A DNA stretch of 64,000 nt. Origin: Caldisericia bacterium (GTDB lineage Bacteria; Caldisericota; Caldisericia; JAAYUI01). The stretch covers positions 1,760,001-1,824,000 of the forward strand of contig OY771555.1 in assembly GCA_963674785.1 (NCBI GenBank), written 5' to 3'. Both the position numbers and the translations under genes were made by a program. The notes below the pieces were generated by a model that worked only from the letters and a program-made list of their open reading frames with translations, searched no databases and was not told the DNA's origin. Below, piece by piece: positions 1-64,000 of the stretch (position 1 is its first letter; each line of letters opens with the position of its first letter).

Positions 1-2
1 AG

Positions 3-1250
3 ATTGGAATGTTTGATGATATACTCGTTGATATTGGCGATGAACAAAGTATCTCTCAAAACCTTTCCACATTCTCATCTCATATGAGCAATATTGTTTC
101 AATCCTCATGAGCGCAACAAAATATACGCTTGTTATGCTTGATGAATTGGGTGCTGGAACCGACCCCTCTGAGGGTGCTGTTCTCGGTTACTCAATTCTT
201 AAACATCTCTACGATAACTCAGTTCCCACAATAATCACAGCTCACATTGGTGAACTGAAGGCTTTTGCGTACAAACACTCTCACGCAATGAACGCATCAG
301 TTGGATTTGATTCAGATACCTTAAAACCCACATTCAAAATCCAAATCGGAACTCCTGGAGCATCTCATGCTTTCGACATTTGCAGACGTCTTGGTCTTCC
401 CGAGACTATCCTTGAAAATGCAAAAGACCTTTTGACAGACGAACAGAAGGACACAACAAAAATCCTCACTCAAATGAGCAAGGATGCAAAAGATATTGAA
501 GAAGACAGGGAGTCAACAAAAAGAACCAAAGAGGAGATCGAGCAATTAAAGAGCAAACATCTTCAAGAGATGGAGGATTTTGAAAACAAGAAAAGCTCAA
601 TGCTTGAGAGTGAACTCAAGAAGGCTTCATCCTTCCTTGGAAAAAAGATGGCAGAAGCAGACGAGATAGTAAAGAAACTTGCGGCTGCTACAAGACAATC
701 CAAAGAAACCGATGATCTTCGAAATAGAATTCAAGAAATAAGGGCTGAGGTCTCAGAAAAAGAACCCGAGATAGCCGGATACGGAGAGCCCCCAGACATC
801 TACACCCTAAAACCAGGTGACGCAGTTTTTGTGCCAAGGTTTAAATCTCAGGGAATAGTGATGGATGTTCTAAGAGAAAAAAATAAGGTTATGGTTCAAG
901 TTGGATCAGCAAGAATACAAGTGTCAGCAGACAGCATAGAGCTTGCAAAGGAAAAACCGTCGGTTGAACAAAACAGTGAGTCCGAAAAAAGACCGGCATT
1001 TTCAAAAGTACCAATCAAACTTGAACTATATGGACTTAAAGTTGTTGATGCTATTGTAAAACTTGAGCATTATTTGGATCAGGCCTATGGGGCTGGAATT
1101 CCATTTGTGTACATAGTACACGGAAGAGGGACTGGAACACTGAGAAAATCTATTACTGAATTTCTCCCAACCAGTCCAAGAGTTGACAGATTCCATCTTG
1201 CAGATGAATCAGAAGGTGGAGATGCTGTCACGATTGTATTTTTAAAGTGA
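3..1250 (+). CDS. mutS2: MutS2 family protein, C-terminal part (5' end outside window)
   Basis: DIGDEQSISQNLSTFSSH and LDELGAGTDP ATPase motifs, coiled coil, KOW-like segment, C-terminal Smr domain (IVHGRGTG). Confidence 0.95.
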   Translation: MGMFDDILVDIGDEQSISQNLSTFSSHMSNIVSILMSATKYTLVMLDELGAGTDPSEGAVLGYSILKHLYDNSVPTIITAHIGELKAFAYKHSHAMNASVGFDSDTLKPTFKIQIGTPGASHAFDICRRLGLPETILENAKDLLTDEQKDTTKILTQMSKDAKDIEEDRESTKRTKEEIEQLKSKHLQEMEDFENKKSSMLESELKKASSFLGKKMAEADEIVKKLAAATRQSKETDDLRNRIQEIRAEVSEKEPEIAGYGEPPDIYTLKPGDAVFVPRFKSQGIVMDVLREKNKVMVQVGSARIQVSADSIELAKEKPSVEQNSESEKRPAFSKVPIKLELYGLKVVDAIVKLEHYLDQAYGAGIPFVYIVHGRGTGTLRKSITEFLPTSPRVDRFHLADESEGGDAVTIVFLK

Positions 1251-1258
1251 GGTAGATA

Positions 1259-1891
1259 ATGGAGCTTGCAGGGAATATAAAGGATTTCTCAATAATTGAG
1301 ATTTCTCAATTTGTATGGATTTCGAAAAGAACTGGATGTTTGAAGCTTTTTTTAGAAGTTGACGGATCAAAGTTTGAAGGACAGCTTTATTTTGTTGAGG
1401 GCAACATCATGTCAGCAAAAGCAAATGGCAAACGGGGAAAGGAAGCCTTTTTCCATATCTGCAGTGCTGACAATGGAAGTTTTCGATTTATTAGCAACGA
1501 AACAACACCAGACACAAATGTTGTTACCTCAATGAACCAATTGCTTCTTGAAGCATCTGGTCGAACAAAACTTTTTGAAACACTGAAAAGAGAGATTCCA
1601 TCTACAAACATTATCTTTTCTCTTACCCCCGATTTCGCACTCTTTGATCTCCAGTTTGAGCCTGAACAGTGGAGCGTAATCGCACTCATTGATGGACAAA
1701 AAACACTCGAAGAGATAGGAAAAACTCTTGGGATGCCAGAGTTTAACATCATGAGGATATTCTACACTCTCCTTCAGGTTGGTGTAATAAAGAGAGTTGC
1801 CGTCAAACAGGTCAGAAAGCCAGAAATCGAAAAACCCAGAAAAAAGATTGGCTTCATTCAAAAAATTATCGAGTACTTTAAAAAACTATGA
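1259..1891 (+). CDS. DUF4388/PATAN-like domain protein with C-terminal winged helix
   Basis: N-terminal LAGNIKDFSIIEISQ...KRTGCL...GQLYFVEGNI pattern; EQWSVIALIDGQKTLEEI wHTH; GAGGT SD. Confidence 0.8.
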   Translation: MELAGNIKDFSIIEISQFVWISKRTGCLKLFLEVDGSKFEGQLYFVEGNIMSAKANGKRGKEAFFHICSADNGSFRFISNETTPDTNVVTSMNQLLLEASGRTKLFETLKREIPSTNIIFSLTPDFALFDLQFEPEQWSVIALIDGQKTLEEIGKTLGMPEFNIMRIFYTLLQVGVIKRVAVKQVRKPEIEKPRKKIGFIQKIIEYFKKL

Positions 1892-2430
1892 GAAGAGTAA
1901 AAATACTGGTAACCGGACCATTCTCATCCGGCAAAACGAGTTTCATTTCCCAAGTATCTGAGATTCCCGTTGTCTCAACGGAGAAATCTATAACAGACGA
2001 GACACGAGAGATAAAATCAAAAACAACCGTTGCGATGGACTTCGGTCGAATTACAATTGATGAAAATCTCGTTCTCTATATTTTTGGCACCCCTGGACAG
2101 GAAAGATTTTCCTATATGTGGGATGTACTTTCCGTTGGAGCACTTGGATTAGTGGTAATGGTTGATGCAACAGATTACAGATCAATCATTCAGGGAAGAA
2201 GATATTTGTCATTCTTCTTACCAAAGCTTAGCATCCCATGTGTGATTGTCGCAAACAAACAAGATCTACCTGATGCAATAGAAGAGGAAAAAATAAGAGA
2301 CATTTTGGGTATCGACAATTCAATTGATGTTATCCCCTGTACATCAACCAACTTGGATTCCGTAAAAAATGTTTTAATACAGTTATTTGGGTTAATCGAG
2401 GAAATCGGACTAGAAGAAAGCAATGAATAA
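1888..2430 (+). CDS. Small Ras-like GTPase (ATP_bind_1/CvnD-like, group 2 MglA-like)
   Basis: G1 GPFSSGKT, TTVAMDFG, FGTPGQERF, G4 NKQD; ATGA overlap with upstream gene. Confidence 0.9.
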   Translation: MRRVKILVTGPFSSGKTSFISQVSEIPVVSTEKSITDETREIKSKTTVAMDFGRITIDENLVLYIFGTPGQERFSYMWDVLSVGALGLVVMVDATDYRSIIQGRRYLSFFLPKLSIPCVIVANKQDLPDAIEEEKIRDILGIDNSIDVIPCTSTNLDSVKNVLIQLFGLIEEIGLEESNE

Positions 2431-3799
2431 TAAAACAAAAAAGCTATTGAAAAATCATGATTGGCGAGGAATAGTTGAATATCTCGGGTCAATCTCTCCG
2501 GATAGAATGGATGACAAAAAGGTTGCAATTCTCACACAGAGTTTACTAAAACTTGGCAGTCTTAATGAAGCTATTGAGGTTTCAAAACCTTATATTGAAA
2601 AAAATATTTCTGCATACCCAAGAACAACAAGAATTGCAGCAAGGGTTTTGTGTTTACTGAAAAAATATGATGATGCGTATGAGCTTCTAAAAAGGGCTTT
2701 TGATAATAACCCAACTCAGTACTGGTATTATCTGGCGATGGGAGATGTCTATTATTACTTCGCTGGAGACAAAGAAAAGGCATTGTTTATCTATAAGCAG
2801 GGTGAATCCATAGGGAAAGAACATCTCAGAAAAGACATTCTTTCCATCTATAGATATTTATTGAAGCGAATTTCACACGCCTTGTTTGAGCTTGAAAGGT
2901 TTGAGGATGCGGTTCCATATTTTGAAAAATTTAAAGAACTTGAACCGTCAAATTTCTATGAATCAGACTTTGTATTGTTAGGTTTATCACATGAAAAAAC
3001 GGGAAACATCAAAGCTGCAAAAGACATATGGCTCGAGGGAACAAGGAGAAGAAAAGGCAAAAAATGCCTAAAAGAGATCGAAAGAGTCGACCCCGAACTT
3101 GCCAAGACTGTCAAACTTAAACCTCCTCACAAGACAAAGCCAGGAGCAGTCTCAATCCCTGTAAAAACAAAAATTATTACTGAAGAGGATGAGACTGCAG
3201 ACGTGATTCACGATGCAGTCAAAGATATTATCAAACCAGGTGATGTGATAACCTTTGCATCAGCAGTTGCCGCAGTTGCTGACGGCAGAATTTATCCCGC
3301 TGAAGGGATTAAGGCATCAAAAATTGCAACCTTCCTGGCAGGATTTGTCACCGGTTCATCAAAGAATTCATTTGCAACAACCTCACCACTTGCAAACCCA
3401 TTATCATTTCAAGTTGCAATTGAGATCGCAGGGCTTTTTAGAATCCTTCTTGCGACATTCATTGGCGGAATTGGTAAACTATTTCGAATCAAAGGTTGGT
3501 TTTATCACATTGCAGGAAAAGAAGTTGCAATGATAGATGACATGCCTGCATCAATGGCACCATATGATTTTTATGTAATCCCTGGCCCATATGACTCAGA
3601 TATGCTAGCTGAACAAATCAAAGCGAAAACCGGCCATGAAACAGCAATTGTTGATGCAAATGATTTAGGTATCGCATGGGTTGTTGGGGCAAGTTCAGAA
3701 GTTGATAAAAAAAAGATTGAACAATATATGCTTGATAACCCAGCAGGCAACGAAGATAATCAGACACCAATTATTCTTATCAGAGAAGAGGGTAAATAA
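2423..3799 (+). CDS. TPR-repeat protein fused to a CofE/F420:gamma-glutamyl ligase-like domain
   Basis: Helical TPR-like N-terminal half; C-terminal PVKTKII...AIVDANDLG...DNPAGNEDNQTPIILIR typical of bacterial F420_ligase-family proteins. Confidence 0.75.
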   Translation: MNNKTKKLLKNHDWRGIVEYLGSISPDRMDDKKVAILTQSLLKLGSLNEAIEVSKPYIEKNISAYPRTTRIAARVLCLLKKYDDAYELLKRAFDNNPTQYWYYLAMGDVYYYFAGDKEKALFIYKQGESIGKEHLRKDILSIYRYLLKRISHALFELERFEDAVPYFEKFKELEPSNFYESDFVLLGLSHEKTGNIKAAKDIWLEGTRRRKGKKCLKEIERVDPELAKTVKLKPPHKTKPGAVSIPVKTKIITEEDETADVIHDAVKDIIKPGDVITFASAVAAVADGRIYPAEGIKASKIATFLAGFVTGSSKNSFATTSPLANPLSFQVAIEIAGLFRILLATFIGGIGKLFRIKGWFYHIAGKEVAMIDDMPASMAPYDFYVIPGPYDSDMLAEQIKAKTGHETAIVDANDLGIAWVVGASSEVDKKKIEQYMLDNPAGNEDNQTPIILIREEGK

Positions 3800-5188
3800 A
3801 TGTTTGGCTTAATTGAAAAAGTATTATCAAAATCAGTCGGATTTTGCGAGATCAGGGTACAAGATCGAACTCGAAGGTCGGTATCTGTTAGAAACGGGAT
3901 GCTCAATAATGCAAATGTTATAATCTCGGCCGGTGTCGGAATAAGAGTCTTAAGAAGAGGATGCTGGGGTTTTGCGTCAACTTCTAAACTTGATGAAGAG
4001 AGCATGCTTGATGTCTTGAGACAGGCAGAGATTGCCGCACTCCGAATGTCTGAAATGACAAAAAAAAGAGTACCTGAACTAGATGACAGCAAAAATATCA
4101 GTCTTGACTGGATACCTGATAAAACATCAAATTCGAATTCTGTTCCAATTGACGAAAAAATAAAACTTGCCCTTTCAATTGAAGAAAAAATAAGAAACTC
4201 ATCAAAACTCATTACAAATTCAACAACTGTGTTTGATGAACTCATCGACGAAAAGTGGATAATGACAACCGAAGACGTAAAGGTTCACTACGCACTCCCA
4301 AAACCACAGTTTTACACAATGGCTGTTGCTACAAAAAATGGTGAAATGACAAGGTCAATGCAGGCAATTGGCATCATGGGTGGAGTGGACGAAATGTTTT
4401 CTGAAAGCTCCCCTGAAGCAATGGCTGAAAAAACTGCAAAACTTGCTGTTGATAAATTTGATGCACCATACGCAAAAGGCGGAATGTCAACTGTTGTTTT
4501 AAGTCCAGGCATGGTTGGACTTCTCGCTCACGAGGCCATCGGTCATACGGTAGAGGCCGATTTTGTGATGTCTGGGTCAGCAGCGTCTGGAAAAATTGGT
4601 GAAAAAGTTGCGAGTGAAAAGGTAACACTTGCAGACGCAGGATTAAACCCACTCAAAAATGGTTATCCAGCAGGAACAATCCCTGTTGATGATGAAGGGG
4701 TTGAGGTTCAAGATACAATAATAATCAAAGACGGAATCATGAACTCGTATCTTCACAATAGGGAATCTGCAGCCGAATTCGGAGTAGAGCCAACCGGAAA
4801 TGCGAGAGCATTTTCTCACTCCGACACTCCAATCATAAGAATGAGAAATACATATGTGAAACCTGGAACATCATCATTTGATGAGATAATCAGTTCAACA
4901 AAAGAAGGCTATTATCTTGTCCTCCCAGGAAACGGGCAGGCGGATGCCAACGCTGAATTCATGTTTGGATGCAGCGAAGTCTACGAAATCAAAGACGGTA
5001 AAATTGGAAACCTTATTAAAAATGCAACGATTTCAGGACAAGCGTTTGAGGTTTTAAAATCTGTTGATATGGTTGGAAACGATTTCAAATGGGATCTTGG
5101 TTCAGGTTTCTGTGGCAAAGGCCAGGCAGCAAAAGTTGATGGTGGCGGCCCAACTATCAGATGTAAAGCAATGATTGGAGGAAGATAA
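3800..5188 (+). CDS. tldD: TldD metalloprotease subunit
   Basis: HEAIGHTVEAD motif, DDEGV, RMRNTY, C-terminal GFCGK. Confidence 0.92.
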   Translation: MFGLIEKVLSKSVGFCEIRVQDRTRRSVSVRNGMLNNANVIISAGVGIRVLRRGCWGFASTSKLDEESMLDVLRQAEIAALRMSEMTKKRVPELDDSKNISLDWIPDKTSNSNSVPIDEKIKLALSIEEKIRNSSKLITNSTTVFDELIDEKWIMTTEDVKVHYALPKPQFYTMAVATKNGEMTRSMQAIGIMGGVDEMFSESSPEAMAEKTAKLAVDKFDAPYAKGGMSTVVLSPGMVGLLAHEAIGHTVEADFVMSGSAASGKIGEKVASEKVTLADAGLNPLKNGYPAGTIPVDDEGVEVQDTIIIKDGIMNSYLHNRESAAEFGVEPTGNARAFSHSDTPIIRMRNTYVKPGTSSFDEIISSTKEGYYLVLPGNGQADANAEFMFGCSEVYEIKDGKIGNLIKNATISGQAFEVLKSVDMVGNDFKWDLGSGFCGKGQAAKVDGGGPTIRCKAMIGGR

Positions 5189-6522
5189 TGAGAATCAAAA
5201 TGAGAGCAAGGCAGGCACTTGAATCTGCATTATCAAAAAAATTATCCTCCGCAGAAATCATAATGACCGATAGAAAAACAATCTCAATTGAGCTTCAGGA
5301 TAATTCTGTTCATGTAGCGACCGAAGACACTTCCGAGTGGACAGGAATCCGAGCCTTCAAGGGAAACTCTCTTGGTTTCTCAGCAGTCAATAGTTTGAAG
5401 GAAGACCGAATAAATGGTGCTATTGAGGAAGCTGTAAAAATCGCAAGCGTAGCACCACCTGACAAGTCAAATGTATTGCCCGAACCAGAGGTGATCCCCT
5501 GGGTAAAAGGTATGTATGATAAAGAGCTTGCATCAATGTCTCTTGACGAGTCTATCGGGATTGCAAAAAAAATCATCGAAACATGCAAGAATTACGACAA
5601 AAGAGTGAGTCTTGACTCGGGATCATTCCAGGTAATCGTATCAAATGTTGCGATCGCCTCATCCACAGGGATTGAAGCTTCAACAAGACAAAGCTTTGCT
5701 TTCTACGACATCATGGGAATGGCAAGAGATGGCGATGTGGTTTCATCATTTGATATTGAATACGGTGGAACACGAAAAATATCAGAAATTGACGTTGAAA
5801 CATCAGCGAAAAGACTCAGCGAAAAAGTGGTTTCATCACTTGGTGCAAAGTCAGGAAAATCATTCACAGGTCAGGTTATTCTTCAGGGGGATGCCGCAAA
5901 TGAATTGCTTTTATCTCCTCTGCTTTGGTCATCGTATGCTGAAAACATTCAGCTAGGATCATCAAGATTTAAAGGTAAACTCGGCAAAAGGGTAGCCTCA
6001 AGCAAACTCACAATAAAAGACTGGGGAAGAGCACCCGGACTTGTGGCGTCATACCCATTTGACAGAGAAGGGATTCCACCAAAAAGATTGTTCCCAATAC
6101 ATAATGGAATCTTTACTGATGTCTTCCACAACGCAAAAAGTGCTGCAAGAGATGGATCTGTTTCCAACGGTCATGCCGGTGGAAGCGGAAGCTCTACACC
6201 AAACATCACAACCTCAAATGTTTTTGTTAAACCTGGTAATGCAACACTTGATGATATTATCGCTGACACAAAACTTGGCATATTAGTCGGAAGGTACAGT
6301 GGGGATATTGATCCGAGTTCAGGAGATTTCAGTGGGTCTGTTAAAGGTGGGTATCTGATTGAAAATGGAAGAAAAACGCAGCCACTTCTTGGGACAATGA
6401 TTGCCGGAAACATATACGACTGTATCCAAAACATCTCAGCTATCTCATCTGACACCGTCTCGCTCATTGATGTTTTCATGCCAAGTATAAGGCTTGAAGG
6501 AGTGACGGTCTCTTCTAAATGA
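5188..6522 (+). CDS. pmbA: PmbA/TldE subunit
   Basis: FDREG, SNGHAG, SGDFS motifs; lacks the HExxxH motif; TAATG coupling to tldD. Confidence 0.9.
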   Translation: MRIKMRARQALESALSKKLSSAEIIMTDRKTISIELQDNSVHVATEDTSEWTGIRAFKGNSLGFSAVNSLKEDRINGAIEEAVKIASVAPPDKSNVLPEPEVIPWVKGMYDKELASMSLDESIGIAKKIIETCKNYDKRVSLDSGSFQVIVSNVAIASSTGIEASTRQSFAFYDIMGMARDGDVVSSFDIEYGGTRKISEIDVETSAKRLSEKVVSSLGAKSGKSFTGQVILQGDAANELLLSPLLWSSYAENIQLGSSRFKGKLGKRVASSKLTIKDWGRAPGLVASYPFDREGIPPKRLFPIHNGIFTDVFHNAKSAARDGSVSNGHAGGSGSSTPNITTSNVFVKPGNATLDDIIADTKLGILVGRYSGDIDPSSGDFSGSVKGGYLIENGRKTQPLLGTMIAGNIYDCIQNISAISSDTVSLIDVFMPSIRLEGVTVSSK

Positions 6523-7634
6523 GTTTAACTGCCGACAAGATTCTTCCATCAACTGCAACTGTGGATTTTGATCACCTGCAATCAAATGTCGGATTGATAA
6601 GAAGAATTACAAAAAATTCAAAGATAATGGCAGTTGTAAAGGCAAATGCTTATGGTCACGGCATAGTTCCAATCGCCAGAGCTCTTATTTCCTTCGGGGT
6701 TGAACATCTTGCAGTTCAAACACCAGAGGAGGCAATTGGACTCAGGATGGCGGGGATAACTGCTCCAATTTTGATCTTTGGATATACTCACGCTGCATAT
6801 GCAGCCGATATTATTCATCATGACCTGACACCAACCATTTTTGATTATGAGTTAGCTGTTTCTCTAAACCATCTTGCTCATAAAAACATTCCAATTCATA
6901 TCAAAATTGATACTGGAATGGGTTGGGCTGGCGTTGGCACGAGTGATGCTATTCCATTTATAAATCGCATTAATAAACTCGCCAATATCGAAATCAAAGG
7001 ACTATTTACACATTTTGCAGCAGCAGGCACTGATCCAATATTTACAAAAAAACAGGGAGACGAGTTTATTTCTCTTGTTTCAAAGATTAAAGAGAATGAA
7101 CACATTAACCCAGTACTTCATGCCTGTAATTCCACTGGAACAATGAATTTTCCTGAGTATCACTTTGATTACGTAAGACCGGGTCTAATGCTTTATGGAG
7201 TGGCACCAGGTGGAAAATATGACTCAGAGCTTTTGCCTGTTCTTTCATGGACATCATTAATATGCAACATGAAGGTTGTCCACCCAGGGGAATCCATTGG
7301 GTACGAACGAAGCTATAAAGCCGATAAAACCATGGTCGTTGGAACAATCCCAGTTGGTTATGCTGATGGCTGGAATTGGCGACTGAAAAACGACGGCCAG
7401 GTACTTATCTCAGGGAAAAGGGTTCCAATTATTGGTAGAATCTGTATGGATCAATTTATGGTTGATCTCACAGAGATAACATCTGCTGAAATTGGAACTG
7501 CAGTTACTCTTATTGGCAGCGACAATCAAGAAGAAATAACTGCATCTGAGCTTGCAAATATCGCTGGTACAATTCCATACGAAATCTTGACTTCATTGGG
7601 TAGTCGAATTAAGTTTAAATACAGAAAAAACTGA
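6519..7634 (+). CDS. alr: Alanine racemase
   Basis: AVVKANAYGHG PLP motif, HIKIDTGM, GRICMDQ. Confidence 0.97.
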   Translation: MSLTADKILPSTATVDFDHLQSNVGLIRRITKNSKIMAVVKANAYGHGIVPIARALISFGVEHLAVQTPEEAIGLRMAGITAPILIFGYTHAAYAADIIHHDLTPTIFDYELAVSLNHLAHKNIPIHIKIDTGMGWAGVGTSDAIPFINRINKLANIEIKGLFTHFAAAGTDPIFTKKQGDEFISLVSKIKENEHINPVLHACNSTGTMNFPEYHFDYVRPGLMLYGVAPGGKYDSELLPVLSWTSLICNMKVVHPGESIGYERSYKADKTMVVGTIPVGYADGWNWRLKNDGQVLISGKRVPIIGRICMDQFMVDLTEITSAEIGTAVTLIGSDNQEEITASELANIAGTIPYEILTSLGSRIKFKYRKN

Positions 7635-7647
7635 AAGGATGCTTAAT

Positions 7648-9975
7648 ATGAGAAAGCTGTTACCTTTTTTCCTCGCAATAATGTTGCTTATGTCGATGGT
7701 ACCAGTATTTGCATTGTCAACAAGTCTCACAACAGATGATTTCAAACCATCTCGTAAACTTCTTGTTGAAATGTTCCTGGAACCCGAATGAACCAAATGC
7801 CCACCTACTGTTAGTAGGTTAAAAGAATTAGAAGAAGAATATGGCACAGACAAGTTTTTTAAACTGAGGCTTCATTCAAACCCAAAAGACTCCTTTTTTG
7901 TCGAGGACATAGGAGATAGGTCAGAGTTTTACGAGCAGAAATCCTTTCCAACCATGGCATACAATGGAGTTGATTTGGTAAGACTTGCTCAATCAGGCGA
8001 AGAGGTTGATAAATCTGCTGACAAAGCACTTGCTAATCCAGTTGTTTATGGATCAAGCCTAGATTGCAAGCTAAGAGAAACTCCAACTGGGAATCTCCTT
8101 GAGGTCTATGGTCAACTTGAACAGATCAATCCCGGCTCAAAGGTGAACTTAAAGTATGTCTTCTTTTTGTATGAAGACTATCTTGAATTTGAAGAAGAAC
8201 ATACATTGCACATGACAAGGGCAATATCCCCATCCGCAAAAGGCTCTTCGATCAGAGTCACTCAGGGTGAGGTGACAAACGTAAAAAAAGAGTTCTCGCT
8301 TGATGTAATCGAAGTCGAAGAGAATGTTGGTGTGCTTTTTGCGGTTTTTGACGCTGACTCCAATGAGATTTACACTTATTCTCACTGGACTTTGCGCTCA
8401 CCACACATTGTAAAAGCAATTTCAAAGAAGCATTCACCAGAAAAACCAATCACATGTGAATTTGATATCGACATCGACCCTGAAACATTTTCTGAAAACA
8501 CAGTCCTTTGTGTCAGCTCAATCGGAAGACCTGTTAAGGGAACATACAATGTTTCTGGCAAGAAATGTTCATTCACGCCAAACGACCCTCTGAAGAAGGG
8601 AAGCGAATACGGTTTCTACCTTAAGGGTGGCAAAGACGGCATAACCTCGACAACTGACGTTGTGATGGACAATAATTTGGTTTGTTCCTTCATAGCTGAA
8701 GAATCTGAAGAGGCAATTCTTGAGATCGCAACTGAAGAGCTTGATTTTGGAAAACTGAGCGAACCAAGAGCACAAAAGGTTGAAATCAAAAACACCGGTA
8801 ATGCAAAGCTTGAGGGTAAAGCTGCAGTCGGAATGACATGGCTTAAGGTTGATCCTATGTCAATCAGTATCGATCCGGGTAAATCCATTGAGATGAATGT
8901 CACAATCAATCCCGCTGATCTCAAAGAGGGATTCCACAACTGCAACATAATTATCACAACCAATGGTGGAGATCATACAATTCCAGTTTCATTCCAATAT
9001 ATTCCAATTGCTGCTGAACTCAAAGTTTCCCCTGAGACGCTAGATTTTGGACAGGTTACTGTCAGCAAATCAAAATCAATGAAGCTGATGTTTACTGCGG
9101 ATGACACCGTTAAAGGAACAATTTCTGCAACAGAAGGTTGGATATCAGTTAATAAAGAATCATTTGAGTTTGCAAATGGTGAGATTGAAGTAATAGTAAA
9201 ACCAACAAAAGTTGATGATCTCAAAGGTGAGCTTCACATCGAATCAAATGGTGGAAACTTCACGATCCTTGTAACTGTTTCATGTGTACCTGAGGCTTCA
9301 ATTGAACTTGTGTCTGAAACATCAAACCCAACAACAAACGATCAAGCAGAACTGGTAATCAAGCTTGTTCCAACAGACAAAAAATTCAACCTATATCTCA
9401 ATGGTAAACTAGTTCAGGAAAATGTTGAAACAGCAGCAAATGGTGAGATGAGGCTTTATGTTGATATCACCCCAGGAAACAACACATTTAAGGTTGAATC
9501 AATAGGAACAGATGAAATTGTCACAGATGAAATCTCAATTACAAAACAGATAATCCTTCAGCTCTGGATTGGCAAGACAAACTATACTATTAACGGACAG
9601 ACTCTCACTCTTGATGTCGCTCCAACAGTTTCTTCCCCGCCACTTCCTGCTGAACTCAAAGACAATACCTACATGCCAATTCGTGCTGTTGCTGAGGCTT
9701 TGGGAGCCGAGGTTGGTTGGGTCGGAGCTGAAAAGAAAGTCACCCTCACACAAAAAAAGGCAGACGGAAGTACTAATTTCATTGAGCTCTGGATCAATAA
9801 AAAGACGGCAAAGGTTAATGGTGTTGAGACAAAACTTAATGATGCAGGCACACTTTATCCTGCAATCGTTTCCGATCGAACAATGCTCCCATTGAGGTTT
9901 GTTGCCAATAATCTTGGAGCAGAAGTAGGATGGGATGGAGCTGAAAGAAAGATAACCCTTACTTATCCAAAATAA
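7648..9975 (+). CDS. Probable secreted selenoprotein: Omp28/thioredoxin-like UxxC domain + Ig-like/BACON-like domains + C-terminal stalk (Cu-amine-oxidase-N-like) domain, 775 aa with Sec at codon 48
   Basis: ATG 7648 gives signal peptide MRKLLPFFLAIMLLMSMVPVFA; same frame reads KLLVEMFLEPE-TGA(7789)-TKCPP and stays open into the 7954 ORF; downstream FPT(M)AYNG cis-Pro-like motif; SECIS-like hairpin; selB/selC in window. Confidence 0.85.
7803..7819 (+). promoter_or_regulatory. Candidate bacterial SECIS element
   Basis: ACCTACT-GTT-AGTAGGT 7-bp perfect stem with G-first loop, starting after an 11-nt spacer behind the in-frame TGA. Confidence 0.7.
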
Positions 9976-10001
9976 CCTTCATTCTCTTATAACTAAACAC
10001 C

Positions 10002-10034
10002 AAAAAGCCACCACTTAAAAATGGTGGCTTTTTT
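10002..10034 (+). terminator. Rho-independent terminator
   Basis: AAAAAGCCACCA...TGGTGGCTTTTTT hairpin plus U-tract after the 9975 stop. Confidence 0.85.
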
Positions 10035-10063
10035 CTTTTTAGAATCTTTGTACAATCTTTTCC

Positions 10064-10816
10064 ATGAGCAAACTAGAGGCAGTAATTCTTGGTGGCGGTG
10101 GAATTGAAGAGTGGTTTGAACATGAACATGTGTCAAACAAAGGCATGTTAATATTAAATGGCAAACCAATGATAAGTTACTCTATTTCAGCCCTCAAAGA
10201 TATTGCAAACATAAACAAGATAACACTTATTGGTGACGGATACTCCAAAGAAGTCATCAATTCAGTAGATAGAAATATTTCAGATCATGGTTCACTTCCG
10301 GGTAATATTGATGCTGCATTTGAAAACGCAAACTCTGATTATGTTTTGATGATGATGTCAGATGTTCCGCTTATTACATCAGAAACCATCAGAGAGGTAT
10401 TAGCAACCATTCCTTGGGAGTCACATGATCTTTCACTTCCTGTTGTAACAAAAGAAGAGACTGAAAATAAGTTTCCAGGCACAAAAAGAACATTTGCAAA
10501 AACAAAAGAAGGTCATGTCAAAGTTGGAAATGTTTTCATCCTGAAAAAAGATGCATATTCAAAAATTCAGCCAATTGTAAAAGAAACAGCAAAAAGAAGA
10601 AAGTCTGTCATCAAACAGGCACTTCAACTCGGATTTGGATTCTTGTTCAGAATGATTGTTTTCAAAAACATCTCTATTCCCGAACTTAAAAAAAGAGTTG
10701 AAAAGATGCTTGGAATCACAGTAAACGCTGATATAGTTCCATTCCCCGAGCTTGGCGTAGATGTTGATAAAACATCTGATTTAGTTTTTTGCAGACAGAT
10801 TTTGGAGAGACATTAA
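10064..10816 (+). CDS. MobA-like NTP transferase family protein
   Basis: AVILGGG...NKGMLILNGKPMI, SDVPLIT, GVDVDKTSD. Confidence 0.8.
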   Translation: MSKLEAVILGGGGIEEWFEHEHVSNKGMLILNGKPMISYSISALKDIANINKITLIGDGYSKEVINSVDRNISDHGSLPGNIDAAFENANSDYVLMMMSDVPLITSETIREVLATIPWESHDLSLPVVTKEETENKFPGTKRTFAKTKEGHVKVGNVFILKKDAYSKIQPIVKETAKRRKSVIKQALQLGFGFLFRMIVFKNISIPELKKRVEKMLGITVNADIVPFPELGVDVDKTSDLVFCRQILERH

Positions 10817-11623
10817 ATGGGTTATTTAGAAGCAGTAGTTTTAGGTTTTATTCAGGGCGCGACAGAATTCCTTCCGATTTCATCAAGTGGTCATCTTACA
10901 ATTTTCCCTGCTCTTTTTGGCTGGCAACAACCCTCACTGTCATTTGATATTTTTGTTCACGCAGGCACCTTGGTAGCAGTACTGATATATTTCTGGGCAG
11001 ATATTGCAAAATACTTTAAGGCTCTGTTTGTTGGATTAGGTAACTTTTTCAAAAAAGAAGAAGTCTCAACTGATTCAAAAATCGCATTCTATATTGTTCT
11101 TTCGTTTATCCCCGCTGCAATTCTTGGTTATCTGCTTGAATCAAGAATAGAACTTCTTATCAATTCTCCGAAACTAGTTTCATATTTTTTCCTTGTTACA
11201 GCAGGACTTCTCATACTTGCAACCGTATTGAAGGGAAAAAAAGAGATAACAGGCATCAATTGGCTTGATGCAATTTTTATTGGTTTTGCTCAAGCTATTG
11301 CCTTGATACCAGGTGTTTCAAGGTCAGGAACATCAATAACAGCTGGAAGAATTATGGGAATGACACGTGAAGCATCCGCAAGATTTGCATTCTTGATTGC
11401 AGTCCCAGCAATAGCTGGTGGATTCCTTTATCATATGTACAAAGCAGTATTTAAGATTGGTTTTGTTATCGATTTGGGGCCGTCACTGGTCGGATTTGCA
11501 GTTGCAGCAGTCATCGGCTGGCTTTCAATATATATGTTCTTCAAGATTCTTAAAACCGCGGGATTCGAGCCATACATTGTATACCTGATAATACTCTTTG
11601 TAGTCCTTCAAATCGTGCTATGA
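10817..11623 (+). CDS. uppP: Undecaprenyl-diphosphatase
   Basis: QGATEFLPISSSGH and PGVSRSG motifs, multiple TM helices. Confidence 0.96.
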   Translation: MGYLEAVVLGFIQGATEFLPISSSGHLTIFPALFGWQQPSLSFDIFVHAGTLVAVLIYFWADIAKYFKALFVGLGNFFKKEEVSTDSKIAFYIVLSFIPAAILGYLLESRIELLINSPKLVSYFFLVTAGLLILATVLKGKKEITGINWLDAIFIGFAQAIALIPGVSRSGTSITAGRIMGMTREASARFAFLIAVPAIAGGFLYHMYKAVFKIGFVIDLGPSLVGFAVAAVIGWLSIYMFFKILKTAGFEPYIVYLIILFVVLQIVL

Positions 11624-13902
11624 AACCTGAGGTCATAAGACCTTTAATAAAAGAAGAACTTTCTCTAAATTGCAATAATAAATCAGTTGGCATCGGTTTC
11701 GATAATTTTGTCATTGCAAACATTGATAAAATTGCAAAAGAATCGATTGCTCAGAAGTACAAAAACGCTTTCAGAAAATACAAAGATTTGAAGGTCATCG
11801 AAAGAAAAACCCTTGTCAATCACCTTTTGACCTATGTAGAGAGACTTCAAAACAAACAAAAGATCGCAAAACCAGTTTTTAGATACAATCTGGATGATCC
11901 TCTGACCAAAATTACTGGTATTGGAAATCAATCGAAGGCAAAGCTTTCCCAGATCGGGATCAATACAATCTATGATGTTTTGAGGTATATCCCATCCAAA
12001 TATATCGACCTGACCAAAATAAAAAAAATCTCGGAACTTGAGTATGGTGAAACATCAACAGTAATCGCAAAACTCTCTGACATGAAAGCATCAAACAGAA
12101 GAACAAAAACCATTAGCACAATTTTTTCTGATAAATCTGGTTCTTTTAGGGTAACATTTTTTAATTCACCCTGGCTTACTGGCAAACTGAAAATTGGAGA
12201 AACATATACGATATCGGGGCTTGTTGGAGATTTTTGTGGCCCACAGATGACAAATCCTGAGGTAAGAGATGGAAGGAACGAAGGATATATCGAACCTGTT
12301 TATCCAGCATCGAAAGAACTCAAACAATGGGTTTTCAAAAGAATCTTTAAAAATATCGAAAATCATTTCCCACAAATCACCAACAGCATTCTCCCGAAAA
12401 AGCTGATAACAGAGAACAAACTAACAAATATTGAATCGGCATACAGGGGTGTTCACTACCCAAAAACAATTGTAGAAGCGGAGGTTTCAAGAAACAGACT
12501 AGCGATTGAAGAGTTAATTTTACTTGAAACTGCACTCATCAAAAAGCGTGCATTCTTCAAAGCAAAACCAGGAATAGTTATCGAAAAAGCATCTGAGAAC
12601 GCAAAGAGATTCATAAAAAAGCTTCCTTTTACACCAACATATGCCCAATCAAGATGTATTAGTGAAATTTCAACTGACATCGAATCCGGAAAACCCATGA
12701 ATAGACTTCTTCACGGAGATGTCGGTTCCGGAAAAACAATCGTCGGTTTGTCGGCAATAAATTCTGCCACTAAAGCAGGATATCAAACTGCATGGATTGC
12801 ACCAACTGAAGTTCTAGCATCACAAACCTATAAAAATGCAAATGAACTCCTTTCCTGTGAAGTTGCTTACCTTTCGGGTTCTACAAAGAAATCAGAACGT
12901 GCGAAAATAAAAGAGTTATTGGAATCTGAAAAACCTTGTCTATTAATTGGAACACATGCTGTGCTTGAGGATTGGGTACAACTCCCAAATCTCGGACTAG
13001 CAGTAATCGATGAACAACACCGGTTTGGTGTTTTGCAACGATCAAGATTATCAAAAAAGGGTAAGTTCCCTCATATTCTTGTTATGAGTGCAACACCAAT
13101 CCCAAGAACGCTTGCAATGACTCTTTATGGTGATCTTGATGTTTCAGTTGTTGATGAAATGCCTGCGAACAGAAAGCCTATCAAAACTAAGGTTTTCCTA
13201 GAACAAAAAAGAGTTCGGGTTTACCAAAATGCAATAAATGAAATCAAAAATGGAAGGCAGGTTTACATTGTCTGTCCACTTGTTGAGGAATCAGCAAAGA
13301 TTGAAGCAGTTTCTGCGACCGAACTATTTGAAGAACTGCAAAAAACTCATTTCAAGGACTTCAAATGTGGATTATTGCATGGTCGAATGAAAAATACCGA
13401 CAAAACAAGCATTATGGAACGATTTAAATCTGGGGAGATTGATGTCTTGATTTCAACAACCGTAATTGAAGTTGGGGTTGACGTTCCAAATGCAACTGTC
13501 ATGATCATCCAAAATGCAGAAAGATTCGGGCTTGCACAGCTTCACCAACTTAGGGGAAGAGTCGGAAGAGGTGACCATCAATCATACTGTTTCTTGATAC
13601 CTTCTAAACCATCAAGAGCTTTAACTATCCTTGAATCAACAAACGATGGTCTCAGGGTCGCAGAAGAAGACCTGAAGATAAGAGGACCAGGAGAGATTGG
13701 AGGAACGTTACAGTCTGGAGCACCACTATTTGACTCAAGACTCATAACACCATCAAACCTAAGTTTGTTACCAAAAGCAAGAGAAATTGCAGAATCTATA
13801 ATTGACAAAGACCCAAATCTCTGTGATAAAGAAAATCAAAACATGAAACAAGAGATAAAAAAGAGATTTGAAAGCAAGGTGAAACTTGTTTGGGTGAGTT
13901 AA
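11620..13902 (+). CDS. recG: ATP-dependent DNA helicase RecG
   Basis: RLLHGDVGSGKT, DEQHRFG, SATPIPRTL, QLHQLRGRVGRG, wedge domain. Confidence 0.97.
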   Translation: MKPEVIRPLIKEELSLNCNNKSVGIGFDNFVIANIDKIAKESIAQKYKNAFRKYKDLKVIERKTLVNHLLTYVERLQNKQKIAKPVFRYNLDDPLTKITGIGNQSKAKLSQIGINTIYDVLRYIPSKYIDLTKIKKISELEYGETSTVIAKLSDMKASNRRTKTISTIFSDKSGSFRVTFFNSPWLTGKLKIGETYTISGLVGDFCGPQMTNPEVRDGRNEGYIEPVYPASKELKQWVFKRIFKNIENHFPQITNSILPKKLITENKLTNIESAYRGVHYPKTIVEAEVSRNRLAIEELILLETALIKKRAFFKAKPGIVIEKASENAKRFIKKLPFTPTYAQSRCISEISTDIESGKPMNRLLHGDVGSGKTIVGLSAINSATKAGYQTAWIAPTEVLASQTYKNANELLSCEVAYLSGSTKKSERAKIKELLESEKPCLLIGTHAVLEDWVQLPNLGLAVIDEQHRFGVLQRSRLSKKGKFPHILVMSATPIPRTLAMTLYGDLDVSVVDEMPANRKPIKTKVFLEQKRVRVYQNAINEIKNGRQVYIVCPLVEESAKIEAVSATELFEELQKTHFKDFKCGLLHGRMKNTDKTSIMERFKSGEIDVLISTTVIEVGVDVPNATVMIIQNAERFGLAQLHQLRGRVGRGDHQSYCFLIPSKPSRALTILESTNDGLRVAEEDLKIRGPGEIGGTLQSGAPLFDSRLITPSNLSLLPKAREIAESIIDKDPNLCDKENQNMKQEIKKRFESKVKLVWVS

Positions 13903-13903
13903 T

Positions 13904-15799
13904 ATGGGTCAGATATTTGTTGATAAGATTACAAAATTTTTTGGTGTAGACCAGCTTTTTGATGAAGCATCATTTACTGTCGGTAGCACTGATAGATTCG
14001 GGCTTGTTGGGCCAAATGGTTCTGGCAAGACCACTCTTTTGAGAATAATAATGGGTAAACTTGAATGTGAAAGTGGTTCGGTTTCTTTTGAAGGAAAGTC
14101 AGAAATTGGATATTTTGCCCAAAACAGAGCAATCGATATCTCTGAGGAATCCGTGATGGACTTCATGAGAAAAGGATTTTCAGAGATTATTGATATCTGG
14201 GACAATCTATTAAGAACAACACATGAGCTTGAAGAAAATCCTCACGTTGAAGTTCTGATAGACAAACTCAGCAAACTGCAAACAGAGTTTGATGCAAAAA
14301 ACGGATTCGAAATTGACCACCGAATAAACAGGATTCTGATGGGTTTAGGTTTCACCGAAAAAGATTGGACAAGACCAATTTCGAGCCTGTCAGGAGGAGA
14401 AAGAAGCAGAATTCAGCTTTCACAGGTGCTTGCATTCAACCCCGATACTCTGATTCTTGACGAACCTACAAACCACCTCGACCTTAAATCTGTCATGTGG
14501 CTTGAAGACTATCTCTCAGAATACAAAGGTTCTGTTTTGATTATTTCACACGATAGATTTCTTTTAGATAGAATTTGCACAAAGATAGGCTTCATTGAGA
14601 ACAAAAAGATCAAGGTTTTCAGAGGAAACTATACATTTGCAAAAGAGCAAAACGAGATAGAAAAACACCTTCAGGAAGAAGAGGCTTTAAAGCAACAGGA
14701 GTTTCTTGAAAAAGCAAAAAGATACATTGCAAAATTCAAAAGAATTGGGACACCCAAAGCAACCGCAAAAGCCAAACAGATGGAAGCAAGGGTCAAAAGA
14801 ATGGTTCTTGTTGAAGAACCAACAAAAGAAAAAGACATAAAGCTCCGAATTGAATCCACTGGAAGGACAGGCGAAGTTGTCTTTAAGACAACTGAACTTG
14901 GTATGTCTTTTGGCGAAAAGAAGCTTTTTTCAAACACAAACCTTGAACTCAAACGTGGTCAGAAGGTCGCACTTATTGGTTTGAATGGTACCGGCAAAAC
15001 AACCTTTCTAAAAATGGTGCTTGGAAAAATCAAACCTACTGAAGGTGAGATTTGGGATGGATACAGTGTACTTCCAACATACCTTGAGCAGGAACTTGCA
15101 TCCTTTGACAAAGACAATTCTGTGCTTGATGAGATAATGAAAGATACAGAACTTCACATCCCGGAAGCCAGGAACCATCTTGCAAAATTTGATTTTACAG
15201 GAGATGAGGTTTTCAAAAAATGTGGAGTCCTCAGTGGCGGTGAGATTTCCAGGCTCATCTTGTCAAAACTTGCACTCATAGAGTCAAATTTCCTTATCAT
15301 GGATGAACCTACAAACCATCTCGATATAAAAGCAAGAACAGCCATCGAAGATACTCTCAAGGACTACAATGGCACAATTCTAATTGTTTCTCATGACAGA
15401 TACTTCATCAGTCAGATTGGGGCAAGAATTTGGGATTTGAGTGATGGACAAATAACAGACACAAAGCTCATACTTGAAGAATACCTCTCTTATAAAAGCA
15501 AACCCGTTAAGCAAGAAACTGATTACACCCCCAAAAAAGTCGAACCAGAAAAAGTAGAAAAACCAAAGACGTCAAAACTATCGAAGAACAAGATCAGAGA
15601 GATTGAAGAGAAAATTGGGAACATTGAAGAGAAGCTTTCAAGTATCGCAGAAGAGAAAAAAGAACTTGAAAGACACATGGCTGGAGAAACAGACTACCAG
15701 ATGGGACAGGATGATTTCAAACGCTATACCGAGTTAAATGAGAACGAATCGGAGCTACTCCATAAATGGGAGGAGCTTTCAGAGCTTTTAAATAAGTAG
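13904..15799 (+). CDS. ABC-F family ATPase
   Basis: Two ABC domains (GPNGSGKT, LSGGE, LDEPTNHLD), linker, C-terminal coiled coil, no TM segments. Confidence 0.93.
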   Translation: MGQIFVDKITKFFGVDQLFDEASFTVGSTDRFGLVGPNGSGKTTLLRIIMGKLECESGSVSFEGKSEIGYFAQNRAIDISEESVMDFMRKGFSEIIDIWDNLLRTTHELEENPHVEVLIDKLSKLQTEFDAKNGFEIDHRINRILMGLGFTEKDWTRPISSLSGGERSRIQLSQVLAFNPDTLILDEPTNHLDLKSVMWLEDYLSEYKGSVLIISHDRFLLDRICTKIGFIENKKIKVFRGNYTFAKEQNEIEKHLQEEEALKQQEFLEKAKRYIAKFKRIGTPKATAKAKQMEARVKRMVLVEEPTKEKDIKLRIESTGRTGEVVFKTTELGMSFGEKKLFSNTNLELKRGQKVALIGLNGTGKTTFLKMVLGKIKPTEGEIWDGYSVLPTYLEQELASFDKDNSVLDEIMKDTELHIPEARNHLAKFDFTGDEVFKKCGVLSGGEISRLILSKLALIESNFLIMDEPTNHLDIKARTAIEDTLKDYNGTILIVSHDRYFISQIGARIWDLSDGQITDTKLILEEYLSYKSKPVKQETDYTPKKVEPEKVEKPKTSKLSKNKIREIEEKIGNIEEKLSSIAEEKKELERHMAGETDYQMGQDDFKRYTELNENESELLHKWEELSELLNK

Positions 15800-15835
15800 T
15801 CAGCATTCTTTTCAGTTTTTCAGTTCGATAACAAC

Positions 15836-16132
15836 ATGACCAAAAAAATGGTCTTTGGAAGATATCCCTGATTTATCAGGAAAGATTGTTATAGTGACTG
15901 ATGGAAACACTGGTCTTGGTCTAGCCACAATCGAAGCATTTGCCAAAAATTGAGCCGATGTAATTCTACCCGTAGAACACTTTCAAAAGCAAGTGACGCA
16001 GAGAAGGAAGTACTGAGATATCTCCGAGACTCAAAAATTGTAAAATCCAGCAAAGATTCACATAATCTCAAACATGCAAAATGGCTTTGGGAAGCATAAG
16101 AACATCTCACAGGAATCAATTATAGTTTTTAA
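15836..16132 (+). pseudogene. Degraded short-chain dehydrogenase (retinol-dehydrogenase-like SDR) remnant
   Basis: Across frameshifts and stops reads MTKK/WSLEDIPDLSGKIVIVTDGNTGLGLATIEAFAKN*ADVIL..RTLSKA...SSKDSHNLKHAKWLWEA*EHLTGINY: SDR N-terminus joined to SDR C-terminus. Confidence 0.75.
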
Positions 16133-16180
16133 AAAATATCCTGAGAAAATGGTTTACGAATAAGGGGGTCTTAGAAAAGA

Positions 16181-16256
16181 TGGCTCCCTGACGAGGACTT
16201 GAACCTCGAACCTACTGGTTAACAGCCAGTCGCTCTACCGATTGAGCTATCAGGGA
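16181..16256 (-). tRNA. tRNA-Asn (GTT)
   Basis: Minus strand TCCCTGATAGCTCAATCGGTAGAGC...CT-GTT-AA...GGTTCAAGTCC...AGGGAGCCA, 76 nt cloverleaf with CCA. Confidence 0.97.
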
Positions 16257-16269
16257 ACAACGAAAAAAT

Positions 16270-16297
16270 ATTTTAGCGAATCTGTTTTAACTGTCAA
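16270..16297 (-). promoter_or_regulatory. Sigma70-type promoter of tRNA-Asn
   Basis: TTGACA-16nt-TAAAAT on minus strand just upstream of the tRNA. Confidence 0.7.
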
Positions 16298-16314
16298 GAA
16301 CAAAACAGAAAACT

Positions 16315-17025
16315 CTAAATCATTGGATCAAAACTATATCCGACCTTGTGTATTGTCCTGATCATTGAAGCAGAGAAAGGTCTCTCCTCAATCTTTTTTC
16401 TTAACTTGTTTATATGGACATCAACAGTTCTACAATCAACAAGGGTTTTTCTCTTCCAGACCTTAATGAACAAATCCTCTCTTGAAAAAACTCTTCCTGG
16501 GTTGCTCATAAGAAGCCAGAGAAGCTCGAACTCCTTAACCGTCAAATGTATTCTTTTTTCTCCACGCTCAACAGATCTTGCTTTTCTGTTGATTGTCATG
16601 TTTCCATAAGTTATCTGATCACGTGGTTTGACAGGAGCCGAAAACTGATGAGCCCTTCTTAACAAGCCTCTTATTTTTGCAACAAGAACATTTAATGAAA
16701 ATGGTTTTGTGATATAGTGATCAGCCCCGGTTGCAAGACCCAATACCTGGTCAAGCTCTGTACTTTTTGCAGTAAGCATTATCACAGGAACGTTTGATGT
16801 TTTTCTAACTCTTCGACAGATTTCATACCCATCGAGATCATCAAGCATAAGGTCAAGTATAATGAGATCTGGTTCGTATGAGGCAAATTTATCAAGTGCC
16901 TCTGAACCCTTGTTTACCCAAAGAACATCAAACCCTTCTGATTTCAACCTTAACTCGATAAGTCTTGCTATCTCTTTATCGTCTTCAACAACAAGTAGCT
17001 TTTTACTTTGTTTTATCTCTACCAT
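16315..17025 (-). CDS. OmpR/PhoB family response regulator (orphan)
   Basis: VVEDD, LDLML, GADHYITKPF receiver; RTVDVHINKLRKKIE wHTH; start moved to ATG 17025. Confidence 0.92.
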   Translation of the reverse strand: MVEIKQSKKLLVVEDDKEIARLIELRLKSEGFDVLWVNKGSEALDKFASYEPDLIILDLMLDDLDGYEICRRVRKTSNVPVIMLTAKSTELDQVLGLATGADHYITKPFSLNVLVAKIRGLLRRAHQFSAPVKPRDQITYGNMTINRKARSVERGEKRIHLTVKEFELLWLLMSNPGRVFSREDLFIKVWKRKTLVDCRTVDVHINKLRKKIEERPFSASMIRTIHKVGYSFDPMI

Positions 17026-17035
17026 TTCGATAAAC

Positions 17036-17064
17036 AATTTACAATGTAGACAGGAGTGTGTCAA
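17036..17064 (-). promoter_or_regulatory. Promoter of the response regulator gene
   Basis: TTGACA-17nt-TAAATT on minus strand, 10 nt upstream of ATG 17025. Confidence 0.6.
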
Positions 17065-17152
17065 CCCCTTATAATGATTATAGTTAGCTTGACTTGACAA
17101 GCTTGGATATGTTGCAATTATTATTGCTACATCGACTTAAAGGAGGTGTATA

Positions 17153-17683
17153 TTGAGAATTCAAATCACAGGTAGAGGTATTGAAGTTCCGGATGATGTT
17201 GCAAGCTATGCTGAGGACAAATTTGGAAAACTGGATAAATATTTTAATGGAATCCAGTCTGCACAGGTAATTTTTTCTAGCCAGAAAAATAATAGGTCAT
17301 GTGAAGTTACAATTCACGCATCGGGAAAAATAATCAGAGCTGAGAATAAGGGGTCAGAGTTTAAGGAGTCAATTGATATTGTCGCCGAGAAACTTGAAAG
17401 ACAGATAAGAAGATATAAAGAGAAATTCCAGACAAGGAAAAAAACTGCATCAGAAATTGAACCTGATGTCACTGTCAGCGAAGAAGTTGAATATGAAGAA
17501 CCAAGGATCGTTAGAGTTAAAGAGGTACCCGTAAAACAGATGATGTACGATGAGGCAATTGTCCAGATGGAGCTTCTCTCTCACGACTTTTTCGTTTTTT
17601 ACAACGTAGAATCTGGAAAAGTAAACGTTCTTTACAAAAGAAAAGATGGAGATTACGGAATACTGGAGCCTGTTAGAGCATGA
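17153..17683 (+). CDS. hpf: Long ribosome hibernation promoting factor
   Basis: IQITGRGIEV...EKLERQIRRYK; C-terminal EAIVQMELLSHDFFVF...YKRKDGDYG; AAGGAGGT SD before TTG. Confidence 0.94.
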   Translation: MRIQITGRGIEVPDDVASYAEDKFGKLDKYFNGIQSAQVIFSSQKNNRSCEVTIHASGKIIRAENKGSEFKESIDIVAEKLERQIRRYKEKFQTRKKTASEIEPDVTVSEEVEYEEPRIVRVKEVPVKQMMYDEAIVQMELLSHDFFVFYNVESGKVNVLYKRKDGDYGILEPVRA

Positions 17684-18162
17684 AAAAGTTCAACATCTGG
17701 GATTTGGTGATTGTGCTTTCAGTTTGTTTGATTGCATTGTTTTTCTACACAAACCTAAATACCAGAGCAGAAAACACTGATACAAATGTAATCAAGATTA
17801 CCGGTAAAGCCGGTAATCTTGAAAAGGAAGTTGCAAATTCAATCGCGACCGGCGATATCATAATGGACAAAAATGGAACACAATATTTTGAGATTCAATA
17901 CACACACCAGAGACCTTCAAGTCAAGCTGTTCCAAATTGGGAAAACGAAGTCATAGCAGTCGACAGTCCAGAACTTGATACTGTCGAATTTACTGCAGTT
18001 TCTATTAATCCTAGACTCAGAGCTGATAACCTCTTTTACAATTGGCAACAGATCAACCCCGGAATGAAGGTTTACATAGAAACTAATAAGACGGGGTTTT
18101 TTGCAATAATAACAAAAATAGAAAGTATACCTAAAGAAAAAGTTTTAAAAGTGGAGGAATGA
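17680..18162 (+). CDS. DUF4330-like membrane-anchored protein
   Basis: N-terminal [13 protein letters not shown] anchor followed by a beta-rich domain. Confidence 0.6.
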
Positions 18163-18169
18163 TTTACTC

Positions 18170-20737
18170 ATGAGTTTATTCAAGTCGATCTTTGATTCGT
18201 CAGAGAAATTTTTGAAGAAGGCTAGACCTATTGTTGTAAAGATTAATGCTATGGAACCGGAATTTGAGGCAATGAATGACGATGACCTCAAGTCCAAAGC
18301 AAATGACCTAAGATTGCAGATTTCAAATGGAGAAAAGCTAGACAATATCCTAGTTCCATCATTTGCTCTTGTCAGGGAAGCAGCACGAAGAACCCTGAAT
18401 CAAAGACCATTTGACACACAGTTGATTGGTGGGATGGCACTCCATCATAGAAAAATTGCCGAAATGAAAACCGGTGAGGGTAAAACACTTGCTGCAACAT
18501 TACCGACGTTCCTAAACGCATTAACTGGAAAAGGTGTCCATGTTGTGACTGTCAATGATTACCTTGCAAGTCGTGATGCCGAGTGGATGGGTAAAGTTTA
18601 TTCGTTCCTTGGGATGACGGTTGGCAATATTGAAAGTGATGCCTCTTATGATACGAGAAGAGAGGCTTACAGATGCGATATCACATATGGTACAAACAAC
18701 GAGTTTGGATTTGATTATCTCAGAGACAACATGGCAAGAGACCCAAGCCAGCTTGTTCAAAGAGAACTTCACTATGCAATCGTCGACGAAGTTGACAGTA
18801 TTCTCGTTGATGAAGCAAGAACTCCACTCATTATTTCAGGGCCTGCTGAAAAATCTACTGATCTCTACTACACTGCAGCAAAAGTTGTCAAACAGCTGAA
18901 AGAAGAAGACTACACACTCGATGAAAAAAACAGAAATGTAACTCTCACTCAAGATGGTGTCCATCATGTAGAAAAAATATTGAATGTCACGAACCTCTAT
19001 GGTCAAGAGAATGTCGAGATAAACCGGCATGTAACTCAATCACTCAAAGCACACAGGTTATTTAAAGGTGATGTTGACTACATTGTCAAAGATGGTGAAA
19101 TTGTAATTGTTGATGAATTCACCGGAAGGTTGATGTTCGGAAGAAGATACAGTGACGGACTCCACCAGGCAATTGAAGCAAAAGAAAACCTTGAGGTCAG
19201 ACAGGAAAACCAGACACTCGCAACGATCACATTCCAGAACTATTTCAGAATGTATGAAAAACTCTCCGGAATGACAGGTACAGCAAAAACCGAAGAGAAT
19301 GAATTCAGGGAGATTTATGGGCTTGAAGTTGTTGTTGTCCCAACAAATAGACCAATTGCAAGAATCGATCACCCCGATGTTATATGGAAAAATGAGGCTT
19401 CAAAGTTTAAAAACATCATCAATGAAGTCGAAGGTTGCTACAAAAAGGGTCAACCAGTTCTTGTTGGTACAAGATCAATTGAAAAATCTGAGGAGCTTTC
19501 AAAAGCACTTAGAAAAAAAAGTATCCCCCATGAAGTTCTGAATGCAAAATACCATGAAAAAGAAGCACAGATCATCGCTAAAGCTGGTGAAGTAAATGCT
19601 GTTACCATCGCTACAAATATGGCGGGTAGAGGTGTTGATATTGCGCTTGCAGAAGGCGTTAAAGAGCGCGGGGGACTGCACATCATAGGAACCGAAAGAC
19701 ACGATTCCCGTAGAATCGATAATCAGCTTCGAGGACGTTCTGGAAGACAGGGAGACCCCGGTGGATCTAGGTTCCATCTCGCTCTTGATGATGAGCTTTT
19801 AAGGATTTTCGGTGGCGAGAGACTGCAAAGCCTCTTTGAATTCCTGAAAATCGACGAGGATGTTCCACTAGAACACCCAATGCTCACAAGAACAATTGAA
19901 AATTCTCAAAAAAAGGTAGAGGCAAGAAACTTTGATACCAGAAAATATGTTCTTGAATACGACGATGTTTTAAATAGACAAAGAGAAATTGTCTACGCAC
20001 AACGTCAAAGAGTACTCCATGGTGAAGACCTCCAAGATACGGTTCTTGATAAAATAAGCGTTGTTGTATCTGACATCTTAAACAGACACGCATCAACTGA
20101 ACTCATTCCTGAGGAATGGGACTTGAAAGCCCTCAAGTCAGAGGTTATGGATCTGACCGCTGGAAGGGTTGAAGATATTAGTTTCAGTGACAGAGGATCT
20201 CTAATCTACAATCTGACCCAAAGAATTCTTGAAGAGTACAAAAAGCGTGAAGAGGAATTTGGCGAAGAGACCATGCGCAACATGGAAAGATATGTTCTTC
20301 TCTATGTTGTTGATAACAAATGGAAAGACCACCTGTACAGCATGGATAACCTCCGCGAGGGAATTGGACTCCGTGGATATGGTCAAAAGAATCCCATCCA
20401 GGAATACCAGAATGAAGGATTTGCAATATTCAATGAAATGCTTGCGAGCATCTGGGACGATACCATCAAGTATCTCTTCAGATTCAGACTTCAACCAACT
20501 GCAAGACAAGAGCAACAACAAACACAAACAAATCAAGACAAGATCAAACAAGCTCAGAGAACAAGTGACATCCGACCCGAAAGAGAGAGGGTTTCAGGAA
20601 GAGCTGTCCCATCAAAAGGTGGCGGTCACAACACAAAACAGCCAATCAAACGCAGCTCTGAAAAAGTCGGTCGAAACGACCCTTGTCCATGTGGTTCAGG
20701 AAAAAAATACAAACAATGTTGTGGAAAGAATAGGTAA
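18170..20737 (+). CDS. secA: Preprotein translocase subunit SecA
   Basis: [47 protein letters not shown] motif [13 protein letters not shown]. Confidence 0.99.
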
Positions 20738-21807
20738 TGAAATACGTAAGAATTATTGTCACAGCAGTGGTTTGCTTAGCTTTCTTAGTTTTTGCATTTC
20801 TTATCAGAGACGATTTTATAACCGAAAAAGTTCAAGCAGAACTCACAAACCACTCAATCCTTGAATACAGGGATGGTGCGTCAGTATACATTGCTGAAGA
20901 GGACAATAATTCTAAGATTTATTTTGGTAAGGTTGGATCATCAAGTTTATTCGGTGTAGGCGCTCTCGCATTGGATGAAAACGCAAATATATTCACATCA
21001 GGTTTGAGGGTAAAATCTGACAACAAAGACCTTGTTTTTCCAAAACTGACTGACGTTTTATCTGTAGTTGTATCACCAAATTCAAAATATATTGCGGCTA
21101 TCTCAATTGACGGGTCAATGGATATTTTTGATCTAACTACAAATGAAAAAACATTTTCAACATCAACAAATCAAAAGGTCAACATAAAGAATCCTTTTGA
21201 ATTCGGAAATATTTCTGCTCCACCTTATGTTTTTTACTGCGGAGAACGATTTGTGTTTTCCATGGTTGAGTCAGAAGAGATATACTGGGGTATTCCACAG
21301 AAAACCCGAAGTGAAATCATAAGAGTAAACCCAAAAGATGGTAGTATTAGTAATCTTTTGGGTGAGGAATATGATGAGTTTGTTTTTGAGATAATGGGCA
21401 AAATTGATAATGACCATCTCCTTGTACATCTGAAACCATCAGACCTAAATTCGCTAATCAATCCCGATATAGCTTCAATAGATGTTAATAATGGCAATCT
21501 CAAAAAACTTAACAGTCAACTTGAAAATATCATCGGCTACAGTAAAAGAACCAACTCAGTTTATTATACTGATGATCAAGAGATTTTTTCAAAAAGGATT
21601 TTTTCTGACAAAATCTCGGAGGATAAAAAAAGAGTTAACATAAAATCCAAAACCACCGATGAAAATAGTTTTATTATTCTAAATTCTAGAATCACATCCA
21701 GCGGGTACATATTTCACCAAACTCCAAGCCAAGTTGAACAAAACATTCTGCTTGACCCTAAAACCGAAATCCCCGTCTTTTTGGATAAACAAAGGATACC
21801 GTACTAA
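20737..21807 (+). CDS. Hypothetical exported protein, possibly beta-propeller
   Basis: N-terminal TM/signal helix, VSPNSKYIA WD40/TolB-like segment; TAATG coupling to secA. Confidence 0.6.
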   Translation: MKYVRIIVTAVVCLAFLVFAFLIRDDFITEKVQAELTNHSILEYRDGASVYIAEEDNNSKIYFGKVGSSSLFGVGALALDENANIFTSGLRVKSDNKDLVFPKLTDVLSVVVSPNSKYIAAISIDGSMDIFDLTTNEKTFSTSTNQKVNIKNPFEFGNISAPPYVFYCGERFVFSMVESEEIYWGIPQKTRSEIIRVNPKDGSISNLLGEEYDEFVFEIMGKIDNDHLLVHLKPSDLNSLINPDIASIDVNNGNLKKLNSQLENIIGYSKRTNSVYYTDDQEIFSKRIFSDKISEDKKRVNIKSKTTDENSFIILNSRITSSGYIFHQTPSQVEQNILLDPKTEIPVFLDKQRIPY

Positions 21808-21808
21808 A

Positions 21809-22910
21809 ATGCTTGATGACGAACTAATTAGACAACACACGAAGGTTTGGACCAGATATGGTCAGGCCAAGGAGTTTCTTTGACCATCTGATTCCAAAAA
21901 GGGATGAGCTTCAAGAAGAGCTTGAAAAACCAGAGCTTTGGTCTGATCCTGAAAAGGCTTCAAAACTCAACAAAGAACTGACATTTATCAAAGGGCGTTT
22001 GGGTGAAGTTGAAGATGTCAAAAAGATACTTGATGAGTCTGATGTTTTACTTGAATTCTCAAGAGAAGAGGATTCTTCAATTGCTGATCTCAGAGACTCC
22101 ATAAATAAAGCAAATGATCTTTTAGAGTCAATTGAGCTAAAGAATCTTATGTCTGGTCGATTTGACCAGGGCAATGCTTTCTTATCGTTTTCAGCAGGAG
22201 CTGGAGGAGTTGACGCTCAGGACTGGACAGAGATGCTCATCAGAATGTACACAAGATGGGCAACCGAACACGGATACCATGTGAAGGTTACCGATAGGTC
22301 GGTTGGTGATGAAGCTGGAATAAAATCCGCTACACTCTACATTGAGGGCGAATATGCCTTTGGATTCCTTAAAAGCGAAAAGGGTGTCCACAGACTTGTA
22401 AGGATTTCGCCATTTGATTCAAACCACAGGAGACACACATCTTTTTCGTATGTTGAAGTGTTGCCAGAAATTGCACCCGCAGAACAGATTACGATTGATC
22501 CTAAAGATTTAAGAATTGATGTTTTCAACGCATCAGGACACGGCGGACAGAACGTTCAGAAAAACGCAACGGCAGTCAGAATCACACATCTTCCAACAAA
22601 AACTGTTGTTGCCTGTCAAAATGAACGCTCACAACTCATGAACAAAAACATGGCAATGAAAGTTCTGCAATCCAGGCTTCAGAAGCTTGAGGATGAAAGA
22701 CAAGCCGCAAAAGAAAAAGATCTTCGAGGCCCAAGAGTCTCCATTGAATGGGGAAACCAAATCAGGTCTTATGTTCTTCAGCCATATACAATCGTAAAAG
22801 ACAATAGAACAGGTGTTGAGATTGGGAATGTCACAAAGGTTCTCGAAGGTGATCTTGATGCTCTCATCTGGGGTTATCTAAAGTGGAAAGCAAAAGCAGA
22901 AGCTTCATAG
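21809..22910 (+). CDS. prfB: Peptide chain release factor 2 with programmed +1 frameshift
   Basis: ATG 21809 reads 24 codons to CTT-TGA-C (21878-21884); +1 frame carries SPF and GGQ motifs. Confidence 0.96.
21870..21884 (+). promoter_or_regulatory. prfB autoregulatory +1 frameshift site
   Basis: AGGAG internal SD, 3-nt spacer, CTT TGA C. Confidence 0.95.
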
Positions 22911-24745
22911 TAGGAACAGCAGGTCACGTCGACCATGGTAAGTCTGAGCTGATCCATCGAATAACAAATGTCGACCCAGACAGACTACCTGAAGAAAAAG
23001 AACGAAGTATGACAATCGTGCTTGGATTTGCTCCGCTTGATCTACCATCAAGAAAAAGATGTGGTGTTGTAGATGTTCCCGGTCACGAGCGGCTTGTAAA
23101 AAGGATGCTTGTTGGAGCCGTTGGATTTGACCTTGTATTGTTCGTAATCGCCTGTGATGAAGGACCACAAAAACAGACAGAGGAACATCTGGATATCCTG
23201 AATTATCTCGGTATAAAAAATGGGATAATTGTTCTAAATAAAGCTGATTTACCTCACGATAACGAGAAACTGATGACTGATGTCGGCAATCTTTTGAAGG
23301 GCACAACCCTTGAAGGATCTGAGATTGTGAAAGTAAGCTCAATCACAGGTGAAGGGATTGGTAAGCTTTTAGAAACAATCGATGCAACTCTTGATAGAAC
23401 CACACCTAAGCCAATAGACATGCCTGTATTTATGCCAATCGACAGAAAGTTTTTTGTGAAGGGAATCGGGCTTATTGTCGGAGGCACTCTCTGGCAGGGA
23501 GAGCTGAAGATTGGCGATAAGGTAGAGATTTTCCCATCAGGCAAAAAATTCAAGATAAAATCGCTTGAAAGCTTTGAAGAGGAGCTTCAAACTGCTGATG
23601 CTGGAAACAGGTATGCCCTTAGGTTTCAAGGAATAGAAAAAGACGATATTGAAACCGGCAATATTTTGATTTCACCAAACAGATTCAAAAAATACTCTGT
23701 TTTTGATGCCAAAATCAAACTCTCCACAAAGCTAAAAAAATACACAAGACTGAAGATTCACATCGACACAATAGAACAGGAAGTCGATATTATAAGAATC
23801 GGTGATGATTACATCAGGGTAAATCTCGAAACACCTCTGCCCATCACAAGGGGTGCAAGGTTTATCCTAAGAAAAATTGCACCAAATGATACAATTGGTG
23901 GAGGGGTTGTTTTAAATCCTGCCCCAAAAACAAAGCCAAACAACCCTGATACTCTCAAGTATCTAGGCACAATATCAAATTCAAACGATGAGGATTATCT
24001 TGATGGATTTATATCCAAAAGCAGGAATGACTTTTTAAAAACAGATGAATTGAGATTTAAGGTCAATTGGTCTGATAAACGTTTTGATGATTTCATTTCA
24101 AATGGGAAATACTACAAGGTTGAAGATTTGATCATCTCAAAGGAAATATTTGATGAGACAACAAGAAAACTATCGAAAGAGATAACAAAGTATTTTTCAG
24201 AAAATAAAAGTGTTGTCGTTTTACCGGTAAACAATGCAAAGGGGAAATTTCTACCTGAGGTATCTACAAAACTTTTTACACAAGTTTTGAATTCATCAAT
24301 AAAAAAGCCCCTCACTATCGATGGTTCTAAAATTATTAATAGCTCAAAGCAAGTAAAAATGTCTCCCGTTGAAGAAAAACTTGAGAAAATGTTTTTACTA
24401 GACTTATTCTCTCCACCAAAACTTGCCCAGGTAAAAAGTGCAAAGGTTTTTTCAGGGCAAGAGAGGGAGCTGAATCATGCGATCTCTAACTTCATCACCA
24501 ATCGAGTAATCTTTAAAGCAACAAGTGAGATATATTTTCACAAAAAATCCATTATTAAGGGATTTATAGTAATGAAATCAATTATTGAGAAAAACAAATC
24601 AGCAAAACTTGCTGATTTTAGAGATAAAGCAAATACAAGCAGAAAGTACGCTCAAGCTTTCCTAGAACTTCTTGATGCCCTGGGTTTAACAAGAAGACAA
24701 GGTGACGTGAGAGTACTTGGTCCAAAAGCTGTTGACCTCAAGTAG
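22883..24745 (+). CDS. selB: Selenocysteine-specific elongation factor SelB
   Basis: [30 protein letters not shown]; C-terminal winged helix [13 protein letters not shown]; tRNA-Sec immediately downstream. Confidence 0.96.
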
Positions 24746-24748
24746 ATG

Positions 24749-24767
24749 TTTGCATATCATATGCAAA
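24749..24767. repeat. Perfect 9-bp inverted repeat between selB and selC
   Basis: TTTGCATAT-C-ATATGCAAA. Confidence 0.7.
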
Positions 24768-24781
24768 TGACAAGTGAATTC

Positions 24782-24873
24782 GGGGGTGGTTGGGTCCTGG
24801 TGGGCCTCCTGGTCTTCAAAATCAGTGTGGGGCTGTCGTCCCGGGTAGGTTCGATTCCTATGCACTCCCGCCA
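24782..24873 (+). tRNA. selC: tRNA-Sec (TCA)
   Basis: 6-bp D stem with TGGT loop, CT-TCA-AA anticodon loop (24816-24818), long variable arm, GGTTCGATTCC, GCCA end. Confidence 0.96.
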
Positions 24874-24900
24874 ACAAATTTCGTCTCCTGGAGAATTTAG

Positions 24901-25559
24901 GTGAATCTTATTGTAATTGGTTGTGGAAGAGTTGGTTCTATGCTGGCAACTCTTATGTCTGCAGATGGACACAATGTGACCGTTATCGACAGAGACTCTG
25001 GTTCTTTTAAAAAGCTTCCCATAGCTTTTACCGGCACAAAAATCGTGGGTATCGAGTTTGAATCGAAGGTATTGAAAGAAGCAGGCGTTGAGACATGTGA
25101 TGCTGTAGCTGTTGTTACAGAATCTGATAATATCAACATAATGGTTGCAGAAACCATAAGGAATCTTTTTGAAAACAAATGGGTCGTAACAAGGATTTAC
25201 GATCCAAGGAAAAAGAAGACTTATGAACGATTGAATCTTAGGTCTGTCTGCCCAACCACACTTGGTGCTTATCAAATGTATGCTGAAATCCTTTCGTTTA
25301 AACTTGGGTCTAAGCTTCCACTCAATAACGGAGATTTTGAGCTTATAGAGCTTTCACAAGAAAAAATGAATTTCACAGAAACTTCTGACATAATCAAGTT
25401 TGAAAAAAATACGGTTCTAAGGTTGTCGGAATAAGAACAAAGTCAAAACTATTGTTTCCATGGATTGAAGGTTTTCCAGAGGATATCAGATCGTGGATTG
25501 TAATGGCCCCAACACTCAGGCTTAGAAAAATAGTTGATGTATTTCAAGAGGTAGAATAA
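24901..25559 (+). CDS. trkA: TrkA/KtrA potassium-uptake regulatory subunit, split by a -1 frameshift at about 25404-25410
   Basis: GCGRVG NAD-binding motif; 0-frame stops at 25434, -1 frame continues KYGSKVVGIRT...QEVE to TAA 25557-25559, which overlaps the next ATG. Confidence 0.75.
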
Positions 25560-26227
25560 TGTACATTGTAATAGTTGGTGGAGGAAAAGTAGGTCTCAAT
25601 CTAACAAAGCTTCTAGAGTCACAAAACCATGATGTTGCAGTTATAGAGATCGAACCCAAAAGATGTGCAAGAATAGTTGAAGAAACAAACGCTCTTGTAA
25701 TTCAGGGTGACGGCTCAGATATCAGATACCTTGAGGATGCCAACTGTGGAACAGCCGATGTTTTGGTAACTGTTACCGGAAGGGACGAGGACAACCTGGT
25801 TGCATGTCAATTGGCAAAGGCTGCCTTTTCTGTTCCAAAGGTAATCGCCAGAGTTAATAACCCAAGTAACACCGAACTATTCAAAGCCCTCAGTGTTGAT
25901 GTCACTTTCGACAGTACACAGATATTATCGAAGCTTATCCACGAAGGTCTCGGAATTCAGGATTTGATAAATCTCGCACCTATTGCAAAAGGAAAACTTC
26001 AAATAGTTGAAACAAGGATATGCAACCCATCTCTATTTGGAAAACGACTCATCGACCTTAGTCTTGGTGAAAAAGGCATACTTGTTGTTTCAATAATCAG
26101 AAATGATGATGTAATTATTCCTTATGGTGCGACAGTTCTTGAGGAAAATGATGAGATAATTGTTGTTATCACCAATGAGGCTGAGGAAGATTTCAAGAAA
26201 CTGATCACGTGCAGAAATGACAAATAA
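25559..26227 (+). CDS. trkA: TrkA/KtrA potassium-uptake regulatory subunit
   Basis: GGGKVG, IQGDGSD, TGRDEDNL; TrkA_C LVVSIIR...IPYGATVLEEND. Confidence 0.93.
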   Translation: MYIVIVGGGKVGLNLTKLLESQNHDVAVIEIEPKRCARIVEETNALVIQGDGSDIRYLEDANCGTADVLVTVTGRDEDNLVACQLAKAAFSVPKVIARVNNPSNTELFKALSVDVTFDSTQILSKLIHEGLGIQDLINLAPIAKGKLQIVETRICNPSLFGKRLIDLSLGEKGILVVSIIRNDDVIIPYGATVLEENDEIIVVITNEAEEDFKKLITCRNDK

Positions 26228-26429
26228 AAACAACAAGAAAGTTACAATGCCTCAATCATATTTATCAAAACAGGTCTCTATAAACTGGGCATCGAAGCAG
26301 GAAAACCCTGATAGAAGACCGGTTAGTGAGTCCATCAATGGCTTTTTCTCTGAAATGCTTTTTGCTGTGACAGTATTTCTAATACTCACAGCAATAGTCG
26401 TATCAATCTGGCTGGTATTTCTAATATGA
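26217..26429 (+). CDS. Small single-TM hypothetical protein
   Basis: Overlaps both neighbours; C-terminal hydrophobic helix. Confidence 0.55.
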   Translation: MTNKNNKKVTMPQSYLSKQVSINWASKQENPDRRPVSESINGFFSEMLFAVTVFLILTAIVVSIWLVFLI

Positions 26430-27937
26430 TAAGAAGAGTAACAAAACAAGATTTTACAATAGTATTTCACTATGTTGGTAGGATTATCCTTGGTATAGGA
26501 TTTATTATGCTTGTTCCGCTTGTGACTAGCCTTCTAAGCAAAGAATTCTCTGCTGCAGTTGATTTTGTTATAGGTGGTTCAATCTGTTTCATATTTGGTC
26601 TACTGGTAATAAAGTTTTTCAAAACAGAGAAATCTCCAGAGCTTTTTCATGCGATGCTTATCACTGCGATAACATGGTTGATTGCATGCCTATTCGGAGC
26701 CATCCCGCACTACCTCTCAGGACATTTCGGTTCATACCTTGATGCTTATTTTGATGTTATGTCAGGTTTTACAACAACTGGACTATCAATAATAAAAGAC
26801 CTTGACCACGTGAGTAATGGTTTGAATATGTGGAGGCATATCCTGACTTTTGTTGGAGGTCAGGGGATTGTTGTGCTTGCATTAACATTCCTTGTAAAGG
26901 CGAGTGGTGGAGCATTCAAAATCATGGCTGGTGAAGGAAAAGATGAAGCCCTTGTGCCATCTGTTAAACACACCTCACACATCATTTGGAATATTTCACT
27001 CTGGATGCTTGTTGCAGGAACTCTCGTTTTATCCGTTATCGCATGGATAGACGGCTTCTCTTTTAGTAGAGGATTGCTTCACGGAATGTGGATGTTCATG
27101 TCAGCATGGAGTACCGGTGGATTTGCCCCAATGTCTCAAAATGCAATCTTTTATCACTCTTTCGCATTTGAAATTGGAAACCAAATCTTCATGATTCTCG
27201 GTTCTTTTAACTTCGTTCTTCACTACAAAGTTTGGCGCGGGAAAACAAATGAGCTCTGGAAAAACATCGAAATCCGATCGTTTCTGATCACAATGAGTAT
27301 TTCTTTGTTCCTGGTAACAGTTGGTCTTGCAGCAGGTGGGATTTTTAATGGACTCGGTTCCCTTATTCGAAGAGGTCTTTTTATCATGCTTTCAGCTCAC
27401 ACTGGCACAGGTCAGATGACAATATATGCTGCACAATTCAATCACTCCTGGGCTCAAATGGCGATGCTTGGTGTTTTTATCGCCATGATTATCGGTGGCT
27501 CGATGGCATCCACAGCAGGTGGATTAAAGAACATGAGGGTGGCAGTCATCTTCAAGGGGATATGGCACGAGGTAAAAAGGATTATCTCACCAGAGTCAGC
27601 ATATATTTCCACAAAATACCACCACGTAAAAGACATGACCATCAATTCAGATCTTGTAAGACAGGCTGCGTTGATCGTTCTATCATTCTTTGCACTTTTT
27701 ACAATTGGAACAATTGCAGGACTATTCTGCAATTATTCTCTCGACAGATCAGGTTTTGAGGCAATTTCAGCGGGAGCTAATGTTGGACTTTCCAACGGCA
27801 TAACCTCATACGCCATGCCAACGTTCTTGAAAGTAATGTATATCTTCCTTATGTGGGTTGGAAGACTCGAGTTTATGGCAGTTTATGTCTTCTTTGGTGC
27901 AATTGGCATAATGGTTTTAAAAAGGAAAAAAGCATGA
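26426..27937 (+). CDS. trkH: TrkH family potassium uptake membrane protein
   Basis: SGFTTTG, STGGF, STAGGLK, GRLE motifs, many TM helices. Confidence 0.94.
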   Translation: MIRRVTKQDFTIVFHYVGRIILGIGFIMLVPLVTSLLSKEFSAAVDFVIGGSICFIFGLLVIKFFKTEKSPELFHAMLITAITWLIACLFGAIPHYLSGHFGSYLDAYFDVMSGFTTTGLSIIKDLDHVSNGLNMWRHILTFVGGQGIVVLALTFLVKASGGAFKIMAGEGKDEALVPSVKHTSHIIWNISLWMLVAGTLVLSVIAWIDGFSFSRGLLHGMWMFMSAWSTGGFAPMSQNAIFYHSFAFEIGNQIFMILGSFNFVLHYKVWRGKTNELWKNIEIRSFLITMSISLFLVTVGLAAGGIFNGLGSLIRRGLFIMLSAHTGTGQMTIYAAQFNHSWAQMAMLGVFIAMIIGGSMASTAGGLKNMRVAVIFKGIWHEVKRIISPESAYISTKYHHVKDMTINSDLVRQAALIVLSFFALFTIGTIAGLFCNYSLDRSGFEAISAGANVGLSNGITSYAMPTFLKVMYIFLMWVGRLEFMAVYVFFGAIGIMVLKRKKA

Positions 27938-28530
27938 AAAGCAAAAAAATAATCACCCTATTCTTTGTAGCTCTTTTTTGTTTCTCCTTTTTTGTTCCCT
28001 TTGCCTTCTCCGGAGAATCTGAAGATAAGCTAGATAATCTTTTAAATAAGGACTATTTAACATCTGCTGAGGTTATTGAAAACGCAGATATTCTTGACGG
28101 TTATCTCATCACCATAAGAGGAGAAGTTATCGGTGAAGCTCTTGAGAGAAAAGACTACTGCTGGATCAACGTTTACGACAACGAAAACTTCATTTCAATA
28201 GGTGTTTTGACAGATTTAGAAATGATTTCAGATATTGAATTTTGGGGTGGTCACAGAGTAACCGGAAACACTGTTAAGATAAAAGGAAAAGTCTTTCGAG
28301 CTGACCCTTTTGCTGATGGCGAACTCGACATACACGCTGAATCAATAAGTGTCTTGGAAGATATTTTTGCTGGATACAAACCAAATACAATTCCACCATG
28401 GAAGATGATTACAGCGATAGTTCTGGTTTTGATAATGTCATTTCTTATGATAGAAAATACTTATAATTTCTTCAAAAAGCGTGCAGAATCAAAAGATGTC
28501 CATGTGCTTGAACAATACATCGATGACTAA
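27934..28530 (+). CDS. Exported OB-fold-like protein with C-terminal TM anchor
   Basis: Start at ATGA overlap 27934; signal peptide; ITIRGEVIGE...GELDIHAE; C-terminal TM. Confidence 0.65.
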   Translation: MKSKKIITLFFVALFCFSFFVPFAFSGESEDKLDNLLNKDYLTSAEVIENADILDGYLITIRGEVIGEALERKDYCWINVYDNENFISIGVLTDLEMISDIEFWGGHRVTGNTVKIKGKVFRADPFADGELDIHAESISVLEDIFAGYKPNTIPPWKMITAIVLVLIMSFLMIENTYNFFKKRAESKDVHVLEQYIDD

Positions 28531-28746
28531 TTAATTTTTTTTATCCATTGCATCGGAAATTATCTTGTAATCTTCCTCAGATAGTGTTCCTGCTTCTTTG
28601 CTCTTCTTGATGTTTTCGAGTGTCTTCAAGTGATCAAGATCTTTATCGTATCTTCTCTTTTTCAGATACCACATAAGATAAAAAAACCCAATTACAAAAA
28701 GCAATAACATCGGTCCCAGAGTGTAATATATCCATTTTTCAGTCAT
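28531..28746 (-). CDS. Small single-TM hypothetical protein
   Basis: AGGAGG SD and TTGAAA-17nt-TAGAAT promoter upstream; TM helix plus SHOCT-like GTLSEEDY tail. Confidence 0.7.
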   Translation of the reverse strand: MTEKWIYYTLGPMLLLFVIGFFYLMWYLKKRRYDKDLDHLKTLENIKKSKEAGTLSEEDYKIISDAMDKKN

Positions 28747-28822
28747 TTATCACTTATCCTCCTAGCGCTCTAATTCTATCCAAAACATTTTAATTTTTCA
28801 ATTCACATTTATCTATATATAG

Positions 28823-28855
28823 AAAAATCCCCCTCGAAAAACTCGAGGGGGATTT
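28823..28855 (-). terminator. Rho-independent terminator
   Basis: AAATCCCCCTCGA/TCGAGGGGGATTT hairpin with U-tract on minus strand. Confidence 0.85.
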
Positions 28856-28887
28856 GCTAAGTCCTAAGTTTTTTATTTCAGGCTAGA

Positions 28888-29271
28888 TTACTTCTGTTCG
28901 TTGACCCAACCATAAACTCCTGTGAGAAGGAGAAGTCCAAGTGTTGCAACCCAGATTCCTGGCCAACCAAACATTCCTGCCCATCCACCAAATGTGTAGA
29001 ATGGAACTCCGCCACCGATTCCTGGAATAAGTCCAAGAACGATTGCAAGAGCGAGGAAAACGACTGCGTAGATTATTCCTACAAAGATTCCATTCATGAG
29101 ACCTTTGACATCTTTAAGGAAATATGCAAGTCCGCCGAAAAGAAGTGCGGTCATGATGATTCCCCAAATTGTTGTTCCTAAGACACCCATAAGACCAAGT
29201 AGCCATCCAAGTAACCAATAAACAATTCCAAGTACCAAAGCGTTAATAACGTGTTTCATATCAAATTCCAT
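28888..29271 (-). CDS. Small Gly-rich multi-TM protein (paralog A)
   Basis: GGAGG SD before ATG 29271 (MEFDMKHV); about four hydrophobic helices; similar to 29409..29798. Confidence 0.8.
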   Translation of the reverse strand: MEFDMKHVINALVLGIVYWLLGWLLGLMGVLGTTIWGIIMTALLFGGLAYFLKDVKGLMNGIFVGIIYAVVFLALAIVLGLIPGIGGGVPFYTFGGWAGMFGWPGIWVATLGLLLLTGVYGWVNEQK

Positions 29272-29346
29272 CTTATAAACCTCCAAGTATTTTTTGTCAG
29301 ACTCTCGCCTGCACATACTATGACTACCAGGTATAAAAAAGGTTAC

Positions 29347-29380
29347 AAAAGAAAAACCCCCACATATCTGCGGGGGTTTT
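29347..29380 (-). terminator. Rho-independent terminator
   Basis: AAAACCCCCACA-TATC-TGCGGGGGTTTT. Confidence 0.8.
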
Positions 29381-29408
29381 GGGTATCAAGAATTATTTTA
29401 CTTACTGA

Positions 29409-29798
29409 TTAATCACTCAAAGCGTGACAATAACCAAGTCCGACCACAAGCATTGTGACAGCAAGTGATGGTAGCCACAAACCATTTGGCCATGTAAAGA
29501 GAACATCCCATGACATTCCGGCATATGGGAATGGTGCAAAAACAGGAATTCCAAGCCATAATGTAACCATGTATAACCCAAGCCAGACAGCACAATACTG
29601 CAGACCTGCAAAAACTCCGTTAAGCATTCCTTTTACTGTGCGAAGAGCATAACCAGAGGCTGCAAAAAGAATCACAAGAACAAGCGCATGCCAGATAATG
29701 TTTCCAACGATTCCAAGGAAAGTACATCCCCATCCAACCAAAATATAGGTTGCACCGATAAGGAAAGCATACCAAAACTGTTTTACATCAAATTTCAT
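29409..29798 (-). CDS. Small multi-TM protein (paralog B)
   Basis: GGAG SD; MKFDVKQ...VKGMLNGVFAG...WP..W aligns by eye with paralog A. Confidence 0.8.
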   Translation of the reverse strand: MKFDVKQFWYAFLIGATYILVGWGCTFLGIVGNIIWHALVLVILFAASGYALRTVKGMLNGVFAGLQYCAVWLGLYMVTLWLGIPVFAPFPYAGMSWDVLFTWPNGLWLPSLAVTMLVVGLGYCHALSD

Positions 29799-29897
29799 TA
29801 TAAATACTCCATAATTTTATTAACAGATTTTCATCTGTCACGAACGAAAAATATTGCATTAAATATATCAATAAGTCAACTAGTAATAAAAACCAAT

Positions 29898-29926
29898 AAA
29901 AAACCCCCACACTTCTGTGGGGGTTT
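29898..29926 (-). terminator. Rho-independent terminator
   Basis: AAACCCCCACA-CTTC-TGTGGGGGTTT. Confidence 0.8.
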
Positions 29927-29947
29927 GAAACCAAAATTAAGTATTTA

Positions 29948-30460
29948 TCAACCGAGTTTTTCTTTGACCTGTTCGTCGAGGTTTCCTGGAAGATTTATTC
30001 CTGCTCCTGAGGCAAGATAATACACAAGAACCGCACCGACAAGAATATGACCAATTCCACCAAAGATATCAGCAAGTGCTTCAACATTCCACAATCCAAA
30101 AAGTCCAAAGAGGATAAATGCGATGATCTGTGCCCAAGCTAAAAGATTCAGCACAGTACTTTCACTTTTAACAAGTGCAAAAGCAAAGGAAAGATAAGCA
30201 AGACCTATACCAATATCGGCACCTGGAAGGAAATCAAAAGATATTCCACCAATTGCTGAAACTGTAAGAATAAGACCTATGACTGCCAGAATTTTGTTTT
30301 CTTTTAAAGAAATCACGAAAAGTAAAAATGCTACAATTGCAAAAAGGTAGATTGAAATTCCACCCATTTTTGGTACCTGCACAATATTAAGGAATGTTGC
30401 TACAACCCAAAGTGCGACGATCAAGATAAATCCATAAGCATTCATTTTGTTTTTAAACAT
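29948..30460 (-). CDS. Hypothetical multi-TM membrane protein
   Basis: GGAGG SD, about six hydrophobic segments. Confidence 0.75.
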   Translation of the reverse strand: MFKNKMNAYGFILIVALWVVATFLNIVQVPKMGGISIYLFAIVAFLLFVISLKENKILAVIGLILTVSAIGGISFDFLPGADIGIGLAYLSFAFALVKSESTVLNLLAWAQIIAFILFGLFGLWNVEALADIFGGIGHILVGAVLVYYLASGAGINLPGNLDEQVKEKLG

Positions 30461-30598
30461 GAGTATAACCTCCGGTTATTTCTTTTGTCAGGTTTCCCTG
30501 CACACCCTATGACCACCAATAAGAAAATTTGTTACAGTTTGCCAACAACACATACGATAGTCTTGCTAGCGGAACTTGAATCTGTTATATTCGAATTC

Positions 30599-32185
30599 GT
30601 GCGAAAAACGAGTTATATGCTTATTTCAATTGTTTTAGGTTTCATGTTGCTTAGTGGATGCACTTTGTGCCAGCTGAAAGACCTACCCGACCCAATAAAA
30701 GTTCCCGTTCTTGTTGAAGCTGAAGAGGCAAAAGAGGAGTTTTTTCCTCTTGGATGGTATTCCTCGCTTGAACCTTCTGAACTTAAGGAGATTGCCGATC
30801 TTGGCGGAAACTTCGTCATCACATATGTTTTGTCGGGAAGGGAAGACCACAAGATAAAACCGTTCCTTGATGAAGCAGAAAGACTGGGGATTCAGGTTCT
30901 TCTTGATGTAACTGCTGACTGGATGTGGCTTGATGATGATATGCCTCAGCCTTCACATTCAATTGGTGACTGGCGATGGAGCTTCGAATACGCTTACTCA
31001 AAAAGAGCGTCTCATCACGGTGCATTCAGAAAAAATGCTCAAAATGATCATGGGTTCAGATTTGCCGAGGGCGGATACCCAGTTATGAACATCCAGCCCC
31101 ATGACATTATTGAGAATTGGATATACATCCCATCTGATTCAAATGTTTCTGAGCTTATGATTGAATTCTGGGCTGCGAAACTCACTGGGGGATTCAGTTG
31201 GAAATATCGTGTCTATTGGGGTGAAGATAAATGCCAGAGATACTTTGACGGAGAAAAACTTCCAAAAGTTAGAGCAGGAGACATTCCCAAAGAACGTGAC
31301 CAGTGGGTAAAACTAGCATTTGATGTTGACCTTATTGGGCTTGACCAAACCGTTGTTCATGGAATCAATTTTGTAAACTATGGTTCACAGGTGTATTGGG
31401 ATAAACTCACCAGAAGAACAGGTAAAAAGAGACTCGAAGAAAGAGTTGCAGAATTCTGGGATCATCCCGCACTTTACGGATGGTATCTTTGTGATGAACC
31501 AGAAATGAGAAACATTACTCCCGAAAGAATGAAAGAGATATACGATATTGTTCGAGCTGCTGACCCTGACCCAAACAATATTCTTGCCCCAGTCTACCAG
31601 GACTGGAAGGTTGTTGAACCCTACTCAAACTCATCAGATGAGATTTTTATCGATTGTTATCCAGTTGAAACAGATAGACAGGTTCTCGATTGGATGACAA
31701 AATGGGTCTCTGAAGCACAGAGAGTTGCCACGAAACAGGGCAAAAAGTTCTACTTCATCCCACAGGCATTCGGTGACATCTCAGCGTATCCACACTGGAC
31801 AAAACCAAACGAACATCAGTTCAGATGGATGACTTGGACTCCAATAATAATGGGTGCAAGAGGAATTTGCTATTGGGCATATTACGTTGCTCCCGACTAT
31901 CTGATTGCTCAATCAAAAGAGTTGTTTGCTGAGATTAGAAGCTGTATGGATTATTTCCAGTTTGGTGATGTTGTAACAGGATTATCTTGCAATATCACAG
32001 AGGACAGCGACGGTGATGGAAATCCAAATATCCTTTATTCAGTAATTGATTATGACGGAAAAAGGCTCCTTATGATTTCGAATGGAATAAAGAAAACTCA
32101 AAAAGTTGAAATTACAGGTTCAGAGTTTAAATTTGAATCAGAGATTGGTCCACATGAAATCATAATCAAGGAGTTAGACCTATAA
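30599..32185 (+). CDS. Lipoprotein with glycoside-hydrolase-like TIM barrel and an inserted beta domain
   Basis: Lipobox LSGC; FFPLGWY, HPALYGWYLCDEP, GARGICYWAY resemble clan GH-A folds; start placed at GTG 30599 (ATG 30617 alternative). Confidence 0.65.
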   Translation: MRKTSYMLISIVLGFMLLSGCTLCQLKDLPDPIKVPVLVEAEEAKEEFFPLGWYSSLEPSELKEIADLGGNFVITYVLSGREDHKIKPFLDEAERLGIQVLLDVTADWMWLDDDMPQPSHSIGDWRWSFEYAYSKRASHHGAFRKNAQNDHGFRFAEGGYPVMNIQPHDIIENWIYIPSDSNVSELMIEFWAAKLTGGFSWKYRVYWGEDKCQRYFDGEKLPKVRAGDIPKERDQWVKLAFDVDLIGLDQTVVHGINFVNYGSQVYWDKLTRRTGKKRLEERVAEFWDHPALYGWYLCDEPEMRNITPERMKEIYDIVRAADPDPNNILAPVYQDWKVVEPYSNSSDEIFIDCYPVETDRQVLDWMTKWVSEAQRVATKQGKKFYFIPQAFGDISAYPHWTKPNEHQFRWMTWTPIIMGARGICYWAYYVAPDYLIAQSKELFAEIRSCMDYFQFGDVVTGLSCNITEDSDGDGNPNILYSVIDYDGKRLLMISNGIKKTQKVEITGSEFKFESEIGPHEIIIKELDL

Positions 32186-32200
32186 CGGAAGGGGAATCAA

Positions 32201-32389
32201 GTGTTACGTTGGGCAAATAGAATTCTTGCAGTGATAATGATGGTTGGTGGAGTATTAATGGTCGTCATCAAGGATGAGTTTGGTCACCCGATCGGTTTTT
32301 CTATTCCAAGCCATATTACTCCATGGTTGGCATGGATCATCATTATCGTTGGATTTTCATACTTCCTGATTTCATTTTTTAAAGAGTGA
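32201..32389 (+). CDS. Small two-TM hypothetical protein
   Basis: GGAAGGGG SD, two hydrophobic helices, GTGA overlap with sigma gene. Confidence 0.65.
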   Translation: MLRWANRILAVIMMVGGVLMVVIKDEFGHPIGFSIPSHITPWLAWIIIIVGFSYFLISFFKE

Positions 32390-32925
32390 GTAAACTTAAA
32401 AACGAAGAAAACATAATAAGAAGGGCAAAGGAAGGTGATGTAACCGCCTTCGAAGAGATCATTGAAGCCTTTCAGGATGTCGTATACACAAAATCATACT
32501 ACATAATGGGAAACCAGGAAGATGCTCTTGATGTTATGCAATCGGTCTTCCTCAAGGTTTTCATGAGTATAAAGAGGTTTAAAGGGCAATCAATGCTCTC
32601 TACCTGGATTTATAGGATAACTGTCAATACGTGCCTTAGAGAGCTCAAAAAGCGCAAAAGGATTCCTCCTGCCGAGGTTGACATTGAACTGACCCCAATT
32701 GACAAAACAATACAATCGGAGGAAGAAGTCATAGCAGAAAAAGTTCTAAATAAACTACCTGACCCTTACAGGGTCATTCTCATCATGCGTGAGATGAGCG
32801 ACATGTCTTTCAAGGACATCGCAAAGGAATTAAAGATTAAAGAAAACCTCGCAAAGGTTAGAGCCTTTAGAGCAAAGAATAGATTTAAACAACTAATGAA
32901 GGAGTATTTAAAAGATGGCGAATAA
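32386..32925 (+). CDS. ECF-type RNA polymerase sigma factor
   Basis: GDVTAFEEI, DALDVMQSVF, STWIYRITVN region 2; SFKDIAKEL region 4. Confidence 0.9.
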   Translation: MSKLKNEENIIRRAKEGDVTAFEEIIEAFQDVVYTKSYYIMGNQEDALDVMQSVFLKVFMSIKRFKGQSMLSTWIYRITVNTCLRELKKRKRIPPAEVDIELTPIDKTIQSEEEVIAEKVLNKLPDPYRVILIMREMSDMSFKDIAKELKIKENLAKVRAFRAKNRFKQLMKEYLKDGE

Positions 32926-33814
32926 TGCATTTTTGATGCCCGGACAGGGCTCACAATATGTCGGAATGACTGAAAAGCTTAAGCAATTCCCGGACGCAAT
33001 GAAGATCATCTCTGATGCAAATGACATTCTCGGATTCGACCTCGCAAAACTTATGGAAGAGGGACCAGCAGAAGAACTCACTCAAACAGAAAATACCCAA
33101 CCTGCCCTTGTTGCCACCTCCTGTGCCTGGCTCCAGGTTGTCAGATCAAAAGGAACCGACTGTTCACTTGCCCTTGGTCACAGCCTTGGGGAATACTCTG
33201 CCCTTTACACAGCCGGTGCAATAAGCCTTGAAACTGCACTCAAGTTAGTTCGAAAACGCGGAGAACTCATGCGTGATGCAACAAAATCAATCCCAGGAAC
33301 AATGGGCGCGATCATCAGACTTGAAAAATCCAAGGTTGAAGAGGTTTGCAAAGAAGCGTCAGAGCTTGGCGTTTGTGAACCAGCAAACTACAACTCAAAA
33401 GATCAGATTGTTGTTTCGGGTCAAGTTGAGGCCGTAAAAAAGGCTATGGAGCTTGCAAAAGAGGCAGGAGCGAGAATGGCAAAACTTCTTCCAGTTTCAG
33501 CACCATTCCATTCATCCCTTATGGATCCAGTAGCAGAAGAATTTGCAACATACATCAATAACGCCGAAATTAAAGATGCCAACTTCCCAATCATTGCAAA
33601 CTGTGATGCTAAACCAACACAGAAAAAAGAAGAGATCAGGGAAAAACTCATCAAACAAATCAACTCACCTGTTTTATGGGAAAAATCCATCCTTGTCTCA
33701 ATGACAATGGAGATAGATTACTATCTCGAAGTTGGAGTAAAAAACGTGCTTGCTGGGCTAAACAAAAGAATTGTCCCAAATCTCACAACAGAAAACGTCG
33801 AAGCAATATTTTAA
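32915..33814 (+). CDS. fabD: Malonyl-CoA:ACP transacylase
   Basis: PGQGSQ, TQPAL, GHSLGEY, VSAPFHS. Confidence 0.97.
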   Translation: MANNAFLMPGQGSQYVGMTEKLKQFPDAMKIISDANDILGFDLAKLMEEGPAEELTQTENTQPALVATSCAWLQVVRSKGTDCSLALGHSLGEYSALYTAGAISLETALKLVRKRGELMRDATKSIPGTMGAIIRLEKSKVEEVCKEASELGVCEPANYNSKDQIVVSGQVEAVKKAMELAKEAGARMAKLLPVSAPFHSSLMDPVAEEFATYINNAEIKDANFPIIANCDAKPTQKKEEIREKLIKQINSPVLWEKSILVSMTMEIDYYLEVGVKNVLAGLNKRIVPNLTTENVEAIF

Positions 33815-33838
33815 AAGAAAAAGATATACACCCAAAAG

Positions 33839-33875
33839 AAAAAAAGGCACAAAGTTCAAAGTTTGTGCCTTTTTT
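33839..33875. terminator. Bidirectional terminator
   Basis: AAAAAGGCACAAA...TTTGTGCCTTTTTT between convergent genes. Confidence 0.8.
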
Positions 33876-33901
33876 AATATACAAAAAGTTACAAGTTCAG
33901 C

Positions 33902-34615
33902 TTACTCGCCAAGTGCTTCCTTGATTGCCTCAGTAAGGGCATGAACTTTGCTCTCGTCAAATCCGGTGTGCTGATAAAGGATTGTCATATCTTTGTCAAT
34001 GAGGAATGTTCTTGGGATTGAAGTTACACCAAGCTGTTTTGCCATTTCTCTGTTGCCATCTACAGGAATACCATATGTGATATCTCTTATGTATGGGTCT
34101 TCAGCAGTTGCCTTTTCATATCCAAGTTTATCAAATGACTTGTGGATTTTTGGGTCAACTTCAAGTGTTTCCTGAATCTCTTCTTCCTGTGAGCATTCGT
34201 CAATTGTTACTGCAAGAACACCAAGTCCTTTTTCACCATAGTGTCTGTAGTCATCTTCAAGGAATGGAAGTTCTTCTTTGCATGGCTCACACCAGACTGC
34301 CCAGAAATCGACAACGAGCACTTCAAGCTCTTCATCTTCCATATATTCTGAAATTGAGGTATTGATACCAAGTGAACATGGATGAAGATCAAACTGGAGA
34401 TCAGGCATCTTGTCGCCAACGCTAAGCTTGACATCTGAACTGAGTCCCTCAACTACGAGTTCGTCACCCTGTTCTTCACCATTACCGTTGTTATCAGTTG
34501 TCTGACCATTATCAACAGGCTTTCCGTTATCTTTTTCTCCACCACAGGCGACCAAAGTAACTGAACCCAATAAAACAACCACCAATACAAGAGCAAGTAA
34601 TTTTGAAAATTTCAT
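33902..34615 (-). CDS. TlpA/ResA-like thiol-disulfide oxidoreductase lipoprotein
   Basis: Lipobox LVAC, DFWAVWCEPC, GVTSIPRTFLID; AAGGAG SD before ATG 34615. Confidence 0.88.
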   Translation of the reverse strand: MKFSKLLALVLVVVLLGSVTLVACGGEKDNGKPVDNGQTTDNNGNGEEQGDELVVEGLSSDVKLSVGDKMPDLQFDLHPCSLGINTSISEYMEDEELEVLVVDFWAVWCEPCKEELPFLEDDYRHYGEKGLGVLAVTIDECSQEEEIQETLEVDPKIHKSFDKLGYEKATAEDPYIRDITYGIPVDGNREMAKQLGVTSIPRTFLIDKDMTILYQHTGFDESKVHALTEAIKEALGE

Positions 34616-34827
34616 ATGTACTCCTTTCATATATACTACAATTTACCACGACCAAAAATTCAGTCAAGTTTAAAATAAATCAATTTCGAAGCAAATCTTA
34701 ATCAAAACTTACCCCTTAGTTTCTAACAAAACAATACCAAGAATGGACAGTAAAAATTGATAACAAAACACCCAATATAAAACTAATTCTTGATGAGTTT
34801 TAAAATAGCAAAATCGGGTAATTTCAA

Positions 34828-34856
34828 TTGACAGGTCACAGGTCAAATGATACTAT
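34828..34856 (+). promoter_or_regulatory. Promoter of mglB-mglA
   Basis: TTGACA-17nt-TACTAT with TGn extension; tandem ACAGGTC x2 over -35 and spacer. Confidence 0.7.
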
Positions 34857-34891
34857 CTAGCAGTAAGCTCAAAAAGAGAAGGAGCAAGGAT

Positions 34892-35368
34892 ATGGGTGAA
34901 AAATTAACGAACTTGGTTATTTCCGAAAAGGAACTTAGAGAGATCGATGAGTATCTTGCAAAAACGCTTATCGATTCACAGGCAAAGCATATTTTTCTCG
35001 TTGACAAATCTGGTCAGCTTGTAAGTAAACATGGTCCCGCAACAAGACAGGCAGCATCAGCAATCGCAGCACTTTCAGCTGGTGTATACGCCGCAACAAA
35101 CGAACTTGCAAGACAGATTGGTGAAAACGAGTTTACAATCACATTCCATCAGGGTTCTGAAAACAACATCCATATATCACTTCTTACACAAGAATCCCTT
35201 TTGATTATGATTTTTGATAACCGTGCCCCAATTGGAGCAATCCGTTTCTGGGCAAAGAAGATCAGTGGAATACTTGTTCCAATTATTGAGCGTATGATGC
35301 AGGCAGTACCAGATGAGTTTGCATCAGGCGGTCTTGAGGACGATCTTGATCTAGATAATATTCTTTAA
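34892..35368 (+). CDS. mglB: Roadblock/LC7 protein MglB
   Basis: LVDKSGQLV, AIAALSAG..AATNELA..IGENEF...FHQG; adjacent to mglA; AAGGAG SD. Confidence 0.88.
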   Translation: MGEKLTNLVISEKELREIDEYLAKTLIDSQAKHIFLVDKSGQLVSKHGPATRQAASAIAALSAGVYAATNELARQIGENEFTITFHQGSENNIHISLLTQESLLIMIFDNRAPIGAIRFWAKKISGILVPIIERMMQAVPDEFASGGLEDDLDLDNIL

Positions 35369-35391
35369 TTTTTCTGGAGAACATAAAACAT

Positions 35392-35973
35392 ATGGCACTT
35401 GTAAACTTTGCTACCAAAGAAATCAACGTTAAGGTTGTTTATTATGGACCCGCACTCTCTGGAAAAACAACAAACCTTCAAATCATCTACGATTACGTCC
35501 CAGAAAACGTTAAGGGAAATTTCACATCCATCGCCACCCAGACTGAAAGAACACTCTTTTTTGACTTCATGCCACTTGACCTCGGAAAAGTCAGGGGATT
35601 TGACTTGAGACTTGGTGTGTACACAGTTCCTGGTCAAGCGATCTATGGATTAACAAGAAAATCAATACTCAAGTCGGTTGACGCGGTTGTTTTCGTTGCA
35701 GACTCAGACCCTGACAAATTCGAAGCAAACATCGACAGTTTTGAGGATATGGTCGACAACCTTGCTGAGTACGGACTCGACCTTGAAAAAGTCCCCCTAG
35801 TAATTCAGTACAACAAACGTGATCTTGATAACGCAATTCCAATCGAAAGACTTGAGGAAGCACTCAACCCTGAAGGAAGATTCCCCGCATTCGAAGCGGT
35901 TGCAGTCAGCGGCGAAGGGGTAAGAGAAACTCTAAAACATATTACAAAATTGGCGGTAGCCAGAATCCATTAG
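35392..35973 (+). CDS. mglA: Small GTPase MglA (group 1)
   Basis: KVVYYGPALSGKTTNL, ERTLFFDF, YTVPGQ, QYNKRDL. Confidence 0.93.
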   Translation: MALVNFATKEINVKVVYYGPALSGKTTNLQIIYDYVPENVKGNFTSIATQTERTLFFDFMPLDLGKVRGFDLRLGVYTVPGQAIYGLTRKSILKSVDAVVFVADSDPDKFEANIDSFEDMVDNLAEYGLDLEKVPLVIQYNKRDLDNAIPIERLEEALNPEGRFPAFEAVAVSGEGVRETLKHITKLAVARIH

Positions 35974-36686
35974 GATACTGGCTCACCGATAACCGTTATG
36001 TAAACAGGAATCTCAAATTCACTCTTGAGATCCAAAAATTCTGATACTTTATCATCGAAGAATGCGCCCACATTGCATGAACCCAATCCGATGTTTTCGC
36101 ATATTAATTGAACCTGAGCTCCGATATGACCTGCATCAAGGAAGATATATCTATAACCACGCTCATGATACCTTGAGGTAGTTCTGGCAGTAACAGCTGT
36201 TTGGATAAAAGAAATCTGACAATCTGTAATCATTTTCTGACCCAGACAAGCATCCTGAAACTCTTTTGTCAAATCCCCAAGTTTTAACGGGATAAGTTTT
36301 TCATTTAAATGATCGTAGAAATACAAACCTTTTTCCAAACCTGAGACATTATTGACCATAACATAGTTGTTGAAGGGGTGTCTATTTCCAGCAGAGGCAA
36401 CCGACCTAAGCTTTGCAACACCAACTTCTCCAGTTATTCCCTGTGTCAGATAAAGAATTTTTGAAAGCTGCTCTAAGGTCATTGGAGCTTCACTAAAGTT
36501 TCTTTTGCTTCTCCTCGATACCACGAGCTTTGATAATGGATCATCAAGTTTTGGTCTTTGAAGATTAATTGGCTCATGAGTTGATTTTGGATTATCAACC
36601 ATCGGTTCTTCAATTGTTCTTGGCTCAAAACCTTCTGACGAAAGATACGAAGTTTCTTTGAAAAATTTTTGACCACTATTTTCCAT
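35970..36686 (-). CDS. SagB/ThcOx family nitroreductase-like dehydrogenase
   Basis: RRSKRNF, RSVASAGNRHP, RYHERGYRYIFLDAGH, GAFFDD; GGAGG SD before ATG 36686. Confidence 0.88.
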   Translation of the reverse strand: MENSGQKFFKETSYLSSEGFEPRTIEEPMVDNPKSTHEPINLQRPKLDDPLSKLVVSRRSKRNFSEAPMTLEQLSKILYLTQGITGEVGVAKLRSVASAGNRHPFNNYVMVNNVSGLEKGLYFYDHLNEKLIPLKLGDLTKEFQDACLGQKMITDCQISFIQTAVTARTTSRYHERGYRYIFLDAGHIGAQVQLICENIGLGSCNVGAFFDDKVSEFLDLKSEFEIPVYITVIGEPVS

Positions 36687-36787
36687 ATTGTCCTCCATGT
36701 GTTAAACTTCTTACAAGTCTAACTTGAACTTGATAAATAAAAAGGCGGTATTGGAAATAAATGAAGAAGTTAAGTTGGAGGAAATTA

Positions 36788-39745
36788 ATGAAATTACCGA
36801 AAATTATATCTGTCCTCACAGTAACACTGTTGATTGTAACAATGTTTGCAAGTGTTAATACACCTGAGGCAGAAGCAGCTCCATTGAGTACTGGACAGTC
36901 TCTAATCGTAACCTCATCACCATCGGTTTTAACCGCCGGTGTTGTTTCAGAGCTGATTGACCCATCACTTCCACTTATGATCAAGGTAACAGATCAGGAT
37001 GGTACACCAATCGATCTGACAGTATCAGCAGACGGAGAAACTATCAAAACAGATGATGTTTGGAATCTATTGTTTAGAGACCCCCATCCTGATAACAGAG
37101 ATTATTTTGGATCATCAGCCTCTCTTCCACAATACTACTGGACTAGAACTGATCTTCACAATGATGACGGCACAGAGGTCTGCAACGAAACACTATTTGG
37201 CAAAGATATGATTGATATCGATTTCTCAAGAGCATCTGAGGGTATCTATATCTTTGAGGGTTTCGTGGCAAATGATGTTGGAAACTTCTATATCAGCGTA
37301 ACCACACCAGATAGAAGAAGAGCAGGGTCGGTAAAAATCCAGGTAAAATCACCTATTGTAAGTTATGAGATAGTAAATATGGATGATCCAGACCTAAGGG
37401 TTTTTGACTCTCCTGACGATCCCGATTTTGTAATGACTGCACTTGATAATCGAATCTACAACATAAGAGTTACCGCAAAAGATGCCATGGGAAATGTGAT
37501 TCGTGGAGTAAGCGAGGGAGTGAGTCTTTGCACTGGAATCAAAAGAACTGCCAGATTCACACCATTTACAACTAGACCAGCAAACTATGGATGGTCAGAA
37601 GAACCAACTGAAATAGTAGACACAAATTTTTATTCAGGTGGAACCGCATATTTCCTCTCGGATGTCGGCGACAGATACGATCTTCACATTGGACTCGATC
37701 TGGACAATAATGGAAAACTTGAATGGACAAACAAAGAACTTCATAGATTTGGTCCACAATATGTCTTTAACCCAGAGAGAAGATCAAACACCGGATATTA
37801 CACATACTACAACACAACAAACTACATGTACAAAGACGGTGATTTTTCTGAGCATCCTTTCTTTGATCTTCCGCCAGCACTTCATGGTGGATGGGGTCTC
37901 GGATGTATCTATAACAGTTCCAAATTTGGTGGGATGGTTATGTCTGATTTCAATGATGACTACAAGATTGACTATCGAGATAGCTTGAATCTTGATAGCA
38001 CAGGACAAACTTCATTCTATCTTTTTGCAGAAGATGCCTGTTTTGTTGGCGGACTCGTTGGAAATAGTTATTGGGGTGACTACGATGTGGCTGGAAGACC
38101 TCCATACTCAGAGACATCTCCACAATACATCACATCAAGATACAAAGGTGATGGAACATACTATCTCGATTTTGACGCCATCCCAGACAATGTCTGCAAA
38201 CTTGAACCGCCAAAATTCAAACTTCTTTGGGCAAAGACAAGAGAAGAGATTGGAAAATCAATGTTCAACACTGACCTTTACGATCTTATCTATGCTGCCC
38301 AAAACCATGTTGTTGCAATCGTTTCTCCTGCCGATGAAAGAGACATCCCAATCCAGTCATCAGGTGAGGTTGGAATGGTAGGTAACCAGCACGAAACTGC
38401 AATCTATGGAAGACTCGAATACGAAGAAGAATTTGGGACAACAGAAACAACAATTCATTTCACACCAACAGGTGTTGGAAGCAAAGTAATCGAGGTCAGA
38501 TACCAGGCTGCAAATAGATGGTACAATGCGGGTCTTGATGGTTCACCAAGACATTATTACATCGAAGAAGTGTTTTGGATCGACTCTGTCAAAGGTCTTG
38601 CTCTGGACATCATACTTGATGAGGAACCAAAAATCGGGAAAGAATCCACCATTAAAATCCTCTGCCAAGAACTTGGCTCAAAAAAGCCCGTTTCAGACGT
38701 TCTTGTAACTCTCAGTGGTGGCGGAGTTCATCAGAGTGAAGTGTCTGGAATTGACGGGATAGCAACATTTACATGTGAGTTTGAAAATACCGGAGAAATT
38801 GAAATAACAGTTGAAAAAGACGGTTTCAATTCAGGTATCAATACATTCATGGTTGGTGCTGACGATGAACCACCAACACTTGAGGTCGAAGAACTTCCCA
38901 AGATAACAAGAGATAGAAATGTTATAATCGAAGGAATCACAACACCTGGATCAATTGTTAAAATCGAGGGAGAAGAGATTCCTGTTGACTCAAACGGAAA
39001 ATTCATGAAAAACTACACCCTCGAAACAGGAAAAAATATCATTGAAGTTATATCAGAGGATGATTCTGGAAACCAGACCAAGGTCGAACTTGAAGTAACC
39101 CTTGATGACATTCCACCAGAAATCCTTATTGATGACATTGAAAAACAGGTCGATGTTGACGAAGTTATCATCAGTGGGCGTGTTGAGGTTGGCTCAATGG
39201 TCAGAGTTGGTGATACTGAGGCAACCGTCGTAAACGATGTTTTCAAGGCAACCATACCAGTTGTACCTGGAGTTAATAAAATTGAAGTATCGGCAATGGA
39301 TTCCGCCGGAAACAGTAATACAAAAGAGGTAAGCGTTACAATTTGGCATAAGACAGTGATTCAAATGCAGATCGACAATACCATTGTTATTGTTGATGGA
39401 AAACTTACCCCAACCCTTGAAGCCCCACCATACATCAAAAATGACAGAACTATGGTTCCAATCAGAGCAATCTCTCAGGGTTTCGGGGCAACAGTGAAAT
39501 GGTTCCCAGAGGACAGAACTGTTGCGGTATCACTTGACGACGGACTTGGGCAGATTTCAATCATAATGCAGATTGGTTCAAAAACTGCATTTGTTGGTAA
39601 CGATCTTATTACACTTGATGCAGAACCCGAAATCGTAAACGGTAGAACATTTGTTCCATTGAGATTTGTTGCTGAAAGCCTTGGCTGCGAAGTTGAGTAT
39701 CAAGCTGAAGAAAAAATTATAATAATGGAACGAATAGCTTATTAG
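36788..39745 (+). CDS. Large secreted protein with Ig-like repeats and C-terminal stalk domain
   Basis: Signal peptide ending AEA; Ig-like G.N.I.V...D..GN repeats; RTMVPIRAI and RTFVPLRFVAESLG. Confidence 0.8.
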   Translation: MKLPKIISVLTVTLLIVTMFASVNTPEAEAAPLSTGQSLIVTSSPSVLTAGVVSELIDPSLPLMIKVTDQDGTPIDLTVSADGETIKTDDVWNLLFRDPHPDNRDYFGSSASLPQYYWTRTDLHNDDGTEVCNETLFGKDMIDIDFSRASEGIYIFEGFVANDVGNFYISVTTPDRRRAGSVKIQVKSPIVSYEIVNMDDPDLRVFDSPDDPDFVMTALDNRIYNIRVTAKDAMGNVIRGVSEGVSLCTGIKRTARFTPFTTRPANYGWSEEPTEIVDTNFYSGGTAYFLSDVGDRYDLHIGLDLDNNGKLEWTNKELHRFGPQYVFNPERRSNTGYYTYYNTTNYMYKDGDFSEHPFFDLPPALHGGWGLGCIYNSSKFGGMVMSDFNDDYKIDYRDSLNLDSTGQTSFYLFAEDACFVGGLVGNSYWGDYDVAGRPPYSETSPQYITSRYKGDGTYYLDFDAIPDNVCKLEPPKFKLLWAKTREEIGKSMFNTDLYDLIYAAQNHVVAIVSPADERDIPIQSSGEVGMVGNQHETAIYGRLEYEEEFGTTETTIHFTPTGVGSKVIEVRYQAANRWYNAGLDGSPRHYYIEEVFWIDSVKGLALDIILDEEPKIGKESTIKILCQELGSKKPVSDVLVTLSGGGVHQSEVSGIDGIATFTCEFENTGEIEITVEKDGFNSGINTFMVGADDEPPTLEVEELPKITRDRNVIIEGITTPGSIVKIEGEEIPVDSNGKFMKNYTLETGKNIIEVISEDDSGNQTKVELEVTLDDIPPEILIDDIEKQVDVDEVIISGRVEVGSMVRVGDTEATVVNDVFKATIPVVPGVNKIEVSAMDSAGNSNTKEVSVTIWHKTVIQMQIDNTIVIVDGKLTPTLEAPPYIKNDRTMVPIRAISQGFGATVKWFPEDRTVAVSLDDGLGQISIIMQIGSKTAFVGNDLITLDAEPEIVNGRTFVPLRFVAESLGCEVEYQAEEKIIIMERIAY

Positions 39746-39770
39746 TTAGTATTATACATGAAACAACAAG

Positions 39771-39806
39771 AAAACGGGTTGATACATCTTGTGTCAATCC
39801 GTTTTT
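39771..39806 (+). terminator. Probable terminator
   Basis: AAAACGGGTTGATAC...GTGTCAATCCGTTTTT hairpin. Confidence 0.65.
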
Positions 39807-39846
39807 AGATTTGACTGAAAAAAATTAAGGTTTATCATAAAGAACA

Positions 39847-42573
39847 ATGATCAAACGTGCTGTAACCCTGATTCTAGTAATAGTTATAATTTTTGTAACT
39901 GTCGATATTGAGGCTAATGCTGACGAAAAATTTAATTTCCTCGTCGTTACAACAACAAAGTTAATTGATGCAATTCAACCTCTTGTCAATCACAGGACAG
40001 AACAGGGTTTCAGGGCAAAAATAATAACCATTGACAAAATTCACACCGATTCTTCGAAATCAAAATCTGAAAGCCTTTGGGATTACCTCAACGAGAACTA
40101 TCAGGAATGGGGTCTATCATATCTCCTGATTGTTGGTGATTACAAAGATATCCCGCAGGCAAAACTCTGTTCATCAAACGGTGCGGAAGATATTGAAGAG
40201 AATCAACCAGGGATCGTTTATACGGACATCTATTATTCTGTTCTTGGGCAGGATTGGGATACAAACGATAACGGTCTTTTGGGTGAGCCTATAGATAATG
40301 TACCAATCGATCCTCAGATCTCAGTTGGTAGAGTTCCATTCTCAGACTCAAAGATTGTTGAGTCATGGGTGGAACAGGTGATCAGTTATGATGAGTCATC
40401 GAACAAACGAAGAGCTCTTCAAATTGGTGCGATATATCTTTTTGATGACGAAGACGGAAATCCATCAAACTCATATACCGATGGTGCAACAATGCATGAT
40501 GTTATTTGGGATGAGATTCTTTCACAAAATAATTTCTCAAGATTCAGGATTTTCGAAAATGATTCCCTGGGTATGGATGAAAAATCCCAAACAGACCGAG
40601 CTCTGAACTCATCAAATATTCTAACAGCACTTTCTGAGAATGAATTTGGAATGGTGAATTTCCTTGCCCACGGTACCAAAACAACAGTTCTGAGAAAAAG
40701 ATGGAGAAAAGACGTAAACAATAACGGCAGAGCTGATAACACCAGTGCATCATCTGAGAAAGAAATACTTATCGAAACACTCTTTTCATCAGAACAGATT
40801 TCCTCAATCGATATCAACTGTGGTGTTGTTATTGGTACAGCCTGCTCAACTGCCTATATTGCAACCGGAATTGACTCTGTCGCAACTTCATTCTTAAGGT
40901 CAGGAACAGCGGCCTACATAGGAGGAAGTGCATTAAATTATTTTGCATCAGGCTGGAAATCCAAAGAAGATGGCGGAAATCAGGCAATTTCATACAACCT
41001 GACAAAATATTATGTTGAGGGAGCAACTCTCGGCTGGTCACTAATGTCCACTTTGAGGGATTACTACTATCAGTTCAGCAATATCAGTAATACTGATTAC
41101 ACTCTCCAAAACATATATTCATTCATTCTTCTCGGTGACCCAACAATGAAACTTGATCCCCCAAAATCCGTAAAACAGATACCCCTTATCCTCAATCCCC
41201 AATCTCTAAAAGTAACTTCTGGTGAAAAGTCTTTCTTTGATTTAGAAATCGGTGATGTCAACGCATCAGAAAACCTCACACTCGATATTTCACCAAGGAT
41301 TAATGGGATTGAATTCATCCTCCCATCAAAAAATCTCGTTCCAGGCGATTCTTTCAGAATAGATATTGAAACCTCAATAACTCTCAAGCCAGGAGATTAT
41401 GAATTCAACATAAGCTGTGTGGCAGGTGAGTATGAAGGCGGGGAAACCTTAAGACTAAAGATAATTCCTCCTGCTCAAACATCAAATGTTAAACTTGTTC
41501 CTGACTATACTCTCGTCACCCAAAATCACGAGTTTTGGCTGGATTTGATAGTTGAACCGACTAAACCAATTGACAGTTTAGCAGGAACTTTAATCTACGA
41601 TTCAAACTGTTTTGAGTATGTCGGTTACCGAATTGGAAGTATCGTAACCGAAGACTACCGGTGCCCCGATTCGATTTCGATTGTAGATCGACCCGGGTAT
41701 TCAGATCTTGTTTTTAGCTTTGACAGGAATGTTGACACCTACGGAATAACAAATACCGGTATCGTTCTTTCGTTTTGCTTTAAAGGAGTTTGCCCAACTG
41801 AAGAGGGTAGCCAAAAGTTCGCCATCTCCTCTCTTATTATTCAATCAAACAAAGATGACGGAAGAAGGGAGCATAGCTTCTCATCTCTTCCACATTCGCT
41901 TGTAAATGTCAGAAAGATTGATCCTGATATATCGGATTTCTTCATTCATACGGGTATCGAGAGTAATTTTGAATTTGATGCTGACTTAAACATAGGTGAA
42001 GATATTTTTACTCTGAAAGGTGCTACGACAATCGGGACAATTTTGTATATAAATGGAAAACCAATCCCAGTTGACTCTGAGGGGTTCTATAACACAAATA
42101 TTGAATTAAACAGTCTCTTCACAGATATTGAACTAAAGATTGAGGATGAATTTAATCGCTACCTTATGATCAAAAGACGAATCAAGAAAACAACTATCAA
42201 AGAGCTGGCTTTCCATAGCAATGAAAGCTCTGCTTGGACAAACGGGAAGTGCAGAACTCTCGATGCAAGCCCCTACATTAACAATAACGGTAGAACGCTT
42301 GTACCAATAAGGTTTATCGCAGAACAACTAGATTTTGTTGTCTCCTGGAATCAAACTGAAAAAAGGGTCGATATTTCAAAAAATGGAACAACAATCAAGA
42401 TGTGGATCGGAAGCAGCAATTCAAACATAAATGGAAAAAACCTGAATCTCGACGCTCCTCCAGAGATAAAAAATGGTAGAACATTTGTTCCACTAAGATT
42501 TATAAGCGAAGCGCTATCCTGTGATGTAGTGTGGGATTCAAAAACAAGGTCAGCGATAGTCAGATATGAATCA

Positions 42574-42594
<21 letters not shown>
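39847..42594 (+). CDS. Peptidase C25 (gingipain-like) with cohesin-like and stalk domains
   Basis: YLLIVGD, TDIYYS, VGRVP, FLAHG (His), TACST (Cys), LLGDP; C-terminal RTFVPLRFISEAL. Confidence 0.85.
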
Positions 42595-44864
<2,270 letters not shown>

Positions 44865-45022
44865 TTATGCTGTCTATGTCAAGCTCACTTGGAAATATGA
44901 AAAAATATGCTATACTATACGTTAGACATATTCAATCGATTATTTTCACTTTTTTACTCGTAAACACAACAATCGGTTTGGATTTTCGTTTCAAGGCTGA
45001 AACATCAGAAAGGAGGAATGTA

Positions 45023-46507
45023 ATGATCAATTTAATGATAGCCCTGCATTGTCATATACCCTACGTAAGGAAGCGTGGTATTTGGCCATACGGAGAAGAA
45101 TGGATTTATGAGTCAATGCTCGAATCATACATTCCGTTACTGATGGTTTTGGAAGACCTTTCAAAAATAGACGTAAGGAATGTCTTGTCTATATCGATTT
45201 CTCCGATATTACTCGAGCAACTATCTGATGAGTATATCAGAGCAGGTTTTGATAAATATCTCGAAAACAGAATAAAGCTTACAAAAATGGATTGCCTGGA
45301 TTTCAGAAAAAAGGGTTGGTCAAATCTGGAAGCTTTAGCAGAAAGTAAATCGAATCATTTGACTCGAATTTCTGAGTTTTGGTCAAAAATTGGAAAAGAC
45401 ATAATCACCGAGTTTTCAAAATTTGAAAAACTTGGATTAATAGAGATCGGGGCATCTTCTGCGACTCATGCAATACTACCCCTTCTTTCAAAAAAGTCGA
45501 TTGATGAACAAATCAAAATAGGAATGCAGACACTAAAACACAGATTAGATATCACACCAAATTATTTCTGGCTTCCTGAATGTGCTTACAAACTGGGACT
45601 TGAGGAAGACCTGAGGGACGCTGGAGTAAAATTTATCTTTCTTGGCAGCAGTGCAACAACTGACGAATCGTTCAAAGCATACAAACTTGGCAACACAGAC
45701 ATCATTTCTGTCTCTCGACAGTGGAATCTCTCAAAAATGATCTGGTCATCAGAAAACGGATACCCAAGCGATACAAGATATCGTGAGTACAAAAAGAGGT
45801 ATAGACGTTCTGGAAATAGATACTGGAAAAAGACCGGTTCAAAAGTCACCCTCCCAAACAAAGAGATATTTAATCCTGATGAGAGCAAAACCGTAATATC
45901 TGAACATGTTACTGACTTTGTGAGTAGAGTTAATGAAATGAACGAGGAAACCAAGGATAAGTTCGTTTTGGTTTCGCTGGATGCAGAAGTCTTAGGGCAC
46001 ACATGGTTTGAAGGCATCGATTGGCTCAGGGGTGTAATTACCGCACTACATGAAAATGAATCTGAACAAATAACGCTTTGCACCCCAAAAAGCGTTATCT
46101 CTCAAGTCAATAAAGACTCAATTGATTCTATCAGACCCGAGGTCTGTAGTTGGGGAAAAGATGCTGATCTAAGGGCGTGGGATAGACCAGCGGTAACTTG
46201 GATGTGGGAAGAATTAGGAACGATGGCTTCAAAATACTTTGACCTTACAAAGAACGAAACCACGAACAAAGACTACCTGAATCAGCTTCAAAGGGAATTA
46301 CTTTTGTCTCAATCTTCGGATTGGCCTTTCCTTGTTACAAACAAAAACGCCAGGGTCTATGGTGAGAGAAGATTCAGAATGCACATGAGAGCATTCTGGA
46401 ATATAGTTGATATGATCGAAACCGGATTCAAGGATTTCAATTTTCAAGCATTACTTGAAAAGGATAATCCATTTCCATTTCTTGATCATCTTGACAGCAA
46501 AGACTAG
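45023..46507 (+). CDS. GH57 family 1,4-alpha-glucan branching enzyme-like protein
   Basis: LHCHIPYV, WLPECAY, DAEVLGHTWFEG, LLLSQSSDWPF; AGGAGG SD before ATG 45023. Confidence 0.9.
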   Translation: MINLMIALHCHIPYVRKRGIWPYGEEWIYESMLESYIPLLMVLEDLSKIDVRNVLSISISPILLEQLSDEYIRAGFDKYLENRIKLTKMDCLDFRKKGWSNLEALAESKSNHLTRISEFWSKIGKDIITEFSKFEKLGLIEIGASSATHAILPLLSKKSIDEQIKIGMQTLKHRLDITPNYFWLPECAYKLGLEEDLRDAGVKFIFLGSSATTDESFKAYKLGNTDIISVSRQWNLSKMIWSSENGYPSDTRYREYKKRYRRSGNRYWKKTGSKVTLPNKEIFNPDESKTVISEHVTDFVSRVNEMNEETKDKFVLVSLDAEVLGHTWFEGIDWLRGVITALHENESEQITLCTPKSVISQVNKDSIDSIRPEVCSWGKDADLRAWDRPAVTWMWEELGTMASKYFDLTKNETTNKDYLNQLQRELLLSQSSDWPFLVTNKNARVYGERRFRMHMRAFWNIVDMIETGFKDFNFQALLEKDNPFPFLDHLDSKD

Positions 46508-46944
46508 TCTCGACTCAAAATCTCTGGTTCAAGAACGATATCACTGATTGAGGATTTTCCGATTGGGCATATGTCGCACGCCTTTCTCAGTAGCCTTTCT
46601 GTTCTTTCAACATTCTTCTGTTCATCAACTTGGATTTTTACTTTGATCACAATTTGAGAAATTCTGAAAAACCCATCGATGAACTCCATTGAACCCACTG
46701 CATTAGATTTATAGGATATAAGCTTTATCTTTGTTTTACCTATAAAATCGAGGAACGTCGTCATAATGCAGATTGCATTTGCTGCCACAAACATATCCTC
46801 TGGGGTAACAATCCCTCCAGGGCCATTGAATTCTTTTGGGCAAGCAACCTGAATTTTATCAAAGTCACCATTTAGAAAACCCTGATATTCCTTTTCCCAG
46901 TCAACTGAAACTTCGTAATTAAAAACTTTTCTCATCATATTCAT
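46504..46944 (-). CDS. OsmC family protein
   Basis: CPKEFNG...TPEDMFVAANAICIMTTF, CPI; exact start uncertain. Confidence 0.85.
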   Translation of the reverse strand: MNMMRKVFNYEVSVDWEKEYQGFLNGDFDKIQVACPKEFNGPGGIVTPEDMFVAANAICIMTTFLDFIGKTKIKLISYKSNAVGSMEFIDGFFRISQIVIKVKIQVDEQKNVERTERLLRKACDICPIGKSSISDIVLEPEILSRD

Positions 46945-47037
46945 ATTAGTTTTAATAATTCTCAAACTCCATGATGTCAAGTCTTGAAGATTTTCGATTC
47001 TCAGATAAAATCAAGGAACTCGAAAGGAAGGTGTTTT

Positions 47038-47481
47038 ATGATTAATTATAATTTAGCAATATTTGAGAACGCAGCCTTATTTCCTGGTAAAGCAGGAAAC
47101 TGGATGTTTGGCGCAGTAGTATTGTTTTTCGTTATTATGCTTGCATTTGCAATCGGAAATTATATTTCAGTAAAACTTCTGAAACCCACACACAGAGATT
47201 TAGGAAGAGTTTTCTATCTTGCATTGATTTGGTTCTGTACAAATATTGTATTAGCACTGTTCCTAAGGGGGCAAAACCTTCTTGTTAACATTCTTTCTCT
47301 TATCGCATTTTACTTCGAAACAAAATTCCTTATGGATTATAAATGGGGCAAAGCCATTATTGCAGTGATTATACCAATTATTGTTGCAATAATAATTATT
47401 GGAATCTTATGGTTCGCAATCCCAGGTAATCTAGTACAAAAAGCACTATTCCCTCAGGCTTCAAACCTTAAGATCTGGTAG
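47038..47481 (+). CDS. Hypothetical membrane protein
   Basis: Four hydrophobic helices; purine-rich SD before ATG 47038. Confidence 0.7.
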   Translation: MINYNLAIFENAALFPGKAGNWMFGAVVLFFVIMLAFAIGNYISVKLLKPTHRDLGRVFYLALIWFCTNIVLALFLRGQNLLVNILSLIAFYFETKFLMDYKWGKAIIAVIIPIIVAIIIIGILWFAIPGNLVQKALFPQASNLKIW

Positions 47482-47492
47482 AAAGAATCAAG

Positions 47493-48359
47493 ATGGATTT
47501 TAGCACTCTTTCAACAGGAAAACTTGTTCGAATGGTCAGAATGGCATTCGAACATGGCCCAGGAAATGGTAAACTTTTAATTCTCCCGATTGACCAGGGA
47601 GTAGAACACGGCCCAATTGACTTCATGGCAAACCCTGAGTCAAAAGACCCCAGGTACCAATTTCAGCTCGCTCTCGAAGGCAACTACTCTGCAATTGCTG
47701 TTCATATTGGGCTTGCTCAAAGGTACTTAAGTGAGTTTGCTGGACTCGTTCCATTGGTTCTGAAGGTCAATGGCAAAACAAATATACCTTCTGATGACGA
47801 CGCATTTTCACCACTTACATCTTCTGTTGAAGATGCTGTCAAAATCGGAGCAGACGCCGTTGGTTACACACTCTATGTTGGCTCTCCAAGACAAGACGAC
47901 GATATTGCCCAACTCTCATACGTTAGGGCTGAATGCGACAGATTCGGAATGCCACTGATTGTCTGGTCATATCCAAGAGGAAAAGCAGTCGAAGCAAAAG
48001 GCGGAAAAAACTCACTCTATGCAATTGATTACGCCTCAAGGCTTGCACTCGAACTTGGTGCTGACGTAATCAAATTGAATTACCCAACAGTCGAATCATC
48101 CGGAGAACCAGATAAATACAAAAATCTTAAAGATGACGAAATAACGATGATGAAACGAATCGTTGAATCCGCAGGAAAAGCTGGTGTGATAGTCTCTGGT
48201 GGGTCAAAGATTTCGGATGAAAAGCTTCTTCTTAAGGTTAAAAACTCTCTTTCCGCTGGTGTTATGGGATTTATCTTTGGACGAAACATGTGGCAAAGAC
48301 CGATGGATCAAGCGTTGGAGTTATCTGATAAGATACACTCAACAATATCAGGCGAATAA
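47493..48359 (+). CDS. Class I fructose-bisphosphate aldolase (DhnA/archaeal type)
   Basis: LPIDQGVEHGP, WSYPRG, LGADVIK, GRNMWQ. Confidence 0.92.
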   Translation: MDFSTLSTGKLVRMVRMAFEHGPGNGKLLILPIDQGVEHGPIDFMANPESKDPRYQFQLALEGNYSAIAVHIGLAQRYLSEFAGLVPLVLKVNGKTNIPSDDDAFSPLTSSVEDAVKIGADAVGYTLYVGSPRQDDDIAQLSYVRAECDRFGMPLIVWSYPRGKAVEAKGGKNSLYAIDYASRLALELGADVIKLNYPTVESSGEPDKYKNLKDDEITMMKRIVESAGKAGVIVSGGSKISDEKLLLKVKNSLSAGVMGFIFGRNMWQRPMDQALELSDKIHSTISGE

Positions 48360-48382
48360 AAAAACTTAAGTCATACAAAAAT

Positions 48383-48413
48383 AAAAAAGGGTGCCTTTTG
48401 GCACCCTTTTTTT
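48383..48413. terminator. Bidirectional terminator
   Basis: AAAAAAGGGTGCC-TTTT-GGCACCCTTTTTTT. Confidence 0.88.
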
Positions 48414-48431
48414 GACCTGTAGAATCTTTTC

Positions 48432-49490
48432 TTATCTATCTTTTTCTGTTTCTGAGATTGGTGGAATCTGGGATGGGTCAACTGGAACTGGTTCAGGCAT
48501 TTCAATTGGTTCAGACATATCAAACTCTTTTACGTTTGTGGGAAGCTCGATTGTTCCGACATTTCCAAGTTCCGACAAAAGAAGGTAAATTGGCTCCTGT
48601 CGATTGCTATATTTGCCATCGGCAATCTTTGCATCAAACCCCATCACAATTCCATCATCAACATAAACTTCACCGTTGAAAGACTGTTTTACGTTTTCTG
48701 CAACACCAGAGATATAAAACCTATCATAAGATTTTTCATGAAGTAAGATCGGTTCAAGCTTTGAAACCTGTACACCATCCATTGATAATACGCTATTTAT
48801 GATTTCAAAGTATGTTTCAATCATCTGTGTGGGGGTTTCACTCTGGAGTCCTTCAATTGTCTCTTTCATCCATCCATCAAACTGGGGGTCGTACATGTAA
48901 ACAGTGTCCCCGTCGAGAATCTCTGATATTTCAACGTCATCAGAAGGACTCTTATGTACAATTTTTTGTCTATTTCCACTGACATAGATAGTAAGGAGTT
49001 CTTCAGTCGTGACAGATTCTGGAGCAATTCCAATATTTGCTTTATAATTTGAAATACCGGTCAAAAATTTCAATCCAGGGACGGAACTTAGAAGTTCTCC
49101 TGGTGGAATTGGGTCAGGATACTCAGTTGGTTTATTTTCATTTAGAGGAGAATTATCAGAGGAATTCTCATCCGCAGAATCTGAAGGCAAAAGAACTACC
49201 TCTTCAAAGAAATCTTTTTCAATCTTCACAGTAAAAAGGATATTTTCATATCCCTCTTTGGAGATTTTCACTTCATACTCGCCTGCATTTATCCCCTCAA
49301 AAGCAAACATTCCTTCATCATTTGTTTTTGCAGTTGTTCCGTCAAATGTAACATCGACATCCTTTATGGCTTTGTGTGTAAATCCATCTCGAACAGTTCC
49401 TTCATATCGATAGGTTTCTCCACCACAAGAAACCATAACGATCGACAAAACCATAACAATTGATAACATCAACAATATTGATTTTTTCAT
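48432..49490 (-). CDS. Lipoprotein with carboxypeptidase-regulatory-like domain
   Basis: Lipobox MVSC; GTVRD...AKTNDEGMF...GEYEVKISKEGY; LppX/LolA-like C-terminal half (tentative). Confidence 0.7.
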   Translation of the reverse strand: MKKSILLMLSIVMVLSIVMVSCGGETYRYEGTVRDGFTHKAIKDVDVTFDGTTAKTNDEGMFAFEGINAGEYEVKISKEGYENILFTVKIEKDFFEEVVLLPSDSADENSSDNSPLNENKPTEYPDPIPPGELLSSVPGLKFLTGISNYKANIGIAPESVTTEELLTIYVSGNRQKIVHKSPSDDVEISEILDGDTVYMYDPQFDGWMKETIEGLQSETPTQMIETYFEIINSVLSMDGVQVSKLEPILLHEKSYDRFYISGVAENVKQSFNGEVYVDDGIVMGFDAKIADGKYSNRQEPIYLLLSELGNVGTIELPTNVKEFDMSEPIEMPEPVPVDPSQIPPISETEKDR

Positions 49491-49496
49491 TATCTT

Positions 49497-50141
49497 TTAT
49501 CTCCTTAAACTTCTTACAAAATTGGATAATCTCTTTTTTCTCTCATCATCTGAATTAAAAAAGCTCGAGCCTGAAACCAAAACATCAGCACCAGAATAAA
49601 CAAGCTTTTGTACATTTTCCATATTCACACCACCATCAACCTCAAGAACAAATGACCCAGGAAGAGAACGAATCTCTTTAACTCGAGTAAAGGTCTCAGG
49701 TATAAACTTCTGTCCTGACCTTCCAGGTACGACACCCATAACCGTTATAATGTCAACTTCCTTTGATACATCTTTTAGCTTTGACACATCAGTAGCAGGT
49801 GAAATCGCAACACCTGCGAGCATATCCAATCCTTTTGTTTCTTCAATCATCCTCATATGGTTAATATCACATTCGATATGCCATACAAACGCAGTCGATT
49901 TCATGTTCCCAAATCGCTTTACATAATCTTGTGGATTTGTCACCATCAAATGTGCCCAACATGGAATTTTTGCGCTTTTGCAGAGATACTCGCATGTCCT
50001 AATACATAATCCAAGGTTTGGAACAAAATGACCATCCATGACATCAAGATGCACGACATCTGCATATTTCTCAATCAACTGCAGTTCTCCCTGAAAATCA
50101 AGATGATTTCCAGCCATTATTGAAGGAGCTAACTTTGTCAT
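49497..50141 (-). CDS. rpe: Ribulose-phosphate 3-epimerase
   Basis: LAPSI, HLDVMDGHFVPN, EVDGGV. Confidence 0.96.
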   Translation of the reverse strand: MTKLAPSIMAGNHLDFQGELQLIEKYADVVHLDVMDGHFVPNLGLCIRTCEYLCKSAKIPCWAHLMVTNPQDYVKRFGNMKSTAFVWHIECDINHMRMIEETKGLDMLAGVAISPATDVSKLKDVSKEVDIITVMGVVPGRSGQKFIPETFTRVKEIRSLPGSFVLEVDGGVNMENVQKLVYSGADVLVSGSSFFNSDDERKKRLSNFVRSLRR

Positions 50142-50827
50142 GGTTTTATATAAAGATCTATTGGATTCTCAGAATCAACCCTCATCCCGGCCTCAGGGTC
50201 TTGTCTGACAACATATCCGCCCGGAGTTGATGAATAAGTTGACATATCTGTTATGTATTTCTGACGAATCCGTTCAGCATTAAAACCAGATTGTCCAATT
50301 AGCTCAACTGCCTCTTCCGGAGTAAGCCCAATCAGGTCAGGCATAACAGAGTACGAGGTGACCGCAATTTCCAAATTAACAGGTGTATCTCTTCCAACCA
50401 TTGCCCCTGGTGCTGGGAACTGATCCTCAATAACACCAACGACATTACTGGTGGATTCAACCTCGGTGATACTGCCAAGTTTTAAACGCTCACTTATTAT
50501 CTTTTTTTGTGCTTCATAGAAACTCATACCAACAAGATTCGGCATTTCAGACTTACCCCTGCCCTTTGAAACAACAATCGATACTGGTCTAGAGCTCTTA
50601 ATTAATTCATCTTCAATCGGCGTTTGAGATATGATGCTTCCTTTTGGCACATACTCAGAATACTTCTCCTCAATAACCTCAAGTGTAATCCCAAACTCAC
50701 TGGCAATTCTATTTGCTGTCTCAGTATTCAGATTCACCAATCTTGGGACAACCACAAGCATATCAGAGGATGCCTGGTTACAACCCAAAATGAATAACAA
50801 AAGAAGTATCACTGATAGTTTTTTCAC
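50138..50827 (-). CDS. PASTA-domain lipoprotein
   Basis: GTG 50827 gives VKKLSVILLLLFILGC lipobox; three PASTA repeats (VPRLVN, MPNLVG, MPDLIG). Confidence 0.85.
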   Translation of the reverse strand: MKKLSVILLLLFILGCNQASSDMLVVVPRLVNLNTETANRIASEFGITLEVIEEKYSEYVPKGSIISQTPIEDELIKSSRPVSIVVSKGRGKSEMPNLVGMSFYEAQKKIISERLKLGSITEVESTSNVVGVIEDQFPAPGAMVGRDTPVNLEIAVTSYSVMPDLIGLTPEEAVELIGQSGFNAERIRQKYITDMSTYSSTPGGYVVRQDPEAGMRVDSENPIDLYIKP

Positions 50828-50843
50828 AGTCCACAATTTTAGC

Positions 50844-52496
50844 TTATTTGGATTTTTTATCAAGCCCTGACCTCTTTTTATGCTGGATTCGGAAGTGTTT
50901 CCCAGCAAACCGATGAGACTCATCACGAATCTGTTTTAAAAGCCTTAAAGCGAATCCATTTTCTTCAAGCCTGATGGGTTCGGTTTTTCCAGGAACAAAG
51001 ACTAACTCTTCTTGTTTTGCAAGAGAAATAATCTCAACATCAACATCCCTGAATATATCCTCAGCTACACCAAGTTGACCTTTTCCTCCATCGATAACCA
51101 AAAGATTTGGTTTTTCAGCAAAATCTTCGTCTTCCCATCTATTCTTTCTTCTTGATAAAACCTCTTCCATCATTTGATAATCATTTGGAGTATCGATTGA
51201 TTTTATCTTATATATACGATAGCCCTTCTTAAAAGGTCTTCCATCTTTAAAGGTCACCTGCGAGCCTACTGCGGATTTTCCCTGGATATTTGCAATATCA
51301 TATCCCTCAATCAAAACTGGAAGTTTTTTTAAACCCAGAAGTTTTTTTAACTCATTAACAGCATTATTGCCAACCGCAATCTTTTCCCTTCTGTGGATTT
51401 CTGCAAGATGATGAGCAGCATTTGTTTTTGCCATCTCAACAAGCTTCACCTTATCGCCACGCTTGGGTTGAATTATTTTGATTTTCCTTTTAAAGGTTCG
51501 TGCTTCATTGATGAAGTCGAGCAACTCCCTTTCGTTTTCAGGATGGTTCGAAACCAATATCTCGCTTGGGATATCCGATCCTTCGCTTGTACTATAGAAA
51601 TCAGCCATAACAGTACCGAGATACTCTGAAAGGGTTGAGCCAAAATTTGAACCTGCAAAAAAATGTTGATGAAGAATCAACCGACCCGATCGAACCTTCA
51701 TAAACTCAACACACGCCCTCTCATTTGTCCCAACAACTGCAAAAACATCTCTATCGATTGTTTCATCTGAGACAACTCTTTGTGATTCCATAATAAAATG
51801 AAGCTGGTTTATCGACTCGCGGTATCTGGCAGCCTCTTCAAATTTCAGCTTTGCAGAAGCTGCTTCCATTTGATTGATGAGAGTTTTTTCAAGTTTTTTA
51901 TATCTTCCAGAAAGTAGAAGAAGGAGTTCCGAAATGATCTCATTATACTCATCTTGAGATATTGAATCGTTGCATGGAGCAGAACATATTCCAATATGAT
52001 AATCAAGGCATGGTCTCGATTTTTGTTCCGGCAAAATAAGTTTGCATGTTCTTACCGGGTAGTATTGCCTCAAAGTCCTCATATTTATTTTGAAGCTACC
52101 ACCCTTTGTATTTGGTCCAAAAAAATGACCAGAAAGACTCTCTTTGTTTCTTGTTCGAAGAAGCCTCGGGAATGCTTCTTTTGTTACGACAAGATAGCTA
52201 TAGTCTTTATCGTCCCTCATCAGAATATTGTAATGGGGTTGATATTGCTTTATAAGATTGTTCTCTAAAACCAAAGCTTCATGGGCAGAGTTCGTGACAA
52301 TAAAATCAATATCTCTTGCATGAGAGACCATTGCTTTTACCTTTGGAGACTGATCAGAAGGATTAATATACGAGGTGGCTCTATCCCTGAGAGACTTCGC
52401 CTTTCCTACATAGATTACCTTTCCATCAGAATCCTTAAAAAGATAAACTCCGGGTTCTTTTGGTAAGTTCGAGATTCGATCATTCAGCGTTTTCAT
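50844..52496 (-). CDS. uvrC: Excinuclease ABC subunit C
   Basis: PGVYLF..IYVGKAKSL GIY-YIG, IEGYDIA, IDGGKGQL, IRDESHRFA; C-terminal HhH appears absent. Confidence 0.95.
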   Translation of the reverse strand: MKTLNDRISNLPKEPGVYLFKDSDGKVIYVGKAKSLRDRATSYINPSDQSPKVKAMVSHARDIDFIVTNSAHEALVLENNLIKQYQPHYNILMRDDKDYSYLVVTKEAFPRLLRTRNKESLSGHFFGPNTKGGSFKINMRTLRQYYPVRTCKLILPEQKSRPCLDYHIGICSAPCNDSISQDEYNEIISELLLLLSGRYKKLEKTLINQMEAASAKLKFEEAARYRESINQLHFIMESQRVVSDETIDRDVFAVVGTNERACVEFMKVRSGRLILHQHFFAGSNFGSTLSEYLGTVMADFYSTSEGSDIPSEILVSNHPENERELLDFINEARTFKRKIKIIQPKRGDKVKLVEMAKTNAAHHLAEIHRREKIAVGNNAVNELKKLLGLKKLPVLIEGYDIANIQGKSAVGSQVTFKDGRPFKKGYRIYKIKSIDTPNDYQMMEEVLSRRKNRWEDEDFAEKPNLLVIDGGKGQLGVAEDIFRDVDVEIISLAKQEELVFVPGKTEPIRLEENGFALRLLKQIRDESHRFAGKHFRIQHKKRSGLDKKSK

Positions 52497-52698
52497 CCAC
52501 CCACCAGAGCCAAGTTCTGTTTTTAAACTCGCCCTTGATGAAACCCTGTGCCTTTAATGAAGGAAGAAATCTACCAGCTGCATCATCACAGGCTATGCCT
52601 TGAGCCTTGATTTCAGCTTCAATCTCTTTTGTCTCCATCTTGCCATTTCCCTTAAGGATATCAATTACAAATTCTGCTTCATCTGGAATTTCTGTCAT
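52480..52698 (-). CDS. Small winged-helix-like hypothetical protein
   Basis: Overlaps both neighbours; GGAG SD; LKAQGFIKGEF...WLWW wing. Confidence 0.6.
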   Translation of the reverse strand: MTEIPDEAEFVIDILKGNGKMETKEIEAEIKAQGIACDDAAGRFLPSLKAQGFIKGEFKNRTWLWWVDENAE

Positions 52699-55600
52699 GG
52701 TGTATACTCCAAATAGATTTTATCTTTCCCTTTTTTGGGCTCACAATAAGCGCCGATTATCTCACAAATCGATTCAAACTCAACAAACACCTTTGAACCT
52801 TCTATAATCACAGGCTTGTTTGCTTTAAACCTTTCGAGACCTGCATGTATTTCGTTTTCATCATGTGCAAGGCTCAAGTCCCAAACCTCAAACCTTCCCA
52901 CACACCTCTTCCTATCGGGAAGCACTTTCAACTCTCCCCCAAGAACAGACAACAAGGCAGATGCATCAACCAATATTGATGTCCCATCAGCTCGTGATTC
53001 TATTAGAACACCTGTATCATGGTTGTTGATCTCAACGGTGAAATCTTTAGTGTCTATGAGTATTTCCAGATTAGCATTTTCTCTAAATGGATTGTATTCA
53101 ATTGGGATCAGCCTTGTCCCACCATTTGACTCAACTGTTACGAATCCTCTCTCTGGAACCAATGGTGTATCAAATCCAATTTCAAAAGTCAGGGATATTT
53201 CGTCACCGGTTTCAAAATCATTTATAGATGGTTTAATATATGGAAGATCAACTGAAACTGTACCACTCAACACACCTACACCACCATTAGAAATTTTTAC
53301 CTCTGGGATTTTTGCGTTTTCCTCAATTCCAAGAATCCTTCGAATCTTGTATTCGAGATTTCGAACTCCCTGCTCCCAAAAGCCAATTTCGGTGTGAACC
53401 CACTGCATGTTCTTGTCAACAAGAACAAGTCTCGGAATTGATTTCGCCTCATATGCAATCTGAGCAGTTTTTTCAGGTTTGTCATCATAAACCATTGGAT
53501 ACGTAATCTTATCTAAACCAAGTTTCTTAAGATTTGTTTTTATTCTGGAATCGCTTTCAAGGGTATCCAAAATATCATCATCAGTTATGCCCTCAGCATC
53601 AGTAATAACACCCATCACATACAAACCATTGTCTTTGTATAATCGATGTAATCGCTCAATGTATGGCATTCCCATTTTACATGGGGGGCACCATGTTGCC
53701 CAGATATCAATCAACACAAGATCAACGTTATCTCTGGAAACAATCTCTTCAAGTTCTGTTTTTCCACCTTCAGATAACGGGTAGTTTCTCAGATTAAAAT
53801 TTGGTGCAGGCCTGTAACCACCAAGCCTATCTTGAAAATCATTGATCTGGATTCTTGTTGAATCAACCTCAAGAATTGGTTCTGTCACACTACCTTTAAC
53901 TTTTTTAGAAATAATAACTGTTGCATCATCAAACTGTGAAATTGTCGAATCAGTAAACTCAGCGAGAAGCTTTACAGGACCATAAAGAAACCCACCAATC
54001 ATCTCAAAGGTTTTTGAGAATTCAATCTCTCTGCCGGAATCATTTACAAATTTACTTCCAAGATCAAATGTCACATCATTTCCGCCGGAGATTATCCTTA
54101 CAGAGTTTGATGATGGAAAAATAACATTTGAACCAATTGATTCTAAAATCAATCCGATTGGTCCATAGGGTTCATCCCCCGATTCACACTTCTCCGGAAG
54201 AGGTTTAACTAAACCATCAATCTTAATCTCATCCAAACCATCATGAAAAGAGGTAAGTGTTTGGTCAAGACCAATGTTCCAACACCTGATAGGTAAATGA
54301 ACCGAATTTGAGTTACCTAGAAGAGTAACTTCAAAAGATTCATAACTCTTATTCCAATTGATTTCATCAGGGTTAAAGCTTAGAGCAACTTTAGCTGGAG
54401 ATTTATCGAAAGCGCCATTTAAAACAGTAATTGCAGATGAACTTGATGTGACTCTTCCGCTTCCAGCCTTACCACCAGAGTTTGAAATATTTATCGAGTC
54501 GATATCTGGAGGAATAAACCCATACCCATCAATAATCTTGATAATCGCCTGTTCTAAATAAAGCATTTGATCAGATGAATACTGTGGAAGCCAAAAAACA
54601 AGTTTGTTGTCATTATCAGCAACATAAATCCTTGGAAACTCAGAGCCAGGGAACTCTGAACATACCTGACCAACCGTATCAAAAATGATAGGGGTTGTTA
54701 CATTTGTAAGTGACATTTTAGCGAGATTTTCTTTGATAATCCTGTTTCCTGAAAAAAAGCTTTCCACATATGTATCGGTTGGGATTTCGGCTGATACAAG
54801 ATATGTTTTTAGACCTTTGCCAAAATACCTGTCGTGAATAGATTCGATGTATGGAATCAAAGCAGAGCTTTCATCACTTGTATCAAAAAAACAATAGAGC
54901 TTGAAGTTTTCTTCATCATCTGTTGAATTATAAACATTACCTGATTTCATTGGATAAACTGGGCACGAGAAATCATCCATTTTGTAGGAAAACACTGACT
55001 CGGAATACACAAGATCAAAACTTTTTTTGTCAGTAATCAGGAATGAATCTGTCTCCTTTTTTCCAATCATCGATACGGTTTTTCCATCAGTTGATTCACC
55101 AATCTGCCATCCAAAAGCAAGTGAATACACAGTCCATGGAAGATAGACATTGGTTTCATTCATAACCTCAAAATCAAACTTCCAATTCATGAGTTCATCG
55201 TTCAACAAGAAATCACCATTGTCTACGTTTAATCTTAGATTTTTTCCATCAACAAAAATTGACAGTTCTTTTGCCACTGAATCAAATCCATATGAGCCAC
55301 CAACGGCTGAAATGATTTTATCAGAATTTGTAGAGACCAAACCATCAATGCCTATTATCTTATCTGTTTGAATCTGTCCGTTGATATACCAAGTTTTTGT
55401 TTCGCTGCTGTCAAAAAAGATTGTACCCTTTGGATATATATTTACATCAACGGTGCATATCAATCTGCCATTATTCGTCGAAATTAAAACATAGTTTTTT
55501 CCAAAAAATCCATCTGCAGAATAAACAGAAGTTACCTTAACAGAATCACTATCAACTTTTGTGACCTCGATATTGTCGCCAATAACCTCGAAAGAATCGA

Positions 55601-58600
55601 TTACAACGTTGCTATCATTATCATCTAGGCTGACTTCTTCCCACGGGGCAAGTCCACCATCTTCTGCATCAATCCATTCAAGCATAATATCACTTTTATC
55701 TAATTCAGGTTTTCGGATTTTTCCATCTTCATCAAGAGTAACCTTCACACCTTTTGTTTCAGGGATCCATTCTACATCGGCACCAAAGGCCTCTCCAACA
55801 AACCTAAATGGGACAAAAGTTCTTCCCTCAACTATCATTGGAGCCCTCACAAGTTTAGTTTTTGTGCCGTTAATCTTGCCTTCAAGATTGTCTATCTGAA
55901 TCTCAATAAGAGTTTTTCCAAGAACAGCAATAACTGTTCTCGAATCAGCTTCCCACTTAATATCGGCACCAAATGCTTCTCCAATAAATCGAAATGGCAC
56001 CATAGTTGTATCAATATGAATAAACGGCGGGTTTTCTAAGTTGTAATCTTCGCCATTTACTTTTGCATCTTTTGAATCGATTTGAACTTCAATGATCTTT
56101 TTGTTACTTTTTACAAAATACCCAACAGGAAGTTTTGCCTCGACCGCTCCAGAACTAACAATCAGATTTGCCCTATATTGTTTGTCTGGCTCGATCTTTG
56201 ACTCATCCACCCAAACATTGATGATATCAGAAACCTCAGTGTTCAAAGTATTTGGATAACATATCAACCAGTCCTCATCAACTTCAATTTTGCACTCAAC
56301 TTCTCGATTGGATTCAATTTTATATGATTCCAAATCCTCCACTATGGAAATAGATATTTTTAACTCTTCAATATCCAAAGTCAACGTGTGAACTTCAGGT
56401 TCTTCATCAATAGAGATAAGGATTCCAAGTTCAATCAACAGCTCTCCTGGTAGATAAACATCTCCATTGCTTGCTTCAACCACAGGGGATGAAAGCTTAA
56501 ACGGACTATGACCAATCACCGAAACATCTGAACCCAACCACAGTCTAACGATTTTGTCACCCGCAACGATTGTTCTCTGATTTCCATCGGAAGAAATATC
56601 AAGACCAAAAGCCATAGAGATAACCGATGATGGATAAAGGAAACCAAAATCAGTTGCGATCAACTTATTTTTTATGGAACGGGTACTGCCAGCAATTATT
56701 ACCGAATTGCTTTCTGGTTCTAATTCAACCTCTATAACCGGAGAGCTACTGGATACAACGGTTACAGGTATTAAAACCACACCACCTGTTGTATCAATTG
56801 TTAACATACAGGTGTTCAGTCCTCTGTCTGTCACCTTGGAAATATCAACAGTTGCTGAAACTTTTGTTAGCTGGGGATCAAGAACATTTGGTGTGATTGT
56901 CATCCAATCCGAGCATGCTTTTATCGTTCCTTCAATTGGTCCCTCACCGATATTTTCAACCTCAAACGATATGCTCTTTTTCCCAAGCTCATCTGGGATG
57001 TATCCAAAATTTAGCATATCTTTCGAAACCGAAAGCATTGGTCTTGGTTCATAGTTTATAACAAGTTTCTTTTCAATCTTGTATCCAGTTCCGACCTGGT
57101 TTGATGTTACAGTGATTTCATTATCACCATCTGACAGTGTTAGGTTTAGCTTAAACAAACCGCTCGCGGAAGCAGTTGTTGCCCTTCCTCCGACATAAAC
57201 CATTGAACCTTTTCCAGTATAACCGGTAAGCTCATATTCAGGATTTGTTGCAAGTATCTTTTCTTCATCCTGCCCATCAACAAACAGATAGAACGGATCG
57301 GACATTTTGGAAACAATATGGGTTATCACACGTGCGACAAGCTCAATTCCTTCAATTGAAACATTTTCAAAAGTATCATCTGGGACATGATATTTCTGTG
57401 GTCCACGACCAAGGACAAAAACTGCCGGGACACCCTTCTGGGCAAAAGGACCATGATCTGAATTATTGCTTGCATTGAAATAAACATAATCCACACCAAG
57501 TATTGAACAGGAATTTTTGAAGATACCGGACAAATGTGTATGACTTGAATCATACCCAAAAGCAACCGCATTCTGGTTTCCAGAAACCATATCCATGTTT
57601 AAAACTGTCATACCTTCAAGAGGGAATGGGGGATTGTTTGCCATATGGGTTGAACCAAGAAGACCAATTTCCTCTCCAGAAAACGCAACAAAGGCTATGT
57701 TTATGTTGCTTCTTATATCTGAGCTTGTCAAAACTCTTGCAACCTCAAGCATGGCAGCAGTTCCTGAACCGTTATCTGCAGCACCATTGTAGACTTCACC
57801 CATTGGATCAATTCCAACATGGTCATAGTGAGCAGTAATCATTACCGTTTGGTTTGCACCAAATGGATCAGATGCTGGGATATACCCAACAACATTTGAT
57901 GTATCAACACTCTCCTCAACTCTGATATTGACTTCGATACTTGCTTTTATATCTTTCAATGCAAAAGAATTTGGAGCTTTTATTTCATCAATAGAATCAA
58001 AAAGCTCTTCAGGTGTATAACCGTTATTTTCGAGCAATTTCTTTGAGCCATCATATGACATGAAAAGACAAGGCACACGCTCATTATATCCGGTTCCCTG
58101 TTTGATGTTTATGTTGTTTTGATTTCTTTCAGGTAGCTTAGGGTTTTCCATGATAATTACACCAACAGCTCCATGGTTTACGGCGTTTGCGATCTTTGTA
58201 TTGTAATACATCACACTGTAAAGGGATTCATTTTCCTCAAACATGCTTTGAATAAACATCGGGGCATGTCTAAAAATTACCGCAATTTTCCCATCAACAT
58301 CTACATCTTTATAGTCATCATATTCCAAACCTTCGGCAGACACGGTGATTCCAAAACCAGCAAAAACAAGTGGAGTATTCACCGTCTTTCCAGAACCAGA
58401 AACCACACAGATATTATAATCCTCTCGATACTTCATCTCGAAAGGAGCTTCACCATCAGCATCTCTTATATCAAATCTTAAAGGAGCTTCAGGATACCAC
58501 AATGGAACATTGTAGTGTTGAAGATAAGTTCCATCATCACCAGCAGGAGTTAGACCCATTTTTGCAAACTCACCCGATATGTAATCTCTAGCCAAAGTTA

Positions 58601-58799
58601 TACCGGGATCGCCTTCCATTCTTCCACGGAATTCGTCGGATGAAATCGTCTTGACATAGTTTGAGATAGAATCAAAACTAACTTGGTTAACCAAACCAGC
58701 ATATGAAAAATCAGATCTGGCTATCGAAACACCAACATTGGCGAGACTAAAAACCAGAATAACTGACAATAATAGGCTTATCTTGCTCCTGAACTTCAT
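52695..58799 (-). CDS. 2034-aa secreted M28 peptidase with PA, Ig/BACON-like, stalk and TlpA-like thioredoxin domains
   Basis: Signal peptide; AHYDH, GAADNGSG, GEEIGLLGS, NMDM, SDH, YH; TFVPFRFVGEAFGA; DIWATWCPPC. Confidence 0.88.
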   Translation of the reverse strand: MKFRSKISLLLSVILVFSLANVGVSIARSDFSYAGLVNQVSFDSISNYVKTISSDEFRGRMEGDPGITLARDYISGEFAKMGLTPAGDDGTYLQHYNVPLWYPEAPLRFDIRDADGEAPFEMKYREDYNICVVSGSGKTVNTPLVFAGFGITVSAEGLEYDDYKDVDVDGKIAVIFRHAPMFIQSMFEENESLYSVMYYNTKIANAVNHGAVGVIIMENPKLPERNQNNINIKQGTGYNERVPCLFMSYDGSKKLLENNGYTPEELFDSIDEIKAPNSFALKDIKASIEVNIRVEESVDTSNVVGYIPASDPFGANQTVMITAHYDHVGIDPMGEVYNGAADNGSGTAAMLEVARVLTSSDIRSNINIAFVAFSGEEIGLLGSTHMANNPPFPLEGMTVLNMDMVSGNQNAVAFGYDSSHTHLSGIFKNSCSILGVDYVYFNASNNSDHGPFAQKGVPAVFVLGRGPQKYHVPDDTFENVSIEGIELVARVITHIVSKMSDPFYLFVDGQDEEKILATNPEYELTGYTGKGSMVYVGGRATTASASGLFKLNLTLSDGDNEITVTSNQVGTGYKIEKKLVINYEPRPMLSVSKDMLNFGYIPDELGKKSISFEVENIGEGPIEGTIKACSDWMTITPNVLDPQLTKVSATVDISKVTDRGLNTCMLTIDTTGGVVLIPVTVVSSSSPVIEVELEPESNSVIIAGSTRSIKNKLIATDFGFLYPSSVISMAFGLDISSDGNQRTIVAGDKIVRLWLGSDVSVIGHSPFKLSSPVVEASNGDVYLPGELLIELGILISIDEEPEVHTLTLDIEELKISISIVEDLESYKIESNREVECKIEVDEDWLICYPNTLNTEVSDIINVWVDESKIEPDKQYRANLIVSSGAVEAKLPVGYFVKSNKKIIEVQIDSKDAKVNGEDYNLENPPFIHIDTTMVPFRFIGEAFGADIKWEADSRTVIAVLGKTLIEIQIDNLEGKINGTKTKLVRAPMIVEGRTFVPFRFVGEAFGADVEWIPETKGVKVTLDEDGKIRKPELDKSDIMLEWIDAEDGGLAPWEEVSLDDNDSNVVIDSFEVIGDNIEVTKVDSDSVKVTSVYSADGFFGKNYVLISTNNGRLICTVDVNIYPKGTIFFDSSETKTWYINGQIQTDKIIGIDGLVSTNSDKIISAVGGSYGFDSVAKELSIFVDGKNLRLNVDNGDFLLNDELMNWKFDFEVMNETNVYLPWTVYSLAFGWQIGESTDGKTVSMIGKKETDSFLITDKKSFDLVYSESVFSYKMDDFSCPVYPMKSGNVYNSTDDEENFKLYCFFDTSDESSALIPYIESIHDRYFGKGLKTYLVSAEIPTDTYVESFFSGNRIIKENLAKMSLTNVTTPIIFDTVGQVCSEFPGSEFPRIYVADNDNKLVFWLPQYSSDQMLYLEQAIIKIIDGYGFIPPDIDSINISNSGGKAGSGRVTSSSSAITVLNGAFDKSPAKVALSFNPDEINWNKSYESFEVTLLGNSNSVHLPIRCWNIGLDQTLTSFHDGLDEIKIDGLVKPLPEKCESGDEPYGPIGLILESIGSNVIFPSSNSVRIISGGNDVTFDLGSKFVNDSGREIEFSKTFEMIGGFLYGPVKLLAEFTDSTISQFDDATVIISKKVKGSVTEPILEVDSTRIQINDFQDRLGGYRPAPNFNLRNYPLSEGGKTELEEIVSRDNVDLVLIDIWATWCPPCKMGMPYIERLHRLYKDNGLYVMGVITDAEGITDDDILDTLESDSRIKTNLKKLGLDKITYPMVYDDKPEKTAQIAYEAKSIPRLVLVDKNMQWVHTEIGFWEQGVRNLEYKIRRILGIEENAKIPEVKISNGGVGVLSGTVSVDLPYIKPSINDFETGDEISLTFEIGFDTPLVPERGFVTVESNGGTRLIPIEYNPFRENANLEILIDTKDFTVEINNHDTGVLIESRADGTSILVDASALLSVLGGELKVLPDRKRCVGRFEVWDLSLAHDENEIHAGLERFKANKPVIIEGSKVFVEFESICEIIGAYCEPKKGKDKIYLEYTP

Positions 58800-58810
58800 T
58801 GATTTACTCC

Positions 58811-60007
58811 TTAAGAAAGCAACTCTGTCAAAGCGCCTGTAAACACATCAATCTCTTCAATAGTGTTATAAAGATATGTCGAAACCCTAAGAGTTCCCTC
58901 TATTCCAGTTTTATTAAACCAGCCATGCACGCAATGTCTTCCTGCCCTCATCATGATGTTGACCATATCATCAAGAGCCATAGAAAGATCATGAACATTG
59001 AAATCTTTAACAGTGATACTCGTTATTCCACCTCTGTCCTCCGCCTTTTGTGGGCCAATAATTGAAACATCGGGAAGTTTTTCGAGTGCTAGCTGGAGGT
59101 GTTTGTTTAATTCAATTTCGTGCTTATGAACATTTTCAAGACCGATATTTTCCAAGTATTCAACAGCATGTTTGACAGAGATAATACCTGCATAATTCTG
59201 AAGTCCCGCTTCAAATTTTCTTGGTGCATCAAGGAAATTCGCATGGTCATATGAAACATCAAGAACCGTTCCACCACCTCTTAAGAACATATTCAGATTA
59301 TCAAGGTCATCCTTTTTTCCGTAAAGGATTCCAATTCCAGTTGGTCCACACATCTTGTGAACAGAAAGAGTCAAAAAGTTACATCCGATTTCTTGAACAT
59401 TAAAGCTCTGATGTGCAGCACCCTGCGCACCATCGATGCAAGTCATCACACCATTTTCTGAAGCGATTTTGCATAAGTCTTTTACCGGAGCAGTCTCTCC
59501 ATCAAGGTTAGATGTCATCACACAGCTCAGAAATCTTGGCTTATGTGTTTTTATTGCGTCTTCCCATTTTTGAAGAGAAAAAAGACCATTATCACCAGGT
59601 TCAACAACAACAACCTTCACACCAATACTTCTTAGGTGTTGCCATGGAAGGAAATTTGAGTTGTGTTCTTTTCCTGAAACAAGCATCACATCTCCACTTT
59701 TCCAATCAATTCCATTGGCAACAATATTTATTGATTCCGTAGTATTTTTTGTAAAAACAATCTCGTTGTGAGATTTTGCACCAATATATCGCTGCATTGC
59801 CTTTCTTGAGGCAAGCATGGCATCATTCATTCTGTAAGCCAATTTATGACCAGATCGCCCTTCACAAACAGGATATTCTCTGTAGTACTCTGTGATTGCA
59901 TCAATTACGACATTCGGCTTGAGAGTCATACAGGCATTATCGAAATAGATCGGTGGATTTTCTGTTGCCAAAAGAGGGAAATCATTTCTGTACTTTTTAT
60001 CTATCAT
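58811..60007 (-). CDS. SufS-like cysteine desulfurase / selenocysteine lyase
   Basis: YFDNA, EHNSNFLPW, DGAQ, SVHKMCGPTG, RAGRHC; start at ATGA overlap 60007. Confidence 0.9.
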   Translation of the reverse strand: MIDKKYRNDFPLLATENPPIYFDNACMTLKPNVVIDAITEYYREYPVCEGRSGHKLAYRMNDAMLASRKAMQRYIGAKSHNEIVFTKNTTESINIVANGIDWKSGDVMLVSGKEHNSNFLPWQHLRSIGVKVVVVEPGDNGLFSLQKWEDAIKTHKPRFLSCVMTSNLDGETAPVKDLCKIASENGVMTCIDGAQGAAHQSFNVQEIGCNFLTLSVHKMCGPTGIGILYGKKDDLDNLNMFLRGGGTVLDVSYDHANFLDAPRKFEAGLQNYAGIISVKHAVEYLENIGLENVHKHEIELNKHLQLALEKLPDVSIIGPQKAEDRGGITSITVKDFNVHDLSMALDDMVNIMMRAGRHCVHGWFNKTGIEGTLRVSTYLYNTIEEIDVFTGALTELLS

Positions 60008-60201
60008 GATGCACTCCCACATGAACTACATGAGGATGATTCACATCCCTCGCATCCAGATTTTGATCCGGCAATCTTAGAGATTAGCTTTATTGTTGAT
60101 TTGCTTTTACAGTATGGACAGTCGGGGTTATCCGCTTCCATTTCTACAAGTTCACTAAACTCTTTTCCACAATCTTGACATCTGTACTCATAAATTGGCA
60201 T
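60004..60201 (-). CDS. FmdB family zinc-ribbon protein
   Basis: MPIYEYRCQDCG...CPYC, Cys/Ser-rich tail. Confidence 0.88.
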   Translation of the reverse strand: MPIYEYRCQDCGKEFSELVEMEADNPDCPYCKSKSTIKLISKIAGSKSGCEGCESSSCSSCGSAS

Positions 60202-60604
60202 CTTCGATACCCTCCTTGCTTTCCTCTAGTATTGATTCAGTTTTTCTGATCTCAACAAGGGTTTGGTCTATTACTTTTTTTATAAAATCAACCGCTTGGG
60301 TTTTCATTTGTTCAACTTTTGCTTGTGTCTCATCAAGAATCTCTTTTGATTTCTTTTCAGCAGCAGCAGTTGAATCTGTAGAGAGCTTTAACTTCTCAGC
60401 TTCATCTTTTGCTTTTTCAAGTATATTCTCGCGCTGTTTGATAACCTCGGAGGCATCCTCAAATTCAACAGGAAAATTGACAATTATCCTGTCAAGAAGC
60501 TCAAGAATCTTTTTTTGTGGAATCATGACAGTTTCCGAAAAAGCGGATTTTTTTGAGTTTATGATCAGATCCCTCATCTCCTCAAGATCTTTTATTACTC
60601 CCAT
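60188..60604 (-). CDS. Conserved coiled-coil protein typically downstream of coaD
   Basis: Helical, ILELLDRI..FP.EFEDA..VI pattern; rsmD-coaD-X synteny. Confidence 0.7.
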   Translation of the reverse strand: MGVIKDLEEMRDLIINSKKSAFSETVMIPQKKILELLDRIIVNFPVEFEDASEVIKQRENILEKAKDEAEKLKLSTDSTAAAEKKSKEILDETQAKVEQMKTQAVDFIKKVIDQTLVEIRKTESILEESKEGIEDANL

Positions 60605-60607
60605 TTA

Positions 60608-61099
60608 TCATCCTTTCTCAAAGAGCTCAACCACCTCTTGCGGGACAAACGGTGAAATGTCACCACCACCCCTCGCAACCTGTTTGACAAGTGTTGATGA
60701 AATAAAGCTATATTCGGGTTCTGACATCAAAAAAACTGTTTCAAGGTCTTTATTAACCAGGGCATTTGTTACAGCCATTTTGTATTCATATTCAAAATCA
60801 GAAGCTGTTCTGAGTCCTCTTATGATTGTTTTGATACCTAAATCAGCCGCAAGTGACACCAGCAATTTATTAAATTTAATTACCTCTACAGATTTATTGC
60901 CTTTAAAAATATCTTTAAAAATATCTACTCTCTGATCGGTACTAAAAATAGGATTTTTGCCAGGGGAGTCAGCAACAGCAACAACAACATTTCCAAAAAG
61001 CTTCGACGCTCTTTTAATTAACGAGGTGTGACCAAGTGTTGGTGGATCAAATGTTCCCGGATACAACACTCTCGTAGAAACAAAGTTTTGTTCTTCCAT
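60608..61099 (-). CDS. coaD: Phosphopantetheine adenylyltransferase
   Basis: YPGTFDPPTLGH, IRGLR..SDFEYE, ISSTLVK. Confidence 0.96.
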   Translation of the reverse strand: MEEQNFVSTRVLYPGTFDPPTLGHTSLIKRASKLFGNVVVAVADSPGKNPIFSTDQRVDIFKDIFKGNKSVEVIKFNKLLVSLAADLGIKTIIRGLRTASDFEYEYKMAVTNALVNKDLETVFLMSEPEYSFISSTLVKQVARGGGDISPFVPQEVVELFEKG

Positions 61100-61640
61100 A
61101 CCGTTTTACCTTTGTTCTCCTTAAACTGAGAATGTTTTCAGGATACTCCGAATCAGATTCAACTTCAACAACAAGATAACCAAACTCAGATAGGCACGCA
61201 ATTCCATGTTTTATTATCTCTTCAAACTCATCATACTTCATGGCATATGGTGCATCTGAAAAGATTATATCAAACTTTAGTCCGTCCCTTTGAGCTTTGC
61301 TTAAGAATCTTCCGGCCTCAGAGCGTTTGATTTCAACAAGTCTTTCTATACCAAGAGTTTTTACGGCAGCCATACAAACTCGAATCGAAGCCATGCTCAT
61401 ATCAATCAACCAAGATTTTTTTGCCCCTCTTGAAACCGCTTCTATTCCATTTGCACCAGTTCCAGCAAACAAATCCAAAAAAACTTTTCCTTTAATATCT
61501 GGCCCAATAATATGAAAAAGCGCTTCTCTGACAAGGTCTTTTGTTGGTCTGCCTGTGAAATCGGAGTTTATCTTTATTCGTCTTCCGCGGTGGGTTCCGC
61601 CAATAATTCTAATTGTGGTGGATTTCTTTTTTTCTGTCAT
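61047..61640 (-). CDS. rsmD: 16S rRNA (guanine966-N2) methyltransferase
   Basis: IRIIGG..RGR, RPT...REALF, LDLFAGTG, DAPY; true start ATG 61640 because the longer ORF runs through the tRNA. Confidence 0.92.
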   Translation of the reverse strand: MTEKKKSTTIRIIGGTHRGRRIKINSDFTGRPTKDLVREALFHIIGPDIKGKVFLDLFAGTGANGIEAVSRGAKKSWLIDMSMASIRVCMAAVKTLGIERLVEIKRSEAGRFLSKAQRDGLKFDIIFSDAPYAMKYDEFEEIIKHGIACLSEFGYLVVEVESDSEYPENILSLRRTKVKRYGRTKLCFYESVVSGNI

Positions 61641-61647
61641 AAGAGGA

Positions 61648-61723
61648 TGGTGGACCTGAGGGGATTCGAACCCCTGACCTTCTGCATGCCATGCAGACGC
61701 GCTGCCAGCTGCGCCACAGGCCC
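61648..61723 (-). tRNA. tRNA-Ala (GGC)
   Basis: GGGCCTGTGGCGCAGCTGG...T-GGC-A...GGTTCGAATCCC...GGTCCACCA; G3:U70 identity pair. Confidence 0.96.
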
Positions 61724-61733
61724 ATGGAACAAA

Positions 61734-61761
61734 ATCATACATTTTATGTGCTCTCTGTCAA
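61734..61761 (-). promoter_or_regulatory. Promoter of tRNA-Ala-rsmD-coaD run
   Basis: TTGACA-16nt-TATGAT on minus strand. Confidence 0.7.
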
Positions 61762-61784
61762 GGTTTTGAATTATATACTTGTGC

Positions 61785-62378
61785 CTATGATTTACCATTC
61801 TTGATCCTCTCACACTTTATTTGATTTATCAACGCATCCACGAGAAACAAAATTGATGAATCAAAATCTATATCAAATGCTGTATCCTTTGAGATTGTTT
61901 TTTTAAAAAACATCCCAAAGATTGACCCGAAATACACAGAGAGAATGTCACGGATTTTCTTTCGGGAAAGACTGAGTTTTTTGGAAAGATATCTAGTTAC
62001 ACTCTCCGCAACAATCTTCGAATAAGTTGCCAAAGGTAATTCAAGATTATCAACCCAAATATCTCGTTTGATCTCCATTCTTATTAGGTCAACATTTTGT
62101 GAAAACATCGAAATCATTTTCTTTCCAAGTGTCAAAAGATATTCATGTGGTGAATCGATATCCTTTAGACTATCAGGATTAAAGTTGGATTTGTTAAAAA
62201 AATGCTCAAACACCTTTATATACAAGTTTTCTTTTGACTTGAAGTTTCTGAAAATTGTAATTTCATTCACATCTGCACAAATTGCGATTTCTTTTGTTGA
62301 AACATTATAAAATCCTTTTTCAGAAAATATCTTTTTTGCAGTGTCTAATATTAACTCTGCTTTATTTTGGGTGCTCAT
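61785..62378 (-). CDS. TetR/AcrR family transcriptional regulator
   Basis: IFSEKGF..VSTKEIA..ADVNEITIFRNFKSKENL HTH; GAGGAG SD before ATG 62378. Confidence 0.92.
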   Translation of the reverse strand: MSTQNKAELILDTAKKIFSEKGFYNVSTKEIAICADVNEITIFRNFKSKENLYIKVFEHFFNKSNFNPDSLKDIDSPHEYLLTLGKKMISMFSQNVDLIRMEIKRDIWVDNLELPLATYSKIVAESVTRYLSKKLSLSRKKIRDILSVYFGSIFGMFFKKTISKDTAFDIDFDSSILFLVDALINQIKCERIKNGKS

Positions 62379-62431
62379 TATTCTCCTCAAATCGCTCCTC
62401 GTTTTAGTTGATTTAGACCAAAAACAAATCT

Positions 62432-63379
62432 TTATTTCAAGAAATTAGTTTTAATCTTTTTATACTCATTATTGTTGAATGTACATTCTTTGATACAGAC
62501 ACTGCAACCACTTGTTTTAATAAAATACGGAAAACATTTCTCTCGATCAATATAAGTGCTGTTACCTGAAGGATTATCCTTTTTTTCTTTTAAAATTGCA
62601 CTCATTGGGCATTTTTCTATACACCTTCCACAGGTTCTACAAAAATCTTCAATCCATTTATGTGAATTTTCACCTTCAAAAAAAGGAAGATTTTTAATGC
62701 TAGTATAAACAGTCGCAATTCTAAATCTAGGCCCATACCAAGGAGTGATCAACAAGCCATGTTTTCCAATCCACCCAAGACCTGCTTTTTGTGCTATTGG
62801 AGGATAATATGAACTCCCTAACAACGGGTGACCAGCTTGTGCTGCAAAACCTAGTTTTCGTATCCCAACCACAATATCATTTGCTGAATATCCCAAATTT
62901 CTATAAATCTCATGCACAGCTTCGCCAGTCTGAACTGATGGTGCCATCGCAATTCTTTTTTTGTCCATCTCCATCAACAAGACAATTACATTATCATATA
63001 AAACTGCCTTATTTTGAAAAATCATTTCAGCCAGTAGTTTTGTATAACTAAAGTGTTTTACACCACATTTCATAATGATTTGCTCAATTTTTTTCAACTC
63101 CTCTTTTGAAGCTATCTCTTTTGATAAAACAGGATTATCTCGGATGGACTTATAACCTTCAAAAATTCCAGCTAGGCTACCAAATTGTAAAAACTTTGTC
63201 CTAATTGAACCTTTTGGCATTTGGCCACTCTTCATCGCCTCTTCAATTATTTCAAATCTCATTGTTGATGTGTCTGTTCCTCTGATGCTATTTTTTAAGT
63301 TATATAGATCATTTTCATACTTTAAAACCTTAGGAAATAAGAACTTCTTCATCATATTTGTTATAATATTACCCAACAT
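62432..63379 (-). CDS. Reductive dehalogenase/QueG-like cobalamin 2x[4Fe-4S] protein
   Basis: AGLGWIGKHGLLITPWYGPRFRI, CRTCGRCIEKCP, C..GCSVCIKEC. Confidence 0.8.
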   Translation of the reverse strand: MLGNIITNMMKKFLFPKVLKYENDLYNLKNSIRGTDTSTMRFEIIEEAMKSGQMPKGSIRTKFLQFGSLAGIFEGYKSIRDNPVLSKEIASKEELKKIEQIIMKCGVKHFSYTKLLAEMIFQNKAVLYDNVIVLLMEMDKKRIAMAPSVQTGEAVHEIYRNLGYSANDIVVGIRKLGFAAQAGHPLLGSSYYPPIAQKAGLGWIGKHGLLITPWYGPRFRIATVYTSIKNLPFFEGENSHKWIEDFCRTCGRCIEKCPMSAILKEKKDNPSGNSTYIDREKCFPYFIKTSGCSVCIKECTFNNNEYKKIKTNFLK

Positions 63380-63393
63380 AAATTCTCCTTTGT

Positions 63394-63413
63394 ATGCAAG
63401 TACTTACTTACAT
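63394..63413. promoter_or_regulatory. Candidate TetR operator
   Basis: ATGCAAGTACTTACTTACAT, 16 of 20 positions dyad-symmetric, between the minus-strand promoter (TTGACT at 63434-63439) and the SD. Confidence 0.6.
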
Positions 63414-63536
63414 ATTATCATTCTATACTATAAAGTCAACGCTTCACTCAACACACGCTTTAAAAGAACTCTGTTTAACTGGACTATCCAACGCAACCAG
63501 ATATAATAACAACCAAAACTGTCAAAGGAGTGCTAC

Positions 63537-63974
63537 ATGTACACAATCGGTGCATTTGCAATAATCCAAAATGAAAAAGGGGAAGTATTACTTTGCCATC
63601 GACGAGACATGGACATCTGGAATCAGCCTGGAGGAAGAGTTGAGGTTGGAGAATCACCCTGGGCAGCTGTAATTCGAGAAGCCAAAGAGGAAACCGGACT
63701 CGATGTAAAAATTGAAAAATTTTTGGGAGTTTTTTCAAAACCTGAAAAACCTGACATCGTCTTTTCTTTTTTATGTAAACCTGTTTCAGGTGAGTTGCTT
63801 CTAAACAGCGAAGCAAAAGAAATCAAATACTTCAGTTTTGATAACATCCCCAAAAACACACTTAAAAAACAAGTACTAAGGATCAGTAGGTATTTAAAAA
63901 ATCCGGATAAGATTACCCTTGTCGAGCAATATAATGATGGAAGAGAGATTGATTCAGAAAAATATTTCATCTGA
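63537..63974 (+). CDS. NUDIX hydrolase
   Basis: PGGRVEVGESPWAAVIREAKEETG Nudix box; AAGGAG SD. Confidence 0.93.
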   Translation: MYTIGAFAIIQNEKGEVLLCHRRDMDIWNQPGGRVEVGESPWAAVIREAKEETGLDVKIEKFLGVFSKPEKPDIVFSFLCKPVSGELLLNSEAKEIKYFSFDNIPKNTLKKQVLRISRYLKNPDKITLVEQYNDGREIDSEKYFI

Positions 63975-64000
63975 TTATGGACGTTTCAATGTTTCGTTTT

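Follow-up and report, generated by a model that had tools for sequence, protein, structure and literature searches.

Does the TGA that closes a short reading frame downstream of alr end a gene, or is it a sense codon within a much longer one? The question arises in the window, the 64,000-nucleotide stretch of DNA from an uncultured Caldisericales bacterium that was analysed here, in which alr (6519-7634, with its own stop TGA at 7632-7634) is followed by a 319-nt gap. At this place a table 11 list of open reading frames has just two entries, 7639-7791 (50 aa) and 7954-9975 (673 aa); public database entries contain only the truncated 673-aa ORF, beginning after the TGA, and a word-based homolog search returned two such 673-aa entries only. 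A preliminary description of the locus had claimed that the gap is coding, and the ORF list together with the open frame confirms it: 775 codons run from ATG 7648 to 9975, with a single in-frame stop (TGA 7789-7791, codon 48, in the context KLLVEMFLEPE-U-TKCPP) and no other stop or frameshift. The start, the frame and the motif FLEPE-U-TKC were found as described there, and the starts of the orthologs correspond to an aligned M/V-K-K. The best explanation, which we hold to be very probable, is that 7648-9975 is one gene encoding a 775-residue selenoprotein that would be exported, held at the envelope and redox-active through its UxxC motif; the apparent stop at codon 48 almost certainly encodes selenocysteine in a thioredoxin-like active site. 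The elements of the gene and of its decoding are as follows.

7635..7639, forward strand: AAGGA, Shine-Dalgarno-like, 8 nt upstream of ATG 7648 (direct reading)
7648..9975, forward strand: predicted gene of the selenoprotein; 775 codons, one of them for Sec, then TAA
7789..7791, forward strand: U48, TGA as Sec, position 1 of U-x-x-C; TGA in 11/11 family genomes
7798..7800, forward strand: Cys51 (TGC), putative resolving cysteine of U-x-x-C; an invariant alignment column
7803..7819, forward strand: SECIS-like hairpin with a 7-bp stem and a GUU loop, the loop beginning 18 nt after the UGA
10002..10033, forward strand: terminator-like hairpin 3' of the gene
22883..24745, forward strand: selB, Sec-specific elongation factor
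24782..24873, forward strand: tRNA-Sec, anticodon TCA (ARAGORN: tRNA-SeC, tca)

We compared the locus with its relatives at increasing distance. All 11 genomes of the same family, from three genera and at 34-70% identity, carry TGA at the aligned codon, and the ortholog alignment around it is gapless with invariant residues on either side; this agreement is far beyond chance. Orthologs of 675-779 aa that share this architecture were present in the six relatives fetched (6/6), and a locus search seeded with nine Sec orthologs returned the same 10 relatives only, one of its two patterns demanding a Cys codon and being blind to TGA. The preliminary description had suggested a search for homologs with Cys or TGA opposite codon 48, and both kinds were found: beyond the 11 TGA orthologs, the Sec column is Cys in every one of the 16 distant database homologs aligned. 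Cys also occupies it in the 16 no-stop rows (16/16) of a 25-row alignment, which include four class-level Caldisericota homologs, and WCxxC is present in all nine no-stop class-level loci printed. The invariant columns of the 25-row alignment are E, U/C, C, the cis-Pro position and G, and the genome itself encodes four Cys paralogs of the Sec protein. In thioredoxin-fold selenoproteins, the first Cys of CxxC is the position classically occupied by either Sec or Cys.

The identity of the codon was followed in other samples. The claim that it is TGA, and not a misread TGC, TGT or TGG, holds in an independent Logan contig (same study, different sample), which covers 7715-7865 with zero differences. 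A near-identical Logan contig may be the source of the window's DNA, and one of the contigs listed, from another study, covers 7613-8122 with 4 differences and gives no read on the TGA letter. A Logan contig from a metatranscriptome, similar at about 86%, reaches from alr into the first part of the gene (7400-8540); it may represent carried-over DNA, and it too gives no read on that letter.

The genome is equipped to decode such a codon. selA and selD, whose presence had been named as a check, are both encoded, together with selB and tRNA-Sec, all above curated cut-offs, and selD carries a TGA of its own. TGA had also been taken to be a normal stop elsewhere, and this was borne out: besides alr, 362 of the 1333 ORFs of at least 200 aa genome-wide end in TGA, so it is still a normal stop. 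The criteria for selenoprotein genes in the field, as given in excerpts of PMC13188914, were used here as tests, and the TGA is conserved in the orthologs of other organisms, Sec is paired with Cys, and SelA, SelB, SelD and tRNA-Sec are encoded.

The hairpin starts 12 nt past the TGA, and its stem covaries. Among the orthologs, five of six stem pairs change on both sides, 90% of stem cells are paired versus 13-38% with the partners slid, the covariation score was reached by 0 of 500 shuffles, and the loop G and U are invariant. The G-then-U loop and the 18-nt spacing agree with the published bSECIS model, as excerpted from PMC13188914. The energy limit of this model, -7.5 kcal/mol, was tested in a 39-nt folding window and is attained in 7 of the 11 orthologs; the hairpin alone has -4.7 to -7.9 kcal/mol, that of the present gene -7.4 kcal/mol and those of three genomes of one genus -4.7 to -5.9 kcal/mol. 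The hairpin is short and weak (z-score versus shuffles -0.92 for an 81-nt fold), and when 7000-10500 was scanned with Rfam at E <= 10, the matches were weak and irrelevant and included no SECIS family. The TGA context of selD, folded for comparison, forms a hairpin of a different look; thus, a within-genome SECIS consensus is not shared.

These observations bear on three other accounts of the TGA. If translation really ended there, the products would be a secreted peptide of 47 residues and a separate 673-aa protein from ATG 7954, exactly as table 11 ORF lists and database entries annotate the locus, in a genome where TGA is a common stop; however, the 54 codons from the TGA to Met103 are conserved as protein, without gaps, in all orthologs, and homologs have an invariant catalytic Cys in the column of the TGA. 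The 673-aa form would moreover have no signal peptide, and its start would cut through the thioredoxin fold, which the model gives with high confidence. We regard this account as extremely improbable. A pseudogene with a nonsense mutation, or an assembly or sequencing error, could explain one internal stop in one genome, but not TGA at the same codon in 11/11 independent assemblies from three genera; with the other-sample contig unchanged over 7715-7865 and the rest of the 775 codons intact, it is effectively refuted and retains practically no probability. Read-through of the UGA with insertion of Cys, Trp or some other amino acid is also very improbable. In its favour, 4 of the 11 orthologs have a hairpin that falls short of the bSECIS energy limit; but the Sec machinery is complete, selD itself contains a TGA, TGA is a normal stop genome-wide, the covarying hairpin has its G-U loop at the right distance, and codon 48 falls on the classic Sec/Cys site. 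Selenocysteine at codon 48 thus stands as our reading, and the protein that it yields has the following parts.

7648..7713, forward strand: putative signal peptide, residues 1-22 (MRK, hydrophobic core, VFA), read by eye
7717..8397, forward strand: HBP35/Omp28-type module, residues 24-250, thioredoxin-like plus beta-sandwich (AF2, Foldseek, profile)
8428..8655, forward strand: Big_5 bacterial Ig-like domain, residues 261-336 (35.1 bits, cut-off 23.6)
8713..8988, forward strand: BACON_2 / HYDIN-VesB-type Ig-like domain, residues 356-447 (45.4 and 38.9 bits, both above cut-offs)
9016..9291, forward strand: candidate second Ig-like domain, residues 457-548 (sub-threshold only: DUF5717_N, 23.7 bits, cut-off 25)
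9355..9576, forward strand: DUF4397-like beta domain, residues 570-643 (sub-threshold, 21.6 bits, cut-off 30.6)
9652..9957, forward strand: C-terminal Cu_amine_oxidN1 ("stalk") domain (97.7 bits)

The order of signal peptide, Sec-thioredoxin/Omp28-like module, Big_5 and BACON/HYDIN spacers and Cu_amine_oxidN1 stalk agrees with the preliminary description, which had claimed a Sec-thioredoxin joined to Ig/BACON-like spacers and a stalk domain. Pfam gave zero matches to the N-terminal module alone, even at E <= 10, and the module was assigned by structure and profile. In its AF2 model (pLDDT 90.6), U immediately precedes helix 1, C lies within that helix's first turn, and strand 3 is preceded by the conserved Pro. 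The best Foldseek match is 5y1a (E 2.2e-12, TMq 0.75, 259 columns), followed by 2axo, 2r2c and thioredoxins; 5y1a is also the best profile match (E 3.6e-11, HBP35 residues 1-271), with its CxxC over U-x-x-C. The N-terminus is similar in all orthologs, and the signal peptide predicts export. Cu_amine_oxidN1, found in 6/6 orthologs and matched 148 times in the genome, may on account of this abundance be an envelope-attachment module, and a surface location would follow from the signal peptide and this C-terminal domain taken together.

We propose that SelB and tRNA-Sec, encoded about 15 kb downstream, decode UGA 7789-7791 as selenocysteine, probably aided by the short conserved hairpin 12 nt past the codon. 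In the exported protein, Cu_amine_oxidN1 would probably hold the chain at the cell envelope, with the Ig-like spacers carrying the N-terminal HBP35/Omp28-type module, whose CxxC would be U48-T-K-C51. The exposed U48 selenolate may attack a disulfide, or a similar sulfur substrate, outside the cytoplasm, C51 would resolve the adduct to an internal selenenylsulfide, and the two residues could be re-reduced by environmental reductants or possibly by the genome's pair of CcdA and a membrane thioredoxin-like protein; in this genome, CcdA adjoins a small CxxC thioredoxin-like ORF. We infer this most likely mechanism, catalysis and substrate alike, by analogy with thioredoxin-fold chemistry and with the Cys48/Cys51-dependent disulfide-reductase activity of HBP35. 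Since the flank is E-P-x-U in place of the usual T-W-C, the chemistry may depart from that of classical thioredoxins.

Alternatively, the main task of the module might be to bind haem, a soft metal, a metalloid or a similar ligand, with U48/C51 or the beta-sandwich as the binding site, rather than to turn over disulfides. HBP35 binds hemin as well, through its M135-P344 part (excerpts of PMC2907840), and the beta-sandwich is conserved in the present module; however, redox catalysis is indicated by an intact U-x-x-C with Sec in the place of the nucleophile and by the conserved cis-Pro position, and transporter or haem-uptake genes are absent near the locus. We therefore regard a mainly ligand-binding role as unlikely and prefer the redox-active selenoprotein. 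The gene order tldD-tldD-alr-gene-NTP transferase-uppP-recG is kept in all six relatives fetched, and the neighbours are housekeeping or cell-wall genes, none of which points to a substrate or redox partner.

A bolder proposal joins two claims, that the Sec form arose independently in one Caldisericales family and that it serves as a dedicated extracellular selenol catalyst; taken jointly, they seem to us distinctly unlikely. The origin would then lie in the lineage's own Cys-type Omp28-like surface proteins and not in marine GOS_C, and the catalyst, on a long Ig-domain stalk, would handle polysulfide, thiosulfate-derived, chalcogen or metal species outside the cell. Caldisericota is an anaerobic phylum that reduces sulfur compounds. 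If true, the proposal would mean that a selenoenzyme is displayed on the envelope by a new type of anchor and has a new active-site signature, E-P-x-U-x-K-C.

For the selenoprotein itself, the consequences are more immediate. With TGA at codon 48 encoding Sec, the databases hold only a truncated version, and all entries found for the protein and its orthologs lack the catalytic N-terminus, where the signal peptide and the active site lie; the present reading corrects this annotation error. It adds a selenoprotein to Caldisericota, brings Sec in an Omp28/HBP35-type thioredoxin module to yet another phylum and yet another anchoring domain, and favours the view that annotation systematically falls short for a recurrent class, the exported thioredoxin-fold proteins with UxxC. 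The case opens no new mechanism; among bacterial selenoproteins, the commonest design has Sec as the first residue of the thioredoxin CxxC. The protein is a solid, incremental addition to the known UxxC selenoproteins.

Comparison with known systems places the protein more closely. The preliminary description had presented its architecture as uncharacterised for a selenoprotein; the interpretation stands, but the novelty does not, in view of the prediction of GOS_C in 2008 and of HBP35 as a known Cys relative. GOS_C, a UxxC family related to Omp28 (NCBIfam NF045500), was predicted by Zhang & Gladyshev (excerpts of PMC2398784 and PMC13188914). It has in common with the present protein a thioredoxin-like fold, UxxC and Cys homologs, and its function is presumed to be thiol redox; the E-P-x-U flank and the multi-domain architecture differ, in a comparison made by model and description. 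Against the NF045500 cut-off of 200 bits, the whole protein scores 14.7 and its N-terminal module 17.6, with a weak match over the motif region. The best score among the 93 genomes of the phylum, 59.6 bits, also lies below that cut-off, and the model scores the Cys paralogs of this genome above the Sec protein. Judged by these profile scores, the protein is a distant relative of GOS_C / NF045500 and not a member.

With the Omp28 outer-membrane lipoprotein (PF11551, NF033782, PDB 2r2c) the protein shares a domain superfamily, 2r2c being among its Foldseek matches. The match to NF033782 is weak (25 bits against a cut-off of 150); the protein itself has no Pfam Omp28 match, and one ortholog passes PF11551 (35.8 versus 34.9 bits). 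In contrast to the lipoprotein, the lipobox Cys is absent (no Cys in residues 1-47; cleavage region VFA-LS), Sec replaces Cys, and a long C-terminal extension is present. A literature search that paired Omp28 with selenoprotein gave no match.

The closest counterpart, by both structure and profile, is HBP35, the 35-kDa hemin-binding protein of Porphyromonas gingivalis (PDB 5y1a), at about 15% identity. It is a characterised surface thioredoxin whose Trx (disulfide-reductase) activity needs C48 and C51, whereas its hemin binding is independent of these two residues (excerpts of PMC2907840). HBP35 is without Ig-like spacers, which the present protein has, and ends in a T9SS C-terminal domain where Cu_amine_oxidN1 is found here. 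Common to both are a signal peptide, an N-terminal thioredoxin-like domain with its redox motif at 48/51, a beta-sandwich and a C-terminal attachment domain, the last of them presumptive in the present case; U48 aligns with C48 of HBP35, which has Cys where this protein has Sec.

The selenoprotein gene follows alr, its ATG lying fourteen bases past the alr end, and its neighbours are cell-wall or housekeeping genes. The features on which the reading depends, in window positions and then in residues of the protein, are as follows.

6519-7634: alr, terminator codon TGA (direct sequence reading)
AAGGA at 8-nt spacing ahead of ATG 7648 (direct sequence reading)
7648-9975 (+): selenoprotein gene, ATG 7648 to a TAA ending at 9975, 775 codons (translation)
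7789-7791: internal TGA, codon 48, the sole internal stop of the 775-codon frame
7803-7819: SECIS-like hairpin, 7-bp stem, GUU loop
10002-10033: terminator-like hairpin 3' of the selenoprotein gene
22883-24745: selB, inside the window
24782-24873: tRNA-SeC, anticodon tca, inside the window
Residues 261-336: Big_5 (Pfam)
Residues 356-447: BACON_2/HYDIN-type Ig domain (Pfam)
Two further beta domains, sub-threshold (Pfam)
Residues 669-770: C-terminal Cu_amine_oxidN1, 97.7 bits (Pfam)

No terminator-like hairpin was found between alr and the selenoprotein gene. At this locus the table 11 ORF list gives only 7639-7791 and 7954-9975, and a 319-nt stretch therefore appears non-coding. Translation bore out the frame proposed in the preliminary description, with KLLVEMFLEPE-U-TKCPP around the codon 48 TGA and the frame open to 9975; residues 1-22, read by eye, comprise MRK, a hydrophobic run and VFA, and are read as a predicted signal peptide without a lipobox cysteine. 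The same description was correct that the ORF caller had missed this protein, because the database orthologs returned by a whole-library search start only past the TGA, and a word-based search yielded two hits, both of 673 aa: the window's own ORF and an entry with 72% identity.

Forty relatives, and then all 93 phylum genomes covered, were searched in six frames. Each genome of the same Caldisericales family (10/10 plus the source genome, three genera) has an ortholog that contains exactly one TGA and is 34-70% identical across the first 261 residues; the other 82 phylum genomes gave no TGA-bearing match. The TGA occupies the identical aligned codon in all 11 orthologs, within the motif E-P-[E/G/N]-U-[T/A]-[K/F]-C, and the order tldD-tldD-alr-gene-NTP transferase-uppP-recG is kept in the six relatives fetched (6/6). 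An alignment of nine orthologs has no gaps, with invariant residues flanking the TGA on both sides; judged from these alignments, the sequence on either side of the TGA is coding. Weaker matches from the same class have no stop and carry WCxxC at the aligned place, so that codon 48 is paired with TGA or, in distant homologs, with Cys, as had been anticipated. When 16 distant homologs from the databases are aligned with the protein, the columns that stay invariant are a Glu, the Sec/Cys position, the second Cys, a Pro and a Gly; a 25-row alignment of Sec orthologs and Cys homologs agrees.

In 11/11 orthologs the SECIS-like hairpin has the same position, starting 12 nt past the TGA. Across an 11-row alignment of the orthologs (10 distinct rows), both sides change in five of the six hairpin pairs, 90% of cells are paired (13-38% in controls with shifted 3' partners), and the covariation score was reached by none of 500 shuffles. 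Two features agree with the bSECIS consensus model described in PMC13188914: the G and U of the loop do not vary, and 18 nt separate the UGA from the loop. Folded alone, the hairpin has little stability (-4.7 to -7.9 kcal/mol). The model's limit of -7.5 kcal/mol is reached within a 39-nt window by only 7 of the 11 orthologs, the source genome's own copy standing at -7.4 kcal/mol. Rfam returned nothing relevant at the locus.

The source genome, a 2.23-Mb single contig of 39% G+C, encodes selD, selA, selB and tRNA-Sec, each above its curated cut-off, so that the selA and selD called for by the preliminary description are both there. TGA is a normal stop elsewhere, as had also been claimed, terminating 362 of the 1333 ORFs of at least 200 aa as well as alr. 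The selD gene has one in-frame TGA of its own (G000:C1:175829 on the source contig, context GCAG-U-ESKWGPG), followed 3 nt later by a hairpin that differs from that of the selenoprotein gene. At window 21858-24873 a prfB-like release-factor gene (PCRF and RF-1 domains), selB and tRNA-SeC(tca) are directly consecutive, and a UGA-reading release factor therefore adjoins the Sec-decoding genes; between secA and the release-factor gene lies a 356-aa ORF (20737-21807) with no Pfam match at E <= 1e-5.

Pfam likewise gave no match for the N-terminal 238 residues. Modelled from the 25-row alignment (pLDDT 90.6), they form a thioredoxin-like domain followed by a beta-sandwich, with Sec directly before helix 1, Cys51 in the first turn of that helix and a conserved Pro before strand 3. 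The top Foldseek match in the PDB was the 35-kDa hemin-binding protein HBP35 of Porphyromonas gingivalis (5y1a, E 2.2e-12, TMq 0.75 over 259 columns), followed by 2axo, Omp28 (2r2c) and then many thioredoxins; at the sequence level the family profile also picks out HBP35 (E 3.6e-11) and places its CxxC opposite U-x-x-C. The domain architecture is common to 6/6 orthologs, two of them, from one genus, being about 100 residues shorter (loci L050 and L051, 675-676 aa). In one of these a Glucodextran_B-like domain replaces the second Ig-like domain, so the two end modules are retained around a variable spacer region.

If the TGA were a true stop and the 673-aa protein a separate gene, a confidently modelled fold would be split in half, the 673-aa product would be left without a signal peptide, and the stretch from the TGA to Met103 would still be conserved at the protein level; this reading is contradicted. 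With the TGA present in 11 independent assemblies, neither a pseudogene nor a sequencing error can account for it, and the complete Sec machinery together with the covarying hairpin argues against read-through as a residue other than Sec. The computations support the frame, the decoding as Sec, the fold and the architecture, and a real selenoprotein gene, systematically truncated in its database versions, is well supported. UGA 48 would be decoded by SelB and Sec-tRNA with the hairpin assisting. What follows on export, anchoring, catalysis, substrate and reductant is inferred: the signal peptide would export the protein, the C-terminal domain would hold it at the envelope, and the Ig-like domains would hold out the HBP35-type module, which may act as an extracytoplasmic thiol/selenol-disulfide oxidoreductase with U48 as nucleophile and C51 as resolving residue. 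The module is possibly a binder of haem or a metal, a role compatible with redox activity too.

The source genome has 148 matches to Cu_amine_oxidN1 (PF07833), the longest of the open frames that carry them reaching 4688 aa, and the domain is probably one that this organism uses generally in its exported or envelope proteins; matches in the window lie at about 39392-39724 (+), 42241-42558 (+) and 55743-56063 (-). The Omp28-like thioredoxin module also occurs in this genome as four Cys (WCxxC) paralogs, within large open frames 976-1894 aa long:

G000:C1 1233099-1233827 (-): Cys-type paralog, WCxxC
G000:C1 1638299-1639057 (-): Cys-type paralog, WCxxC
G000:C1 1282238-1283023 (-): Cys-type paralog, WCxxC
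G000:C1 738889-739674 (+): Cys-type paralog, WCxxC

Three of the four frames also carry Cu_amine_oxidN1, and in two the module is mid-frame rather than N-terminal. Elsewhere, a CcdA/DsbD-type gene adjoins a 132-aa membrane-anchored CxxC thioredoxin-like ORF (locus L063, 1489-2576 (-), G000:C1 about 374600-375700), with a Cu_amine_oxidN1 protein beside the pair. This pair may form an extracytoplasmic reducing route across the membrane, but nothing observed connects it with the selenoprotein.

Among known relatives, HBP35 is described (PMC2907840) as a surface protein whose disulfide-reductase activity requires C48 and C51 and whose later part binds hemin. A selenoprotein of this kind was predicted in 2008 as GOS_C, with a Trx-like fold, UxxC and function unknown (74 Sec and 312 Cys sequences; PMC2398784); the corresponding entry of a 2026 review equates NCBIfam NF045500, 'Omp28-related selenoprotein', with 'Hypothetical protein GOS_C', motif UxxC (PMC13188914). 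The protein described here lies outside that equivalog family, since its scores of 14.7-17.6 bits fall below the cut-off of 200, that cut-off is reached in 0 of the 93 phylum genomes (best 59.6 bits), and the model fits the Cys paralogs of the source genome better. The finding is solid rather than surprising: the protein has an architecture specific to its lineage and is a new divergent member of the kind predicted in 2008. Like GOS_C, it has Sec at position 1 of the redox motif, within an Omp28/HBP35-type thioredoxin module that is exported. Its distinguishing features are the E-P-x-U flank instead of T-W-C, the Ig spacers with a Cu_amine_oxidN1 tail, and, in the set of genomes searched, its confinement to one Caldisericales family.
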